From assembly GCA_016192455.1 (NCBI GenBank), contig JACPUC010000026.1:78902-142901 (forward strand): a stretch of 64,000 nucleotides of DNA. Direction: 5' to 3'. Under the pieces are notes generated by a model that was given only the letters and a program-made list of their open reading frames with translations, was not told the origin of the DNA and searched no databases. This DNA comes from Candidatus Tectimicrobiota bacterium (lineage in GTDB: Bacteria > JACPUC01). A program made the translations under genes and the position numbers. Shown here piece after piece: positions 1 through 64,000 of the stretch; position 1 is the first letter of the stretch; every line of letters begins with the position of its first letter.

Positions 1-3000
1 CCCCGCCAGTGCTCGAGGACGTGATGCGCGAGCTGCCCCACCTCGCGGCCGGGAAGCTCAACCTCCTTGTCGAGATCAAAGGCCGCGCCCGGCTGCTGCT
101 TCCCCCATGCTTCCGGGGCTTCCTCCACGTAGCGGTAGAAGTAGCGTTTCGGGCATTGGCGGTAGGTGTGGAGCTGCGTCACGCTGAAGCAGGGCGCCGC
201 CCCAGCCGCTTCCACCGGCGCGACGCGGCTGCGCAGCTCCTCCGCCGGTAGGGGAGGAGCCGCAAGCGCGACCGCCTCGCGCAGCGGCAGCGCCGCCGCC
301 TCGGCGCTCCCGGCGCGCGCCGCGCGCACCACGTAGCTGGCTCTTCCCAGCGCGCGCACCTCTGCGGCGCCGGCAGCCGTGTCCGGCAGGTCGAGCAACG
401 CCGTCAGCCAGGACATCCAGCTTGCCGCGCCGCGTGCATTGCCGCCCGCGCCCTCGGCGGCCCCGACGAAGATCAGCCGGTCCCGCGCCCGCGTGCAGGC
501 AACGTAGAAGAGGCGGCGCCGCTCGGCCTCCTCCTTGCGCGCCTCGCGGGCTAGCGCCACCTGGTACGCCACCGGCTCCGCCTCGCTCTCGACCCCAGCG
601 CGCAGCCCCAGGCCGCAGCCGGCCCCCGTCCGCGGCTCGTAGTCAACGATGAGCCGCGACTTGCGGGCAGGCGGGCGGCGACTCAGATCGGGCAGGATGA
701 CGACGGGGAACTCCAGCCCTTTCGCGGCATGCACCGAGAGGAGCTGCACCCCGCCGCCCGCGCGGCTTGCCTCCGGCTCCGGGACCTCGATGCGGCTCTT
801 CTCGATATGCTCCAGGTAGAGCAGGAAGTCGCACAGGCTCCCCTGTTGGGAAGCCTCGAACGCTTCCGCCAGCTCCAGGACCTTGCGCACCACCACGACG
901 CGCTCCTCGCCTCCCGGCAGAGCGCCGAGCACCGCTTCGAGGCCCGAAGCCTCCAACGCCTCGGCCAGCAGCTCCGGCACCGTGGCGCGGTCGCGGCGGG
1001 CCCGCAGCCGCCGCAGCAGGTCGGCGGCAAAGTCGAGGGCGCGGCGATCGGGTGCGTCGATCTCCGCGATCCCCCCGGCCGCCGCCAGCCCCTCGTGCAG
1101 CGTGGCCCGCTGCGTCAGCCAGAAGAGGCCTTCGTCGGAAGCGGCCACCAGGGGCGAGCGCAGCAGCCCCGCCAGGGCGAGGTCATCCTCCTCGAAGGCG
1201 ACGCAGCGCAGCAGGCTGACGAGATCGAAGTACTCCTGCCGCTTGAAGAAGTCAGCCCGCACCAGCACCCGGTAGGGGATGCCTTGGCGTTGCAGCGCCT
1301 GCTCATAGATGGGAGCCGAGGTCATGGCCTGGAAGAGCAAGGCCACCTCGCGGTAGGCGACCCCCTCGTCCTCCACCAGGGCCTTGATGCGGCAGGCGAT
1401 CGAGTCGGCCTCCTCGACGCGGAGATCATCCAGAGAGCGCCTCCCCTCCGTCCCGGCGCGGTCCAGGAGGAGCACCTCCACGCAAGGTTCCGCGGAGATT
1501 CCCGGACGCTTCGGCAGCAGTTGCTCGTGGCCTACCTCGTAAGGCTTCAGGACGCCGACGGGCATGAGCCGCTCAAACAGCTCGTTCAGGAAGTCCAGCA
1601 GGCCGGGAAGGCTGCGGAAGTTCTCCTGCAGGCAATGGGCGGCCACGCCGGAGGCCGGCCCCTGGCGCTGCAAGGCATTGAAAATCTCCACCTCCGCCCG
1701 CCGGAAGCGATAGATCGACTGCTTCGCATCGCCGACGTAGAAGGTCGCGGCGCCGTCCGTGGGGCCAGCCTCTCCTGCAGCCGTCGGGGTCGGCGCCGCG
1801 GTGCCGGCAGGCATCGGGAAAGGATCAGTCGGCGCCGGCCCGCGCGACAGCAAGGAGAGCACCTCGTCCTGCACGTAATCGACATCCTGGAATTCATCCA
1901 CCAGGTAGTAGCGGAACCGGCGCTGCAGCGCTGCTCGAATCCCCTCGTGGCGGCGAAGCAGATCGCGGCTGCGATACAGGAGGTCGTCGAAGTCGAGCTC
2001 GCCGCGGTGTCCCTTCTCCACCGCATAGCGCCGCTGAAGCTGCCGAAACGCTTCCAGGAAGGCGCCGTAAAGCTCGGCCGCCTGCTCATCCACCTCCCCG
2101 AGGTGCAGATCGAGGCGGGCGGAGCTTCGCTTGGTCAACGGCTGCACCAGCTCGCGCAGGCTCACTGCGGCGGCGCGGAAGGCCTCCAGGTCGGCGTCGC
2201 GCCAGTGCTGGCCCTTACCGGAATTTATCCGAAACCCCCGGAACATCGTCATGAGGGCCGCCGCGCTCGCTTCGACATCTGCCGCGCGCTCCACCTCCTC
2301 GGCGCAATCCAGAATCTTGCGGCGGGCCAGTTCGGCCTTGTCGCCAGGAGCGCCGCCGACGCTCCGCAGCGTGGCAAGCGCGGCCCGCCAGCGCGGCTCT
2401 CGGACGACCTCCGCAAGGAGGCTCGCCTTGTACTCCCGGAGCTGCTCGGCCCAGCGAGCCAGGAGCGCCCCGGCGGGGACACGCGGCTCCTCTCCCAGGC
2501 GCTGCCCAAGCCAGGCCCCTAACCACTCCACCAGATGTCGCTGGTCGAGGCACTCGAGGAGCAACTCTTCGACGGCACGCAACCCCAGGCCCTCGACGAG
2601 CTGCCGGAAGGCGGCATCGTCTCGCCCGAGCAACCACGCCAAGGTCACCTCGCAAACCTCGGCGCGCCGGACCATCGCTTGCAGCTCATCCAGCTCCCGA
2701 AAGTGGGGGTCAACGCCCGCCTCGACGGCATAGTCATGCAGGATGGCGGCGAAGAAGCTGTGGATGGTGGAGATGTGGGCGCCTTCGAGGTCTTCCTCGT
2801 GGCTCCGCCAGAGCCGCCGCTGCGCCGGACGCGTCCGCTGCCGCTCCCGCACCGCCTCGCGGATGCGCTCCGTCATCTCGCTGGCGGCCTTGCGCGTGAA
2901 GGTGATGGCGACGATCTGCCTTACCCGCAGCCCGGCCTCCAGCGCCCACAGGTAGCGCGCGACGAGCACCGCCGTCTTCCCCGTGCCGGCGCCGGCGCTC

Positions 3001-3065
3001 ACCAGGATACGCGCCGACGACGATTCGATCGCGGCGCGCTGCTGCGACGTGGGAACGAAGTTCAC
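1..3065 (-). CDS. addA: AddA/RexA-like UvrD-family helicase-nuclease, partial (N-terminal ~1020 aa in window; C-terminus beyond left edge)
   Basis: Hand translation of the minus strand from GTG at 3065..3063 gives VNFVPTSQQRAAIESSSARILVSAGAGTGKTAVLVARYLWALEAG... (UvrD/Rep Walker A GAGTGKT) with no stop for >180 codons checked. Absent from the ORF track only because it runs off the window edge. GTG overlaps the addB TGA stop (GTGA). Confidence 0.8.
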   Translation of the reverse strand, partial: MNFVPTSQQRAAIESSSARILVSAGAGTGKTAVLVARYLWALEAGLRVRQIVAITFTRKAASEMTERIREAVRERQRTRPAQRRLWRSHEEDLEGAHISTIHSFFAAILHDYAVEAGVDPHFRELDELQAMVRRAEVCEVTLAWLLGRDDAAFRQLVEGLGLRAVEELLLECLDQRHLVEWLGAWLGQRLGEEPRVPAGALLARWAEQLREYKASLLAEVVREPRWRAALATLRSVGGAPGDKAELARRKILDCAEEVERAADVEASAAALMTMFRGFRINSGKGQHWRDADLEAFRAAAVSLRELVQPLTKRSSARLDLHLGEVDEQAAELYGAFLEAFRQLQRRYAVEKGHRGELDFDDLLYRSRDLLRRHEGIRAALQRRFRYYLVDEFQDVDYVQDEVLSLLSRGPAPTDPFPMPAGTAAPTPTAAGEAGPTDGAATFYVGDAKQSIYRFRRAEVEIFNALQRQGPASGVAAHCLQENFRSLPGLLDFLNELFERLMPVGVLKPYEVGHEQLLPKRPGISAEPCVEVLLLDRAGTEGRRSLDDLRVEEADSIACRIKALVEDEGVAYREVALLFQAMTSAPIYEQALQRQGIPYRVLVRADFFKRQEYFDLVSLLRCVAFEEDDLALAGLLRSPLVAASDEGLFWLTQRATLHEGLAAAGGIAEIDAPDRRALDFAADLLRRLRARRDRATVPELLAEALEASGLEAVLGALPGGEERVVVVRKVLELAEAFEASQQGSLCDFLLYLEHIEKSRIEVPEPEASRAGGGVQLLSVHAAKGLEFPVVILPDLSRRPPARKSRLIVDYEPRTGAGCGLGLRAGVESEAEPVAYQVALAREARKEEAERRRLFYVACTRARDRLIFVGAAEGAGGNARGAASWMSWLTALLDLPDTAAGAAEVRALGRASYVVRAARAGSAEAAALPLREAVALAAPPLPAEELRSRVAPVEAAGAAPCFSVTQLHTYRQCPKRYFYRYVEEAPEAWGKQQPGAAFDLDKEVELPGREVGQLAHHVLEHWR

Positions 3066-6000
3066 GGTGCTGCCTCGTCAGTCGTCGCCTCGTAGGCGCC
3101 CTCCCTCCCCTCCTCTTGCAGCTCGGTTTCGCTCCGCACCGAGTTGATCCGGCAGGCGGGGCGGAAGGGACAGCTCTCTTCGCAGTCTATCGGCGCCAAG
3201 CTGAAGTCGCCCTCGCGGAGCCGCGCCAGGAAGCGCGCGATATGCCTCCGCGTGCCCTCCTCGAGCTCCTCCCGCCATTGCTCCGACGCATCCCTGGGAG
3301 GCAGGACGTACTTCATGCGCTGCTTCTCATTCCTGAGATTCCTGAGCAGTACGTAGCCAGCCTGGAGAGGAGGCGCCTCCGGCAGCAGGCTGTGCACGGC
3401 CCAGACGTAGAGCGGCAACTGGAAGGTGATCCCCTGCTCAATGAAGTTTCCGCTGTCGCGAACCTGGCTGCGCTTGTAGTCGAGGACGATCGAGCCGCGC
3501 AGCTCGGGCGCACCCGCTGCATTTCGTTCGTAGACGTAGTCCACGCGGTCGATGACGCCGCGCAGGTGCACGGTCGTCGGCCCGCATGCGAAGCTCAGCG
3601 CTCCGCCCCGCCGTGGTGCGCCGGGGAGATGCAGGCCGGGGAGGGCCTCGGGACGACGAGAGGGATCCCCGGCATCATCCAGCGCCCCCCCCGCTCGCCC
3701 CGCCGCCACCCGGGCGGCAACGTGCCGCCCCGCCTCGCGGCGAGGGTCATGCCGCGGGGCTCGGCGCGGCGCGCCGAAGGGAAGCTCGAAGTAGGCCGGC
3801 AGGAGGAATCTCCCAGCCTTTTCAGCGCAGCGCGTCGCGTCGGCCTCCAGGAAGTCGGTGAGCACCTTCAGGAGCTCGCGCTGCTCGGCCTCCCAGCGAC
3901 CGGCATCGACGGGGAGCCACCCACGGGCAAAGCGCCGGAAGCTCTCCTCGGCGATCCGCCGCAATCGCGCGGCAGCGGCGGCGAGGTCCTCGGGGCGAAG
4001 CGGCAGGCGGCCCGCCGCGGCCTCCGCGGTGTAGAACTCCTCCAGGATGCCGTGCGCCAGGTTCCCCTCCTCGAGGGGTTGCAGAGGCCGCGCCCGGCTC
4101 TCGGCTGGCTTGAGGCGCAGGCGCTGGTTGGCGAAGTAGCGGAACGGGCACTTGCCATAGTCCGTCAGCGCCGTGGCGTTCAGGAAGCACTCGCCGTCCA
4201 GCTCCGCCGCCAGGGTGTCGCGCACCGCCGCGGCGCCGAGTCGTCCCGACCAGCGGCTGTGCTCATCGGCGCGCAGGCGCCGCTGCTCGACGCGCAGCGC
4301 CGCGAGGAGGCGCAGCAGCGTGGCATCCTCGGCGCTCTCCAGGAGGGGGAACGGCAGGGAGCGCGCTGTGCCGGGAGCGCTGACCGTCTTCGGCAGCAGC
4401 TCACGGAGCCGCCTCAGCCCCGGCGCCTCGCCCAGCTCCTCGGCGCGCGCGGCAGCGAGGCGCGCGAAGGCGGCGAGGCGCAGGTCGCCGAAGCGCCAGA
4501 CCTGCCGCGCCGGGAGCAGGACGCTTGCCGCGGCGCGGTGCTCGCGCGCCGGGGGGCTTACCTCGACGAGGCGCTCCACCTCGGCGAGGAAGGGTGAACG
4601 ACCGCTCTGGGGATCGGCCTCGTCCTCGCACGTATAGCCGAGGAGGAGCCGGCGGCTCGGGCGCGTGGCGCAGAGGTAGAAGAGGAGGCGCTCCTCTTGC
4701 TGGCGCGTCGTGCTGAGCTCGAGCCGATCATCGCGCAGGGGTGTTCCCGGAAGCGGGGCGAGGCGGCGGTTGAGCCGCGCCCGCGCCGCATCGTTCAGGA
4801 GCGGCGACTGGCGGGGCCGCGGCGGGAACGCACCCGACTCCACGTCGCCCAGGAGCAGCACGTCGAACTGACGCTGGCGCGCCGTGTTCGCATCGCAGAG
4901 CAGGATCGCCCGCTCCGCCGACTGCTGGCGCTTCTGCCACGGGAAGCGGCTCTCCTCCAGGCGTTCCTCGAGGTACGCGGCGAACGCCGCAAGTTCAATC
5001 GTGGCGCTGCCGCCCAGGCCGCCGAAGGCGGCCGCCGCGGCGCGCACTTCCTGGCGCCAGCGATGCAGCGCGCGCGCGTCGCGAGCGCGCAGGTCCTCCT
5101 GCTCCGAGGCGGCGATCGCCTCCTCAACACCCAGGCCGTCGAGAAAGGCCACGAGCTTCTCCGCCACGTCGCCGGCCTCGCTCCGCCGGGGAACCGCCTC
5201 GCCACGGGCGAAGAGCGCCTCGAAGCGGGAGATCGCCTCCTGGTGCCGCTGGAGCTGTGCCGCCGGCCCTTCGGCTGCGGCACGCGCCTCGTACGCTCCC
5301 TCCTCAGCGAGGTCGTCCTCCCGCGCCGCCACCTCCCCCCGGCAGCATCCTTCGAGGTAGGCGCGGCGCGCCGACAGCCGCTGGCGCCAGGAGGCCAACC
5401 CGCCGGTGACGCCGCAGGCGACCACGGCGGCGCGCAGCTCCACAAACGCCGCGCCAGACCGCCGCGGGGGGGGCGGTGCGTCAGGGGTGCCCGCGGCGGA
5501 GCCGCCAGGCCGCGGCTCGGGCACCGCCTCGTCCAGACCATAGTACGGACTGGTCATCAGATCGAGCACCGAGGGAGCCGGCCAGTCCTCGACGAGCAGC
5601 TTCAGGGCGCGCTGGCAGAAGCGCACCACCGGCTGGGCGGCGAGCGGCTCGGGGTCGGAGCAGGTGAACGGCAGGCCATGCGCCTCGAGGGCGCGCATGA
5701 GGCCGCGGCGGTGCCGATCGAGCTGGCGGGCCACCAGGCCGATTCCGCCCGGTTCGCAGACACCCTGCCGAATGAGGCGCTTGCAGGCAGCCGCCAGAAC
5801 CGCGTGCGCGGCGGCCTCGTTGCCGCCGCTCAGCACCTCGAGGCCGCCGGCGGCGGCGACCTTCGTCTCCTCGGCGCCGTCCTGCGCCGGTCGGAAGAGA
5901 TCGTGCTGCAAGACGCGCAGCGCCCCGGGAAGGTCCGTCGTCTCCGCCGCCCGCAGCTCGACGACCTCGTCGGCCAGCCCGCGCAGGCGCCGAGCCAGCG

Positions 6001-6745
6001 GCTCCACCAGGGCGTAGAGTTCAGGACGGCGGGATTCGTAGAGGAGCGTGGCCGTGGCCTGCTCGGCCCGTTCGATGAGCGCCTGCACGAAGGCCCACTG
6101 CAGCTCGTTGAAATCGTAGAAGCCGTCGATGGCGAGCAGCCGCAGCGGCGTGGGAAGTGCGTCCTCGCCGCTGCGCACCAGGGCGATGGCCTGCGCGAAG
6201 AGCGCCTCGCGATCAAGGAGATGGCGCTCGCGGCAGAGCGCGGCGTAGCGCTCCGCGACCCCGGCTAGCTCCCCGCAGCGGCGCCCCTCGGCCTGGTCGG
6301 CAAGGTGCGAGGCGGCGAGGCGCAAGTCCCCCGGCGCGATCCGGGCCTCGGCGATCTCGGTGAGGAGCGCGGCGAGGCTGGCTAGGAAACCCCGGTGCTC
6401 CAGCATCTGCGCCAGGCCCGTCAGGCGCCCGGCCGCGGCAATCTCGGCGCAGACCTCCTTGAGGAGGAGGCGGCGGTCGCTCGGGTTCAGCTCGCGCGCG
6501 GGCTTCGCGGCCTGGAGGAGACAGGCGCGCGCCGCGTCAAGCAGGAGCTTGAAGGGATTCCCCACGATGCCGCGCAGGGCGCCTTGGGCCACGAACCGCC
6601 GCCGCAGCGCCTCTGCGGCCACGTTCCCCGGCACGAGGACGAGGAGACCATCCCCCAGCGGGTTCTCTGCATAGGCATCAAGGAGGTGAGCAACGAGGCG
6701 GGTCGTCTTGCCGCTGCGGGGTGGGCCACAGAAGAGCCGGAACAT
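3062..6745 (-). CDS. addB: AddB/RexB-like helicase-nuclease subunit with C-terminal Fe-S nuclease domain
   Basis: Part of track ORF 3062..7042(-). Likely start at internal Met (MFRLFCGPPRSGKTT, Walker A), 99 codons in. Cys motifs CPFRYF... and CEESCPFRPACR are typical of the AddB Fe-S staple/PD-(D/E)XK nuclease. Immediately upstream of and coupled to addA. Confidence 0.8.
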   Translation of the reverse strand: MFRLFCGPPRSGKTTRLVAHLLDAYAENPLGDGLLVLVPGNVAAEALRRRFVAQGALRGIVGNPFKLLLDAARACLLQAAKPARELNPSDRRLLLKEVCAEIAAAGRLTGLAQMLEHRGFLASLAALLTEIAEARIAPGDLRLAASHLADQAEGRRCGELAGVAERYAALCRERHLLDREALFAQAIALVRSGEDALPTPLRLLAIDGFYDFNELQWAFVQALIERAEQATATLLYESRRPELYALVEPLARRLRGLADEVVELRAAETTDLPGALRVLQHDLFRPAQDGAEETKVAAAGGLEVLSGGNEAAAHAVLAAACKRLIRQGVCEPGGIGLVARQLDRHRRGLMRALEAHGLPFTCSDPEPLAAQPVVRFCQRALKLLVEDWPAPSVLDLMTSPYYGLDEAVPEPRPGGSAAGTPDAPPPPRRSGAAFVELRAAVVACGVTGGLASWRQRLSARRAYLEGCCRGEVAAREDDLAEEGAYEARAAAEGPAAQLQRHQEAISRFEALFARGEAVPRRSEAGDVAEKLVAFLDGLGVEEAIAASEQEDLRARDARALHRWRQEVRAAAAAFGGLGGSATIELAAFAAYLEERLEESRFPWQKRQQSAERAILLCDANTARQRQFDVLLLGDVESGAFPPRPRQSPLLNDAARARLNRRLAPLPGTPLRDDRLELSTTRQQEERLLFYLCATRPSRRLLLGYTCEDEADPQSGRSPFLAEVERLVEVSPPAREHRAAASVLLPARQVWRFGDLRLAAFARLAAARAEELGEAPGLRRLRELLPKTVSAPGTARSLPFPLLESAEDATLLRLLAALRVEQRRLRADEHSRWSGRLGAAAVRDTLAAELDGECFLNATALTDYGKCPFRYFANQRLRLKPAESRARPLQPLEEGNLAHGILEEFYTAEAAAGRLPLRPEDLAAAAARLRRIAEESFRRFARGWLPVDAGRWEAEQRELLKVLTDFLEADATRCAEKAGRFLLPAYFELPFGAPRRAPRHDPRREAGRHVAARVAAGRAGGALDDAGDPSRRPEALPGLHLPGAPRRGGALSFACGPTTVHLRGVIDRVDYVYERNAAGAPELRGSIVLDYKRSQVRDSGNFIEQGITFQLPLYVWAVHSLLPEAPPLQAGYVLLRNLRNEKQRMKYVLPPRDASEQWREELEEGTRRHIARFLARLREGDFSLAPIDCEESCPFRPACRINSVRSETELQEEGREGAYEATTDEAAP

Positions 6746-6824
6746 GGAGGAGCACCCTGGTTGCGAAGCGCCGCAGAACCCAAGGCGAGGTGGCGAAAAC
6801 GGTCGCGCCCGGCAGGCTTCGGCG

Positions 6825-7106
6825 CTACTGCGGGCGGGCCCGCACGGTGACGTGGTACATCGGTTTCTCGCGGTTGGCGAAGATCGCCCGGAACTGCTCT
6901 TTCGAGAAGCCGTAGTCGTCTCCGGGGCGGCGCCAGAAGTGCAGCTCAAGGTCTTTTCCCTGCCAGCGTCCCTTGACGATGATCTTCTCCTCCTTCGTCT
7001 CCACGAGGAAGCTCTGGTACGCCACTGCGTTGCCCCGGGCAAGCTGGCGGAAAAAGTTTTGCGACAGGGCGTCGTACTGTTTGACTGCGGGTTTCTTGGC
7101 CTTCAT
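6825..7106 (-). CDS. hypothetical small protein (93 aa, Lys-rich, non-GC-biased composition)
   Basis: ORF MKAKKPAVKQYDALSQNFFRQLARGNAVAYQSF... has protein-like composition unlike the antisense ORFs. Sits upstream of addB on the same strand. Confidence 0.45.
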   Translation of the reverse strand: MKAKKPAVKQYDALSQNFFRQLARGNAVAYQSFLVETKEEKIIVKGRWQGKDLELHFWRRPGDDYGFSKEQFRAIFANREKPMYHVTVRARPQ

Positions 7107-7293
7107 CCTGGCACTCGGAGCGTCATCACGAGAGGCGAGGGATTAAGGGAATCGGCGCGATCGGCGGCGCTGACCTCGCCGTACCGCGCGCTGCCTCCCA
7201 TGTAGCATGGGAAGAGGGGCAAGTCAAACTCGGCCCCCCTCGCGGCGGTCCCCGGCGGTCACTTGCCCCGGAGGCCGGCGAAGCGCGGCGGCC

Positions 7294-7710
7294 TCAGTCT
7301 GCCTCCGTCTCCAGGAACTCCTTCAGCACCGCGGCGCTGCAATGCGCCGCATCGCGGCTGGCAAAGAGGAGCGTGAGGACGCCGCGCCGACTCTGCTGAC
7401 GCAAGCAGGCCACGGCTTCCCGACGCTGGCGCAGCTCCTCCCGGTAGCGCCGCGCGAACTCCTGCCAGCGGCCGGCATCGTGGCCGTACCACGTCCGCAG
7501 CGCCGGGCTTGGGGCAACCTCCTTCAGCCAGCGGTCCACGGCGGCGCGCTCCTTCGTCAGCCCGCGCGGCCAGAGGCGCTCCACCAGCACGCGCAGGCCG
7601 TCCTCCGCCGAGCGCGCCTGGTAAATCCGCTTCAGCTTGATCTGGCGCTGCGTCGCCTTCCCTTTCGCAAGGGGTCCCCATTCGTCCCGCCACTGCCTTG
7701 TCAACGCCAC
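7294..7710 (-). CDS. DUF488 (YeaO-like) family protein
   Basis: IKLKRIYQARSAEDGLRVLVERLWPRGLTKERAAVDRWLKEVAPSPALRTWYGHD...EFARRYREEL matches the DUF488 signature (RVLVDRLWPRG...W.K...PS..LR.W). Confidence 0.75.
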   Translation of the reverse strand: MALTRQWRDEWGPLAKGKATQRQIKLKRIYQARSAEDGLRVLVERLWPRGLTKERAAVDRWLKEVAPSPALRTWYGHDAGRWQEFARRYREELRQRREAVACLRQQSRRGVLTLLFASRDAAHCSAAVLKEFLETEAD

Positions 7711-7910
7711 CTAATCATGGCAGATTTCTGAGAGCACACAAGCCGCCATGTGAACCTGACGCAAGCGAGGAGCTGGCGCGCGGTCGCGCGCCGACGAGCC
7801 GGCGGAGATCGGCACGCTCTCTCTCGAGGCGCGACGCCGGCAGCCGCCGCCCGACCCCGCGCACCTGCCATGATCGACCGAGCAGGACCGACCAGCATGA
7901 GGGACTCTTC

Positions 7911-8561
7911 ATGGACGCCTCGCTGATCGAGAACATGAAGCACATCAATGAGAAGTTCGGCCCCTTTTACCCCTACCTGGCGAAGCAGATGCACGAGACG
8001 CTGCAGCGCGCGCGCCGCGGCTGCGGCGGCGACGGGCGCGCGGGGGGCGCCGCGCTGGAGATCGGCCCCTACGCCCTGGGCATCTCGCTGGCGTTGGCCG
8101 AACTCTGCAGCGACTACGCCATCACCATCGTCGATGACGAGCCGGCGATGCTCGAGCAGTTCCGCCGCGATCTCGCCGGCCATCCGCGGGCGCGGCAGAT
8201 CACCATCACCGAGGGCGACAAGTACAACCTTCCCTTTCCCGCCAACAGCTTCGACCTCATCTTCTTCCGTGGGGCGCTCTTCTTCTGGGAGCGGCAGGGG
8301 CGCATCCTGGCGGAAATTCACCGCACCCTGAAGCCCGGCGGCGTGGGGATCGCCGGCGGCGGCTTCGGCAACGATGCGCCGAACGACCTCATCGAGGAGC
8401 ACCTGCCGGTTCTCCGCGACCTCAACCGCCGGCTCTACAAAAAGATTCTCGCCATCGAGGAGGTGCGCGACATCATCGCCCAAGCCGGCCTCCAGGAGCG
8501 GGCGCGCCTCACCCGCAAGCATGGGCTGTGGATCGAGATCACCAAGGAGACGGCGCCCTAG
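7911..8561 (+). CDS. class I SAM-dependent methyltransferase
   Basis: Internal Met (MDASLIENMKHINEK...) preceded by GAGGGA RBS. Methyltransferase fold motifs present (LEIGPY..G...LAEL, ITIVDDEP, LKPGGVGIAGG). The N-terminal 71 codons of the track ORF look like GC-rich read-in. Confidence 0.7.
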   Translation: MDASLIENMKHINEKFGPFYPYLAKQMHETLQRARRGCGGDGRAGGAALEIGPYALGISLALAELCSDYAITIVDDEPAMLEQFRRDLAGHPRARQITITEGDKYNLPFPANSFDLIFFRGALFFWERQGRILAEIHRTLKPGGVGIAGGGFGNDAPNDLIEEHLPVLRDLNRRLYKKILAIEEVRDIIAQAGLQERARLTRKHGLWIEITKETAP

Positions 8562-8626
8562 CGGCCGACGCGGAGTCCCATGACCGCCTCTCCAGCCAAT
8601 GACCCAGCAGTGAGAAGGAGTTCTCC

Positions 8627-9559
8627 TTGAGTCCCTGCAAGTTCGGCGTGACGATTGATGCGCCCCTCGGCCCGCACGCTTTCACCTTGGCGCGGCGGGC
8701 GGAGGAGTGGGGTTTTGACGGCCTCTGGGCGCGGGACCACGTTTCCTTCACCCAGTCGCTGCCCGACCCTCTCACCCTGCTGACAGGGTTTGCCGCGGTC
8801 ACCTCGCGCGTCACCATCGGCACGGGCATCTTCCTCTTCCCCTTGCGGCATCCCACCCTGGTGGCGAAGATGGTGGCCACCGCCGACTACCTCTCCGGCG
8901 GGCGCTTCATGTTCGGCATCGGCGTCGGCGGCGAGTTCCCGCAGGAGTGGGAGGGCTGCGGCATTCCCGTGAAGGAGCGCGGCAGCCGCTGCAACGAGGG
9001 GCTGGAGGTCGTCCGCCGCCTCTGGAGCGAGGAGCACGTGGCGCACCGGGGCACGCACTTCAGCTTCTCCGACGTGAATATCGACCCGAAGCCGGCGCGG
9101 CCGGGCGGTCCGCCGATCCTCATCGGCGGTCGCGGCGAGGTAGCCTTTCGGCGCGCCGCCCGCTACGGCAACGGCTGGATCCCTTACCTCCTGGACCCGC
9201 CGCGCCTGCGCGAGGGGCTGGCCACGATCCGCCGCTTCGCCGCGGAGGAGGGCCGCGGCGAGACACCGTTCTTTCTCTCCCCCCTCATCTACCTGCGCCT
9301 GGATCGAGATTACGAGTCGGCCCTGCGCTGGACGGCGAACCACCTTGGCGCGCGTTACAACCAGCCCTTCGAGAAGCCGGTGCGGCGCTACGCCCTGCTG
9401 GGCACGCCGGCGCAGGTCATCGAGCAGATCGGCCCCTACCTCGAGGCCGGCGTGACCCACATCATCTTCGAGCCGATGACGGACCCTGAAGGCTACGGCG
9501 ACCTCCTGCAAGCCATCGCCGGGGAGGTGCTGCCGAAGGCCCGCGTCATGACCGCCTAA
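8627..9559 (+). CDS. LLM-class F420-dependent oxidoreductase (luciferase-like monooxygenase family)
   Basis: FDGLWARDHVSF...GTGIFLFPLRHPTLVAKMVATADYLSGGRFMFGIGVGGEFPQEW...LLGTPAQVIEQI are typical of the TIGR03619/LLM F420-dependent class. Confidence 0.8.
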   Translation: MSPCKFGVTIDAPLGPHAFTLARRAEEWGFDGLWARDHVSFTQSLPDPLTLLTGFAAVTSRVTIGTGIFLFPLRHPTLVAKMVATADYLSGGRFMFGIGVGGEFPQEWEGCGIPVKERGSRCNEGLEVVRRLWSEEHVAHRGTHFSFSDVNIDPKPARPGGPPILIGGRGEVAFRRAARYGNGWIPYLLDPPRLREGLATIRRFAAEEGRGETPFFLSPLIYLRLDRDYESALRWTANHLGARYNQPFEKPVRRYALLGTPAQVIEQIGPYLEAGVTHIIFEPMTDPEGYGDLLQAIAGEVLPKARVMTA

Positions 9560-9610
9560 ACGCGCGGCAACGAGCGACCCTGATTCACCCCTTGAAAGAG
9601 GAAGCCGCCA

Positions 9611-10363
9611 ATGAGTCTGCAGGGTAAGGTTGCAATCGTCACCGGGGCAGCGGGGGGAATTGGTCAGGCCTATGCCAAGGCGCTCGCGGCCGCAGGGGCG
9701 AGCGTGGTGGTCGCGGACATCAAGGACGGCGGCGCCACGGTGGCCGCCATTACGGCCGCGGGCGGGCTCGCCCTGGCGCTTGCCTGCGACGTGAGCGATG
9801 AGACCAGCAGCCAGGCGATGGTCCGCCAGGCGGTGGATCACTTCGGCGGCGTCGACGTGCTCGTCAACAACGCCGCCATGTTCGCCGGCGTGGCGGTGAA
9901 GCCCTTCGACCTGATCAGCGTCGAGGAGTGGGACCACATGATGGCGGTGAACGTGCGCGGCACCTTCCTCTGCTGCCGCGCCGTCGTCCCCGCCATGCGC
10001 GAGCGCGGCAAGGGGAAGATCATCAACGTCTCCTCGTCGACGATCCTCTACGGCACGCCGCTGCTCCTGCACTACGTCACCTCGAAGGGAGCCGTCATGG
10101 CCCTCACCCGGGCCCTCGCCCGCGAGGTGGGGCGCTGGAACATCTGCGTCAACAGCATCGCCCCGGGCATCACCCTGAGCGACGCCGTCAAGGAACACCC
10201 GCGCATGGCGAAGTGGGACGCCGCGGTTGTCCAGTCCCGCTGCATCCGGCGCAGCGAGTTCCCCGAGGACCTCACCGGCACCATCCTCTACCTGGCCTCC
10301 GACGCCAGCGACTTCGTCACCGGCCAGTTCATCACCGTGGACGGCGGCACGTCGATGCATTGA
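9611..10363 (+). CDS. SDR family oxidoreductase (FabG-like)
   Basis: TGAAGGIGQAY Rossmann motif, NNAA, catalytic YxxxK (HYVTSKGAV), PG motif. Confidence 0.85.
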   Translation: MSLQGKVAIVTGAAGGIGQAYAKALAAAGASVVVADIKDGGATVAAITAAGGLALALACDVSDETSSQAMVRQAVDHFGGVDVLVNNAAMFAGVAVKPFDLISVEEWDHMMAVNVRGTFLCCRAVVPAMRERGKGKIINVSSSTILYGTPLLLHYVTSKGAVMALTRALAREVGRWNICVNSIAPGITLSDAVKEHPRMAKWDAAVVQSRCIRRSEFPEDLTGTILYLASDASDFVTGQFITVDGGTSMH

Positions 10364-10629
10364 GGGACCGCCCGGCGCCTTGAGCGCAAGGATGCGGAGG
10401 CGCTCTCATTCGCCGCCCGCGGAGACGAGCCTGACCGCGGCTGCCGGCGCGTCGCGCCAGATCTACCGCGACATCCTCGCGCTCGCCCTGCCGTTCTGGC
10501 GCGCGGCCGCGGACCCTGCCGGCTCGCCATGCCGCAGTCGGCCGCCGCTCCCCTGGCGGCGCCGTTCTCTCCTCTGCTACAATCCGGTGCGCTTGCGGGC
10601 ATCCCGCCCGCTGCACACGTCCACGCACC

Positions 10630-11814
10630 ATGGAGCCCCAGATGGCCGCCACTATCACCGTGCGCAAACGCATCCTCCCCCGCCTGCGGCGCGGCCACCA
10701 GTGGGTTTTCAGCAACGAAGTGGTGGCGGTGGAGGGGGAGGCGCAGCCGGGGGAGGTGGCGACCCTGACGGCCGGCGGCAAGCGCGTCGGCAGCGTCTTC
10801 TACCACCCGCACGCGCTCATCGCGGCGCGCCTGTTGACGACCGGCGAGGAGCCGATCGACGCCGCCTTCTATGCCCGGCGGCTGAGCGCGGCGCGCGCCT
10901 ACCGCGCCCGCATCCTGCCCGGCGCCCAGGCCTATCGGCTGTGCCACGGGGAGGGGGATTTCCTGCCGGGGCTCATTGTCGACTGGTACAATGGCCACGC
11001 CTGCGTGCAGACGCTCTGCGCGGGGATGGAGCGGGCGCTGCCGGTGATCACCGAGCTGCTGGCGGGCGAGCTTGGCGCCCTCTCCGTCATCGAACGCAAC
11101 ACCTCCGTGTTGCGCCGCCATGAAGAGCTGCCGGAGCGCACCGGCGTCCTCTTCGGCAGCGCGCCGGAGGAACTGGATATCGAAGAGGACGGCGCGCGTT
11201 TCACGGTGAACCTCCTCGGCGGCCAGAAGACCGGCTTCTTCTTCGATCAGCGCGACAACCGGCGGGCGGCGCGGGCACTCGCTTCCGGGGGGCGCGTCCT
11301 CGACGCCTACTGCAACGAGGGGGCCTTCGCCGTGCACTGCGCCCTGGGAGGGGCGGCGGCAGTCCTCGGCCTCGACTCGTCGGCGGTGGCCCTCGAACGC
11401 GCCCGCGCCAATGCCGCCTTGAACGGCCTCGGCGAGCGCTGTCGCTTCGAGCGCGGCGAGGTGCCCGAGCTGCTGCGCGCGCTGCGCGAGGCGGGCGAAC
11501 GCTACGACCTTATCATCCTCGATCCGCCCTCCTTCGCCCATACGAAGAAGGCCATCCCGGCGGCAAAGAAGGGCTACCGCGCCATCAACGAAGCCGCGAT
11601 GCGCCTGCTGCAGCGGGGCGGCTTCCTCGTCACCTCCTCCTGCTCGCACCACCTGCGGCGGGACACCTTCGAGCGCCTCCTCGAGGAAGCCGCCGAGGCC
11701 GCGGGCCGCTGCCTGCGGGTGCTGGAGTGGCGGGGTCAGGCGCTCGATCACCCGGTCCTGGCGGCCATGCCGGAGACCGCCTACCTGAAGTGCTGCATTC
11801 TGCAAATCCTCTGA
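10630..11814 (+). CDS. rlmI: class I SAM-dependent rRNA methyltransferase, RlmI/YccW-like (PUA + MTase)
   Basis: VLDAYCNEGAFAVHCA, DLIILDPPSFA and C-terminal LKCCIL resemble 23S rRNA m5C methyltransferase RlmI. Confidence 0.75.
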   Translation: MEPQMAATITVRKRILPRLRRGHQWVFSNEVVAVEGEAQPGEVATLTAGGKRVGSVFYHPHALIAARLLTTGEEPIDAAFYARRLSAARAYRARILPGAQAYRLCHGEGDFLPGLIVDWYNGHACVQTLCAGMERALPVITELLAGELGALSVIERNTSVLRRHEELPERTGVLFGSAPEELDIEEDGARFTVNLLGGQKTGFFFDQRDNRRAARALASGGRVLDAYCNEGAFAVHCALGGAAAVLGLDSSAVALERARANAALNGLGERCRFERGEVPELLRALREAGERYDLIILDPPSFAHTKKAIPAAKKGYRAINEAAMRLLQRGGFLVTSSCSHHLRRDTFERLLEEAAEAAGRCLRVLEWRGQALDHPVLAAMPETAYLKCCILQIL

Positions 11815-11897
11815 GGCGGGTGCGGCAGCCGGGGTACCGCCGCGGGCCCGCCTCCGTTGCGCTGGCGGAAGAGCGCCGCCTCAGGGGTAGGAACGCG

Positions 11898-12404
11898 ATG
11901 GCTGATGACCTCGAGGTGAGCTGGGCGGAGTACCACCGCAAGGTGGAGCAGCTCGCCCGGATCGTCCGCGACAGCCGCATCGCCCCCGAGCAGATCATCT
12001 GCATCGCCAAGGGAGGTCTGCGCGTCGGCGACATTCTGGCGCGCATCTTCAAGCTGCCGCTCGCCATCCTCGCCGCCGAAGCCTACACTGACCGGAATGA
12101 CCCGCGCGCGCCCAACCGCGTGGTCATCGCCGAGTCCCTGACCAGCACGCGGCAGCCGCTGGGAAGCCGCATCCTCCTCGTCGATGACCTCGTCGATCGC
12201 GGCGGCACCATGCAGGAGGCGGTGGCCTGGCTGCGGCGCCGCGCCGTGACGCCGCCCGCCGAGGTATGGACAGCGGTGATCTGGTACAAGCGCCGCTCGA
12301 TCTTCGCCCCCGACTTTTGGGTTGAAGTCATCGAAGGCGACGAGCCGCCGTGGATCGTCCAGCCCTTCGAGCGCTACGAGCACCTGCGTCCGGAGGACCT
12401 CTGA
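11898..12404 (+). CDS. phosphoribosyltransferase (type I PRTase fold)
   Basis: Internal Met MADDLEVSWAEYHRK preceded by AGGGGTAGGAAC. PRPP-binding loop ILLVDDLVDRGGTM. The upstream 57 codons of the track ORF are GC-rich read-in. Confidence 0.7.
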   Translation: MADDLEVSWAEYHRKVEQLARIVRDSRIAPEQIICIAKGGLRVGDILARIFKLPLAILAAEAYTDRNDPRAPNRVVIAESLTSTRQPLGSRILLVDDLVDRGGTMQEAVAWLRRRAVTPPAEVWTAVIWYKRRSIFAPDFWVEVIEGDEPPWIVQPFERYEHLRPEDL

Positions 12405-13129
12405 TGGCAAGCCGCGCGGCACGCCCCCTTGCGACTCGCTGGGAGCGGAGGCTGCGAAGCGTCTCGACCTGGATTGCCCTGCTGCTGGCGCTTGGGGTGG
12501 GACAGAGCGCCGCCCTGGCGCTGCTCCTGGAGCGCGCGCCCGGCGGCGGCGGGGACTGGCGCCAGGTGGGGAACGCCTCGGAAGGCGTGGGCCCGCTGGG
12601 GGCAACGCCATCGCTCGCGCAGCAGCGGCAGCGGCCCTTCCCCGATGTCTACTACCACGCCGACAAGGTCATCCGCTTCAGGCTTGGCGCGGGTTCGCTG
12701 GCGCTCTTCAATGAGAAGGGGGAGCCCACCCGCGTCCACAATGATCCGCAGCAGGCGCTCGGGCCGCCTGATCACGGCCTGCAAGGCTGGCCGTACACCG
12801 GCGCGGTGTCGCTGGGAAACGGCGGCGAGATCATCCTCGGTTTCCCCACCTGCATCGAGGATGGCGAGGGAGACGATTTCATCGTGCACGAGATCGTCAC
12901 GCCGGAGCGCGCCGAGGTCTTCGGCAGCCTGACGCCGGAGCCGCGGGACTTCCGCCTCCTAGGCACCGCCAGCGGCACGACGCGCTTCGATCTTGCCGCC
13001 GCCGGCGTGCAGCGGGTCTACCTCATCAGGATCGTGGACCAGAACGACGTCCGCACCCCTTCGCCCTTTGCCGGCTTCGATGTGGACGCGGTGGAGGTGA
13101 TCCACCCGTGCCAGCCGTTCACGAGCTGA
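12404..13129 (+). CDS. hypothetical exported/membrane-anchored protein
   Basis: ATG overlaps the PRTase stop (TGATG) with a GGAGGA RBS. N-terminal TM/signal STWIALLLALGVGQSAALALLL. No family recognised. Confidence 0.5.
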   Translation: MASRAARPLATRWERRLRSVSTWIALLLALGVGQSAALALLLERAPGGGGDWRQVGNASEGVGPLGATPSLAQQRQRPFPDVYYHADKVIRFRLGAGSLALFNEKGEPTRVHNDPQQALGPPDHGLQGWPYTGAVSLGNGGEIILGFPTCIEDGEGDDFIVHEIVTPERAEVFGSLTPEPRDFRLLGTASGTTRFDLAAAGVQRVYLIRIVDQNDVRTPSPFAGFDVDAVEVIHPCQPFTS

Positions 13130-13210
13130 GCGCGGGCGCCGCAGGAGCCCATCGGCCAGCCGCCACCGCCGGCCTGGATGACTCATCACCCGTGCAGGGA
13201 GGAGCAGCGC

Positions 13211-13966
13211 ATGCGCCTGAAGGATCGCGTCGTCATCATCACCGGCAGCGCCCAGGGCATCGGCAAGGTGTACGCCCAACGCTGCGCCCGCGAAGGAGCC
13301 AGGGTGGTCCTCACGGACATCCTCGACACCCAGCCGGCGGCGGAGGAGCTGCGCAAGAGCGGGGCCGAGGTGCTCGCCCTGCGGACCGATGTCGCCAAGG
13401 AGCAGAACACCAACGCCATGGCCGCGCAGACGATCGCACGCTTCGGGCGCATCGACGTGCTGGTGAACAACGCGGCCATCTTCGCCACCCTGCCGCTGCA
13501 GGATTTCTGGAACATCCCGGTGACGGAGTGGGACCGCGTCATGGAAGTCAACGTGAAGGGGAACTTCCTCTGCGTCAAGGCGGTGCTGCCGCAGATGCGC
13601 AAGCAAGGGGGCGGCAAGATCATCAACATCGCCTCGGGGGTGGCCTTCAAGGGGGTGCCGTACATGCTCCACTACGTCAGCTCGAAGGGCGCCGTCGTCT
13701 CCCTGACGCGGGCCATGGCGCGCGAGCTGGGACCCTTCAACATCGCGGTGAACGCCATCGCGCCCGGTTACACGATGAGCGAAGGCGTCCTGGCGCGCCC
13801 CGAGCAGGTGAATCAAATGCGCCGCCCCATCGTCGAGAGCCGCTGCTTCAAACGCGACGAGGTGCCCGAGGACCTCACCGGCACCCTCGTCTACCTCGCC
13901 AGCGCCGACAGCGACTTCGTTACCGGACAGATTCTCGCCGTGGACGGCGGCTCCGTCATGCACTGA
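13211..13966 (+). CDS. SDR family oxidoreductase (paralog 1 of tandem pair)
   Basis: MRLKDRVVIITGSAQGIGKVYAQR...NNAA...YVSSKGAV. RBS GGGAGGAG upstream of the internal Met. Confidence 0.85.
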   Translation: MRLKDRVVIITGSAQGIGKVYAQRCAREGARVVLTDILDTQPAAEELRKSGAEVLALRTDVAKEQNTNAMAAQTIARFGRIDVLVNNAAIFATLPLQDFWNIPVTEWDRVMEVNVKGNFLCVKAVLPQMRKQGGGKIINIASGVAFKGVPYMLHYVSSKGAVVSLTRAMARELGPFNIAVNAIAPGYTMSEGVLARPEQVNQMRRPIVESRCFKRDEVPEDLTGTLVYLASADSDFVTGQILAVDGGSVMH

Positions 13967-14068
13967 GACGGTGCGGGACGAACGGCGCCTCGGCGCTCGG
14001 CTGGGCTCCATCGCGCAGCGGCTGTCGTCCCCGCTGCGGCGCCGGCGGATGAGAGAAAGGATGCACCC

Positions 14069-14824
14069 ATGCGGTTGAAAGATCAGGTCGTTATCATCAC
14101 GGGAGGCGCCCAGGGGATTGGCAAGGTGTATGGGCAACGCTGCGCGGCCGAGGGCGCCAAGGTCGTGCTAGCGGACATCCGTGACGCCGAACCGGTGGCG
14201 GCGGAGCTGCGCCAGGGCGGCGCCGAGGCGCTGGCGCTGCACACCGACGTGGCCGACGAGACGAGCACGGCAGAGATGGCCCGCCGGACCGTGGAGCGCT
14301 TCGGGCGCATCGACGTGCTGGTGAACAACGCGGCGGTCTTCGCCATCACCAATCCGAGAGATTTCTGGGAGATTCCAACCTCGGATTGGGACCTGGCAAT
14401 GGCGGTGAACGTGAAGGGACCGTTCCTTTGCACCAAGGCGGTGCTGCCGCGGATGCGCGCGCAGGGGAAGGGGAAGATCATCAACATCGCCTCGGGGACG
14501 GCTTTCAAAGGGACCGTCGGGGTCCTCCACTACGTGAGCTCCAAGGGAGCGGTCATCTCCCTCACCCGCACCATGGCGCGCGAGCTGGGCCCCTTCAACA
14601 TCGCCGTGAACGCCATCGCACCGGGATTCGTCTTGCATGAGGGGATGCGCGCCAGCACGGCGCAGGTCGCGTCGATGAGCGAGCCGGTGAAGAAGAGCCG
14701 CTGCTTCCAGCGCGATCAGACGCCCGAGGACCTCACCGGCACTCTCGTCTACTTGGCGAGCGCGGACAGCGACTTCGTCACCGGGCAGGTCATCGCCGTG
14801 GACGGCGGCTCCGTGATGCACTAG
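14069..14824 (+). CDS. SDR family oxidoreductase (paralog 2 of tandem pair)
   Basis: MRLKDQVVIITGGAQGIGKVYGQR... Collinear with 13211..13966 and highly similar to it; the TAG stop abuts the repeat structure. Confidence 0.85.
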   Translation: MRLKDQVVIITGGAQGIGKVYGQRCAAEGAKVVLADIRDAEPVAAELRQGGAEALALHTDVADETSTAEMARRTVERFGRIDVLVNNAAVFAITNPRDFWEIPTSDWDLAMAVNVKGPFLCTKAVLPRMRAQGKGKIINIASGTAFKGTVGVLHYVSSKGAVISLTRTMARELGPFNIAVNAIAPGFVLHEGMRASTAQVASMSEPVKKSRCFQRDQTPEDLTGTLVYLASADSDFVTGQVIAVDGGSVMH

Positions 14825-14921
14825 GGTCACGTCGTACACCCGCGCGGAAAAATGCACATGTTCCACGTGGAACATCGACCAAGTCCAGCGGGTCACGTCG
14901 TACACCCGCGCGGAAAAATGC
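14824..14921. repeat. two 32-bp direct repeats (GGGTCACGTCGTACACCCGCGCGGAAAAATGC at 14824..14855 and 14890..14921) flanking an 18-bp perfect palindrome ATGTTCCACGTGGAACAT (14858..14875)
   Basis: Read directly from the sequence. Repeat period 66 bp, 34-bp unique spacer containing the palindrome. Confidence 0.7.
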
Positions 14922-15236
14922 GCCCCCTCAGCGGTAGAATTGGCGCAAAGATTCTTGCTGGAGGGATGCTTGATCCCTCGCTCGCCCGAGCCCCTTGGCT
15001 GCCGAGAGCAGGCGTTCCCGCGCTCGATGGGAGGGCACCCCTCCCCCCCGCCGGCAGCGCTTCGGATCAGCGGCATCTCTCCCCTTGCTCCTAAAGGGAA
15101 GAGCACGTATCCTTAGCAGATGGGAGAGGAGACAACGCCGGCGGCCGGGGGGAGGCGCCGTTCGCCGTGGCCCAGCGGGGCCGGCCGCCGTGATCCGGGA
15201 AGGTAGGGTCGGCGGCCGCAGCGAAGGAGGACCATC

Positions 15237-15830
15237 ATGGAGCGACAGGCTGGCGCCGCGATGGTTGCAAGTCCTCCGCAGCACTTCAGCAACGAGCAGC
15301 TTGGCCTCATTGCCAGCCTCACGGATGTGGCGGAAGAGGCAATCGCCGGCCACTACAAGATCGGCATGAAGGAGTGGCGGCACTGCAGGTACGACATCCG
15401 CACGCAGCGCGACGAGGCCCAGCCGCCGCAAGCCACGGAGGCTTTCGCGGAGGTCAGCAGGTACGAGTGCGTGGCCCTGCCCGACTCGCGGCAGGCGCGG
15501 CGCTTCGATCTCTACCGCATCCGCATCTACGATGCAGCGATCCTTCATGCTCTCCACAACCGTCAGGCGCTGCACGAGTTCGAGCCTCTCCTGCTCTACA
15601 TCCTCACCCATGAGCTGGTGCATGTGGTGCGGTTCGGCAGAATGAATCAGGCCTTCTGGGTGAGCCCGAAGGAGCGGCAGGCAGAGGAGGCGCGGGTACA
15701 CAAGGTCACGCACGACATCCTGCGGGCCCTTGCGTTCCAGCGCTTGCCGTCGATTCTCAATCACTACGCCGGATTCTGCGCTCTCCCCGCCCTCCCCGCC
15801 AGGAAAGGCCTCGGTAAGGCCGGCCCGTGA
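15237..15830 (+). CDS. hypothetical protein with HExxH-like motif (LTHELVHVVRFG)
   Basis: Strong RBS GAAGGAGGA before the ATG. Protein-like composition. No family recognised. Confidence 0.5.
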   Translation: MERQAGAAMVASPPQHFSNEQLGLIASLTDVAEEAIAGHYKIGMKEWRHCRYDIRTQRDEAQPPQATEAFAEVSRYECVALPDSRQARRFDLYRIRIYDAAILHALHNRQALHEFEPLLLYILTHELVHVVRFGRMNQAFWVSPKERQAEEARVHKVTHDILRALAFQRLPSILNHYAGFCALPALPARKGLGKAGP

Positions 15831-16074
15831 CGAATGGGGGAGCACCCCGCCACGATCTCCCGTCACCGCGGCGATCTCTTGGCGGGGGGGCGCTTCAGAG
15901 GGCCGCAGCGACGCGGTTGGTGTGGGGTTGGCGCCGCCCGCCGGCTTGACAAGGCGCCGAGGCGTCCTTATATTGGCGCTGCGTGAAGCGCCGCGATCCA
16001 TCTCGAGCAGCAGTGGAATAGAAGAGTTTCTCTTGTGCGTGTAAGGTGAGTTTCAAAGCGGAGGAAGTGGGACG

Positions 16075-16380
16075 ATGCCAATCTACGAGTACCGCTGCGC
16101 CGAGTGTAGTGCCGAGTTTGAGAAGATGCAGAAGTTCTCGGATGCGCCGGTATCGAGTTGTCCTCACTGTGGCGGCGCGGTGCACAAGCTGATCTCGCAC
16201 TCGACCTTCCATCTCAAGGGTTCCGGCTGGTACGTCACGGACTACGCCAAGAAGTCCTCGTCCGCCCCCTCTCCCAGCAAGAGTGAGAACTCTGAGAAGG
16301 CCCGCGCCTCCAGCAGCGACGCGAGCCCATCAAGCAGTTCACCTTCGTCAAGCACGGCGAGCAGTGCCTCGGACGATTAA
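16075..16380 (+). CDS. FmdB-family zinc-ribbon protein with Ser/Pro-rich acidic tail
   Basis: [34 protein letters not shown] is the FmdB/zinc-ribbon regulatory family signature. RBS GGAGGAAG. Confidence 0.8.
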
Positions 16381-16480
16381 CAGGAGGGGAAACCTCTTCT
16401 CTCCCCCGGAACCATGGCGTCTCGACCTGCTGAGGGTTGCGCCGGGAAGGTAACCGGCAAGACCACGACTGTCGTTCCAT

Positions 16481-16520
16481 CTCCGGAGCCTTCCCCCGTG
16501 AAGCTCCGGAGTTTTGTTTC
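16481..16520 (+). terminator. rho-independent terminator (9-bp stem CTCCGGAGC/GCTCCGGAG, 13-nt loop, TTTTGTTTC tail)
   Basis: Seen directly downstream of the FmdB gene. Confidence 0.6.
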
Positions 16521-16590
16521 CGGCTCCCCTCGGCTGCCTGACGCTGAGCCGCCGTGCTAGAGACCTTCCACCAAGAGCGTGGGACGCGCG

Positions 16591-16809
16591 ATGCCGTTGG
16601 GAACCATCCGAGAAGCAGACTTCAGGAACGGACGCGGCGCCATCGAGTTCGAGGGGCGGCTCATCCCGTTTTCCTGGAAGGATGTTGCGAACCGGTCGAT
16701 GAAAGGGCTGGAGCCGGGGGTGCGGGTTCTCTTCACGCTTCTGGAGCGCGGGGATGCGAGCCGCGCCGTGGCGGTGCGACGCTTTCCCTCTGCGGGTGCG
16801 GCGAGCTGA
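16591..16809 (+). CDS. small cold-shock-domain-like (OB-fold) hypothetical protein
   Basis: MPLGTIREADFRNGRGAIEFEGRLIPFSWKDV...LEPGVRVLFTL echoes the Csp pattern (GTVKWFN..KGFGFI...DVFVHFS...L.EGQRVEF). Weak RBS; start uncertain (track ORF begins 16579). Confidence 0.35.
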   Translation: MPLGTIREADFRNGRGAIEFEGRLIPFSWKDVANRSMKGLEPGVRVLFTLLERGDASRAVAVRRFPSAGAAS

Positions 16810-16890
16810 GCCGTCGCATCGCGGGGGGACGCCCGGCGCAGCGTCATGGCCGAGGCCGGCGAGCGGCGCCGACGGCGTTCTCGATCGGAT

Positions 16891-17685
16891 TCAAAAGCCA
16901 AAACCAGCTAGGAGCGAGTCAACCTCATCCTGCTTGACGCCCTGCCGCGAGGGGCCGCCGTTGAACGTCGGCGCCTGGAGGGATGTCTCTTCGTCGGCGG
17001 AGACGGCAGCAGTGGAAACGCCGAAGCGTTTCACCAGCGAGGCGAGGTTCGTCTCCAGCTCATTCAAAAGGCTGAGCACTTTCTGCAGGATCTGACCGGT
17101 CAAGTCCTGAAAGGCCTGCGCCATCACGATCTCGGTGAGCTCGTGCTGCGAGCGCGTCGAGAAATCCCCAAGGAATCCTTTCAGACTCTCCACCCGCGCC
17201 AGGAAGGCGTCGACCTTTGCCCGGCGGCGCCGCGGCGAGCTGCGCAGCTCGTCCAGCAGCCTCCCAAGCTCGGCAATCCCGGCGTCAAGCTCCTCGTGCT
17301 CCTGGAACTTCTGCTCGCAGATGCCAAGGGTCGTGTTGGCGGCGCGGTCGGTCATCTTCAGCACGTAGTCGAGCCGGTCCGCTGCTTCCGGCATCTCGTG
17401 CTCGGTGATCTGCTTCATGCGCGGGGCGATCACCTGCTTCAGCTCGCGCAGGCCGGCGTTAAGGTTTTGCGCGAGCTTGCCCAACTCGGCCAGCAGATCG
17501 GCATCGCAGAGCTTCGTGAGGCTGTTGATGGCGGCCTCCACTTCCTCGAGGTTTCCCGTCACCAGTCCTTCCAGCCCGTTCTGCTTCTGCTCCATGGCCT
17601 TGATGATTCCCTCGCTTGAACGGCCGGATCCAGCCTGGCGCGAGGCGATGTCACGCGCTGCCTGCGGCGCTTCCTGGTTGGGCAT
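16891..17685 (-). CDS. cheZ: CheZ-like chemotaxis protein phosphatase
   Basis: MAQAFQDLTGQILQKVL (CheZ catalytic Gln motif QDLTGQ) and C-terminal CheY-binding-like tail VKQDEVDSLLAGFGF (cf. E. coli ...VDDLLDSLGF). Confidence 0.75.
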   Translation of the reverse strand: MPNQEAPQAARDIASRQAGSGRSSEGIIKAMEQKQNGLEGLVTGNLEEVEAAINSLTKLCDADLLAELGKLAQNLNAGLRELKQVIAPRMKQITEHEMPEAADRLDYVLKMTDRAANTTLGICEQKFQEHEELDAGIAELGRLLDELRSSPRRRRAKVDAFLARVESLKGFLGDFSTRSQHELTEIVMAQAFQDLTGQILQKVLSLLNELETNLASLVKRFGVSTAAVSADEETSLQAPTFNGGPSRQGVKQDEVDSLLAGFGF

Positions 17686-18477
17686 CTCGGTCGTCCTCGC
17701 CTCATCCTCTCCTGAAGCCTTGACGGTCAGCCTGGGACTAGGGCGTTCGAGCGGCGGCCAGGACCTCGCCTCAGGCGTCGAACTCGCTGCCGAAGCACGC
17801 TGCCGGCTTCAGCTCTCCCCCTGAACACGCATCGTCACCTTGCTCCATTCTCTTGAATAGGAAAGTACCACGAGGCCAGCGCCGCCTTCTCCCGGGCCTC
17901 GCCGCTCAGTGCCGACGCGACTCGACAGCGGCGGCGAAGTTCGGCCCAGGCGCGGGAACGTCCCTTCTTGCGGAGTACCACTCCTGAGAATGGAGGCACA
18001 ATCCGTGCCGAAGCCGTGCTGAGTGCGAGGCTTTGTTCAGGCTCGGCGGCGCGGCGAAGCTGGAAGGCGCGTCGATGGGCGCGAATCTGGGCGGCCGCCT
18101 CGCGGCGCCTGCCGCGAACCTCACGAGCGTCCATGAGACGTTATCAGCCAGGATTACGAGGGGCTCGACGGCGGTGCGTCCCAGGTCGGATGCGGGGAGG
18201 CCGCCGGAGAGACAAGGGGTTGCAGGCAGAATTTGCCGTGAAGTTCTAGCGCAAATACTTGGACAGGAACGCCGGCACGGGCCCGCCAGCCTGACGGTTG
18301 ATCTTCGGGATGGAGAGCGCGCATCTTGGGGTGATCCACCTCCCCCATCCCTCGGCGCCGGCTCTCCTTACAACCTGGGGCCGGCTTTTGTTCTCATCGG
18401 GGCTATGGTAGCATTCCGCCAACGCGTAACGCGACGACCGTCGCGGACCTTCCCGAGTTCATCCACGAGGATCCCAC

Positions 18478-19101
18478 ATGAGCGCGAGGCGCGTCATCAC
18501 CCTGCGCGAGTATACCGACTACCTCTGACCCTGGTGCAACAACTCAGCAGTTCGGCTGCAGAAGATCGCCCAGGAATTCGGGGAGCGGGTTGACGTGGAG
18601 CCGCGCAGCTTCCTGCTGCGTCCGGAGCCGGATGCCACTGCCACCTTCACCTCGTACCGGGACATGCACTGGCGGCAGGCCCAAGCCCAGGAAGAGGCCG
18701 GGGAGTTCACCATCCCCAGCATCGGCACCCCTCTCCCCAGCGGCAGCTTCCCGGGGCAAGAGGCGGCAAAGGCCGCCAAACACCAGGGAACTGCGCTGTT
18801 CCGGGCCTACCATGCGCGCCTCTTTAAGGCGTTCTTCCAGGAGCATCGCAACCTCACCGAGCGCGCCGTTCTTGAAGAGCTGGCCGCCGAGGTCGGCCTT
18901 GATCTCGAACTTTTCCGCGCCGATCTGCAATCGGGCGCCTGCCGCGAAGAGGTCATCGCCGACCACCTCGAAGCCGTCAGCCGCTATGGGATCACCGGAA
19001 TCCCCACCGTCATCGTTGACGGCAAAGAGGCCATCGTCGGAGCCGTGCCGACAGAGGTGTATCGCAGCGTCATTACGCGCCTCCTCGAGGCGCAGCCCTG
19101 A
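18478..19101 (+). CDS. DsbA-family thiol:disulfide oxidoreductase, probable selenoprotein (Sec encoded by in-frame TGA at 18526..18528 in U-P-W-C redox motif)
   Basis: ATG 18478 (RBS GAGGA) then MSARRVITLREYTDYL-TGA-PWCNNSAVRLQ... runs in frame into track ORF 18595..19101 (DsbA C-terminal half ...YGITGIPTVIVDGK). Hairpin TCAGCAG-TTCGG-CTGCAGA at 18544..18562, 15 nt after the TGA. Confidence 0.7.
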
Positions 19102-19237
19102 CGGAGGCGCCCGGCGAACCCGGCCGGGCCGGCGGGGCCGGCGCTGCCGACCTCCGTGGGTCGCCAAGAGCGACGCCCCGGCGCAGGGGACCGCGGCGGC
19201 GGGGCGTGCGCACCGCCCGCCCGGCGCCGGCACGACG

Positions 19238-20512
19238 ATGTCCCCCCTCGCGACGCCCACATCCTCCCTGCGCTCTCTGGCCGAAAGGATTGTCGCCGTG
19301 GACGACGTGTACGCCACCAAGGTCTCGTACGCCTGGGAGGATCGCCAGGCGTGGCTGGAGCTGCCGTTTCCCCTGACGGAGTACGAGCGGCGCGTGCGGG
19401 CGGTGCAGGCCGGGATTCGAAAGCGCGGCCTGGCGGCGCTGCTGGTCTACAACGCTCCGGGACGCACCGGCGAAATCCGCTACCTCACCAACTTCAACAG
19501 CTTCTTCGGCATCTCGGTGCTCATCATGCCGCCGGAGGGGGATCTCACCATCGTCAGCAACGCCTGCTTCCACGGCGAGCCGATGCACACCGAGGTGTGG
19601 AAGACCTGGGTGCGCGATTTCCGCCACGCGCACTTCAGCATCCCCGTGGCGAAACCGGGATCGGTGGCGGACCTGCTGGTCGAGGCGCTGCGCGAGCGTA
19701 AGCTCGAAGGGGGGCGCCTCGGTCTGGCGGGGTACGCCTGGTGGCCGATGGTCCTGCACCAGCGCGTCAGCGAGGCGCTGCCGGGGTTCCGCGTCGAGCC
19801 GGCCGAGGACCTCGTCCTCGAGGTGAAGAAGATCAAGAGCCCGCTCGAGGTCGAGGTCATGCGCCGCCTCGCCTGGATCGGCGATCGCGGCCTGGAGGCG
19901 GGGTTTCGGACGGTGCGGCCGGGGGTGAGCGAACTCGACGTCTGCGCCGAGGTGCACCACGCCCTCATCAAGTCGGGAGCCGAGGAGGTGGGGGGGGAGA
20001 TCGTCGTCGTTGGCGGGCCGCGGGCCGGCTTCAAGCACGTCTGGCCGACGACGCGCACGTTCCAGGACGGCGACATGGTCTTCATCGACCTGAAGGCGGT
20101 CTACCAGGGCTACTGGTGCGACATCGCTCGCAGCTTCGCCGTGGGCACGCCCTCCGCCGAGGCGAAGAAGCTCCTCGACCTCTGCGTCCGCCTCGCTGAT
20201 GAAACGTTGCGGCGGGTGAAACCCGGTGTCGAGGTGGGCTCGCTCTACACCGTGCCGCAGACCCTGGCCGATGAGGCGGGGATCGGCCACCGCTTCTTCC
20301 CCACCGGCCTGGGGCACGGCACCGGCACGGCGCGCGCCGAACCCCCCTTCCTGCACGTGGGCAGCACGCTGCCGTTCGAGGAGAACATGGTCTTCTCGCT
20401 AGAGCCAGCCCTGGCGGTGGAGGGTCTGGGGACGGCGTGCATCGAGGATATGTGCCGGGTCACCGCCGAGGGCGCGGAGCGCATGTCGGTGTTCGAGCGC
20501 GTGCTCTGGTGA
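19238..20512 (+). CDS. M24-family metallopeptidase (Xaa-Pro aminopeptidase/creatinase-like)
   Basis: Creatinase_N-like N-terminus then pita-bread fold motifs (DMVFIDLKAVYQGYWCDIARSF, HGTGTA, EENMVFSLEP). Start ambiguous (ATG 19238 or GTG 19298 with AAAGGA RBS). Confidence 0.75.
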   Translation: MSPLATPTSSLRSLAERIVAVDDVYATKVSYAWEDRQAWLELPFPLTEYERRVRAVQAGIRKRGLAALLVYNAPGRTGEIRYLTNFNSFFGISVLIMPPEGDLTIVSNACFHGEPMHTEVWKTWVRDFRHAHFSIPVAKPGSVADLLVEALRERKLEGGRLGLAGYAWWPMVLHQRVSEALPGFRVEPAEDLVLEVKKIKSPLEVEVMRRLAWIGDRGLEAGFRTVRPGVSELDVCAEVHHALIKSGAEEVGGEIVVVGGPRAGFKHVWPTTRTFQDGDMVFIDLKAVYQGYWCDIARSFAVGTPSAEAKKLLDLCVRLADETLRRVKPGVEVGSLYTVPQTLADEAGIGHRFFPTGLGHGTGTARAEPPFLHVGSTLPFEENMVFSLEPALAVEGLGTACIEDMCRVTAEGAERMSVFERVLW

Positions 20513-20609
20513 GCGCCGGCCGGCGGCGGGGGCCGGCGCGGAGCCAGGGGGAACGACGCCGCGCGGCGCAGGATCGGCCCGAACGGTCGGGCTGTGCGGG
20601 AGGGAGAGG

Positions 20610-22169
20610 ATGCAGGCGCAGGTTGTGCGCGGCAGGCGGGGCGCCGTCTCCTCCGGGCATCACCTGGCGAGCTTCGAGGCGGCCCGCATCCTGCGCCAGG
20701 GCGGCAATGCCGTCGATGCGGCGGTGACGGCGGCGTCGGTGCTGGCGGTGGTCCTGCCGCACGCCTGCGGCCTGGGCAGCGATGCCTTCCTGCTCATCTA
20801 CGAGGCGGCGTCGCAGAGAGTGCACGCGCTGAACGCCAGCGGGCAGTCACCCCAGGGAGCGGACGTAGCGCGGTTCGCCCGCGGCATCCCCCGACATGGC
20901 CTCGCGGCGGCGACCGTCCCCGGCATGGTCTCCGGTTGGCAGGCGGCCCTGCGGCGGTTCGGCACGCGCAGCCTGCGGGAGGTCCTCGAACCCGCCATCG
21001 GTTACGCCGCCGAGGGGTTCCCGGTCCACGACAAGCTGGCGCAGATCTTCGCCGATATGGCCCCCGCCCTGGAGCAGGATGCCGGGGCCCGCGAAGTCTT
21101 TCTGCCGCAAGGGAAGCCACCCGCCGCGGGAGAAATCCTGCGGCAACCCGATCTGGCGGCGTCACTGCGACGCCTCGCCGACAAGGGGAGCGAGGCCTTC
21201 TATCGCGGCGACCTGGCGCGGCGTCTCGTGGCCCACAGCCGCGAGCACGGCGGCCTGTTCACGGAGGAGGACCTGGCGCGCCACGAGCCGATTTGGCAGG
21301 AACCCTTGCGCGCCTCGTTTTGCGGCTCCGAGGTTCTCACCATGCCGCCGAACTCCTACGGTCTGACGCTGCTGCTGCAGCTCCTCGCGCTCGAGGCGGG
21401 GGGCATCGCCGCCTGCGACCCCGACGGGGCTGCGTTTCTGCGCCTTGGCATGGCGGCGCGGGAGCAGGCGTACCGCAGCGGCGCGCCCGCCATCGCTGAT
21501 CCCACAGTCGGCGAGCCGGCGGCGCGGGAGCTGCTGGCGGGCCTCCTCAAGGGGGTGAAGGTTCCCCCGTCCGGCGGCAGGGCCGGAGATGGGCGCGCGG
21601 GAGGGGCGGCGGAGGGAACGGATACGTCCAACGTCCTCGTCATGGACGCGCAGGGGAACGCCGTCTCGCTCATCCAGAGCGTCTTCCATCCGTTCGGCTG
21701 CTGTGTCGTTCCGCGCGCAACCGGTGTAGTTCTGAACAACCGTATGCTCGGGTTCCGCCTCGAAGAGGGTCATCCCAATCGCCTTGCGCCGGGCAAGCGG
21801 CCGGCGCACACGCTGACGCCGGTGATGGTGCTGCGAGACGGCCGTCCCTCCATGGTCTGCGGGACACCCGGCGGACCGGGCCAGACCGCCACGCTGGCCC
21901 AGTTCCTGACGCGGCTCCTCGCCTATGGGCAACCCCTGGGCGAGGCAGCGAGCGCCCCCCGCTGGTCCGTAGCCCCGGGAGGAGGCTTCGTCATCGAGGA
22001 GAGCGTGGCGCCGCAGGTGCTGGCGGAGCTTCAAAAAGCGGACCCAACCCTGAAGGCGGCGCCGGCCGGAGGTCAACCGTTCGGCTCGCTGAAGGCGGTG
22101 CAGCGCGAAGGGGCCGGGTTCATCGCCGTCGCCGATTTCCGCCGCGACGCCGCTGCCGCGGCCCTCTAA
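20610..22169 (+). CDS. ggt: gamma-glutamyltransferase
   Basis: GHHLAS...GGNAVDAAV, Thr nucleophile context TSNVLVMDAQGNAVSLIQS, GGP motifs. RBS GGGAGGGAGAGG. Confidence 0.9.
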   Translation: MQAQVVRGRRGAVSSGHHLASFEAARILRQGGNAVDAAVTAASVLAVVLPHACGLGSDAFLLIYEAASQRVHALNASGQSPQGADVARFARGIPRHGLAAATVPGMVSGWQAALRRFGTRSLREVLEPAIGYAAEGFPVHDKLAQIFADMAPALEQDAGAREVFLPQGKPPAAGEILRQPDLAASLRRLADKGSEAFYRGDLARRLVAHSREHGGLFTEEDLARHEPIWQEPLRASFCGSEVLTMPPNSYGLTLLLQLLALEAGGIAACDPDGAAFLRLGMAAREQAYRSGAPAIADPTVGEPAARELLAGLLKGVKVPPSGGRAGDGRAGGAAEGTDTSNVLVMDAQGNAVSLIQSVFHPFGCCVVPRATGVVLNNRMLGFRLEEGHPNRLAPGKRPAHTLTPVMVLRDGRPSMVCGTPGGPGQTATLAQFLTRLLAYGQPLGEAASAPRWSVAPGGGFVIEESVAPQVLAELQKADPTLKAAPAGGQPFGSLKAVQREGAGFIAVADFRRDAAAAAL

Positions 22170-22278
22170 TGAAGTGTTTCACGAGTTCGCCAGGAAAATC
22201 GACCTAGCGCACGCAGCATTGAAATGGGGATTTCTTGTGGCGGATGTCTGCTCCCCCACACCCCCTATCCCAGCGAGC

Positions 22279-22308
22279 CGTAAGGGCGGTTCACGAACCG
22301 CCCCTACG
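22279..22308. repeat. REP-like palindromic element copy 1 (CGTAAGGGCGGTTCACGAACCGCCCCTACG, slightly degenerate)
   Basis: Inverted repeat GGGCGGTTC/GAACCGCCC. Same element at 38818..38845 and 48322..48349. Confidence 0.7.
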
Positions 22309-22420
22309 ATTAGGGGAGGCGCGAGGAGGGGCGGCTTCATCGCAGGGAAACTGCTTTAGATTGGAAACGATGTCGCATTGGAGTCAACGAACGTAGACGA
22401 GACGAAGCGAGGATGGTGCA

Positions 22421-23539
22421 ATGGAAAACCACAACCTCCATACCGTCGGTTTGACCGTTGAGGAGATCGACACTCCCGCGCTGCTGCTCGACCTCGATGC
22501 CATGGAGCGGAACCTGGCGGCCATGGCGTCGTTCTTCGCCTCGAAGAAGGCCACTCTGCGCCCGCACACGAAGACCCACAAGGCGCCGATCCTGGCGCAC
22601 CGGCAGATCGCCGCGGGGGCGCGCGGCATCTGCTGCCAGAAGCTGGGCGAGGCGGAGATCATGGCGCAGGGGGGGATCACCGACATCCTCATCACGAATG
22701 AGATCGTGGGCCGCCAGAAGGTTCGCCGCCTCATGCACCTGGCACGCCAGCTCCGCCACGGGCGGCTGGCGGTCTGCGTCGATCACCCGGCGAACGTCAA
22801 CGAGCTGTCGGAGGCGGTGCAAGCGGCTGGAGTGCGGCTGGACGTCCTGGTGGATGTGAACGTCGGCCAGAACCGCTGCGGCGTCGCCCCGGGGAAGCCG
22901 GCCCTGGAGCTGGCGCGGCAGGTGCTGCGCAGCCCCGGCCTGCGCCTGCGCGGGCTGCAGGGCTACGAAGGCCACTGCATGGTGAAGGAGGACGAGCAGG
23001 AGCGCCGCCACGCGTTCGAGGCCGCGTGGTCCCTGCTGCTGGAGACGAAGCATCTCCTCAAGCGCGAGGGGATCGACTTGGAGGAGATCAGCGCCGGCGG
23101 CACCGGCACCTTCGAGTGGCTGGTCGAGTGCCCGGAGGCCACCGAGGTGCAGGCCGGCTCGTACATCGTCATGGATGCGAAGTACCGCAAGGTCATCGGC
23201 GAGACCCGCTTCGCCTGCGCCCTGAGTGTGCTGAGCACGATCATGAGCACCCCGGATGCGGACTACGCCGTGTGCGATGCCGGCTTCAAGACCATCACGC
23301 ACGACCAGGGCATGCCGGAGGTGAAGGGGGTGGCCGGCATCGAGTACTACCTCGGCGGCGACGAGCACGGGCGCCTGCGCTACGTCGATGCCGCGCGGCG
23401 CTTCGAGCTGGGCGAGAAGATCGAGCTGATCGTCAGCCATTGCGACACGACGATCAACCTCTACGACAAGTACTTCGGGGTGCGCAACGGCGTGGTCGAG
23501 GTGGTGTGGGATATTGCCGGGCGCGGCAAGTCCCAGTGA
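22421..23539 (+). CDS. PLP-dependent alanine-racemase-fold enzyme (D-serine deaminase-like/DSD1 family)
   Basis: N-terminal TIM-barrel alanine racemase domain pattern (ALLLDLDAMERNL...LRPHTKTHKAPIL...GARGICCQKLGEAE), PLP Lys in HTKTHK. Confidence 0.7.
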   Translation: MENHNLHTVGLTVEEIDTPALLLDLDAMERNLAAMASFFASKKATLRPHTKTHKAPILAHRQIAAGARGICCQKLGEAEIMAQGGITDILITNEIVGRQKVRRLMHLARQLRHGRLAVCVDHPANVNELSEAVQAAGVRLDVLVDVNVGQNRCGVAPGKPALELARQVLRSPGLRLRGLQGYEGHCMVKEDEQERRHAFEAAWSLLLETKHLLKREGIDLEEISAGGTGTFEWLVECPEATEVQAGSYIVMDAKYRKVIGETRFACALSVLSTIMSTPDADYAVCDAGFKTITHDQGMPEVKGVAGIEYYLGGDEHGRLRYVDAARRFELGEKIELIVSHCDTTINLYDKYFGVRNGVVEVVWDIAGRGKSQ

Positions 23540-23621
23540 GGCGGGGAGGGCCCATTCCCCCGCCACGTCCGCGCGAGGCCCGGTGACTGTTTCCCAACCA
23601 ATCGCAGCGGTGAGGTGGAGC

Positions 23622-24701
23622 ATGAGCGCAATGAAACGGAGAAGCCATCGAACGGCGAGTGACAACCGGCGTCGCGGCGGGGTGGGCGGCGCGCCGGCGA
23701 CGCTGCTGTTCGTCTGCCTGCTGATCGCCCTGGTGCTGGGGTTGGCGAGGCGTGCGCTGGCGGAACCCATCACCATCCGCGTCGCCGGCGGCGTCGTTCC
23801 CGGCGTCATGACGCCCGTGGTGATGGAGCTGAAGCAGCAGCTCACACATTACGGCAAGTCGTACGTCACCGAGGTCTCCTACTTCCGCGGCTCCTCGCCG
23901 CAGATCCAGGCGCTGGCGGCCAAGCAGCTCGATCTCGGTTACCTCGCCTTCGGCAGCTTCCCCTCGGCGATCCTCAATGCGAAGCTCGACCTCGAAATCG
24001 TCGCCGACTTCATCCAGGAGGGGCCCGAGGGACACTTCTCCGCCGTGCGCGCCGTGCGGGCGGATTCCGGCATCACGAAGGTGGAGGACCTGCGCGGTAA
24101 GAGGATCGGCATCATCGCCTTCGGCACGGGGAACGACCTCGGCAACCGCGCCATGCTGAAGCGTCACGGCCTCGAGTTCGGCAAGGACTACACGATGGTC
24201 GAGGTGCAGCCGCCCAACATGGGAGCCATGCTGCGGGAGGGGAAGATCGATCTCGCCTGGCTGACGACGCCCTTCTGGTTCATCGAGGAGCGCAAGGGGG
24301 GCCTGCGCAAGCTCTTTGACGGCGTCGATGCCATGGGGCCGACGCAGGTGCTGGTGATGGTCGGGCGCAAAGAGTTCCTCGCAGCCAACAAGGCGGCCGT
24401 GCAGGATTTCTTCGAGGACTACCTGCGCGGGCTGCGCTACGCGCTCGATCCGAAGAACCGCGAGGAGCTGCTCGAACTCGTGTCGCGGCTCGGCAAGCGC
24501 CCCAAGGAAGCGTTCGCCTCCTGGGTGTTCACCAAGCGCGACTACTACCGTGATCGCGACGGCATCCCCAACATCAAAGCCTTGCAGGCGAACATCGACT
24601 TGCTGACGGAGGTGGGCCTCATCAAGACGAAGTTCGACGTCAGCCGGTACGTCAACCTCTCCTACATCAAGGAGGCGGCCGGGCGGCTGGGGAAGCCGTG
24701 A
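23622..24701 (+). CDS. ABC transporter substrate-binding protein, NMT1/SsuA/TauA family
   Basis: Internal Met (MSAMKRR...) with GAGGTGGAG RBS. Signal peptide LLFVCLLIALVLG. Periplasmic binding fold typical of sulfonate/nitrate/taurine binding proteins. Confidence 0.75.
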   Translation: MSAMKRRSHRTASDNRRRGGVGGAPATLLFVCLLIALVLGLARRALAEPITIRVAGGVVPGVMTPVVMELKQQLTHYGKSYVTEVSYFRGSSPQIQALAAKQLDLGYLAFGSFPSAILNAKLDLEIVADFIQEGPEGHFSAVRAVRADSGITKVEDLRGKRIGIIAFGTGNDLGNRAMLKRHGLEFGKDYTMVEVQPPNMGAMLREGKIDLAWLTTPFWFIEERKGGLRKLFDGVDAMGPTQVLVMVGRKEFLAANKAAVQDFFEDYLRGLRYALDPKNREELLELVSRLGKRPKEAFASWVFTKRDYYRDRDGIPNIKALQANIDLLTEVGLIKTKFDVSRYVNLSYIKEAAGRLGKP

Positions 24702-24890
24702 CGCGCGGGCCGCGGGGAGACAGGGCGGCGTGTCGGGGGTGAGCCTGAGGGGGAGCTGCGTCTCGATGAGTCTGCTGCGGCGCCAGCGGCGCCCGAAGGC
24801 AACGCCTGGAGCGGAAGCGCGGCGCGCCGGGATCAACGCCTGGGCCGTCTCGGCGGCACGCCGCCGCCCCGAGCCGAAGGGGGATTTCGT

Positions 24891-26627
24891 GTGAGGAACC
24901 AGCCGCGGCGCGGCGACGGCGCTGATCTCATCCTGCGCCACGGCACGATCATCACGATGGTTCCGGGGGCGCCGCACGGCGAGGCGCTGGCCGTCAGCGG
25001 CACGAGCATCCTCGCGGTGGGGAGCAACGCCGACATCGACCCCCTGGCGCGACCGATGACGCGCGTCATCGATCTCCGCGGCCGCACCGTCATCCCCGGC
25101 CTCATCGACGCCCATGCCCACCTCGACCGCGAGGGCTTGCGAGACCTCTTCCCCTCACTGGCGGGAATCAGGAGCATCCCGGAGCTGCAGGCGCGCCTCG
25201 CCCAGCTTGCCGCCTCGCGCCCGCCCGGCGAATGGATCGTCACCATGCCGCTGGGCGACCCGCCGCACTACTTCAACCCTCCGCACGGCCTCGCCGAGCG
25301 CCGCTGGCCGACGCGCTGGGACCTCGACGCGGCGGCGCCCGACCATCCGGTCTACATCCGGGCGCCGTGGGGGTTCTGGCACCGGCCGCCGATCGTCTCC
25401 ATCGCCAACAGCCGGGCGCTGGAGCTGGCCGGAGTCACGGCGCGGACGAAACCGTCCCTCTCCAGCATCACCATCGAGGTCGACGAGCGCCGCGGCGAGC
25501 CGACCGGCATCTTCCGCGAGGCGCACTACTTCCCCCTGGTCGAACTAGCGCTCTTCCCGATGCTGCCGCGCTTCACGCCGGATGACCGGGTGGAAGGCCT
25601 GCGGCGCGGCATGGCGCGATACGCCGCCCTCGGCATCACCAGCACCTACGAGGGGCATGGGCTGGCGCCGGAGATTCTCGACGCCTACCGCCGGCTGGCC
25701 CCCGCCGACATGCAGGTGCGCTGCCACCTCGTGCAGTCGGCGCCGTGGGACTCCGCCTCCGAGGCGGAGCGCTTCTGCCGCGACAGCGGCGGTCGCCTCG
25801 ACGACCTCAGCGCGGCGAACCCCTGGCTCCACCTCGACGGCATCTTCCTGTCGCTCGTCGGCAACCGGGAGCTGAACGAGGCGCTGCGCTGCTACCTCCC
25901 CTATACCGGCTGGGCCGGGTTCCTCCCCCAGGCGTTCGATGAGGCGGAGTACGGGGCGTGCGCCCGCCTCGCCATGCGGCACGGCATGCGCTTGAACACC
26001 ATCGACGGCTGGAAGTCCGACCGCATCGTCGACATCTGGGCGCGGCTGGCGGCGGACTACCCGGCGGCACGGCGCCGCCGCCACGTCGTCGAGCATCTGC
26101 GCCGGCCATCGGTGCAGACCCTGCGCACCATGAAGGCCAATGGGATGATCGCCACCACCGAGCCTTACGGCTACCTGTGGAAGAACGCCGATCAATACCC
26201 CTCGCTGCCCGAGGCGGAGCAGGAGATCGTCCCCCACCGCTCGCTGCTCGAGCACGGCATCCCGTTCGCCCTGGAGACCGACAACTGCCCGCCCAACCCC
26301 TTCGCCATCATGTGGAGCGCGGTGACGCGCGTCGAGCGCACGAGCGGCGCGGTCCTCGGTCCGCGGCAATGCATCTCGCCGTTCGAGGCGCTCGCCGCCA
26401 TGACTGTCGGCGGCGCGCTCCTCTGCGGCAGGGAGGAGCGTCTCGGCGCCCTGGCCCCCGGCAAGCTGGCGGACATGGTGGTGCTCGAGGAGAACCCCCT
26501 TGCCATCCCAGCCGACGAGCTCCGCCACCTGCAGCCGGTGCTGACGCTGGTCGGCGGCAGGGTGGTGTACGCCGCGCCTGGGGATGAGCCGGGGCTTGGA
26601 GAAGGCGGCGGCTTCAGCGCTGCCTGA
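24891..26627 (+). CDS. amidohydrolase-family metal-dependent hydrolase (Amidohydro_3-like)
   Basis: GTG start with GAAGGGGG RBS. VIPGLIDAHAHLD metal-binding HxH, C-terminal LEEN.. D motif region. Confidence 0.8.
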   Translation: MRNQPRRGDGADLILRHGTIITMVPGAPHGEALAVSGTSILAVGSNADIDPLARPMTRVIDLRGRTVIPGLIDAHAHLDREGLRDLFPSLAGIRSIPELQARLAQLAASRPPGEWIVTMPLGDPPHYFNPPHGLAERRWPTRWDLDAAAPDHPVYIRAPWGFWHRPPIVSIANSRALELAGVTARTKPSLSSITIEVDERRGEPTGIFREAHYFPLVELALFPMLPRFTPDDRVEGLRRGMARYAALGITSTYEGHGLAPEILDAYRRLAPADMQVRCHLVQSAPWDSASEAERFCRDSGGRLDDLSAANPWLHLDGIFLSLVGNRELNEALRCYLPYTGWAGFLPQAFDEAEYGACARLAMRHGMRLNTIDGWKSDRIVDIWARLAADYPAARRRRHVVEHLRRPSVQTLRTMKANGMIATTEPYGYLWKNADQYPSLPEAEQEIVPHRSLLEHGIPFALETDNCPPNPFAIMWSAVTRVERTSGAVLGPRQCISPFEALAAMTVGGALLCGREERLGALAPGKLADMVVLEENPLAIPADELRHLQPVLTLVGGRVVYAAPGDEPGLGEGGGFSAA

Positions 26628-26646
26628 CGGAAGGCGAGGAAACGGG

Positions 26647-27057
26647 ATGGAGCTACATCGAGCGCGGGAGTTCCTGAGAGCGAACCATCGCGCCGTCTTG
26701 ACGACGCGGCGGCGCGACGGCGGGGTGCAGTCCTCGCCGGTGGTGGCGGGGGTGGATGCCGAGGGGCGGGCCATCGTCAGCAGCCGCGAGACCGCCTACA
26801 AGACGCGCAACCTGCGCCGCGATCCGCGCGCCACGCTGTGCGTCTTCAACGACGCCTTCCTCGGGGCGTGGCTGCAAGTGGACGGCACGGCGGAGGTGGT
26901 CTCCCTTCCCGAGGCGATGGAACTCCTCGTCGACTACTACCGGCGGCTGAAGGGGGAGCACCCCGATTGGCAGGACTACCGGCGGGCGATGGAGCGGGAA
27001 GGGCGCGTCCTCCTGCGCATCACCATGGAGCGCGCCGGCCCCGACCGCAGCGGGTGA
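26647..27057 (+). CDS. PPOX-class probable F420-dependent enzyme (pyridoxamine 5'-phosphate oxidase fold)
   Basis: MELHRAREFLRANHRAVLTTRRRDGGVQSSPV... is typical of the TIGR03618 family. RBS GAGGAAA. Confidence 0.7.
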   Translation: MELHRAREFLRANHRAVLTTRRRDGGVQSSPVVAGVDAEGRAIVSSRETAYKTRNLRRDPRATLCVFNDAFLGAWLQVDGTAEVVSLPEAMELLVDYYRRLKGEHPDWQDYRRAMEREGRVLLRITMERAGPDRSG

Positions 27058-27284
27058 AGGCTGGTTTCGTCTCTGGAACAGGAGCCGGGCGGGGGAACCG
27101 TGTCCCCCCGCGCCTCCCATTAAGGCGAGCTGCTACGCAGCTCGCGGGAGTAAGGGAGATGCAACCTTGAGACGGCCCTGTACACCTTCCTCCTATGACA
27201 GGTCGCAGGCCCTCACGGGGTAGCAACCTCCTCCGAACCCACCCGCCTGTCAGCGCCTCTCCTGAATGAACGCCTGAGATCACC

Positions 27285-28343
27285 TCAACCCTTCGGCCGC
27301 TTCCAGACGCCCCGCTCCTGCAGCCGGCGGGTGCTCTGGCGGTGAATCTCCTGGCGACCGGCGCGGCGCGGCGGGGGCTCGTGCAAAAAGAGGTTCTTGG
27401 GGAAGATCGGCTGCTCGTAGATGACCTTGTACTGTTCGGTGCGCAGGTCCTTCAGCCAATTGCCGAAAAGCGACTTGTCGCGGAAATCGCGCAGCGCCTC
27501 GATATCGACCATGGCGCTGCAGAAGGAGTCCGTCCCCGCGATGTGATGGGAGATCACTTCCCCCTTGTAGTCGCACATGATGGTGTTGCCGCCGGTGATG
27601 TCCCAGCCGTGCGGCGAGTCGGCGGTGATCATGCCGAGGGCCGGGTTGGGAGCGATGACGTAGCAGGTGTTGTCGAGGGCCCGCGTGCGCGCCCGCAGCT
27701 CGGACCAGCCGCGCCCCGCCCATGGCTCCACGTAGGTCGGCATGTAGATCACCTCGGCGCCGTTCATGGCCAGGCCGCGCGCCGTCTCCGGGAAGCTCTG
27801 ATCCATGCAGATGATGGTGCCGATGCGGCCGATCTCCGTGTCGCAGACGGGGTAGAAGGAGTCGAGGGAGTAGCCGAACTTCTCGATCCAGAGGTCCCAC
27901 ACGTCGTGGGGCACGGTGCTCGGCTCGTTCGGGTAGACCTGCAGCTTGTGGTACTTGTGGACGATCTTGCCCTTCGGGTCGATGACGAAGGCGAGGTTGA
28001 AGTAGCGATCCTCGATGATCTCCGCCTCGACGGCGCGAATCTGCCCGGCGATGAAGACGTTCAGCTCGCGGGCGATGTCGGCCAGGTAGTCCGTCTCGGG
28101 TCCGGGCACGGTGGTCATCAGCTCCTTGCAGGCGCGCACGTGGTCCCAGTCAAACATCGAGTCCGGGAACCCCTGGATGGCGCCCTCGGCGAAGCAGATG
28201 AGCTTCACGGGGTACTCGAGGCTGGCCAGCCAGTAACTGGCGCGGATGCCCTGGGCCAGGTGATCGAGGTTGCGCTTCATGTCGTCCCGACACTGGATGT
28301 TGAGGAACGTGCTCTGCACGGCAACAGCAGCGTAGCGGTCCAT
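27285..28343 (-). CDS. aliphatic amidase/formamidase (nitrilase superfamily, Cys in IICMDQSFPE)
   Basis: Similarity in pattern to AmiE (KIVHKYHKLQVYPNEP vs VQKYRKIIPW; IICMDQSFPE vs LIICDDGNYPE). Confidence 0.75.
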   Translation of the reverse strand: MDRYAAVAVQSTFLNIQCRDDMKRNLDHLAQGIRASYWLASLEYPVKLICFAEGAIQGFPDSMFDWDHVRACKELMTTVPGPETDYLADIARELNVFIAGQIRAVEAEIIEDRYFNLAFVIDPKGKIVHKYHKLQVYPNEPSTVPHDVWDLWIEKFGYSLDSFYPVCDTEIGRIGTIICMDQSFPETARGLAMNGAEVIYMPTYVEPWAGRGWSELRARTRALDNTCYVIAPNPALGMITADSPHGWDITGGNTIMCDYKGEVISHHIAGTDSFCSAMVDIEALRDFRDKSLFGNWLKDLRTEQYKVIYEQPIFPKNLFLHEPPPRRAGRQEIHRQSTRRLQERGVWKRPKG

Positions 28344-28569
28344 AGTGCTTCCCCCATCGAGCCAAGGTGGAAAACTCAGGCGCCCGGCGGCGCCGCGTTG
28401 AGGTTCACCTCAACGAAGCCGGTACTTGCGGCAGGCTCGAGCGCTCGCAAGGGGCCCGCGCGCCGCGGCGGCACTGAGCCGGCACTGGCTCACCCAGCGC
28501 CTCCCCCTGGAGGTCAGCCTCCCCGTGTAGTTGGAGATCACCGTACTGGCAGCGGGGTTCTAAAAAGGA

Positions 28570-30927
28570 TCAACCTTTTCCGTATCGCCATTGTATTTCA
28601 CCGCACTGACATTGCACCCACTCCGCGCTCTCAGCGTCGGCCAACCAAACTCCCCTGCGGCACGACGAACATATGAACGACTCAAGGGCTTTTTCACAGG
28701 CGTCAATCACCTTAACCGCTTCCTGGCGAACTAAATCGAGTGTGTGAGTTCCACGGTTGGCCCAGGACACAAGCAGCCTATCCGCTTTGTCAAGCGCGCC
28801 CGTCGCATCCGAATGGGCTACGTACTCCTGTCCCACCTTTTTCCGGAAGCACTTCTTCCCGTCCGCCACGAAGCGATCGAGAAAGTCGTGCGCTATACGT
28901 TTGTCATTCTTTTCGGCGCGAAGGTAAGGCAATCTGATTCGAAGGCGCTCAGCGATCAGTGCGAGCTCGACGTCCATGATTTTCCTGGCATCAGTTCCCG
29001 CCGAGTCAGGACGATCATTGAGCTGGGCACGAGCGTCGTCGAAGGTCGTCGTTTTGTGCGACCATCGAATACCAACCGTCGGCGTCTCATAGGGCAACAG
29101 GGTCTTAAAGGTCCAACTGTTGCCGTGAAGCTGCTGCCTAAGCTCTGTGTACCACTCACGATCATGTGTCAAGATCACCACCTGCCGCTTGGCGAACTCC
29201 TTCTCCAGCAGCTCTCTAATCATGCCTCTGTGATTCCGATCGAGACTAATAACCACATCATCGAGGAAAAGGGGTCTATCCATCTTGGCTTCGCGCTTAG
29301 CCATCGCTAAGAAGATACAGAGACCGAGGCTGTTTCTATAGCCCTCCGATAAGGTAAGCCTTGGCGATTCCTGTTCATGGCCGTGGAAGTTCAAGCCAAT
29401 ATCGATGGCTTTATCCACATCATTCGGAAAGTACAGGCGCACATTTTCGATTGGTTCTCCAGGGTGCAGGATAGACCACATTGATTGGATATCTACAGAG
29501 ATATCCTCAATCACCTTTTGTGACCGAAGTCTGATCTCCTCACGGACACCCTTTTCAAGCGAACTAACAAAATCTCTCAGAGCTTCAGCACGAGCCACTG
29601 CTGCCGCTTGCCCCTTACCCTCGATCACAGCTTTGCCCACCTCGACGGTCTGCCGGTCGGTCGAGAGCTGGCGGACATCGGGAGGCGCGTCCTCCCACGC
29701 CTTCCTTGCTAAATTGATCACCGGAAGCAGATTGGCCTCAAGTGTCTTGAGGTCTGCATCGTTGCAAGAGGTTCGAAGCACGTCCACGTTGAAGCTGTCC
29801 AAAAACGCAATCCGGTCAGCGAGCGGACCCTTGGTAATTTCGTCGCGCCAGGCCTTGATCGCGGGCTTTGAAAGGTTGGACTGGAGCGATTTACAGGTGT
29901 CACAGAGAGTCCCAACTTCTGCTTTGCGGGTATTGTAAACGTTGATGATTTTATGAAGCCGCTCGCGCTCCGACTTCAAGTGTGCCTGAAGGTTCTCCAA
30001 CGGAATGGCCCGTCCGCAGGCGGGACAATTGACTTCTTTTGCTTCTCCCAATTTGTCGAGGAACGTGACGGTCGTCTGCAACACCTCCAATTTCTCAGCG
30101 ATCAGAGGATCAACAGAGTCAGCAAACTTCATGCTAACCGAGCGCACGGCATCAATGCAATGCTTAAGGTTAATTTCGGCTACATCTTGGAGTGCGAAGT
30201 TCCTTCTCTGGTCGGCCAAGGAGCGGTCGATCCGCGTCTCCAGCTCCGCCTCCAACTCTTTGCAGCGAGATAGAGGGTCCTTCGTGGTGGCCTCGTTAGC
30301 GCAATACCTCGCGTGGAGTGTCGCTATCTTGCTGGCGATCTGGTCATCGTTGTCCGCACCAAATGTCGCCGCACGACTGTTCTTTATCCTCCCAAGCGCA
30401 ACCTTAGTGTCCTCAAACTTCGACTGTTGCGCTATCATCTTTGAGAGCTGCCGGAGGTTCTCGGCAGCAACCTCCATTTGGTGAAGTCCGAGGAGCGGAA
30501 GGAGGGTGGAGTACTTGTCTCCCTTAGTGTCGTGAATGAAGGCCGCAACCTCGTCCTGCCTCAGTACCGTGCGGTGGTATTCCCAAGTGGGCATCGCGAC
30601 GACCTCCGCACCGGAGCTTTTCGGAGAGCCGTCCGGCTTTATCTGGACCGTGAGCTCCGCGTCGTTTGTGAATGTGATCCTTAGTTCTGTCTTCCGGTCC
30701 CTCGGCTTATGTGTATTAGGTATGGCCTTCTCCTGGTGTTTCCCGCTGTACTCGTGTGAGAGATGACCAATCCTGCCATTGTGAAGAACGTACTCAACAG
30801 CATCGACGAAAGACGATTTTCCCGCTCCATTGTTTCCGTACACGACCATTGACTTGCTGTCGGGATCCAACGCCACTGGGTCGGCGGCACCCCGGAACCA
30901 CGACAGTTGGATGGACTTGATTCTCAC
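28570..30927 (-). CDS. Rad50/SbcC/RecF-like SMC-type ABC ATPase with coiled-coil zinc hook and novel C-terminal Zn-ribbon domain
   Basis: GTG start. N-lobe MRIKSIQLSWFRGA...VVYGNNGAGKSSFVDAVEYVL (Walker A). Hook-like CPACGRAIPLE...LCDTC in mid coiled coil. C-lobe LSEGYRNSLGL (signature), RPLFLDDVVISLD (Walker B/D-loop), VVILTHD (H-loop). Then ~190 aa unrecognised ending CSSCRRGVW...WVQCQCGEIQW. Confidence 0.8.
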   Translation of the reverse strand: MRIKSIQLSWFRGAADPVALDPDSKSMVVYGNNGAGKSSFVDAVEYVLHNGRIGHLSHEYSGKHQEKAIPNTHKPRDRKTELRITFTNDAELTVQIKPDGSPKSSGAEVVAMPTWEYHRTVLRQDEVAAFIHDTKGDKYSTLLPLLGLHQMEVAAENLRQLSKMIAQQSKFEDTKVALGRIKNSRAATFGADNDDQIASKIATLHARYCANEATTKDPLSRCKELEAELETRIDRSLADQRRNFALQDVAEINLKHCIDAVRSVSMKFADSVDPLIAEKLEVLQTTVTFLDKLGEAKEVNCPACGRAIPLENLQAHLKSERERLHKIINVYNTRKAEVGTLCDTCKSLQSNLSKPAIKAWRDEITKGPLADRIAFLDSFNVDVLRTSCNDADLKTLEANLLPVINLARKAWEDAPPDVRQLSTDRQTVEVGKAVIEGKGQAAAVARAEALRDFVSSLEKGVREEIRLRSQKVIEDISVDIQSMWSILHPGEPIENVRLYFPNDVDKAIDIGLNFHGHEQESPRLTLSEGYRNSLGLCIFLAMAKREAKMDRPLFLDDVVISLDRNHRGMIRELLEKEFAKRQVVILTHDREWYTELRQQLHGNSWTFKTLLPYETPTVGIRWSHKTTTFDDARAQLNDRPDSAGTDARKIMDVELALIAERLRIRLPYLRAEKNDKRIAHDFLDRFVADGKKCFRKKVGQEYVAHSDATGALDKADRLLVSWANRGTHTLDLVRQEAVKVIDACEKALESFICSSCRRGVWLADAESAEWVQCQCGEIQWRYGKG

Positions 30928-31178
30928 TCGTCCGCCTCCACCTTTGGCGGGACAGGCGCCATATCTTTGAGGAGTAAGTTGGCTAATTCAGTCAAATCAG
31001 TGGGACGAAGCTGACGCTTTCCGAGTTCATCTCTGATAAGCTCCCTCATCCGAATAGCAACGGCATCTGTCACGGTTGGATAGGCTTTCTGCGCATCGCC
31101 AACGCGCTTGGATATCCAGTTTTCCTCTCCTTCCACTGCCGTCGCCTCCCTGTTAGTCAAGCTGCCAGGAAAAGCCAC
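30924..31178 (-). CDS. small hypothetical protein (84 aa) translationally coupled to the ATPase (GTGA overlap)
   Basis: Its stop TGA (30926..30924) overlaps the GTG start (30927..30925) of the ATPase. Lies in the same low-GC island. Start uncertain (GTG, or internal Met MRELIRDELG). Confidence 0.4.
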   Translation of the reverse strand: MAFPGSLTNREATAVEGEENWISKRVGDAQKAYPTVTDAVAIRMRELIRDELGKRQLRPTDLTELANLLLKDMAPVPPKVEADE

Positions 31179-31234
31179 ATAGCATTCTCTAGCTTCTTGC
31201 TAAACACGGTCCTCACTGCGCAGCGCCAGCGTCA

Positions 31235-32362
31235 TCAGCTCCAGCCGTAGAAGCGCTTGGCGTTCGTGCAGAGAATCTTCTCCACCGCCACGGCGGAGAG
31301 GTCCTGCCGGGCGCGCAGCTCCTTCACGGCGTAGCGGTCGCGGTCGCCATGCGGCATGTCGGAGGCGAAGAGAATTTGGTCTTCGCCGACAAGCTGCAAT
31401 GCTTGCGGCAGGAGGTCGTCCTCGACCTCCGTGTTGAAGAAGAGGCGCCCGCCGGCGACGTACTCGGCGGCGCGCTCCGCCGCCACCGGCTTGGGGAGCG
31501 GCAGGAACTTCGCGATGGCGTTGAGGAAGGTGCGGCGATGATCGAGCCGGTGGGTCATGAAGTGAATCCATTCGCAGCCGGCCTCCATGAAGCCGATGCG
31601 CAGGTTCGGGAAGCGATCCAGGAGGTCGCTGGTGAGGATGGCCGCGAAGCCCATGAGGACCGGGAAGAGGAAGGCGATGACGGTCGAGGTGAGGAGATTG
31701 GGGGCCAAGCTGGAGAGTTGCGGGCTGGCCCAGCCGACGTGCAGCGCCACGGGCAGGTCCTGCGCCGCGACCTCTTCCCAGAACGGCAGCAGGCGCGGGT
31801 GGCTGAGCATGTCGTTGCCCGCCAGGCCCAGGAGCATGATGCCGCTGGCGTGCAGCTCCGTCTTCAGCCGACGCACCTCCGCCACCGCCGCGGAAACGTT
31901 ATCCAGCGGCATCACCCCCACCCAGCCGAAACGCTCGTCGCCGCCGCGCAGGTCGCACATCCAGTTGTTGTAGGCGCGGCAGAGGGCGGCCTGGAAGTCG
32001 GGATCGGCGGTGAGGGGATAGGCGAGGAAGAGGGTGGGGTAGAGAACCTGCACGTCGATGTTCTCGGCCTGCATGTCGGCGAAGCGCGCCGCGCGGTCGC
32101 GCAGCTCGAGGCTCTCCAGACTCTCCGGCTTGCCGCGGGTGAAGGGCGTCAGCTTGCCCTGGTAGTGGGCCGGCGTGCCGAGGTTCGAGGCGCCGGGACC
32201 ATGCCGGCGCGGCAGGGTCACATCATCGATGAGCCAAAACGCCTGCTCGAACGGTCCCGGAATGACCATGGGCCGTCGATTGCGGAAGCGCGGCTCCAGG
32301 TACGCGTCGCTGAAGGTTGCCTCGCACTCCTCGATGTGCGCGTCGGCGTCGATGACTTTCAT
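31235..32362 (-). CDS. amidohydrolase-2 family metal-dependent hydrolase (ACMSD-like TIM barrel)
   Basis: Internal Met MKVIDADAHIEE (HxH-type metal site) with GGGGAGG RBS. The upstream 61 codons of the track ORF are GC-rich read-in. Confidence 0.7.
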   Translation of the reverse strand: MKVIDADAHIEECEATFSDAYLEPRFRNRRPMVIPGPFEQAFWLIDDVTLPRRHGPGASNLGTPAHYQGKLTPFTRGKPESLESLELRDRAARFADMQAENIDVQVLYPTLFLAYPLTADPDFQAALCRAYNNWMCDLRGGDERFGWVGVMPLDNVSAAVAEVRRLKTELHASGIMLLGLAGNDMLSHPRLLPFWEEVAAQDLPVALHVGWASPQLSSLAPNLLTSTVIAFLFPVLMGFAAILTSDLLDRFPNLRIGFMEAGCEWIHFMTHRLDHRRTFLNAIAKFLPLPKPVAAERAAEYVAGGRLFFNTEVEDDLLPQALQLVGEDQILFASDMPHGDRDRYAVKELRARQDLSAVAVEKILCTNAKRFYGWS

Positions 32363-32638
32363 TCCATTGCCTCCCCGCGCCCAGGAGCGCGCGGCTGCCA
32401 CCGGGCCCTCCCTGCGCCGCCGGCCGCGCGGAGAGGCTTCTCCCCCCGCGCCCGGCCGGCCTCCCCGCCGCACCGACGGCCCCCCGCGCTGCCGCCGGCC
32501 GCGCCGGAGGCCATCAGGGTTATTCCTGGAACGTGAAATGACCAAAAAGACGGTCCGCTACCTTGCCTAAGCCGCAACATCCCACCTGGCGCGCGCTTTT
32601 GGACCATTTCCCGAGGAGCTGCGTTCGCCTGGTTGTCC

Positions 32639-33439
32639 CTAAGTGACATCTGGAAAGTCCGGTTCAAGTTGCAGGACGTCGGCGATCTTCGTGTAGGTGT
32701 TAAAGAGTTGCGCCGTCTGCACCACCTCCCTGATGCCTTTCTCGGTGACGCCGAGGCGCAGGGCCTGGGTGCGGTGCAGATCAAGACCGAAGGGGGAGCG
32801 CGCCGCCACCGCGACTCCCAGGGCGATGCATTCCTTGAACTTGCGCCTCAGGACGCGATCGGCGAAGGCGGCCTGCACCGTGTTCCAAGTGTCGCGCAGG
32901 TAGCCCGGATCGCTTGCCAGGTAGCGATAGACCGCCGGCACGTCCGTCGTGCCGTAGTAGGCATTGATGTCGGCAAAGATCGGCAGCACGCCGCGATCCA
33001 GCTCGTCATCGGCGGGGAGCGGCACAAGCGGCTGACGCGCCCCGCCGGCCGCCGCGAAGGGGAGCGGCAGCACCAGGCTCTCCGCGAGCGACAGGAGGCC
33101 GTTCGTGGCCCCCGTGACGAAGGCGGTCTCGTACCAGACGGCGTCGTTCTCCATGCCCTGCAGCTTCCCGGCTGCGGTGTGGAAGTTCGTTCAGTAGCGA
33201 CAGGAATTCATGCCGCTGACGGCGGCGGCGATGATCTCCTTCTCGGCGCGCCTCAGCTCGCCATCCGGCATGGCGCGCTTCATGGCGCGGCCGTTGTGAT
33301 CGCGGAACTCCGGCAGCGCCAGGAGCACGCGGCCCATCTTCGGGGTGAAGTCGATCTTGAACCAGGCGCGCGAGGCGGCGAAGAGCTTCTGCTCCTCCGC
33401 CGAGTACTCCTCCGCGCCGCGGATACGTACGGTGGCCAT
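32639..33439 (-). CDS. AhpD/carboxymuconolactone-decarboxylase-family protein, probable selenoprotein (TGA at 33193..33191 gives C-R-Y-U-T-N-F-H = CxxUxxxH)
   Basis: Track ORFs 33191..33439(-) (...AAVSGMNSCRY) and 32639..33154(-) (MENDAVW...) are in the same frame, separated only by TGA plus 12 sense codons (TNFHTAAGKLQG). Read-through reconstitutes the AhpD CxxCxxxH active-site spacing with Sec in place of the second Cys. Hairpin GCAGC-CGGGAA-GCTGC at 33175..33160, 15 nt after the TGA. Confidence 0.65.
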
Positions 33440-33685
33440 TGACTCTCCCTACTCCTATCCAGTCTCCAGCGCGGCCGGAACGGCCGCGCTCCTCCATGGC
33501 CTCCTCAGGCTCTTTTGTCAAAGGGTGAGGAGAGGCGTCGGATACCGCAGCACCTTGTCCTGGAGAAGGTGTGACGCCCGGCCTCACTCCGGTTTGAACG
33601 ACTGCGAAACCCGCCGCCGACCTTGAGATCGGCGCAGAAGGACCCCTCCCCCTACACCTGACACGGCAAATGCGGAACGGCGAGG

Positions 33686-35155
33686 TTACGCCTTCACCTT
33701 CTCCGCCTCCGCCCCGGCGAAGATGTCGCTGTACTTGTCCAGAATCTTCGTGCGCAGCTCCTTGCTGGCGATGTTGGTGCGCGGGAACTTGTCCTTCCAG
33801 GCGTAGGGCTTGCAAGCGTTGATGATGACGCGCGAGGTGTTCTGCTGGCCGTGCGCCATCTCGAAGCGCATGTGCGGCGAGATGATGGGGTCGATCGGCG
33901 AGCTCCAGCACTCGCGGATCAGGTCCATGTCCCGCTCCGGCTCGCAGCGCGTGGCCACCGCCCACATGACGTCCTCGAGGCTGGTGATGTCGACGTCCTC
34001 GTCGACGACGATGACGTAGCGGCCGCAGTAGGCGCTCCCCTTGCTCCCCATGGCCACGAGGCCGGCCTGCTTGGCGTGCCCGGCGTAGCGCTGGCGGATC
34101 GACACGACGGTGATGAAGGGGAACCAGCTCCCGAACTGCCACACCCCCTGCACATCCGGCACCCCCACCTTGTTGAGGGCGTCCCAGGTCTCGCCGGCAT
34201 TGAAGGGAACCGTCGTGAACCAGTGGCTCGGGAACTTGAACGGCGGGGCGCCGAGGATGATGGGCTTGCTGCGAAACATCACCGACTTGACGCGGATGAT
34301 GAGCTGCGGGTGCGGCCCCACCGCATAGTAGCCGGTGAACTCGCCGAACGGTCCCTCCATGCGCATCTCTTCGTTGCGCGGCGGGATTTCGCCCTCGATG
34401 ACGATCTCGGCGGTGGCCGGGATGGGGAGGTCGGTGATGACGCCGCGGGTGACCTCGATGGGCGCGCCGCGCAGATGCCCCGCGAAGTCGTACTCACTCA
34501 TGGCGTAGGGGAAGAAGGTGGCGCAGCAGACGAAGAGAAGGGGATCGTGCCCCACCGAGACCGCCACCGGCGCGGCTTCGCCACGTTCGTGGTACTTCTG
34601 CAGGAAGAGGTAGCCGTGTTTGCCGGGGCTGATCCACAAGCCGAGCGTCTTCTCGTCGTGCACTTCCATGCGGTAGGTGGCGAGGTTGATCCAGTCCTCC
34701 CCCGGCGCCCGCATGATCACGGTATCGCCGGTGCCGAGGTAGCGGCCGGGATCGTTCTCATGCCATTTCGGCGAGGGGAAGTCGAAGAGGTTGATCTGGT
34801 CGCCCGTGAGCACATGCTCCTTCACCGGGGCGTCATCTACCCAGCGCGGCGGCACGGGCTTGATCTCCCGCGTGCGCTTGATCCAGTACTTCAGCATCTC
34901 GAACGGCGGCGTCTCCGGGTGCTGATCGAGAATGAGCGCGGTGCGCTTGTTGCTCGCCAGCGGATTGGCGAAGACGCGATGGCCCTTGGGGTAACCGGGG
35001 ATGTCATCAAACAGCGGGGCGGGGCTGTTGGGGATTTCCGCCAGAAGCTCGGTGATGGCGCCGATCTCGAGGTCCCAGTGGGCGCCGCTGATGTGCTTCA
35101 CCTCGCCGATCCTGTCACACGTGTCGATGAACTCACGCAAGTCCTTGAATGGCAT
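33686..35155 (-). CDS. UbiD-family (prFMN-dependent) decarboxylase
   Basis: Internal Met MPFKDLREFIDT with GAGGGG RBS. UbiD-like length and motifs throughout (e.g. ...EGPFGEFTGYY...). Confidence 0.8.
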   Translation of the reverse strand: MPFKDLREFIDTCDRIGEVKHISGAHWDLEIGAITELLAEIPNSPAPLFDDIPGYPKGHRVFANPLASNKRTALILDQHPETPPFEMLKYWIKRTREIKPVPPRWVDDAPVKEHVLTGDQINLFDFPSPKWHENDPGRYLGTGDTVIMRAPGEDWINLATYRMEVHDEKTLGLWISPGKHGYLFLQKYHERGEAAPVAVSVGHDPLLFVCCATFFPYAMSEYDFAGHLRGAPIEVTRGVITDLPIPATAEIVIEGEIPPRNEEMRMEGPFGEFTGYYAVGPHPQLIIRVKSVMFRSKPIILGAPPFKFPSHWFTTVPFNAGETWDALNKVGVPDVQGVWQFGSWFPFITVVSIRQRYAGHAKQAGLVAMGSKGSAYCGRYVIVVDEDVDITSLEDVMWAVATRCEPERDMDLIRECWSSPIDPIISPHMRFEMAHGQQNTSRVIINACKPYAWKDKFPRTNIASKELRTKILDKYSDIFAGAEAEKVKA

Positions 35156-35684
35156 TGTGTCCCCTCTCTTAGCTGGTTCTGGCACCACGGACGGTGGTCT
35201 TGACGGGCGCAGCCGTCTCCCTCCCGTGCACGTCTGCTGCGCCTCTCCTCTTCTTCAACTTGAAGCCTCACCCCTCTGGGCTCTTGGTCGAACCTCGAAC
35301 TCAGGCCGAGAGTCCTTGCGGGGGAGACCTTGGGATCATCCTGAAGAGCGCCGCCAGCCGCGACGCTGCATGTCATATCATACCTTTCGTCAAGGCCGGG
35401 GTCAATTCTCACTGGCGCGAGGTGCGGGTGTCTGGCGGACCGACCTCGCCACGGCCCCGCTCCCTCACCGCATCAGGAGACGCCGCCATCGCCTTCGGAG
35501 GCCACGCCGCCACTACGCGGCCCATCACCCCTATTCTCCCGAACCGTCGGGGAGCGCCGCGCCCCGGGGCGCCTCGCCCACCGCCGTTCCCGGTCGAAAC
35601 GTCCGCCTGACAGGCTTCGCGCCGCGAAAGATGCCGGCCCCTCTGCCGCAAGGCGCAAGAGAACTAGGAATGATACTCAGCATA

Positions 35685-35701
35685 TGATAGAATGCTTGAC
35701 A
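35685..35701 (+). promoter_or_regulatory. AT-rich divergent promoter region with extended -10 (TGaTAGAAT, 35685..35693) and TTGACA (35696..35701)
   Basis: Only conspicuously AT-rich stretch in the GC-rich UbiD/tautomerase intergenic region; also contains short inverted repeat AGCAT-N8-ATGCT. Confidence 0.3.
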
Positions 35702-35804
35702 GACAAGGAGACGAGCCGGGCGTCCGCCCAAGGACCCGGCCAGCTCCCTGGCACGAGGCGCGCGCCGGGCCGGGGGAACGTGCTACCACGCAGGAGGGGA
35801 GAGC

Positions 35805-36086
35805 ATGGCAACGGTTATCGTGAACACCACCGCGGGCAAGACGATGGCGCAGAAGCGTGCGGTCATCGCCGAGATCACCGACACGGTTGAGAAGCACTTC
35901 AAGCTGCCCCGCGGGGTGATCCGGGTGTACGTGAACGAGGTGGCGCGGACGAACGTGGCGGACGGCGGCGTGATCTTTGCCGAGCGGGACAAGAAGGCGA
36001 AGGCGAAACCGAAGAAGGCGGCCCCAACGAACAGCGCGGCGGCGAAGAAGCGGGTGGCGGCTAAGAGCAAGGCGAAGGCGAAGTAG
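35805..36086 (+). CDS. tautomerase (4-OT)-family protein with C-terminal Lys/Ala-rich histone-H1-like tail
   Basis: MATVIVNTTAGKTMAQKRAVIAEITDTVEKHFKLPRGVIRVYVNE matches the tautomerase beta-alpha-beta pattern; tail KKAKAKPKKAAPTNSAAAKKRVAAKSKAKAK. Confidence 0.6.
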   Translation: MATVIVNTTAGKTMAQKRAVIAEITDTVEKHFKLPRGVIRVYVNEVARTNVADGGVIFAERDKKAKAKPKKAAPTNSAAAKKRVAAKSKAKAK

Positions 36087-36159
36087 GGCGGCGTGGCGCG
36101 CCCTGCCGCCTCCGCAGGAGGCGGGACGCCGCTGCGGGCCGTGGGTCCTCTGCCGCCGC

Positions 36160-36519
36160 TCACCCTGCGGCCGAGGATGACTCGTTGGCCTCCGGGGGCG
36201 CCAGCTCCATGTCCGGCAGGTGGGGATCACCGCGCCGATGCACGTTGGTGCTGATCATGACGGCGCAGCCCGGGCAGAAGTATTGGCGGCAGACCATGTC
36301 GTCGCGCGGCGACAGCGCGTTGAGCGGGTTCACCTCGGCGAGGGGCACTTCGCGGTAGACGGCGCCCTGCTTCGGGTCCCGCGACACCGGGCCGTAGACG
36401 TGGCCGCAACGGTTACAGATGAGCACCAGGCCGCCCTCCTGTTCGGCCACCTCGAGGGCTTCGCCGATGCGCAGCCCCGGGTAAATCCAGCCCGAGGCTC
36501 GCTTGCTTTGCTCGTCCAT
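36160..36519 (-). CDS. acetone/acetophenone-carboxylase gamma-subunit-like small zinc-ribbon protein
   Basis: 119 aa with CNRCGH and YFCPGC Cys pairs, directly downstream of two HyuB-like genes. Confidence 0.55.
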   Translation of the reverse strand: MDEQSKRASGWIYPGLRIGEALEVAEQEGGLVLICNRCGHVYGPVSRDPKQGAVYREVPLAEVNPLNALSPRDDMVCRQYFCPGCAVMISTNVHRRGDPHLPDMELAPPEANESSSAAG

Positions 36520-36579
36520 CCCTGATTCCCCCCAAGGAGTTCGCTCCCGGCGCGGCCCCTGCGCAGGGCGAAGCGAGCC

Positions 36580-38493
36580 TCAGGCGCCGCCGGCCGCCCC
36601 CACGCTCCATCCCTCCACGGCCAGGCTTGTCCCGCGGCGCCCGCGGCGCACGGCGTCGCGGGTCTTGGCGGTCGCCAGCAGGTCGGGCGCCAGGCTCTGC
36701 GGATCAAGTACGACCCCGTAGAGGCGGACCGCGCTCTGCACATCGCAGAGGCCCTGCGCCGCGTCGGCGCTGACAAGGTGCGGCTCGCGCTCCAGCGGAT
36801 CGCCATAGCCGCCGCCGCCGCAGCAGTACGTGACAATCGCGTCGCCGTTCTCCAGCATCGTCATGTCCTTGGCGGCCAGGACGGCACCCTCGACGGCGCC
36901 CATCTCCTCGCTGCCGCCGGGCAGGGAGCGGCCTGCCGCCGGGGCGCCCTGCGGCTGCCATGCCCTGCGGTAGACGACGTTCGCGTTGACGCTGCCGGGA
37001 AGGCCTCCCATGAGGCCGCGCGCTTCGCTCTGGTTGATGCCGTGGCCGAAGACGAAGCAGCGCACCGGCGAGGCGGCCTTGTGGACCAGGCGCCCCAGCT
37101 CCAGGCCCGCGCCGCCGCGGTACTTTCCGGGTCCCAGGGTGGCGGGCTGCTCCTTGCGGTAGAGGTAGAGGAGCGGGTAGAGCCGCTCCACCGTCTCGAT
37201 ATTCGACATCGCCATCTTCGGCGAGCCCGGCGTGCCCTCCACGTCGAGGCCGTCGCGCGTGCTGCGGGCGCCGCCTCCTCCGCCCGTGTCGAGCATCGTG
37301 GCCGTGAAGTAGCGGCCCCGCTGGTCGAGGCCGGAGAAGTTCGCCCCGATCCACCCCGGCCAGCCCGTCGCCATGAGCTCCCCGCGGTAGCGCTCGCTGC
37401 AGGCGTACATCTTCGCGATCGCCTGCATGCAGACGTTGAAGGTCATGAAGGTGGCCGCCACCGTCGCCGCGCTCACGGCGGCCGGGTGGCGGGCGTTGTT
37501 CACGGTCCCCTCCTCCGAGATGATCTCCACCAACCCTGAGATCGCCCCGGTGGCCCACGGCATGTCGTAGCAGAGCAGCGTCAGCATGGCGGCCATGACC
37601 CCGCCCCACAGGCCGGTGTAGGTGCAGTTGATCATGCCGGGCGCCTGGGGGCTGGTGCCGCGGAAGTCGAAGGTGAGGCGCTCGCCGCGCTTCGTCATCG
37701 CCACCTTGATCTCGTAGAGCGCGTCGGTGCTGCCGTCGTGGTCGATGTAGCCGTGCTCGTACCAGGCGCCGTCGGGCAGCTCCGCCAGCCGCCGCCCCAG
37801 GCGACGCCGCACGTCCTCGAGTAGCCGCTCCTGCACCGCGAGGAAGGTGTCGACGCCGTACGTCTCGATGATCTCGGCGATGCGCTGACGCGTCTTGTTG
37901 ATCGCCGCGATGCGGGCGCGCAGGTCGAGGGCGTTGAACTCCGGGGTGCGGCTGTTGCGGATGAACATGCGCTCGACGTCGGGCCGCAGCCGGCCTGCTT
38001 CGACCACCTTCAGCGGCGGCAGCACCGGCGCCTCGCCGTAGATGTCGCGGGCGCCGACGACGAAGCTCCCCGGCACCGGCCCCCCCACGTCCATCTCGTG
38101 CATGCAGAGGCCGGTCCAGCAAACGACGCGGCCCTCGTGGTGGATCGGCGCCACGACGATGTAGTCGTTCATGTGCACCGCCCCCACCCAGGGGTCGTTG
38201 GTGAGGAACATATCCCCCTCGTGGATACCCGGGTCGCGGCTGTAGTCCTTGACGATGTTCTTCACCGCGATGTCAATGGAGAGCGACAGGCGCGTCACAT
38301 AGACGCCGATGAAGAGAGTGTCGCCCCTGTACGACATAAGGGCGCTGTTGAAGTCGTACGCCTCGTAGACCACCGGCGAGCCCGACATCTGCGCCGCCAG
38401 CAGCCCCTGCTCGTCGTTGATGGCCCACAACCGGTGCCGCAGCACCTCGTAGGTGATAGGATCGAGGGTCTCCCCTCGTGGTGCAGCCTGCAT
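36580..38493 (-). CDS. hydantoinase B/oxoprolinase-family (HyuB; ketone carboxylase alpha-like) paralog 2
   Basis: MQAAPRGETLDPITYEVLRHRLWAINDEQG... is collinear with and near-identical in stretches to 39137..41038. RBS GGAG. Confidence 0.85.
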   Translation of the reverse strand: MQAAPRGETLDPITYEVLRHRLWAINDEQGLLAAQMSGSPVVYEAYDFNSALMSYRGDTLFIGVYVTRLSLSIDIAVKNIVKDYSRDPGIHEGDMFLTNDPWVGAVHMNDYIVVAPIHHEGRVVCWTGLCMHEMDVGGPVPGSFVVGARDIYGEAPVLPPLKVVEAGRLRPDVERMFIRNSRTPEFNALDLRARIAAINKTRQRIAEIIETYGVDTFLAVQERLLEDVRRRLGRRLAELPDGAWYEHGYIDHDGSTDALYEIKVAMTKRGERLTFDFRGTSPQAPGMINCTYTGLWGGVMAAMLTLLCYDMPWATGAISGLVEIISEEGTVNNARHPAAVSAATVAATFMTFNVCMQAIAKMYACSERYRGELMATGWPGWIGANFSGLDQRGRYFTATMLDTGGGGGARSTRDGLDVEGTPGSPKMAMSNIETVERLYPLLYLYRKEQPATLGPGKYRGGAGLELGRLVHKAASPVRCFVFGHGINQSEARGLMGGLPGSVNANVVYRRAWQPQGAPAAGRSLPGGSEEMGAVEGAVLAAKDMTMLENGDAIVTYCCGGGGYGDPLEREPHLVSADAAQGLCDVQSAVRLYGVVLDPQSLAPDLLATAKTRDAVRRGRRGTSLAVEGWSVGAAGGA

Positions 38494-38663
38494 GGTTCTC
38501 ACTCCGCGGCGGTTCCCGCCGCCGCATTGTTCCACCGATACGGAAGATCGGCATCTCGGTGCGGCCCCGGATTCGCTTCCTGCCTGCCTCGAAAGTAGGC
38601 GCGGACTTGGTCGATTTCACGTGATGATCAAGATGAAGGTCATGCGGCCAAGTGTCCTTCAGC

Positions 38664-38996
38664 TCTGCGCTCTCTGTGCCTCCGCGGTTCAATGGAGTGC
38701 GCCGCAGAGACATAGAGGACGCGGAGAAGGGAGGGGAAGGCGCCACCGACGCAGCGGGGATGCACAGCGATTTCCGCCTGCCTCGGCGTTCAGCCGTGGC
38801 CCCTCGCATCCCCATGGTAGGGGCGGTTCGCGAACCGCCCCTACGGTCGCTGGGATGAAAGCCTGCCGCGAACATAGGTACCTACGTGGTCTATCGCACG
38901 CGATGCTGAGGCTCCCTGGCACGTCCTACACTCTCTGCGATCTCTGCGCCGCTGCGGTTCAATGGAGTGCACCGCAGAGACGCAGAGGACGCGGAG
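38664..38996. repeat. pair of ~63-bp direct repeats (38664..38726 and 38933..38996, about 90% identical) flanking a REP-like palindrome (38818..38845) inside a 600-bp intergenic spacer
   Basis: Read directly: CTCTGCG(C/A)TCTCTG(T/C)GCC(T/G)C(C/T)GCGGTTCAATGGAGTGC(G/A)CCGCAGAGAC(A/G)(T/C)AGAGGACGCGGAG. Confidence 0.65.
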
Positions 38997-39136
38997 GTTT
39001 CGACAGGCAAGATGCTTGTCCCAGGCGCACTTGGTAGCAAAAAATTCTCGACGAGGATCGGCAAGCCGGGCCGGCCAGCATACCCCATTTTCATCGGTTC
39101 GCGGGCAGGCGACCCGCCCATGCGCAGCTATCCTGA

Positions 39137-41038
39137 TTATGCCGCCGCCACCGGCGTACTCGTCGCCCGGCGCTCGCGGCGGATGGCGTCGCGGCACACG
39201 GCGGTGGCTTGCAGATCAGGCTTGCAGGTCTCGGCATCGACGATGACGCCGTAGATGCGCTCGGCAAGGTCGCGGTCGCACAGCCCCAGGGCAACGTCCT
39301 CGGCGACGAGGTACGGATCGCGCTCCAGCGGATCGCCGTAGCCGCCGCCGCCGCAGCAGTAGGTGACGAGGACGTCGCCGTTGTCCATCGTGGTGTGGTC
39401 CTTCGCCGCCATGACGCGGCGTTCTCCCGACCCGAACTCCTCCACGCCGCCCGGCAGCCGCGTGAGCCCTGCCGTGCCCGGCCCGCCGGCGCCGGGGCGC
39501 AGGCTCGGCTGCCGCAGCAGGATGTTGCTGTTGACGCTGGCCGGCAGGCCCCCCAGGAGGCCGCGCGACTCCGGCTGGCTGACGGCATGCCCCACCACGA
39601 GGTTGCGCAGCGGCTGCGGCGCCTTGTGCACCAGGCGCGCCGTCTCCAGGCCCACGCCGCCGCGGAACTTGCCGGCGCCGGGGGTGTGCGGGTGCTGCTT
39701 GCGATAGAGGTAGAGGATGGGGTAGAGGCGCTCGTTGGTCTCGATGTTCGAGATCGCCATCTTCGGCGAGCCCGGCACCCCCTCCACGTCGAGGCCGTCG
39801 CGGTTGCTGCGGGCGCCGCCGCCGCCTGCCTGGTCCATCAGCATGGCGGTGAAGAAGCGCCCGTGCTGGTTCAGGCCGGAGTAAAGCGCTCCGGTCCAGC
39901 CCGGCCAGCCCACGGCGATGAGCTCGCGGCGATAGCGCTCGCTGCAGGCGTACATCTTCGAGATCGCCTGCATGCAGACGTTGCCGGTCATGAAGGCGGC
40001 GCTGATCGTCGCCATGCTCACCGCCGCCGGATGCCGGGCGTTGTTCACGGTGCCCTCTTCCGAGATCACCTCGACGATGTCGTAGAGCGCCCCGCTGGCC
40101 CACGGCATGTCGTAGCAGACGAGGTTGAGCAGCGCCACCATGACGCCGCCCCACAGGCCGGTGTAGGTGCAGTTGATCATGCCGGGCGCCTGCGGGCTGG
40201 TGCCGCGGAAGTCGAAAATGAGGCGCTCGCCGCGCTTCGTCATCGCCAGTTTCACCTCGTAGATCTCGTTGCGGTTGCCGTCGTGATCGATGTAGCCGTG
40301 CTCGCACCAAGTGCCGTCGGGCAGTTCGGCGAGACGGCGGCGCACGCGGCGCTGCACGTCGGCGATGATCTGCTCCTGCACGACGAGGAAGGTCTCGACG
40401 CCGTAGGCCTCGATGACCTCGAGAAGGCGCTGGCGGGTCTTGTTGATGGCGGCGATGCGGGCGCGCAGGTTGAGGGCGTTGAGCTCCGGCGTGCGGCTGT
40501 TGCGCAGGAAGAGGCGCTCGACGTCCGGGCGCAACCGCCCCTTCTCGACGATCTTCATTGGCGGCATCACCGGCGCCTCGCCGTAGACGTCGGTGGCCCC
40601 CACCACGAAGCTCCCCGGCATCGGCCCGCCCACGTCGTTCTCGTGCATGCAGAGGCCCGTCCAGCAGACGATGCGCCCGCCGTGGTAGATCGGCGCCACC
40701 ACGGTGTAGTCGTTCATGTGGATGGCGCCGAACCAGGGGTCGTTGGTGAGGAACATGTCGCCGTCATTGATGCCGGGGTCCTTGCCGAACTCCTTCAGGA
40801 GGTTCTTCACGGTGATGTCGATGGTCAGCGAAAGGCGCGTGGTGTAGACGCCGACAAAGAGGGAATCGCCGCGCTGCGTCAGCAGGGCGCTGTTGAAGTC
40901 GTACGCCTCGTAGACCACCGGCGAGCCCGACATCTGCGCCGCCAGCAGACCCTGCTCGTCGTTGATGGCCCAGAGGCGGTGGCGCAGCACCTCGTAGGTG
41001 ATGGGATCGATGCCCGGCTGCGTGTTTGCGTCGTTCAT
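39137..41038 (-). CDS. hydantoinase B/oxoprolinase-family (HyuB; ketone carboxylase alpha-like) paralog 1
   Basis: MNDANTQPGIDPITYEVLRHRLWAINDEQG... RBS GAGAAGGA. Confidence 0.85.
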   Translation of the reverse strand: MNDANTQPGIDPITYEVLRHRLWAINDEQGLLAAQMSGSPVVYEAYDFNSALLTQRGDSLFVGVYTTRLSLTIDITVKNLLKEFGKDPGINDGDMFLTNDPWFGAIHMNDYTVVAPIYHGGRIVCWTGLCMHENDVGGPMPGSFVVGATDVYGEAPVMPPMKIVEKGRLRPDVERLFLRNSRTPELNALNLRARIAAINKTRQRLLEVIEAYGVETFLVVQEQIIADVQRRVRRRLAELPDGTWCEHGYIDHDGNRNEIYEVKLAMTKRGERLIFDFRGTSPQAPGMINCTYTGLWGGVMVALLNLVCYDMPWASGALYDIVEVISEEGTVNNARHPAAVSMATISAAFMTGNVCMQAISKMYACSERYRRELIAVGWPGWTGALYSGLNQHGRFFTAMLMDQAGGGGARSNRDGLDVEGVPGSPKMAISNIETNERLYPILYLYRKQHPHTPGAGKFRGGVGLETARLVHKAPQPLRNLVVGHAVSQPESRGLLGGLPASVNSNILLRQPSLRPGAGGPGTAGLTRLPGGVEEFGSGERRVMAAKDHTTMDNGDVLVTYCCGGGGYGDPLERDPYLVAEDVALGLCDRDLAERIYGVIVDAETCKPDLQATAVCRDAIRRERRATSTPVAAA

Positions 41039-41126
41039 GAGCGCAGTCCTTCTCAACACGGCGAGCGCCATGCTATTCCCGCACCACCGCGCCGCCGCTC
41101 GGGGTCATGCTTCGCCGCAAAATAGG

Positions 41127-43220
41127 TCACGGCCACGTAATGCTGAGATTCCCATAGGCATCGACGCGCGCCAGGGACGCGACCGGCAGGACGATGGTGT
41201 CCCCCATGCGCTCGATGACGGCCGGGCCGCTGATCTCGTGCCCGAAGCGCAGCGCCTCGCCGCTGTAAATCGGCGTGTCATGGAACTCGCCGTCGAAGTA
41301 GGCCCGCCGGGAGCCGCGCAGGGCCGCGGAGGCATCGGCGGGGACCGCCGCCTCCTGGCGCTCGATCCGCGGCGTAAACACCTCGTGGGTGCCGTCGACG
41401 CGGAAGGTGATGAACTCCGTGCCCGCCTCGTGGTAGGCGCCCCCCTTGCCGTAGAGCTCCTCGTACTGCACGTGGAAGCGCGCCACGATCGCCTCCGCCA
41501 CCTCGGGGGTGAAGGGCTGCCGCGGCGTCGCCACTCCCAGCTCGTGCACCTGCATCTGGTAGCGCATGAAGACGCTGCGCTCGAGGGTGACCCCCGCCGC
41601 GGCGATCCCCTCGTCCTCGAACTGCGCCAGCACCTGGCGCTCGAGGTCGGCATAGATGCCGTCGATGCCGCGGCAGACCTCCGCCCCGTACGGGCTCTTC
41701 GTCGGGAAGGAGCGCTCGGCGGTGTGCACGAGGTCGGAGGTGATGATGCCGAAGGCCGAGAAGACCGTCGAGTTGGCGAGAACGCAGACCGAGTGGGCGC
41801 CGATGTCGCGCCCGAAGAAGGGGGCGTGGGTCGGCCCGGCGCCGCCGTAGGAGAAGAGGATGAACTGCCGTGGGTCGTAGCCGCGCTCGATGGTCGAGCG
41901 CCGCACCAGGTCGGCCATCTGCGCGTTGGTGATGCGGAAGATACCGGCCGCCGCCGCTACCACGTCCATGCCGAGCCGCGCCGCCAGGCCCTCGAGCGCC
42001 TGTTCGGCACGCCCGCGGTCGAGCCGCATGCGCCCGCCGAGGAAGTTCTCCGCGTTGAGGTAGCCGAGGACGATGTTCGCGTCCGTAACGGTCGGCTGCT
42101 CGCCGCCGCGGCCGTAACAGGCCGGTCCCGGCATCGCCCCGGCGCTGGCGGGGCCGACGTGCAAGAGGTTGTCCTCGTCCACCCAGGCGATGCTGCCGCC
42201 GCCGGCGCCGATGGTCTTGATGAGAACCTTCGGCGCCAGGAAGGTGTACTGCTCGACCACCGGCTCTTTCTCGAGCTGCAAGGAGCCGCCGGCCACCAAG
42301 CTGACGTCGAAGGAGGTGCCTCCCACGTCGGTGCAGATGATGTTCGCCGCCTCGTAGAGCTGCCCGAAGTAGCGCGACCCCAGCGTGCCGCCGACCGGCC
42401 CCGAGTCGAGGAGCATGACGCCGCGACGCTGCGCGAGCTGCGTCGTCGTGAGGCCGCCGTTCGACTGCATGACGAGGAGCGGCCGGCGGTAGCCTTCGCC
42501 GCGCAAGGCCGTCTCCAGCCGGCCCAGATAGTCCGCCACGCGCGGCCCGAGGTAGGCGTTCAGCAGCGTGGTCACCGAGCGCTCGTACTCGCCGAGCACC
42601 GGGGCGATCTGCGACGACAGGCTGACGAAGAGGTCGGGGTGCTGGCGCGCCAGGTAGTCGCCGACGGCTTCCTCGTGGGCGGGATTGATGAAGGACCAGA
42701 GGAAGCAGACAGCGACGGCGCGCACCTCCCTGGCTCGCAAGGCGTCCACGGCGCGCTTCACGTCGTCGAGGTCGAGGGGCACGATGACCTCGCCGGCGAA
42801 GTCGATGCGCTCGGCCACCCCCATGATGCAGGGGCGGGTGATGATCGGCGGCTCCGGCTTGCGCATGGCCACGGCATGGATCATCTCGCGCTCCGAGAGG
42901 CCGGCGCGCTTCACCATGGCGCGGCCGATCGGCACCGTATCCTCGTGGCCGCGAGTTGTCAGCAGCCCCGTCTTCACCCCCTTGCGCTCGATCATGGCGT
43001 TGGTGGCGATGGTGCAGCCGTGCATGAAGTGCTCCGTCTGCGCCAGCAGCGCGCCGCGGCTCAGCTCAAGCTGCCGCGCGGCCACCTCCACGACCTCGAG
43101 GACGCCGCGGGCGGGATCCTCCGGCGTGGTGTCGCCCTTGGCAATCCAGGTGCGGCCCTGGGCATCCATGACGACGCAATCCGTGAACGTCCCCCCGATA
43201 TCGACGGCGATCTTGTACAT
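41127..43220 (-). CDS. hydantoinase A/oxoprolinase-family (HyuA; ketone carboxylase beta-like)
   Basis: Internal Met MYKIAVDIGGTFTDCVV (ASKHA ATPase fold N-terminus) with AGGAGG RBS. Confidence 0.85.
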   Translation of the reverse strand: MYKIAVDIGGTFTDCVVMDAQGRTWIAKGDTTPEDPARGVLEVVEVAARQLELSRGALLAQTEHFMHGCTIATNAMIERKGVKTGLLTTRGHEDTVPIGRAMVKRAGLSEREMIHAVAMRKPEPPIITRPCIMGVAERIDFAGEVIVPLDLDDVKRAVDALRAREVRAVAVCFLWSFINPAHEEAVGDYLARQHPDLFVSLSSQIAPVLGEYERSVTTLLNAYLGPRVADYLGRLETALRGEGYRRPLLVMQSNGGLTTTQLAQRRGVMLLDSGPVGGTLGSRYFGQLYEAANIICTDVGGTSFDVSLVAGGSLQLEKEPVVEQYTFLAPKVLIKTIGAGGGSIAWVDEDNLLHVGPASAGAMPGPACYGRGGEQPTVTDANIVLGYLNAENFLGGRMRLDRGRAEQALEGLAARLGMDVVAAAAGIFRITNAQMADLVRRSTIERGYDPRQFILFSYGGAGPTHAPFFGRDIGAHSVCVLANSTVFSAFGIITSDLVHTAERSFPTKSPYGAEVCRGIDGIYADLERQVLAQFEDEGIAAAGVTLERSVFMRYQMQVHELGVATPRQPFTPEVAEAIVARFHVQYEELYGKGGAYHEAGTEFITFRVDGTHEVFTPRIERQEAAVPADASAALRGSRRAYFDGEFHDTPIYSGEALRFGHEISGPAVIERMGDTIVLPVASLARVDAYGNLSITWP

Positions 43221-43728
43221 GGTGCGCTCGTCCACCTCCTGCGGCATCGGCGGCGCGTGCCACCGGCGGGCGCCCCGAAGGGTCGCTGCGATCACGATGG
43301 CTGCGCTCCCCCACGGCGATGCTGACAATTCTACTCAGGTTCCGCGTTGGCACAAGGGCGCTGCTCTCGAACGGCCGCGCCCCGTTTCGTTCTTCATCAG
43401 CGCCCGGCGAGCCCCACGGTCGGGAGATAGCGAGAATTCATCGAGGCGGCTGCGCAGCTCTTGCTTTCTTCGCAGAACTGTGGAAATATTATTTTCCCCT
43501 GGGGCAGAGGGCCGCCGGGGTTTTCTGTGCGGCGCTCCGGCGGCCGGCGTGGAAGGGTGCTGTCCCGCTGGCGCCACGAAGGAGGCACTGAAGAGGCGAC
43601 GGAGAGAGCGCGTTCCCGGCGGGGTTCCTCAGCGGGCCCTACCGCCGCGACGTGCTCAGGGCGTCTGCGTCTTTCCTGCTGCGCATCGCGTGCCTTGACC
43701 TTGTTGTCGATGTTGAGGAGACCCGTCC

Positions 43729-44763
43729 ATGAAAGCAGTTGTCATCCACGAGCACGGCGACCCGGAGGTCCTGAAGGAAGAGGAGTACCCAACACCGCAA
43801 CTCGGCCCCGAAGACGTGCTGGTGAAGGTGAAGGCGTGCGGCGTCAACCAGGCAGACTTGATGATCCGACGCGGCGACGTGCGCATGTATCCCAAGCTGC
43901 CCCACATCCTCGGTAGCGAGATCTCCGGCGTCGTCCACAGCGTCGGCAGCGCGGTGACGCAGTGGAAGGGGGGAGAGCGGGTCATCGTCTACCCCGGATT
44001 CGGCTGCGGGCACTGCGAGTTCTGCGTCAAGGGGCATCTCTATAGCTGCAATACCTACAAGTACTTCGGCACCCAGATGCAGGGGACTTACTCGGAGTTC
44101 GTGAAGGCTCCCTGGTACAACATGGTCCCCCTGCCGGAAGAAGTCTCCTTCGTGGAAGGGGCTGCCATCCCCATGGTGATGCTCACCTCGTGGCACATGG
44201 TGGTGGACCAGGCGAACGTGCGGCCCGGCGAGATCGTCCTGGTGCACGCCGCCGGTAGCGGCATCGGCTCGGCCTCGATCCAGATCGCCAAGCTCTGCGG
44301 CGCCACCGTCATCGCCACCGCCGGCTCCGACGACAAGGAGGAGCTGGCCAGAAGCCTCGGCGCCTCGCACTTCATCAACTACCGCAAGACCGACTTCCGC
44401 GAAGAGGTGGGGAAGATCACCAACAAGCGCGGCGTGGATGTGGTCATCGAGCACACCGGCGAGTTCACCTGGGACAAGAGCGTGCGCTCGCTGGTGAAGC
44501 ACGGCCGCCTCGTCGTCTGCGGCGCCACCTCGGGGCATAACGGCTACACGGATATCCGCTACGTCTACTACAAGCACCTCAACATCATCGGCTCGACGCT
44601 GGGCACCATCGAGAACCTGAAGCACGCGCTGCAGTATGTCGCCGCGGGCCGCATCCGCACCGTGGTCGATCGGGTCTATCCCATCAGCGAGGTGCGCAAG
44701 GCGCACGAGATCATGGAAGCCCGCCAGAACAAGGGCAAGCAGGTGCTGCAGATGTGGGACTAG
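43729..44763 (+). CDS. zinc-binding MDR-family alcohol dehydrogenase/quinone oxidoreductase
   Basis: MKAVVIHEHGDPEVL...GSEISGVV...GCGHCEFCVKGHLYSC (structural Zn Cys cluster), AAGSGIGS Rossmann. Confidence 0.85.
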   Translation: MKAVVIHEHGDPEVLKEEEYPTPQLGPEDVLVKVKACGVNQADLMIRRGDVRMYPKLPHILGSEISGVVHSVGSAVTQWKGGERVIVYPGFGCGHCEFCVKGHLYSCNTYKYFGTQMQGTYSEFVKAPWYNMVPLPEEVSFVEGAAIPMVMLTSWHMVVDQANVRPGEIVLVHAAGSGIGSASIQIAKLCGATVIATAGSDDKEELARSLGASHFINYRKTDFREEVGKITNKRGVDVVIEHTGEFTWDKSVRSLVKHGRLVVCGATSGHNGYTDIRYVYYKHLNIIGSTLGTIENLKHALQYVAAGRIRTVVDRVYPISEVRKAHEIMEARQNKGKQVLQMWD

Positions 44764-44823
44764 CGTGGGACGAGCGAGGGAGATGGTTGAGACTTTCAGA
44801 GACGCACTCGGGGGAGGGTTGCC

Positions 44824-45546
44824 ATGCGTACCTACCGCTCGAAAGAGGAGATGCCCCACGACTACTACGCCATGCTTGTGGACATCATGACGCGCCAGTT
44901 CCTGCGCGAGCTGGAGAACTCCGCCATCTTCGGGCGCGCCATCCAGTACGCCCCGAGCTGGCGGGCCAAGGCCGAGCTGGCCGAGATTTCCTACGAGGAG
45001 GCGCAGCACGGCATCATGACGGCGCCGATCCTCGAAGGTCTGGGCATCGACCTGAAAGAGATCGACAACCGCTGGCGGTTGGCCGAGGCCTTCCTCGGCA
45101 ACGTTGATGAGGTGCAGGACTGGGTCGAGATGATCGTCTACTGCTCCCTCATCGACCGCGCCGGCAAGACGCACGTGGCGGTGCTGGCCGGGAACAGCTA
45201 CGAGCCCTACGCCGCCATCATGGATAAGATCGTCGAGGATGAGGAGGGGCACGAGTCCTACGGCGAAGAGGCCATCGCCGAAATCTGCCAGGACCCGGCT
45301 CAGCGCCAGCGCGTCGGTCAGCTCTTCCGCAAGTGGCTGCCGCGCTGCGTCAAGCTCCTCGGCAAACCGCGCAGCGCCGCCAACCGCTTCTGCGTTGAGC
45401 ACGGGCTGAAGAACCGCGACAGCGAAGAGGAAATCCGCGAGTACCTCGACTACTGCCGGCAGATCGCCAAGAACGTCGGCATTCCGTTCCCCACCGCCGA
45501 GGAGCTGCGGGCCGAGGGGGTGATCCTGCCGCGGGGGTGGGTGTAG
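44824..45546 (+). CDS. ferritin-like diiron-carboxylate protein (PaaA/PaaC-like)
   Basis: Two E-x-x-H motifs (EEAQHG; EDEEGHE), ~240 aa. Confidence 0.55.
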   Translation: MRTYRSKEEMPHDYYAMLVDIMTRQFLRELENSAIFGRAIQYAPSWRAKAELAEISYEEAQHGIMTAPILEGLGIDLKEIDNRWRLAEAFLGNVDEVQDWVEMIVYCSLIDRAGKTHVAVLAGNSYEPYAAIMDKIVEDEEGHESYGEEAIAEICQDPAQRQRVGQLFRKWLPRCVKLLGKPRSAANRFCVEHGLKNRDSEEEIREYLDYCRQIAKNVGIPFPTAEELRAEGVILPRGWV

Positions 45547-45634
45547 CGGCCCCGCCTGACGGCGTCCGCGGCGGGGCTCGGGCAGCGACACGATCGGCCT
45601 CAATGCTCGTTTCGGCTCCCGCCGCGAGGGAGCC

Positions 45635-46486
45635 ATGGAACGCCTCACCATGCCCACCATTCTCCCCCCATGCCGGCTGCTGGTTGACGTAGCCTGGCTG
45701 CGCGCCAACCTTGGGAGTTCCAGCCTCCTCTGCATTGATGCGCGCAACGCTGAGGAGTTCGCCAAGGGGCACCTGCCGGGCGCGGTGAACGTCGATACCT
45801 ACGCCTGGGGCTGGTACGACACCTCGCCGGCGGGCTTGCAGGCATACACGCGGAAGATGGCGGGTCTCATCGCCGGTCTGGGAGTGCGGCGGCAGGACGC
45901 GGTGCTCTTCTACCAGGGCACCTCGGGGATGCTGGCGGCGCGGGGCGTCTGGCTCCTGCATTACCTCGGGCGCCAGCGCGTCGCCATGCTTGACGGCGGC
46001 CTGCGCGACTGGGCAGAGACAGGCGGGGAGGTGACGATCGAGGTCCGTGAACCCCGCGCGGCCGTTGCCCCCGGCGATGCGCCCATCCCCGATGCCGCCT
46101 GCCTGGCGTCCTACACCTACGTGCGCGAGCGTATGGGAGACAAGGCCAGCATCATCCTGGACGTGCGCGCCGACGATGAGTACCGCGGCGAGAACGTGCG
46201 CGCCAGCCGCGGCGGCACCATCCCCGGCTCGGTCCACCTCGAGTGGCAGGAGTGCCTCGGCGCCGATCGCCGGTTCCTCCCGCCCCAGGCGCTGCGGGAG
46301 CTGTTTGTCGGGCGCGGCGTCACCCCGGAGCGGGAGGTCATTACCTTCTGCCAGGGGGGCGCGCGCTCCTCGCACACCTATCTTGCCCTGCGTCAGGCTG
46401 GCTATCCGAAGGTGCGGAACTTCATCGGCTCCTGGCACGAGTGGGCCGACCGCCACGAGCTGCCGATCGAAACTCCGCAGCGATGA
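45635..46486 (+). CDS. rhodanese-domain sulfurtransferase (tandem rhodanese, active-site FCQGGARSS)
   Basis: Classical thiosulfate/3-mercaptopyruvate sulfurtransferase layout. Confidence 0.8.
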   Translation: MERLTMPTILPPCRLLVDVAWLRANLGSSSLLCIDARNAEEFAKGHLPGAVNVDTYAWGWYDTSPAGLQAYTRKMAGLIAGLGVRRQDAVLFYQGTSGMLAARGVWLLHYLGRQRVAMLDGGLRDWAETGGEVTIEVREPRAAVAPGDAPIPDAACLASYTYVRERMGDKASIILDVRADDEYRGENVRASRGGTIPGSVHLEWQECLGADRRFLPPQALRELFVGRGVTPEREVITFCQGGARSSHTYLALRQAGYPKVRNFIGSWHEWADRHELPIETPQR

Positions 46487-46555
46487 GCCGCGGGCGGGCG
46501 CCGCCGGTCCGCGCCGCGTGCCCACGGCGAGCTTGGGGATCGGGGAAGCACGGCC

Positions 46556-47467
46556 ATGACCCTCCCATCCAGCGTCAGCATTGTCGAGGTGGGGCCGCGC
46601 GACGGTTTGCAGGGAGAGGCGCGGCACGTCGCCACCGCCGACAAGATCGCCCTCATCAACCGCCTGAGCGCCTGCGGCCTGCGGCGCCTCGAGGTGTCGT
46701 CGTTCGTCAGCGCCAAGGCCATCCCGCAGCTTGCCGACGCGGCCGAGGTGCTGGCCGGCATCGAGCGCGCCCCGGGCGCGCGCTACAGCGTTCTGGTGGC
46801 GAACGAGCGCGGCTACGAGAGCGCCGCGGCGGCGGGCGCCGACGAGGTGGCCGTCTTCCTGTCGGCCAGCGAGGCCCACAACCAGCTCAACGTCGGCAAG
46901 AGCATCGCGGACACCCTGGCGAAGCTGCGGCCGGTGGCGCGGCGGGCGGCGGCGGACGGGGTGCCGGTGCGCGGCTACGTCTCCACGGTCTTCGGCTGCT
47001 CCCTCGCCGGCAAGGTGGAGGCGGCGCGGGTGGAGCGCATCTGCGGCGAGCTTGCCGACATGGGGGTGGGGGAAATCTCGCTGGGGGACACCATCGGCGT
47101 GGCGCACCCGCCGCAGGTTCAGGCCATGATCGAGGGGCTGCGCGCGCGGCTTGGCGACCTGCCACTGGCGCTGCATCTCCACGATACCCTCGGGCGCGGG
47201 CTGGCGAACGTCTGGGCGGGATTGCAGGCGGGGATTCGCGTCTTCGACAGCTCGGTCGGCGGGCTGGGAGGCTGCCCCAATACGCCGGGAGGGGCCGGCA
47301 ACATCGCCACGGAGGACCTCGTGAGCCTGCTGCGGGCCATGGGCATCGCCTGCGGCGTGGAGGAGGAGGCGATCCGCGCGGTGGCGCGCTTCGCGGCGTC
47401 GCTCGTCGATCACCCCCTGGCCAGCCACTGCGCTTACGCCGGCGGCACCGCGGAGGAGAGAGCGTGA
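46556..47467 (+). CDS. hydroxymethylglutaryl-CoA lyase
   Basis: SIVEVGPRDGLQ..., DTIGVAHP, LHLHDTLG, GGLGGCP motifs. Confidence 0.85.
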   Translation: MTLPSSVSIVEVGPRDGLQGEARHVATADKIALINRLSACGLRRLEVSSFVSAKAIPQLADAAEVLAGIERAPGARYSVLVANERGYESAAAAGADEVAVFLSASEAHNQLNVGKSIADTLAKLRPVARRAAADGVPVRGYVSTVFGCSLAGKVEAARVERICGELADMGVGEISLGDTIGVAHPPQVQAMIEGLRARLGDLPLALHLHDTLGRGLANVWAGLQAGIRVFDSSVGGLGGCPNTPGGAGNIATEDLVSLLRAMGIACGVEEEAIRAVARFAASLVDHPLASHCAYAGGTAEERA

Positions 47468-48243
47468 GCGAGGCCCCCCTGCTCATCGAAGATCGCGAGA
47501 CCGTGCGCTGGCTCATCCTGAATCGGCCCGAGAGCCGCAATGCGCTGAGCCGCGACCTCGTGGCTCGGCTTGGCGAGGCGGTGGCAGCGACGGCCGCGGA
47601 GCACGGCGTGCGCGTGGTGGTGCTGCGCGGCGCCGGCGACGAGGCGTTCTGCGCCGGGGCTGACTTGAAGGAGCGGCGCAGCATGGGCGACGATGAGGTG
47701 CGCGCCTTCCTGCGTGGGCTGGGGGCGGTGATCACCGCCATCGAGGAGCTGCCGCAACCGGTGGTGGCGGCCATCAACGGTCACGCCCTCGGCGGTGGGC
47801 TGGAGCTGAGCCTCTGCTGCGACCTGCGGCTGGCGGCCGAGCATGCCCGCCTGGGGCTGCCGGAGGTGCGCCTGGGGATCATTCCCGGCGCCGGCGGCAC
47901 CCAGCGCCTGCCGCGCATTGTCGGGCCGGCGCGGGCACGCGAGCTGATCCTCACCGGGCGCCAGCTCAGCGCCATCGAGGCCCTGCCGTACGGCCTCGTG
48001 CACCGCGTGGTGGCCGCCGAGCGGCTTGACGAGGCGGTCGGGGATCTCTGCCAGGAGCTCCTCCTCGCCGCGCCTATCTCCCAGGCGCAGGCGAAACGAG
48101 CCCTGCGCGCCGCCGAGGCGGACCTCGCCACCGGCCTCGCCTTCGAGACCGCCGCCTACGAGCGCTGTCTGCACTCGGAGGACCGGCTTGAAGCCCTCGC
48201 CGCCTTCCGCGACAAGCGCCCTCCCCACTTCCAGGGACGCTAA
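47464..48243 (+). CDS. enoyl-CoA hydratase/isomerase family protein
   Basis: GTG start overlaps the HMGL stop (GTGA). FCAGADLKE, INGHALGGGLELSLCCD crotonase motifs. Confidence 0.8.
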   Translation: MSEAPLLIEDRETVRWLILNRPESRNALSRDLVARLGEAVAATAAEHGVRVVVLRGAGDEAFCAGADLKERRSMGDDEVRAFLRGLGAVITAIEELPQPVVAAINGHALGGGLELSLCCDLRLAAEHARLGLPEVRLGIIPGAGGTQRLPRIVGPARARELILTGRQLSAIEALPYGLVHRVVAAERLDEAVGDLCQELLLAAPISQAQAKRALRAAEADLATGLAFETAAYERCLHSEDRLEALAAFRDKRPPHFQGR

Positions 48244-48321
48244 TGCCGCCGAAGCTCGTTAACTAAATTGTGCGAGGGAGCGGTGCCCCTTCGCCTGCCT
48301 GCCGGCAGGCGCATCCCGCCT

Positions 48322-48349
48322 TGTAGGGGCGGTTCGCGAACCGCCCCTA
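48322..48349. repeat. REP-like palindromic element copy 3 (GTAGGGGCGGTTCGCGAACCGCCCCTAC) with outer CATCCC...GGGATG arms
   Basis: Perfect 28-bp palindrome, identical core to 38818..38845. Confidence 0.75.
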
Positions 48350-48445
48350 CGGGATGGGAGTGCGGGGGAAGAAGGGTCCGCCACAACAAATGGACCCCGC
48401 GGCGCAGCAACCTCGTCAGCGAATTTCCGCGGCGCATCTCACCCG

Positions 48446-49264
48446 CTAGATGACCGGGTCGCTGATTCCCATGGAGGCCAGCGTTTCCTGGAACGTGCCG
48501 AGGGCCTTCTCGATGCTCGCCAGCTTATCGATGCCGAAAATCTTCAGGGCATCAGCCTTGTGCGTCATGGCATCGACGTAGATCGGCGTCCACTCCTTGG
48601 CGACATCGCGGGCCAGGGCGGTATCTTCCGGATGGGTCTTGAGACGCTCGCGCAGCCAGGTGATGCCGAAGGCGACGTGGCGCCCTTCATCCTGGAGCTG
48701 GCGTTGCAGGATGGTGCGAGTCACCGGGTCCTTCCCCGACTCGCAGAGCGCATCGTAGTGCGCAGTGAACTGGCTGGCGGCCAGGAGCTCCCCCAGAATA
48801 TTCAGGCTCATGACGGACTGCACCGGGTGCTCATAGGCGTAGCAGCCCGAGATGGCTTTCACCCAGGCGGAGTTGCCGCTCCGCACCGTATCCGGGTCGA
48901 GGCCCATCTTGCGCAGGCGCATGCGGTAGGCGTGGCAGTGGCGCGCCTCCTCGAAGCACTGGGTGGCCAGGAACTCGCGCGCCGCCAGGTCCTCCTTGGG
49001 GAGCTGGGTCATGATGCGCGCCGGCGCGTCGATGCCGACTTTCTCACCGATCTGATAGGTCGCCAGGATGCCGCGCAGGAGTTTGGTTTCGATGTCGCTC
49101 ATCGGGCAGGGTTCATCCCAGTTAATGTCGGTGTTGGCGTTCCACTGATTCCGCTTCGCCATCTCGTAGAGCCGCCAGATTTCATTCTGGGTGTGGGCGT
49201 AATCGGTGAGGGCCATGCCGCTGCCTGAGCCGGCAGGGGCGTGCGTGGTGGCGTATTCTTCCAT
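48446..49264 (-). CDS. ferritin-like diiron-carboxylate protein (oxygenase/rubrerythrin-like)
   Basis: E-x-x-H motifs (CFEEARHCH; QDEGRHVAFG). Confidence 0.55.
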   Translation of the reverse strand: MEEYATTHAPAGSGSGMALTDYAHTQNEIWRLYEMAKRNQWNANTDINWDEPCPMSDIETKLLRGILATYQIGEKVGIDAPARIMTQLPKEDLAAREFLATQCFEEARHCHAYRMRLRKMGLDPDTVRSGNSAWVKAISGCYAYEHPVQSVMSLNILGELLAASQFTAHYDALCESGKDPVTRTILQRQLQDEGRHVAFGITWLRERLKTHPEDTALARDVAKEWTPIYVDAMTHKADALKIFGIDKLASIEKALGTFQETLASMGISDPVI

Positions 49265-49297
49265 GGGTGCTCCTTTCCTGTTGTCCGCGCAACCAGT

Positions 49298-50044
49298 TCA
49301 GCATCGCTCCCGAGTCTTGCGACTTCGCTTGGCAGGCGAGATGCCGGGTTCCTTCGCGTCGTGGTGTTGCTGCCGCCGTTCATGCAGAGGGCGCCGTGCA
49401 CGTGACGCGCGCTCCGGGGCAGCCAGGCCATAGAGGTCCAGCGTGGGTTGGGAGCCGTTCGGACCACCGCGGCCGCCTCGCTCCGCGAGGCGCTGCAGGG
49501 CCCAGGCGCACCAGTCACGGTACATCCGTTCGTAGCGCAATCCCCACTCCAGACAGAGGAGCGGCCCCAGCAGCGAGTCGTTCGGCAGGGCGCGCAGGAC
49601 GCCGTAGCGCGCCTCGATCTGCTCCTTGATCGCCTCGTAGGTCGCCAGTCGCTCGGCATGGGCGCGTGCGGCCAAGGCCAGCAACGCCTCGCCGTCCGCC
49701 GCGGCCATCGCGTCGATGCCATAAACGCGCAGGAGGAGGTCGTCCTTCATCTCGAAGCGAATGAGCGCCGCCTTCTGCCATGCCGCCAGCGCTTCGCGGC
49801 CGCGTCGGGTGATGGCGTAGATGGTCCTGTTCGGGCGATGGGTCTGGATCTCGCATTTCGAGCGCAGCAGCGCTTCGCGTTCCAGCCGGCGCAGCTCGGG
49901 ATAAATCTGCGCCAGATGGGCGTGCCAGCAGAACATCACCGATTGCTGGAAGCGCTGACGGATGTCGTAGCCGGTCAGGGGCTTGCGGCGCAGCAGCTCG
50001 AGGAGGGCGTAGCGGAGCATGCCAGGTTCCCACAATAGGGACAT
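49298..50044 (-). CDS. PadR-family transcriptional regulator (extended C-terminal domain)
   Basis: Winged-helix N-terminus ALLELLRRKPLTGYDIRQRF...IYPELRRLEREALL. Immediately upstream of the diiron gene on the same strand. Confidence 0.65.
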   Translation of the reverse strand: MSLLWEPGMLRYALLELLRRKPLTGYDIRQRFQQSVMFCWHAHLAQIYPELRRLEREALLRSKCEIQTHRPNRTIYAITRRGREALAAWQKAALIRFEMKDDLLLRVYGIDAMAAADGEALLALAARAHAERLATYEAIKEQIEARYGVLRALPNDSLLGPLLCLEWGLRYERMYRDWCAWALQRLAERGGRGGPNGSQPTLDLYGLAAPERASRARRPLHERRQQHHDAKEPGISPAKRSRKTRERC

Positions 50045-50428
50045 TTTGTACTATGCAAACTTTTCTCTATGAATGGCATGAAGGGGACCCTGCCGTCAAG
50101 AAAAAAATGTCTCCACCCCTGCAGCCGCGGCAGGATAGCGGCGGCCCGCTGCGGAGGAGACCATCCCGGCAGCCTCGACAGGGAGCAGCCCGCTCGGAGC
50201 AGGCGGGACCCAGCCACCACCCGCAGCGCCGAGGGGAGCGGCAGGCAGGAGCGCGGAGCGCTGGCGAGGGTTCGGAAAGGAACGGGGGGTGGTTCGGGGA
50301 GGTCGAGCTTTCCCACCCGGGGGCAAGGGGTTTGCCCCCGGGGCCACCATGCTCTCCTGGACCGGCGTCTGGGCGGCAAGAGACTGGCAGCCGGCGGGAG
50401 AACCCAGAGAGCTGCGTCCGTACGCAGC

Positions 50429-51448
50429 CTACATCGCCGCCTTGGCCACGAAGCTGCCATCCCAGAGATCGTCGATGTTGAGCTTCTGCTTCACGAAACC
50501 GTTCTCAAAGAGCCAATCCTGAAACTGCGCCACGCTCTTCATGTTCGGCTTGCCATCCGGAGCAATCCCGGTGGGCACCGCGGCTTTCACCAGCTCCGCG
50601 GGGACCTTCGTGTGCTTCGAGATGATTGCCGCCACCGTATCACCTCGCTCCCCGGTGCTGTGGTAGAAGCGCACCGCCTTCATATAGGCATTCATGAAGC
50701 GCTGCGCCGCCTCGCGGTTCTCCTTGATGAACTTGTCGGTGTAGATGATGTAGGCGATTTGGAAATCCCGCCCTTTCGGCAGCTCATCGCCGCGCACCAG
50801 GACCTTGGCGACGTTCTCGCGCTCGGCCCGGATGCACCACGGCTCGACGCAGATACCGACCTCCACCGCCTTCGTCTGCATACCCTGAAAAATCTGCGGC
50901 ATCCCAAGGTAGGCGACCTTCGCGTGGTCGTACGGGACGCCCGCCTGCTCGAGAGCGAGCACGAGGAGGTAGCCGGCGCCGTTGAGCGGCGCCGTATTGA
51001 TAAGCTTGCGGCCCTTGAGATCAGCAATCTTGGTGATCTGGCCGCTGTCGTAGAGGTCTTTCCGCACCATGATCTGAGTGATGCCGTGGCCTTCGGACCA
51101 GCGCCCCTTATCGGCGACGATCTTCATCTTCAGGCCCTTGGCCACTGAGTTGTAGAAGCCGGCGCTGAGGGCGCCACCCACCACATCGAGCTGCCCCGCC
51201 GCCACCGGCGCCATCATCTTCTGCGCCGAGACGAAGCTCTCGACTTTCACCTCGAGCTGCTGCTCGGTGAACATCCCCTTCTCGAGAGCGATGAAGATCG
51301 GCGCATACGAGATGAAGGGCTGGATGCCCATATTCACCTTCTCCTGCTCTGCCGTGGCGGGGCCGCCCGCCAGCCCGGCGAGCAGAACCCCCACGCCGAC
51401 AACCAGGCCGACACCACGCAGCATTCGCCCTTTTGCTGGTCGATTCAT
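50429..51448 (-). CDS. ABC transporter substrate-binding protein, NMT1/SsuA/TauA family
   Basis: Internal Met MNRPAKGRMLRGVGLVVGVGVLLAGLAGG (signal peptide) with GAGGAGGAAGGG RBS; second paralog of 23622..24701. Confidence 0.7.
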   Translation of the reverse strand: MNRPAKGRMLRGVGLVVGVGVLLAGLAGGPATAEQEKVNMGIQPFISYAPIFIALEKGMFTEQQLEVKVESFVSAQKMMAPVAAGQLDVVGGALSAGFYNSVAKGLKMKIVADKGRWSEGHGITQIMVRKDLYDSGQITKIADLKGRKLINTAPLNGAGYLLVLALEQAGVPYDHAKVAYLGMPQIFQGMQTKAVEVGICVEPWCIRAERENVAKVLVRGDELPKGRDFQIAYIIYTDKFIKENREAAQRFMNAYMKAVRFYHSTGERGDTVAAIISKHTKVPAELVKAAVPTGIAPDGKPNMKSVAQFQDWLFENGFVKQKLNIDDLWDGSFVAKAAM

Positions 51449-51600
51449 CTTCCCTTCCTCCTCTGCGATGCTGAGGTTCACTCCGCGGACGACTCGGTTC
51501 ATGGTAGGGAAGCGGCGGGGCCCCGGCACGAGGTGCAGGAGGCTTGCGCAAGGCTGCGACAGGTTCGGCTGCCGCTTCCTCCCCGCTTCTCCGCGGCCTC

Positions 51601-52608
51601 TCACCCCTGGGAAGCCCGACCTGCGGCGGAGTGGGCGGCGGCTACGCTCTGCTTCAGTTTCTGGCGCCAGAAGTTCAGGATGTCCAGCAGTGTCGTGTCG
51701 AAGCTGATGCGCGGCTGCCAGCCCGTCACCGTGCGGAAGAGGGTGTTATCGCCGAGCAGGACGGGCACGTCCGACGGGCGCAGGCGGGCGGCATCCTGCC
51801 GCACTTCGATCTTCTGCGAGCTCATTGCCAGGAGCTTCTCGAGCAGCTCCCGTATCGCAATGCACGACCCTGAGCAGATGTTGTACACCTGACCCGGCTC
51901 GCATTTCTCCAGGGCCAGCCAGTAGGCGCGCACCGTATCGCGCACATCGGTGAAATCCCGCTTCGCCTCGAGATTCCCCACGTGCAAGAGCGGCGGCCGG
52001 AGACCCAGCTCGATCTCGGCGATCTGCTTGGCGAAGTTCGAGCAGACGAAGACCTCGCCGCGGCGCGGCCCGGTGTGGTTGAAGGCGCGCGTGCGCACGA
52101 CATTGAGCTTGTAGCTCATGAAGTACTGGTAGGCGAGGAGGTCCTGCCCCACCTTGCTGACGGCGTACGGACTCATCGGTCGGAGCTGATTGGTCTCGCG
52201 GATCGGCAGCTCGTGCTCGTAGACCATGCCGTACTCTTCGCTCGAGCAGGCGATCTGAATGAAAGGGTTGATGCCGGCGCCGCGCACCGCCTCGAAGATG
52301 TGCAGGTTGCCGAGGATGTTCGTGGTCAACGTTTCGGCCGGTGCGTTCCAGGAGGTGGGGACGAAGCTCTGCGCCGCGAGATGGAAGATTTTCTCCGGTT
52401 TCACCCTGGCGATGATCTCGGTGACCGAGGTCTGATCCCGCAGGTCGCACTCATGGATGGAGATGCGCTCGAGGTAGGGAGCGATCGCCTCGGTGTTGCT
52501 GCGCCAGCGCTTGATGCCGTGGACCTCGACATCCGACCGCGAGAGGAGGTACTCGACAAGGTGGCTGCCCGCGAACCCCGTGATGCCAGTGATGAGCACT
52601 CGTTGCAT
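51601..52608 (-). CDS. NAD-dependent epimerase/dehydratase (GDP-mannose 4,6-dehydratase-like, extended SDR)
   Basis: MQRVLITGITGFAGSHLVEYLL Rossmann, YAVSK catalytic YxxxK. Confidence 0.8.
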   Translation of the reverse strand: MQRVLITGITGFAGSHLVEYLLSRSDVEVHGIKRWRSNTEAIAPYLERISIHECDLRDQTSVTEIIARVKPEKIFHLAAQSFVPTSWNAPAETLTTNILGNLHIFEAVRGAGINPFIQIACSSEEYGMVYEHELPIRETNQLRPMSPYAVSKVGQDLLAYQYFMSYKLNVVRTRAFNHTGPRRGEVFVCSNFAKQIAEIELGLRPPLLHVGNLEAKRDFTDVRDTVRAYWLALEKCEPGQVYNICSGSCIAIRELLEKLLAMSSQKIEVRQDAARLRPSDVPVLLGDNTLFRTVTGWQPRISFDTTLLDILNFWRQKLKQSVAAAHSAAGRASQG

Positions 52609-52834
52609 GCAAACCTCCCCTCTCCCCGGCGGCAGCGAGCTGAAGGAGCGCGGGCGCGGGCCCGGCCCCACCCTCCCCTTCCCGCCATGCTCGTTGCGAT
52701 CCTGCTCGGCGGCGATCGCTCACACGCATAGTCTACTTCATCACCGCGCGCCTGCAAAGATGCTGGGCCCAGGAGGGGCCCCACGACCTCCCGCGAGATT
52801 ACCCGGCACGGCGTACCCGCTCCCATATTTAGCG

Positions 52835-52863
52835 TTGTTCGAGTCCAAGCCACCCTGTATACT
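52835..52863 (+). promoter_or_regulatory. sigma70-like promoter candidate TTGTTC-N17-TATACT
   Basis: Seen ~130 nt upstream of the lytic transglycosylase start. Confidence 0.3.
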
Positions 52864-52990
52864 GGGGTTGAGCGGAAATCTTGCTTGACCTTTCCTGGTC
52901 CCGGCACGGGCGGGAAGGGGTATGGGTGGGGGCAAGAATCCGTTCTGCCCCGCTGCGCATCATGGTTTCGCTCCAGAGAGGAGGACCCCT

Positions 52991-54310
52991 GTGAGTCGCC
53001 AATCTCCAGCCAGCTTCTGCGGCTTGCTGCTCATGGTGATGACCGCGTGGTTGAGTGGCCCTCTGCTTACCACCACGCAGGCGCAACAGAACAGCACCCT
53101 CCCCAAGGGCATGCCCACGGAGCAGGTATTGGAGGGTCTCACCAAGCGCCTCGATGAGCTCTTCGCACAGATGCAGCAACTGCGCGGCGAGAACGAGCGC
53201 CTGCGCGCTCAGGTGGACTTCATCGCGGCGCAGAAGCAGAAGCCTACCGCCAAGCAGGCGGCGCCGGGTCCGCTCCTGCCGGGTCACCTGATCAGCGCGG
53301 TTCATCTGCCGGAAAAGGTGACCTTTGCCGGCGAGCCCGTCCCTCTCGACCGCTGGGATGTTCGTGAACGGCTGGAGCGCGAGTTCTTCACCTTCTTGGG
53401 GGAGCCGGCGAAAGTTCTCCTGCTGATGAAACGGAGCGGACGGTTCTTCCCCTACCTCGAGGCGCAGCTCCGCAAGCACAGCTTGCCGGATGATCTCAAA
53501 TACCTCGCCGCCGTGGAGAGCTGGCTGAACACGAGTGCCTACTCCCACGCAGGCGCTTCCGGGGTGTGGCAGTTCATCAAGTCGACGGGCCGGCGCTACG
53601 GCATGCGCTATGACACCTGGGTGGATGATCGCCGCGATCTGGAGAAGTCAACGCGCGCGGCGATGCGCTACTTGAGCGAGCTCCAGGCGCGGTTCAGCAA
53701 CTGGCCGCTGGTGATGGCGGCCTACAATGCCGGGGAGTCACGCGTCTCCCGCGAGCTCGGCGAGCAGAGGGTAACGAGCTACTACCAGCTTGACCTGCCG
53801 CTGGAGACGGAGCGCTACGTTTTCAAGATCATCGCCATCAAGCTCATCTTCGAGTATGGGCGGGAACTCGGTTTTCAGCTCGCCCGCAACGATTTCTACG
53901 AACCCTACGATACGGAACCCGTGCAGGTGAAAATCCAGAAGCAGCGGGTGCACTTGAGCGAGGTGGCGAAGGCTGCGAAAACGTACTTCCGCCAGTTGAA
54001 ACGGCTCAATCCATCATTCCGCCGCGACTCCCTGCCCCGAGGCACGTACCGGCTGCACATCCCCAAGGGGCACGCAGCGGACTTTGCCCGCACCTTCGCC
54101 GCGGCGCAAGGGGTGAAACCAGAGGTGCTGGCGGGACACCGCGTCGACCCGGAGCCGCAACGGCTTCTCCACGAGGTGCGCCCGGGCGAGACGCTTTGGG
54201 CTATCGCTGATCGTTACGACGTGACGGTGCCGCTCCTGCGGCAATGGAACGATCTCGCAAAGAAACCGCCCATCTTTCCTGGAGACGACATCGTCATCCT
54301 GACGCGCTGA
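52991..54310 (+). CDS. membrane-bound lytic murein transglycosylase (SLT domain) with C-terminal LysM (MltD-like)
   Basis: GTG start after GAGGAGGA. Signal/TM, coiled coil, SLT motifs (ES.LN..A.S..GA.G.WQF; AAYNAGESRV), LysM (VRPGETLWAIADRYDVTVPLLRQWND). Confidence 0.8.
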   Translation: MSRQSPASFCGLLLMVMTAWLSGPLLTTTQAQQNSTLPKGMPTEQVLEGLTKRLDELFAQMQQLRGENERLRAQVDFIAAQKQKPTAKQAAPGPLLPGHLISAVHLPEKVTFAGEPVPLDRWDVRERLEREFFTFLGEPAKVLLLMKRSGRFFPYLEAQLRKHSLPDDLKYLAAVESWLNTSAYSHAGASGVWQFIKSTGRRYGMRYDTWVDDRRDLEKSTRAAMRYLSELQARFSNWPLVMAAYNAGESRVSRELGEQRVTSYYQLDLPLETERYVFKIIAIKLIFEYGRELGFQLARNDFYEPYDTEPVQVKIQKQRVHLSEVAKAAKTYFRQLKRLNPSFRRDSLPRGTYRLHIPKGHAADFARTFAAAQGVKPEVLAGHRVDPEPQRLLHEVRPGETLWAIADRYDVTVPLLRQWNDLAKKPPIFPGDDIVILTR

Positions 54311-54460
54311 GGAACCCCAGGGAATAGGCCCTATCTCCCGTCCCCGGGTCCGATGCGGCGCCATGCGGGGGCGAGTGCGCTGATGTGCTTGGCGTGCGGC
54401 GGCAGCCTGGACGCTGCGTGCCCGCCGGCGTGTGCAGCGGAGCTCCAAGGAAGCGTGGTC

Positions 54461-57436
54461 ATGCTGGTCGAGGCCATCACCGGCTTGAGCCGCGGCGAGG
54501 TGTTGCGCGGGCAGCTCGTCCACCATGAGATTCTTCCCGCCTGCACGCCGCTGTACGGCGCGCCTGCGGCGCCGCTGTCGCCGCTCCTCGCCACGACGCT
54601 CCGCGGCGCCGGCATCGAGCAGCTCTACGTCCACCAGGCCGCCGCCCTCGACGCCGCGCGCGCCGGCCGCAACGTGCTCCTCACCACGCCGACGGGGAGC
54701 GGCAAGACGCTGGCTTTCAACCTGCCGATCATCGAGGCGCTGCTCCGCGCCGGAGCGCCTGCCGCGGCCGGCGCCGCTCCAGCCCACGCCCTCTACCTCT
54801 TTCCCCTGAAAGCCCTCGAGCAGGACCAACTGCAAGGGCTGCGGGGCCTCCTGGCGCTCCTGCCGCCGGGCGCTCGTCCCTTGCGGGCCGACATCTACGA
54901 CGGCGACACCCCTCCGGCGCGGCGTCGCAAGCTGCGCGACAGCCCGCCGGACATCCTCATCAGCAACCCCGACATGCTGCACCGCAGCCTGCTGGCCTAC
55001 CATGCTCAATGGGCGGAGTTCTTCCGCCGCCTGCGCTTCGTGGTCCTCGACGAGCTGCATACCTACAAGGGCATCTTCGGCTCGCATGTCGCCCAGGTGC
55101 TGCGGCGGCTGCGCCGGCTCTGCGCCTTCTACGGCGCGCGGCCGCAGTTCATCGCCTGCTCCGCCACCATCGCCAACGCTCGCGAGTTCGCCCTGCGCCT
55201 GAGCGGGCTTGAGTTCGACGTGGTGGCCCGCAATGGCGCCCCGCAGACCGCTCGCCACCTCCTCTTCGTCAACCCCGCCGGCAGCCCTTACACGCTCGCC
55301 GCCAACCTCTTCAAGGCGTGCCTCCGCGCCGGCCTGAAGACGATCGCCTTCACGAAGGCGCGCAAGATCACCGAGCTGCTGCACGCCTGGTGCGTCCAGG
55401 GCGACCCGGAGCTGGCGCAGACCATCAGCTCCTACCGCGCCGGTTTCCTGCCGGAGGAGCGCCGCCAGATCGAGGCGAAGCTCTTCTCTGGAGAGCTGCA
55501 CGGCGTCATCTCAACCAGCGCCCTGGAAATGGGGGTCGATATCGGCGGCCTGGACGCCTGCCTCCTGGTCGGCTATCCCGGCACGATCACCACCACCTGG
55601 CAGCGCGCCGGGCGCGTCGGCCGCGCCGACCGCCCCGCCGTCATCTTCCTCATCGCGCAAGCGGACGCCCTCGACCAGTATTTCATGCGCCATCCGCGCA
55701 ACTTCTTCGAGCGCGGCTACGAAAGCGCCACCCTCGATCCCGACAACCCCGAGGTGCTGGCGCCGCACCTCCTCTGCGCCGCCGCCGAGCTGCCGCTGCG
55801 CGCCGATGACGCGGTCTTCGCGCTGCCGCGGCACGCCCCCCTCCTGGCGGAGCTGGAGCGCTCCCACCAGCTCGTGCGCAGCGCCGCCGGCGACGAGTGG
55901 TACGCCGCCACCCGGCAGCCGCACCGGCAGACCGACATCCGCGCCATCGGGGAGTCGTTCACCATCTTCGGCCCCGGCGCCAGGGAGGTCGTCGGCACCA
56001 TCAGCGGCGGCCGCGTGCTGAGCGAGTGTCACGAGGGGGCGATCTACCTGCACCGCGCCCGCCAGCACCTCATCACCGACCTCGACCTGGAGCGGCGCAA
56101 CGTGCGCGGCAAACCGGTGGAGGTGAACTACTACACCCGCGCCCAGGGGGAAAAATCGACCTCCATCCTCAGCCGCGACGACTCCAAGCCGGTGGCCAAT
56201 TTCCTCGTCCGGCGGGGCCGCCTGCGCGTCACCTCGCAGATTCTCAGCTTCGAAAAGCGCCGCGTCTTCGGCGGCGATCTCCTCAGCACCCATCCCTTGA
56301 ACCTGCCCCCCGAATCCTTTGAGACGGTGGGACTATGGATTGAGATCGAGAATGTCATCAAGCATGCCGTGCAGGCGAGGCAGCTCCACTTCATGGGCGC
56401 TATCCACGCTGTCGAGCATGCCGCCATCGCCCTCCTGCCTCTCTTCGTCCTCTGCGAGCGGGATGACATGGGGGGCATCTCCTACGCCGAGCACCCCGAG
56501 GTGGGCAAGGCGGCGATCTTCCTCTACGACGGCTACCCCGGCGGCGTGGGACTTGCCGCCCATGCCTACACGCTCATCGAGGAGCTGCTGCGGGCAACCC
56601 TCGAGCTGCTGCGCGACTGCCCCTGCGAGGAGGGCTGCCCTTCCTGCGTCCACTCGCCGAAGTGCGGCTCCGGGAACAAACCCCTCGACAAGCCGGGCGC
56701 CATCTTCGTGCTGCGGGCCTTGCTGGGCGACCTCAGCCTCGCCGAGTTGGCGCAGGTGCAGGCCGAACGGGGGCAGGTCGGCATGGGGGCGCGGTACGCG
56801 CTGTCGTCGGGGCAGGCGGCAGCCGATCACCAGCCGGCGGCGGTGACCGCCTCGCGGAGGCAAGAGGAGCCGCGCATCGTCACATTCGATCTGGAGACCC
56901 AGCGCAGCGCCGAGGAGGTGGGCGGTTGGCAGAACAAGCACCTCATGCGCGTCTCCCTGGCGGTCGCCTACGACAGCAGCACCGGACTTTACACGACCTA
57001 CCGCGAGGAGGAGCTCGACAAGCTCGTCGCCCTGCTTGCCGAGGCCGATCTCGTGCTGGGATTCAATATCGCGCAGTTCGATTTCGTCGTCCTCGGCGCC
57101 TACACCCCCTTCGACCTGCGCTCCCTGCCGGTCCTCGATCTCCTCCAGGAGGTGCAGGAGCGCCTCGGTTTCAGGCTGAGCCTCAACCACCTGGCGGAGA
57201 AGACCCTCGGCGATGCGAAGACCGCCGAAGGGCTGCAGGCCATCACCTGGTTCCGCGACGGCGCCTGGGAGGAACTGGAGGCCTACTGCCGGCACGATGT
57301 GGAGCTGACGCACCGCCTCTTCCGCTTCGGCTTGGAGCAGGGCTACCTGCTCTATGAGACGAAAGCGGGCCACCTCGTCCGCCTACCCCTCGACTGGGAC
57401 CTGCGGGCTCGCTGCCGTCAGCAGGCGAAGGGCTGA
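54461..57436 (+). CDS. MrfA/YprA-like DEAD/DEAH helicase with DUF1998 Cys4 domain fused to C-terminal DEDD(h) 3'-5' exonuclease (MrfB-like)
   Basis: Helicase motifs TPTGSGKTLAF, DELH, SAT, VISTSALEMGVDIG, QRAGRVGR. DUF1998 Cys cluster DCPCEEGCPSCVHSPKCGSGN. C-terminal exonuclease motifs VTFDLETQR (Exo I), ...GFNIAQFDFVVL (Exo II), YCRHDVELTHRLF (Exo III, H-x4-D). Confidence 0.8.
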   Translation: MLVEAITGLSRGEVLRGQLVHHEILPACTPLYGAPAAPLSPLLATTLRGAGIEQLYVHQAAALDAARAGRNVLLTTPTGSGKTLAFNLPIIEALLRAGAPAAAGAAPAHALYLFPLKALEQDQLQGLRGLLALLPPGARPLRADIYDGDTPPARRRKLRDSPPDILISNPDMLHRSLLAYHAQWAEFFRRLRFVVLDELHTYKGIFGSHVAQVLRRLRRLCAFYGARPQFIACSATIANAREFALRLSGLEFDVVARNGAPQTARHLLFVNPAGSPYTLAANLFKACLRAGLKTIAFTKARKITELLHAWCVQGDPELAQTISSYRAGFLPEERRQIEAKLFSGELHGVISTSALEMGVDIGGLDACLLVGYPGTITTTWQRAGRVGRADRPAVIFLIAQADALDQYFMRHPRNFFERGYESATLDPDNPEVLAPHLLCAAAELPLRADDAVFALPRHAPLLAELERSHQLVRSAAGDEWYAATRQPHRQTDIRAIGESFTIFGPGAREVVGTISGGRVLSECHEGAIYLHRARQHLITDLDLERRNVRGKPVEVNYYTRAQGEKSTSILSRDDSKPVANFLVRRGRLRVTSQILSFEKRRVFGGDLLSTHPLNLPPESFETVGLWIEIENVIKHAVQARQLHFMGAIHAVEHAAIALLPLFVLCERDDMGGISYAEHPEVGKAAIFLYDGYPGGVGLAAHAYTLIEELLRATLELLRDCPCEEGCPSCVHSPKCGSGNKPLDKPGAIFVLRALLGDLSLAELAQVQAERGQVGMGARYALSSGQAAADHQPAAVTASRRQEEPRIVTFDLETQRSAEEVGGWQNKHLMRVSLAVAYDSSTGLYTTYREEELDKLVALLAEADLVLGFNIAQFDFVVLGAYTPFDLRSLPVLDLLQEVQERLGFRLSLNHLAEKTLGDAKTAEGLQAITWFRDGAWEELEAYCRHDVELTHRLFRFGLEQGYLLYETKAGHLVRLPLDWDLRARCRQQAKG

Positions 57437-57473
57437 CCCCGATCGCGGCGCGGACGCCGGCCCCGCGGGCTTG

Positions 57474-57501
57474 ACACCGAGGTTCCCCGCCGCTACATTA
57501 C
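57474..57501 (+). promoter_or_regulatory. sigma70-like promoter candidate TTGACA-N16-TACATT
   Basis: Seen directly upstream of yacG. Confidence 0.35.
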
Positions 57502-57532
57502 AGTCGCTCTTGGGTCGCGCCGGGGCAAGAGG

Positions 57533-57841
57533 TTGGTGGTGGCGCTCAAACGAGGAGGCGCCAACCGGAAGGCGGCTTCGGGAACGACATGCCCCGGGGG
57601 CGAGGGTCTTGTGGCGAAGGCTTCCACGACCAAGGAACGTCAGCGCCCCTGCCCGCAATGCGGCCAGCTCGCGGGCTGGGAAAACAATCCCTACCGGCCG
57701 TTCTGCTCGCAGCGCTGCAAACTCCTTGATCTTGGCGCCTGGATCGATGAGCGCTACGCGATCCCCAGCGAGGATGCGATCGCGGCCGAGGAGCGGGCTG
57801 ACCGCGCCTCCTCTCCAGAAGAGGGAACGAAGTCAGAGTAA
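57533..57841 (+). CDS. yacG: DNA gyrase inhibitor YacG (zinc-finger)
   Basis: RPCPQCGQLAGWENNPYRPFCSQRCKLLDLGAWIDERYAIP is the YacG signature. True start may be the internal GTG (~57611), giving a ~76-aa protein. Confidence 0.7.
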   Translation: MVVALKRGGANRKAASGTTCPGGEGLVAKASTTKERQRPCPQCGQLAGWENNPYRPFCSQRCKLLDLGAWIDERYAIPSEDAIAAEERADRASSPEEGTKSE

Positions 57842-57930
57842 CGCCGTCTTACCTCCTGGAGTGGCGAAGGCGCCTCACCCGGCGCTGGGTGGGTGGTGGC
57901 TTCTGATACGTGGTGGGGGGAAGACATCCC

Positions 57931-58653
57931 ATGGACCGTGCGATGCGGAACAGCACTGCAAGCCGAGCCTGGCGCGTCTGCCTGGTGGCGGGACTGATCA
58001 CCGTGCTCTGCCTCTTCGCGTCGCCGAGCTTCGCGGCCATCTATAGCTGGCTCGACCGTGGCGGAACCCGCTACTACACGAACGATCCGGACGAGGTCCC
58101 GGTGGAGCATCGGGCAGCGAACAAGCTCGAGGTCTACACCTGGACCGGTGTAGACGGCAAGCGCCAGTATACGCTGACCAAAGCCGAGGTGCCGCCGCGC
58201 TTCCGGCGCGAGGCCGGCATCACCATGCTCTACAAATGGGTCGATGAGAAGAAGGTCGTCCATTACGCCTTCGACCTCGACGATGTACCGCCACGCTGGC
58301 GGAACATGGCGACCAAGGAGACGGGTGAGGCGCTGATCAGCGCCAAGGTGGACACGCCGACGAAGGAGGAGTTGGCCTCGGCCAGCGCCAGGCCGCAAGC
58401 GGGCGCCGCGCAGAAGCAGCCGGCAGTCAATCCCTTCGTGGAAGCGCTGCAACGCGCCAAAGACCGTTCGGGTGCTCCCGGACCGGGAGCCGCAACCGGC
58501 AAGCCCCAGCCGGCCAACCCCTTTGTCGAAGCGCTGAAGCGAGCCAAGGAGAGGCGCCAGCAGGCCGCCCAAGAAACTCAAGGCCAGGAAGAGCAGCCGC
58601 AAGGCTCATCAAATCCCTTCCTCGACGCCATACGTCGCACGCGTGATCAATAG
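57931..58653 (+). CDS. DUF4124-domain periplasmic protein with three NPF(V/L)(E/D)A(L/I)xRA(K/R)(D/E) C-terminal repeats
   Basis: Signal peptide. Two DUF4124-like units (IYSWLDRGGTRYYTNDPDEVP; LYKWVDEKKVVHYAFDLDDVP). Confidence 0.55.
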   Translation: MDRAMRNSTASRAWRVCLVAGLITVLCLFASPSFAAIYSWLDRGGTRYYTNDPDEVPVEHRAANKLEVYTWTGVDGKRQYTLTKAEVPPRFRREAGITMLYKWVDEKKVVHYAFDLDDVPPRWRNMATKETGEALISAKVDTPTKEELASASARPQAGAAQKQPAVNPFVEALQRAKDRSGAPGPGAATGKPQPANPFVEALKRAKERRQQAAQETQGQEEQPQGSSNPFLDAIRRTRDQ

Positions 58654-58820
58654 GAGGCCGGAGAGGAGGGTCGGGGGATCCCCCTCCCCACGCGCATCCC
58701 GCCATCTCCTGGGCGGCACCGTCTACCTCGTTCGTGAACGTCGGCACCCGGAACCAAGGAGCAAGAGCGAAGGAATGTCGAGCGCGCCGTAACAGGGCTG
58801 AGAAGGAGCTGAGAGTCCTC

Positions 58821-59627
58821 ATGGCAGAGCAGGTTGTCGATGTTCGTAGCGTGCGCAGGCGCCTCGAGCGCTTCCAGGAAGATGCCAGCCGGTTTACCAC
58901 TGAGCAGGTGAGCGACCTGGAGAAGCAGATTCTCGCCTGCGAGCCGGAGGACTCGGTCGAGTTCCAAAAGCACCTCATGGGTGCGATCATCCGCGAGCAG
59001 CGGCGGACTATCCGGGATGGCATCGTTACCTTCTTGTTGGCGGGGATCGTTGCGATCCTGAGCCTCTTCTTGCTGGTCAAGATCGTCGCCATCGAGAGCC
59101 CCGTGCTCCTCGTCGCCCGCCTGCTCCATCAGCCCTTGGGGGATGTGGATGCCGCCTTCAGCCTGTTGATCCTGGCAATCCCTCCGCTCCTCCTTGGTCT
59201 CTTCTCCCTCTACCTGTTGCGCCGCATCATCGAGGCAACGCGCGAGATCAGCCTGGTGCGCCGCTTCCAGGCGGAGCACAGCGGCCCCCTCACCATCTCG
59301 GCGTACCGCGCCTATCGCCAGAATGCCCGCAGCTTCACCGTCGCCCTCAGGAACCGCGAGTACCGCTGGAAGTTCAGCTCCACGAAGCGCAAGGCCATCC
59401 AGAGCATCTCGGAGGTCGCCGGTATTGAGCGCGAGGACCTGGATCGGTTGCGCGCCGTGCAGGCGGCTTACTTCCTCTTCGAGAACCGTTACATCCAGAA
59501 TAGCGAGAGCCGCTTCATCAACGAGGTGCTGCCGGAGGAGTGCAAGGCGTTCCGCTACGATCGCAACGTGGAGAAGTTCCTGCGCAGCGAGCGGGTGCAG
59601 AACTACCTCTACGCGCCAGTTGAGTAA
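58821..59627 (+). CDS. hypothetical membrane protein (2 TM helices)
   Basis: Internal Met MAEQVVD with GAAGGAG RBS; TM segments IVTFLLAGIVAILSLFLLV and LLILAIPPLLLGLFSLYLL. Confidence 0.5.
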   Translation: MAEQVVDVRSVRRRLERFQEDASRFTTEQVSDLEKQILACEPEDSVEFQKHLMGAIIREQRRTIRDGIVTFLLAGIVAILSLFLLVKIVAIESPVLLVARLLHQPLGDVDAAFSLLILAIPPLLLGLFSLYLLRRIIEATREISLVRRFQAEHSGPLTISAYRAYRQNARSFTVALRNREYRWKFSSTKRKAIQSISEVAGIEREDLDRLRAVQAAYFLFENRYIQNSESRFINEVLPEECKAFRYDRNVEKFLRSERVQNYLYAPVE

Positions 59628-59801
59628 GCAAGGCGCCCGCGGCCCGGGGCCCGGTCAAAAGGGATCAGCGCGGCAGCGCTGTGGGGGGCGGGGCTGCGCG
59701 CAGCAGGGTCCTGCAGACGCGCGGCCGTCGCAAGCGACCTGGAGTGGCGCAGCCATCTTCCGCGCCACGCTGCTGGCGCGACGCGCGGCGGAGGAAGCCG
59801 C

Positions 59802-60407
59802 ATGGATGAACCACCTTTGCAGGCAACGCCCCAACAGCCTTCGGCCTCTCTTCCCGCGGCTGCCGGCGAGAGAGTGATTCTGGATCGGCAGCCGCATCCG
59901 ATCCTCATCGTTCCGTCACTTTCCCTCGTGGCCATTTTTCTCTTCACCGCCCTGGCTTCTGGCGAGTCGTTCATTCACCTCCTGGCGGGAATCGCCGCGT
60001 TGAGCGCCCTCTGGCACGGCCGCCGCCGGCGGCGCTGCCGCTTCCTCCTCACGGGGACGCGCTTCGTCGTCACCCTCTCCCGCGGCTGGAACCAGCAGGA
60101 CGAACGCGCTTTCCCCTGGAGCGGCCTTTACAAGGCGGAGTGCCACCAGAGCGTTCTGGGGCGCCTCCTTGGCTACGGAACCCTGCTCCTCATGACTGAT
60201 CGGGCGTTGCCTCCCCTGCGCCTGTCGTTCGTCCCCAAGGTTCGCGAGTACGAACGCGCCATCACCGAGCAGCTCCGGGCGCACGCGAAGCGCCGCGTGA
60301 ACGAGCTGCGCGAGCGCCTCGCCGAGGTTGGCTCGATCGTCGAGATCGAAGCGCGCGAGTTCGAGAAGCTCATGGAGGTGGAGCCGGCCACCCCCTCCCC
60401 TCAGTAG
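59802..60407 (+). CDS. bacterial PH-domain (bPH_2/DUF304, YdbT-like) membrane protein
   Basis: TM hairpin followed by CRFLLTGTRFVVTLSRGW... as in DUF304 proteins. Confidence 0.5.
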   Translation: MDEPPLQATPQQPSASLPAAAGERVILDRQPHPILIVPSLSLVAIFLFTALASGESFIHLLAGIAALSALWHGRRRRRCRFLLTGTRFVVTLSRGWNQQDERAFPWSGLYKAECHQSVLGRLLGYGTLLLMTDRALPPLRLSFVPKVREYERAITEQLRAHAKRRVNELRERLAEVGSIVEIEAREFEKLMEVEPATPSPQ

Positions 60408-61144
60408 CCTGCCGCCAGCCGCTCGGCCAGAAACGCCGGCAACCCTGCCGCCAGAATCTTCTCCGCCGCAGCAGCAACGTCGTAGGCCACCCGCCGCAGC
60501 TCCACCCTCCCCTCCACCGTGTCGTAAAGAGCGTAGGAAGCAGCCGGGTCGCCGTCGCGCGGCTGCCCGACGCTGCCGACATTGACGATAGCGCGGCGGT
60601 TGGGTGGCGCGCTCGGCTTCAGCTCCAGGACGCCTCCAGGCTCGGCGCGCACGCGGCGGCGATCCTCATCGAAGAGGAAGATACCAGGCACGTGGGAGTG
60701 GCCCAGGAAGCAGAGCGGCTCCACGAAGTGGGAGAAGTTGAAGGCGGCGGAACGGAGATCAAGGATGTAGTGCCAGGCGGTCGGCTGGTAGGGCGTGGCA
60801 TGCACGAGGAAGGCATCGCCGAGGCGCGCTGTTACGGGGAGACCGGCGAGGTAGGCCGCTTCGTCAGGCGCGAGCTGGGCGCGCGTCCACGCGGCGGCGG
60901 CGGCGGCGGCAGGGTTGAAGTAGGAGGTGTCGGTCTCCCCGATCGCCGCCCAGTCGTGGTTGCCGGCGATGACGACCTCGCAGTGGCGGCGCACCCAAGC
61001 GATCAGGGCCGCGGGGTCGGCGCCATACCCCACCACATCACCGAGGCAAACAAAGGCTTCGGCGCCGGCCTCCCGCGCATCGCCTACCGCCGCCTGCAAA
61101 GCTTCCAGGTTGCTGTGGAGGTCGGAGATTACCGCATAGCGCAT
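60401..61144 (-). CDS. metallophosphoesterase (calcineurin-like, YfcE/MJ0936 family)
   Basis: MRYAVISDLHSN, GDVVGYG, GNHD, GHSH motifs. Confidence 0.8.
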   Translation of the reverse strand: MRYAVISDLHSNLEALQAAVGDAREAGAEAFVCLGDVVGYGADPAALIAWVRRHCEVVIAGNHDWAAIGETDTSYFNPAAAAAAAWTRAQLAPDEAAYLAGLPVTARLGDAFLVHATPYQPTAWHYILDLRSAAFNFSHFVEPLCFLGHSHVPGIFLFDEDRRRVRAEPGGVLELKPSAPPNRRAIVNVGSVGQPRDGDPAASYALYDTVEGRVELRRVAYDVAAAAEKILAAGLPAFLAERLAAGY

Positions 61145-61239
61145 CGCCGCCTCGATGCGGCGCAGGGGCCACGGCGCGGCCTCCCGCCTCGCGGCATGCG
61201 CGCCCGAGGTCGCTGGGCCGCGCCCTCCTCGGCCGTCGC

Positions 61240-61860
61240 TTAGATCACGCCCCAGACTTTCAGCACGTGGTCACACGTCGCGACGATGCCGAAGTGGAGA
61301 TTGATGTTCAGAAGCGTCGCCTCGTGCTCTTCCTTCGTGGTGGTGCCGCAGCAATCCTCGACGAAGACGACATTGTAGTCGAGCATGTAGCCTTGCCGGG
61401 CTGTCGACTCGACGCAGACATTCGTCGCCACACCGGTGCAGAGGATGCTTTCCACCCCGATGCTGCGCAGGACGAGATCGAGGTCCGTATCCTGGAAAGC
61501 GCTGTAGCGGTGCTTAATCACCACGAAATCATCGACATCCGGTGAGACCTTGTAGTACTCGCAGCCCCAGGTGCCGACCTGGCAGATCGGCGGGCCGGCC
61601 ACGTTGCCCTTGCGGATGACCCACGACTTCGAGTTGGTCCACTTGCCGTGCTCGGTGCGGATGAAGATCACCGGCACCCCCGCCGCATGGGCGCCATCGA
61701 TGAGCTTCTGCAGGCGCGGGATCATATTCATCGACATGGTGGTGTCAAGCGCGCGTTTCCCGATGGCTCCTTCGGGATGGACGAAATCGTTCTGCACGTC
61801 GACGACGATGAGTGCCGCCTGCTTTGGATCAACCCGCTCTTTTAACAGCTCCTCGTGCAT
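61240..61860 (-). CDS. isochorismatase-family cysteine hydrolase (nicotinamidase-like)
   Basis: ALIVVDVQNDF, K...catalytic Cys context LCTGVATNVCVESTARQ. Confidence 0.8.
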   Translation of the reverse strand: MHEELLKERVDPKQAALIVVDVQNDFVHPEGAIGKRALDTTMSMNMIPRLQKLIDGAHAAGVPVIFIRTEHGKWTNSKSWVIRKGNVAGPPICQVGTWGCEYYKVSPDVDDFVVIKHRYSAFQDTDLDLVLRSIGVESILCTGVATNVCVESTARQGYMLDYNVVFVEDCCGTTTKEEHEATLLNINLHFGIVATCDHVLKVWGVI

Positions 61861-62072
61861 GCTGGTCTCCTCCCCTGGAGTACGCCGCGGCGCCAGGACG
61901 CCGACGCCGCTGCCACTGCTGTCGCATGGTACGGAAGGCCGCCGAGGTTGTCAACGCTGCCACGCGCCGACGACTCTCCCCTCACCTCCGCACCTTTGGC
62001 CGCCAGCGAGGGCCGTGCCAAGGCCCCGGGGCCATGCCGCGGGCAACAGCCTCGCCGCCTTTTCTGTGTCTG

Positions 62073-63686
62073 TTAGCCCCGACCGGCCGGACACGGCGGA
62101 GCCGCGGGCGGCAGCCCGGCGCCATAGCGGGCGCGCAGCTCCTGCTTCAGCACTTTCCCGGAAGGGTTGTACGGCAGCGCCTCAACAAAATCGACGCCGC
62201 GCGGCTTCTTGTAGTCGGCCAGGCGGTCAGCGCAGTAATTGATGAGGTCCTGCGGATCGGGCCGCCACGCCGGGGCCGGCACCACGACGGCCCATACCAC
62301 TTCGCCCCAGTAGTCGTCCGGCACCCCGATGACGGCGACGTCCTGGACGCCTGGGTGCCCCGCCAGCACCTTCTCGATCTCTGCCGGGTAGATGTTCACG
62401 CCGCCGCTCAGCAGCATGTCCTGGCTGCGGTCGACGACGTAGAGGTAGCCCGCCGCATCGAGGTAGCCGACATCACCCAAGGTGAAGTAGTCGCCGTGAA
62501 AGGCGGCGGCGGTCGTTTCGGGCTCGTTGTAGTAAGCATCGAGGAGCTGGAAGTTCTTCATATAGATGGCGCCCACCTCGCCGGGCGGCAGCTCGTTGCG
62601 GTCTTCGTCGAGAATCTTCAGGTCGTTGCCCGGCATGGGGCGCCCGCAGCAGCCCTCGCCGCGGAACTGCTCGTGGGGGTAGAGGATAGTGTTCATGCCG
62701 GTTTCGGTTGAACCATAGTATTCATGCAGGACGCCCTCGCCGAAGTGCTCGATGACGCGGCGCTTCAGCGCCAGGGGGCAGGGCGCCCCGCCGGTGAGCA
62801 GGAGCTTGAAGGAGTCGTTCCGGTAGCGGGCGCGCCTCTCCGCGGGCAGGCGAACGCAGGCGTTGAGGACGGTGGGCACGGTGGTGGTGGTGGTGACGCG
62901 GTAGGCGGCAATGAGGCGCAACATCTCCTCCGCGTCAAAGCGGGGCAGCGGCTGCAGGATCACCGTCCCCCCCAGGTAAAGGGTGTTGTTCGCCCAGGAC
63001 ATGGGGGCGCTGTGGTAGAGCGGGCAGTGGCAAAGGTGGCGCTCATCCCGCGTCAGGTTGAAGAGCTTGGCGGCATCGATGAACTTGCGCAGGGGGTAGG
63101 AGTTGCGGCGCAGCACCCCCTTCGGCAGCCCGGTGGTCCCCGAGGTGTAGATCATGGTGTTGCTGACGGGGGTGCGGATCGGCCAGTCGGGCTCGGCGTC
63201 GCTCGCCCCGCCGGTAAACTCGGCAAAGCTGCGCCCCGCGCCGCCCTCGCGCTCACTGACGTGCACGATCAGCCGCGGGTCGAGCTGCGGCAGGTGCGGC
63301 AGCGCGGCGCTCACCTGCTCATGGAAGGCGCTGCCGTAGACCAGCCCCCGCGCCTCGGCGTTGGACACCACGTAGGCGATCTCCCGCGCCTTCAGGCGGT
63401 AATTGACGAGGACGCTGAGGGCATTCAGCTTGCCCAGGCCATGGACGGTGATGAGGTATTCCGGGCAGTTCCCCAGGAGGAGCGCGACATGCTCGCCAGG
63501 TCGCAGGCCGGCGTCCCGGAAGGCATGCGCCACGCGGTTGAGCGCCCGGTTGAACTCCCGCCACGCGAGGGGGTGATCGCGGTAGATGATGGCCGGCTTG
63601 TCGGGGGTTCGCTCGGCGTTGCGGACCAGGCCGATCTCCTGCTCCTGGAGGAGAGCGGGGGAAGCGCCGTAGGAGAGACTGACCAT
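62073..63686 (-). CDS. AMP-binding acyl-CoA synthetase/ligase
   Basis: Internal Met MVSLSYGAS. MIYTSGTTGLPKGV (A3), YGSTETG (A5), GDVGYLD (A7), IYPAEIE, PSGKVLK (A10). Confidence 0.85.
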   Translation of the reverse strand: MVSLSYGASPALLQEQEIGLVRNAERTPDKPAIIYRDHPLAWREFNRALNRVAHAFRDAGLRPGEHVALLLGNCPEYLITVHGLGKLNALSVLVNYRLKAREIAYVVSNAEARGLVYGSAFHEQVSAALPHLPQLDPRLIVHVSEREGGAGRSFAEFTGGASDAEPDWPIRTPVSNTMIYTSGTTGLPKGVLRRNSYPLRKFIDAAKLFNLTRDERHLCHCPLYHSAPMSWANNTLYLGGTVILQPLPRFDAEEMLRLIAAYRVTTTTTVPTVLNACVRLPAERRARYRNDSFKLLLTGGAPCPLALKRRVIEHFGEGVLHEYYGSTETGMNTILYPHEQFRGEGCCGRPMPGNDLKILDEDRNELPPGEVGAIYMKNFQLLDAYYNEPETTAAAFHGDYFTLGDVGYLDAAGYLYVVDRSQDMLLSGGVNIYPAEIEKVLAGHPGVQDVAVIGVPDDYWGEVVWAVVVPAPAWRPDPQDLINYCADRLADYKKPRGVDFVEALPYNPSGKVLKQELRARYGAGLPPAAPPCPAGRG

Positions 63687-63792
63687 TGCCGCGCCGGAGT
63701 CAGAAGGTGAGAGAAGTGGGAGGCCCGGCGGCAGGGTGCTCTTCCTGCAGCCTCCGCCTTGTGTCGGCATGATACACAAGCGCCGACGAAAA

Positions 63793-63825
63793 AGGGAGGG
63801 CCTTCGCCCTCCCTGCCTCGCGATC
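63793..63825 (-). terminator. rho-independent terminator (GGGAGGGC-GAAG-GCCCTCCC stem-loop followed by a U-run on the minus strand)
   Basis: Seen between the partial upstream gene and the acyl-CoA synthetase promoter region. Confidence 0.5.
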
Positions 63826-63838
63826 GGTGTGTGGCGCG

Positions 63839-64000
63839 CTTAGCGGATGCCGGCGAGCTCCTGCAAGAGGTGCCAGTAGGCGAGGCGATCGGCCTGCCCT
63901 TTCAGGAGGGTCTCGGTGGGTTCGCCGTTGCCGTTGAAGTGCTTGGCGAAGCGGCCTTCGGTGCGGGCCCAGTAAATGAAGTCCATGACCTCGCCGGTCT
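63839..64000 (-). CDS. partial CDS (C-terminal ~53 aa only; product unknown), runs off right edge
   Basis: Hand translation of the minus strand gives ...TGEVMDFIYWARTEGRFAKHFNGNGEPTETLLKGQADRLAYWHLLQELAGIR-stop (TAA at 63841..63839). Confidence 0.4.

Follow-up and report, generated by a model that had tools for sequence, protein, structure and literature searches.

A complete open reading frame encoding 991 aa plus a stop was confirmed at positions 54461–57436, on the forward strand, of the window (i.e., the whole 64,000-nucleotide stretch of DNA that was analysed). Its stop codon occupied 57434–57436. An upstream in-frame ATG at 54353 would yield an alternative product of 1027 aa; the start at 54461 agreed both with the deposited protein (P0001; 100% identity and coverage, 991 aa) and with the N-termini of homologues, and AAGGA was present ~11 nt 5' of it. 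The product was identical to a 991-aa protein deposited from a Candidatus Tectomicrobia metagenome-assembled genome (MAG), and the identical protein was present on three contigs. A Pfam search of the 991 aa identified DEAD, Helicase_C, WHD_HRQ1 and MZB/DUF1998 domains, with the limits given below, followed by RNase_H_2 (PF13482) at residues 844–954. The AF2 model of the whole protein had a pLDDT of 83.8, with disorder limited to the linker between helicase and exonuclease. The features of the gene are as follows.

54461..57436, + strand: fused helicase-exonuclease gene; complete ORF, 991 aa plus stop, with an identical 991-aa NCBI protein
54632..55183, + strand: RecA1 / DEAD domain, residues 58–241 (Pfam PF00270, 105 bits)
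54689-54709, + strand: Walker A motif TPTGSGKT (G81 and K82 invariant)
55049-55060, + strand: DExH motif, DELH (D197, E198 and H200 invariant)
55325..55627, + strand: RecA2 / Helicase_C domain, residues 289–389, including motif VI QRAGRVGR (Pfam PF00271, 41 bits)
55733..55948, + strand: winged-helix domain, residues 425–496 (Pfam PF22982 WHD_HRQ1, 40 bits)
55949..56410, + strand: beta-rich OB-fold and connector of the MrfA 'canopy', residues ~497–650 (colinear with MrfA 6znp)
56411..56650, + strand: MZB / DUF1998 zinc-binding domain, residues 651–730 (Pfam PF09369, 88 bits)
56618-56647, + strand: Cys4 module, C720, C722, C726 and C729 (four cysteines invariant)
56771..56863, + strand: linker between helicase and exonuclease, residues 771–801 (pLDDT <50; poorly conserved and gapped in alignment)
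56864..57400, + strand: putative DEDDy 3'-5' exonuclease domain, residues 802–980, ~180 aa (PF13482, invariant catalytic residues, fold)
56888-56896, + strand: Exo I, FDLETQ (D810 and E812 invariant)
57065-57082, + strand: Exo II, NxxxFD, N869–D874 (N869 and D874 invariant)
57284-57298, + strand: Exo III, YCRHD, Y942–D946 (Y942 and D946 invariant)

The helicase part

The SF2 motifs and the Cys4 module were all invariant in 42 homologues, and motif VI was represented by the invariant residues Q381, R382, G384, R385, G387 and R388 in the homologue alignment. Residues 22–732 were colinear with residues 25–732 of 6znp, the B. subtilis MrfA/YprA helicase, in a single alignment (E = 1.7e-143), and pairwise comparison with MrfA gave 35% identity (E = 1e-159). 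Between the winged helix and the zinc-binding domain, the AF2 model placed beta strands at residues 499–629 with a pLDDT of ~85–95; the names used here for the OB, connector and 'canopy' region are those of Roske et al., as they are given in a preprint on the YprA family from 2025 (10.1101/2025.09.15.676423). For Burby & Simmons, the mark of an MrfA homologue was an MZB/DUF1998 domain at the C-terminal end in which four cysteines are conserved. Three features that characterise the MrfA/YprA family were found, namely an intact SF2 core, the Cys4 MZB/DUF1998 domain, and a colinear winged-helix-OB-connector-MZB array after the RecA domains.

The protein also matched positions 20–741 of the 742-position profile TIGR03817 (DECH_helic) with 710.6 bits, the match stopping at residue 757, ahead of the exonuclease domain. 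Since the curated NCBIfam cut-off for this equivalog is 874.1 bits, the protein is a relative of the TIGR03817 equivalog and not a member. M. smegmatis SftH and the TIGR03817 DECH helicases (the 'YprA-only' branch) are among the closest known systems; unlike the fused protein, the TIGR03817 profile does not cover an exonuclease domain. Taken together, these comparisons support the identification of the N-terminal ~760 residues as a putative SF2 DNA helicase of the MrfA/YprA family, for which ATP-dependent 3'-5' DNA helicase activity is predicted.

The exonuclease domain and its relationship to MrfB

D810, E812, D874, Y942 and D946 were kept in at least 98% of the best 120 fused homologues and were also invariant among stand-alone relatives of the domain; H945, the neighbour of D946, was only ~70–90% conserved. 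Because the invariant tyrosine (Y942) stands four positions before D946, the domain is of the DEDDy type. Against PF13482, the whole 991-aa sequence scored 23.2 bits and the exonuclease domain taken alone 26.9 bits, and 22 of 22 family members matched; with a gathering threshold of 22 bits this was a marginal pass, compared with 136 bits for Bacillus MrfB. The AF2 model of the domain had a pLDDT of 94.4 and a pTM of 0.90, and placed Y942 and D946 on a helix at residues 936–960. Its top Foldseek matches were the proofreading domains of archaeal PolB (including 4flu) and T7 polymerases (E ~3e-6, TM 0.62–0.66), and matches in BFVD included phage proteins described as 'YprB ribonuclease H-like'. 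A profile search of the PDB with the exonuclease alignment produced chance matches only, and did not retrieve 8UN9. The protein terminated ~10 residues past the exonuclease fold, and the Pfam search found no TPR domain in the 991 aa. The model confidently predicts a fold like that of the proofreading exonucleases of family B DNA polymerases, and the conserved residues support a catalytically intact, putative 3'-5' exonuclease.

These results bear out the central claim of the earlier note, that an MrfA/YprA-type DUF1998 helicase and a DEDD 3'-5' exonuclease are joined in one polypeptide: there was an end-to-end alignment with 6znp, an invariant DEDD set and a PolB-type fold (pLDDT 94). All of the motifs that it had quoted (GSGKT, DELH, Cys4 and Exo I–III) were present, with catalytic and zinc residues invariant across 42 or 120 homologues. 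The DEDD residues were likewise present in the C-terminal region on alignment, and the Pfam domains that it had anticipated were detected (DEAD, Helicase_C and MZB/DUF1998, with the nuclease appearing as RNase_H_2).

The nearest known system is B. subtilis MrfA and MrfB (PDB 6ZNP and 8UN9); MrfA and the helicase part (35% identity) aligned colinearly from near the N-terminus as far as the Cys4. A separate gene of ~410–580 aa was located directly 3' of mrfA in 69 of 80 Bacillales loci, as expected from the claim that helicase and exonuclease are separate neighbouring genes in Bacillus; the fused protein is encoded by a single gene instead of two adjacent ones, and both arrangements link helicase to nuclease physically. 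Burby & Simmons (10.1101/426304) found an epistatic relationship and an interaction between MrfA and MrfB, and a published AlphaFold-Multimer model puts the 3' end of MrfA-bound DNA close to the MrfB active site. The exonuclease domain and MrfB belong to a common Pfam family (PF13482), and the domain is predicted to be, as MrfB is, a DEDD 3'-5' exonuclease of the Mg type in a PolB-like fold class. They differ at the fifth catalytic residue, which is tyrosine in the fused protein (Y942-x3-D946) and histidine in MrfB (H258-x3-D262). The ~100-aa N-terminal extension of MrfB, modelled as docking on MrfA, was absent from the fused protein, where beta1 of the exonuclease domain was directly preceded by the disordered linker. 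The C-terminal TPR domain, for which the Bacillales MrfBs gave matches, was lacking too. P. aeruginosa MrfB is likewise without TPR, so this domain is not universal among MrfBs; moreover, the P. aeruginosa MrfA/B homologues failed to complement B. subtilis mutants, which indicates that function diverges within the MrfA/MrfB family.

Similarity between the exonuclease domain and Bacillus MrfB was not detected by BLASTP, and profile-versus-sequence HMM scores were ≤11 bits in both directions. Alignment by hhalign gave E = 0.016 with a low probability (2.9), with Exo I and Exo II correctly aligned. In a joint MAFFT alignment with 14 Bacillales MrfBs, Exo I, a GGxxN loop, Exo II and the FDLL of beta5 co-aligned, such that D810, E812 and D874 corresponded to D107, E109 and D172 of MrfB. 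Burby & Simmons recognised MrfB homologues by conservation of the four acidic DEDD residues, and D810, E812, D874 and D946 were invariant here. The nearest structural neighbours of MrfB are the same polymerase proofreading domains, with 4FLU among the top matches (Manthei et al. 2024, PMC11194089); on the basis of this shared neighbour, a PolB-proofreading-like fold with a long alpha-C helix appears to be common to the exonuclease domain and MrfB. By sequence comparison, the exonuclease domain does not appear to be a close relative of MrfB. Its description as 'MrfB-like' stood at the level of Pfam family and fold, but not at closer range, given the lack of BLASTP similarity, tyrosine for histidine, the absence of TPR and N-terminal extension, and 23–27 bits against 136.

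Authenticity, genomic context and origin of the fusion

More than 100 homologues shared 53–60% identity, the same length and the same architecture. The best 120 were 911–1028 aa long (median 981) with 92–100% query coverage and the same domain order, and came from independent assemblies in several phyla; named sources included Tectomicrobia, KSB1, Deltaproteobacteria/Thermodesulfobacteriota and Syntrophaceae. A census, in which matches were classified by HMM coordinates, added ~28 further full-length fused cluster representatives. The suggestion that the fusion was lineage-specific was therefore contradicted by its presence in several phyla. It is conceivable that the long ORF is an artefact, in which a frameshift of sequencing or assembly, or a missed stop, merged mrfA with an exonuclease gene. 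The source sequence is a MAG, and one relative, L090, was split into three ORFs in a long-read assembly; as L090 is broken, frameshift errors do happen in data of the fused-gene family. However, the near-full-length homologues and census representatives, the occurrence of the same 991-aa protein on three contigs, and a linker that is in frame, with conservation picking up directly downstream of it in the homologue alignment, all oppose this reading. Because >100 homologues have the fused architecture, no frameshift is hidden in the gene, which answers the concern of the earlier note on this point. The artefact reading is refuted in practice, and its probability is negligible.

The neighbours of the fused gene in the window included an SLT/LysM transglycosylase, a GDP-mannose dehydratase and similar genes. 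At five fused loci (the window and four others) the neighbours were unrelated, metabolic or housekeeping genes that differed between lineages; none of the conserved partners sought at these loci was found, including DrmB/C with a methylase, DruA-D/H, the dpd cluster and BrxHII/PglX. A small lipoprotein-like gene lay just 3' of the fused gene in two loci (L086 and L087), but nothing comparable was present in the window. No RNA genes were matched when the entire window was scanned against Rfam. A role in anti-phage defence was also considered, in which the helicase-nuclease would resemble those YprA helicases of the Druantia (DruE), ARMADA or DISARM type that have nuclease domains or nuclease partners. 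PADLOC models for DruE, BrxH, SngC, DpdJ and DrmA did match the protein, with E down to 7e-43, but these matches were confined to the generic SF2 core (~residues 50–410), although the models have 700–2000 positions, and the entire helicase was colinear with repair-type MrfA instead. [quoted passage not shown] Fusions of the same exonuclease clade to a phage Gp157 domain and to WYL would favour defence, as would an LmuB-like ATPase in a low-GC patch 24 kb distant, but local GC content was typical for the window. DISARM DrmA, Druantia DruE, Dpd DpdJ and ARMADA are distinguished by operon partners, a defence-island context, full-length model matches and PLD, Vsr or PD-(D/E)xK nucleases, none of which were encountered here. 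The defence alternative offered in the earlier note thus found no support, and is considered very improbable.

The origin of the exonuclease module is more evenly balanced. Its stand-alone relatives (44–57% identity) occurred in unrelated contexts with no adjoining helicase, and others were the Gp157 and WYL fusions already described, which shows that the module has uses beyond partnership with MrfA. No true split mrfA-exonuclease operon was seen among the stand-alone exonuclease genes examined; the sole apparent case, L090, looks like a frameshift-broken fused gene. A tblastn search of 50,697 phage genomes with the domain gave no match, which leaves a recent origin from phages without support, the Gp157 fusions notwithstanding. 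One reading is that the module is not orthologous to MrfB and was recruited independently from a separate subfamily of small DEDDy exonucleases encoded by stand-alone genes, so that the fusion arose by convergence and not by merger of an mrfA-mrfB operon. The helicase-free contexts of the relatives and the missing split operon favour this, as do the failure of BLASTP, the weak profile and hhalign scores, the marginal PF13482 score, the tyrosine four positions before the last aspartate, and the absence of both TPR domain and N-terminal extension. Against it, the domain and MrfB both exceed the PF13482 threshold and share colinear motifs beyond the catalytic residues (GGxxN loop, beta5 FDLL and SL), as well as the PolB-like, long alpha-C fold class; the 2025 survey (10.1101/2025.09.15.676423) counts fused domains as MrfB/YprB homologues, and the TPR-less MrfB homologues of P. 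aeruginosa could link both groups. Independent recruitment was accordingly given a little less than even weight. The specific claim that the nuclease is a captured member of a widespread, uncharacterised ~180-aa DEDDy exonuclease subfamily, and not a descendant of the MrfB operon, is tentative and slightly more doubtful still. Some of the stand-alone exonucleases have an N-terminal QLGLF, possibly a beta-clamp-binding motif. Independent recruitment would leave the biochemical mechanism of the best explanation unchanged, and differs from it only in evolutionary history.

Proposed function and significance

The product of the gene is probably a single-chain helicase-nuclease with a housekeeping function in DNA repair, most likely in excision repair. 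Helicase polarity, DNA as the substrate, cooperation of the two activities and the repair role are all predicted properties. As a homologue of B. subtilis MrfA and M. smegmatis SftH, the helicase part would be expected to translocate 3'-to-5' on single-stranded DNA. It would load on a single-stranded 3' terminus, or where a nick or gap flanks a lesion, and unwind the damaged strand. The small DEDDy exonuclease (of the PolB-proofreading / YprB PF13482 fold), held by a flexible tether of ~30 residues, would then digest the freed 3' end, leaving an excision tract equivalent to the one envisaged when MrfA and MrfB act as two separate proteins. Where the N-terminal extension of MrfB would dock non-covalently on MrfA in Bacillus, the fused protein would rely on its covalent link. 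The lesion type need not be mitomycin C.

Fusion of a helicase to an exonuclease has precedents elsewhere. In the Werner syndrome protein WRN, a DEDDy exonuclease at the N-terminus precedes a RecQ helicase. Staphylococcus aureus DinG similarly has an N-terminal 3'-5' exonuclease (PMC12345164). In both, an SF2 helicase is likewise covalently joined to a 3'-5' exonuclease of the DnaQ superfamily for DNA-repair processing, but they belong to other helicase families (RecQ for WRN; XPD-like, with 5'-3' polarity, for DinG) and their exonuclease is N-terminal, and not C-terminal as in the fused protein. WRN and DinG are analogues, not homologous fusions. Closer to hand, MrfA-MrfB fusions are mentioned by Burby & Simmons 2018/2019 (10.1101/426304, Fig. 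6 legend), and a clade 'fused to MrfB/YprB homologs' in the 2025 YprA-family preprint (10.1101/2025.09.15.676423), the supplements of which yielded no text for MrfB, YprB or 'fused'. These published fusions are mentioned only, not characterised; they have the same architecture, in which a YprA helicase of the repair branch is followed by an exonuclease of the YprB type, and may belong to the same clade as the Tectomicrobia/Deltaproteobacteria type. The earlier note had called the architecture notable: the fusion is real, but it is not new. With its occurrence in several phyla and its prior mention in the literature, it is a sound but ordinary find, and current views are not overturned.

In the manner of a 'Rosetta stone', the fusion supports the view that MrfA-type helicases work with a 3'-5' exonuclease, and extends this coupling beyond Firmicutes to Tectomicrobia, KSB1, Thermodesulfobacteriota/Deltaproteobacteria and Syntrophaceae. 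If independent capture were true, YprA-family helicases would have gained a 3'-5' exonuclease at least twice, and the small stand-alone exonucleases would make up a novel class of nucleases associated with repair or replication, with a partner that could be inferred from the fusion. Being DEDDy, and without TPR and docking extension, the fused forms mark those features of MrfB that a tethered arrangement of the two activities can do without. They also offer a single-chain protein for structural study of how the 3' end is handed over to the nuclease, which would sidestep the instability of full-length MrfB reported in the literature.

Integrity and spread of the fused reading frame

The target ORF on the forward strand was unbroken as far as its stop codon at 57434–57436. 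Its earliest in-frame ATG lies at 54353, but the start at 54461, as already given in the earlier note, was the better one: the resulting 991 aa equal the length of the deposited protein P0001, the consensus of homologue N-termini agrees, and AAGGA occurs ~11 nt 5' of this codon. P0001, from a Candidatus Tectomicrobia MAG, matched the target with 100% identity and coverage; its annotation reads only 'DEAD/DEAH box helicase'. GC content around the gene was 0.67–0.71, which is typical for the window.

Comparison with homologues bore out the proposal that helicase and exonuclease form a single polypeptide. The best 120 homologues from the protein search were all 911–1028 aa long (median 981) and 52–60% identical to the target over 92–100% of the query, and most carried a precomputed C-terminal match to PF13482 or PF01612. 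They came from independent assemblies (NCBI, JGI, ENA and Logan); where named, the sources were Tectomicrobia, KSB1, Deltaproteobacteria, Syntrophaceae and Thermodesulfobacteriota. Conservation among these 120 proteins fell in a linker (approximately residues 755–805) and returned sharply from residue 806. Since homologues of like size occurred in independent assemblies and conservation resumed after the linker, a frameshift or missed stop codon as the origin of the long ORF could be excluded by sequence comparison. The fusion, which the earlier note thought might be lineage-specific, is not so restricted, being abundant and present in several phyla.

Domains of the fused protein and comparison with MrfA and MrfB

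Pfam matches in the target protein (gene 54461–57436, forward strand)
Residues 58–241: DEAD
Residues 289–389: Helicase_C
Residues 425–496: WHD_HRQ1
Residues 651–730: MZB ('MrfA Zn-binding domain', formerly DUF1998)
Residues 844–954: RNase_H_2 (PF13482), marginal (23.2 bits against a cut-off of 22)

NCBIfam TIGR03817 covered the full length of the target with 710 bits, not reaching its cut-off of 874. The closest solved structure was B. subtilis YprA/MrfA (6znp), which aligned in a single piece (target 22–732, chain 25–732, E = 1.7e-143), while BLASTP with a Bacillus MrfA gave 35% identity over 726 columns, reaching the CPCxxGCPSC motif. In a 42-sequence homologue alignment, the Walker A residues G81 and K82, the DExH residues D197, E198 and H200, the motif VI residues Q381, R382, G384, R385, G387 and R388, and the cysteines C720, C722, C726 and C729 were all invariant. 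Immediately after these four cysteines, residues 731–744 (56651–56692) formed a near-invariant extension, HSPKCGSGNKPLDK, that is absent from Bacillus MrfA; it includes C735, a fifth invariant cysteine in the same alignment, and could serve as an alternative ligand for zinc or as a structural cap.

The catalytic DEDD residues claimed for the C-terminal region were all present: D810, E812, D874, Y942 and D946 were kept in at least 98% of the 120 fused homologues, and remained invariant once stand-alone relatives joined the alignment. In the full-length AF2 model (pLDDT 83.8, pTM 0.77) residues 771–801 were disordered and the domain that follows was confident; modelled alone, the exonuclease domain reached pLDDT 94.4 and pTM 0.90. 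Its order was DnaQ-like (beta1-beta2-beta3-alphaA-beta4-alphaB-beta5-...-long alphaC), with Exo I where beta1 ends, Exo II (NxxxFD) at the start of alphaB and Y942-x3-D946 within the long last helix; this predicted motif placement is as a DEDD exonuclease requires. The top Foldseek matches in the PDB were proofreading domains, from archaeal family B polymerases (5mdn, 4ahc, 1tgo, KOD/9N, 4flu) and from T7 DNA polymerase, with E from ~3e-6 to 3e-5 and TM of 0.6–0.66 for the PolB matches. Polymerase proofreading domains of the PolB/T7 type are DEDDy enzymes. In a viral structure library, the matches were exonuclease domains of phage polymerases, together with 'YprB ribonuclease H-like' proteins from phages.

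The separate arrangement described for Bacillus was seen in 69 of 80 Bacillales mrfA loci fetched with the 6znp sequence, where a gene of ~410–580 aa lay directly 3' of mrfA; that of B. tequilensis matched PDB 8UN9, 'Exonuclease MrfB' (E = 1e-163). The description of the fused exonuclease as MrfB-like held for Pfam family and fold class only. BLASTP of the domain against the Bacillales MrfB set found no similarity, HMM-versus-sequence comparison in either direction gave at most 11 bits, and PF13482 scored 136 bits for MrfB against 23–27 bits for the fused domain. Hhalign gave E = 0.016 at a low probability (2.9), with Exo I and Exo II correctly aligned; a joint MAFFT alignment placed Exo I, the GGxxN loop, Exo II and the beta5 'FDLL' in register, with Exo III shifted by three residues. 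In MrfB the catalytic H258 stands four residues before D262; the target has the same spacing, but with a tyrosine (Y942 and D946). MrfB is DEDDh although structurally nearest to DEDDy PolB-type exonucleases (Manthei et al. 2024, PMC11194089). The fused domain also lacks the TPR domain at the C-terminus of MrfB and its N-terminal extension of ~100 residues, in place of which there is the disordered covalent linker. That extension wraps the MrfA winged helix in an AlphaFold-Multimer model, and two-hybrid data showed it to be needed for binding MrfA (Burby & Simmons, 10.1101/426304). In our reading, the fused domain and MrfB share a Pfam family and a fold class yet fall into different subfamilies, and the fusion could have originated either through the merger of an operon or through an independent capture.

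Distribution of the exonuclease module and gene context

A profile of the exonuclease domain, applied to 1.84 billion cluster representatives, matched 4003 proteins at E ≤ 1e-3, a number that fell to 2099 at E ≤ 1e-10 and to 574 at E ≤ 1e-30. When the best 148 matches were mapped onto the full-length profile, 30 began at the helicase N-terminus (28 being full-length fused proteins) and 34 began within the helicase and were colinear through the exonuclease domain, these being fragments of fused genes, mostly of 220–630 aa. The other 84 matched the exonuclease domain only, genuine stand-alone genes among them. One such gene, encoding a 205-aa Nitrospinaceae protein, recurred on over 20 contigs, with fliD on one side and a MoxR ATPase gene on the other; others adjoined thyX, a cyclophilin-like gene or an SNase gene. 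No MrfA-type helicase was adjacent to a stand-alone gene in the loci examined. Three retrieved Nitrospinaceae homologues (P0230, P0222 and P0211; L001, L002 and L003, each at 6001–6618) were 44% identical to the fused domain and began MSEQLGLFGE... Here, 'QLGLF' is similar to QL[SD]LF, the beta-clamp-binding motif of bacteria, and this N-terminus hints that the free exonuclease may be recruited by the sliding clamp.

On one 113-kb contig (L090, 3208–5753), a relative of the fused gene was divided among three consecutive ORFs on the same strand, which encoded DEAD plus Helicase_C (340 aa), the middle region (168 aa) and the exonuclease domain (250 aa); this is probably not a genuine split operon but a fused gene in a frameshift-ridden assembly, or else a pseudogene. 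Members of the exonuclease clade (>200 bits to the domain profile) were also fused C-terminally to a Siphovirus Gp157 (Sipho_Gp157) domain in two proteins and to WYL in a third (P0321, P0325 and P0382, with P0325 at 1993–3063 of L085). The context of this fusion type was retrieved once, on a short 5-kb contig beside an AAA_35 ATPase gene. Tblastn of the exonuclease domain against 50,697 phage genomes found no match.

Genes upstream of the target
52922–54310, same strand: SLT/LysM lytic transglycosylase
Further upstream, opposite strand: GDP-mannose 4,6-dehydratase

No recognisable gene followed the target downstream; candidate ORFs at 57354–58046 and 57754–58602 had no Pfam match, and another at 57910–58653 matched DUF4124 weakly. 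The only sigma-70-like promoter match in 52.5–59 kb (57471–57499, forward strand; TTGACA, 17-nt spacer, TACATT; 10 of 12 positions) lay 35 nt past the target stop codon. Four other fused loci had surroundings quite unlike these, with a gene of the CoA-binding/succinyl-CoA ligase family, glycolysis genes, a radical-SAM gene and genes for carboxyl transferases. Directly 3' of two closely related fused genes was a gene of ~145 aa (L086, 9007–9453; L087, 8925–9359) with a lipoprotein-like N-terminus and no Pfam match, which had no counterpart in the window. PADLOC matches of the target (DruE, BrxH, DpdJ and DrmA) spanned the generic SF2 core only, and the defence role suggested in the earlier note is therefore not supported.

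Elsewhere in the window, a low-GC patch at ~28000–32000 (0.57–0.60, against ~0.68 elsewhere) contained a 784-aa SMC_N/AAA_13/AAA_15/AAA_23 ATPase (28570–30927, reverse strand). Its best PADLOC matches were Lamassu LmuB models (E = 8.6e-27); this may be a Lamassu-like defence gene gained by horizontal transfer. ARAGORN called three tRNAs (44197–44290, reverse; 46738–46835, forward; 13081–13166, reverse), two of them over-long (94 and 98 nt), and one of these two inside an enoyl-CoA hydratase ORF (46243–48243). Rfam at the gathering threshold found no tRNA across the whole window; the long pair, at least, probably represents false calls.

Putative function

The target protein, with its conserved architecture, intact catalytic residues and predicted folds, most likely works in excision repair as a single-chain machine. 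Its MrfA-type motor would move 3'-5' on ssDNA and peel off the damaged strand, while the tethered DEDDy exonuclease would digest the freed 3' end; helicase polarity, DNA substrate, cooperation of both activities and the repair role are all presumed here by analogy with the MrfAB literature. Distant homologues failed to complement B. subtilis mutants, and a divergence of function was suggested (Burby & Simmons).

MrfA-MrfB fusions were already mentioned in the Fig. 6 legend of Burby & Simmons (10.1101/426304), and fused forms in a 2025 YprA-family preprint (10.1101/2025.09.15.676423); fused members have been mentioned in the literature, but none studied. What is modestly new is that the fused nuclease is a DEDDy form, that it does without TPR domain and docking extension, and that its subfamily also circulates as small stand-alone genes.
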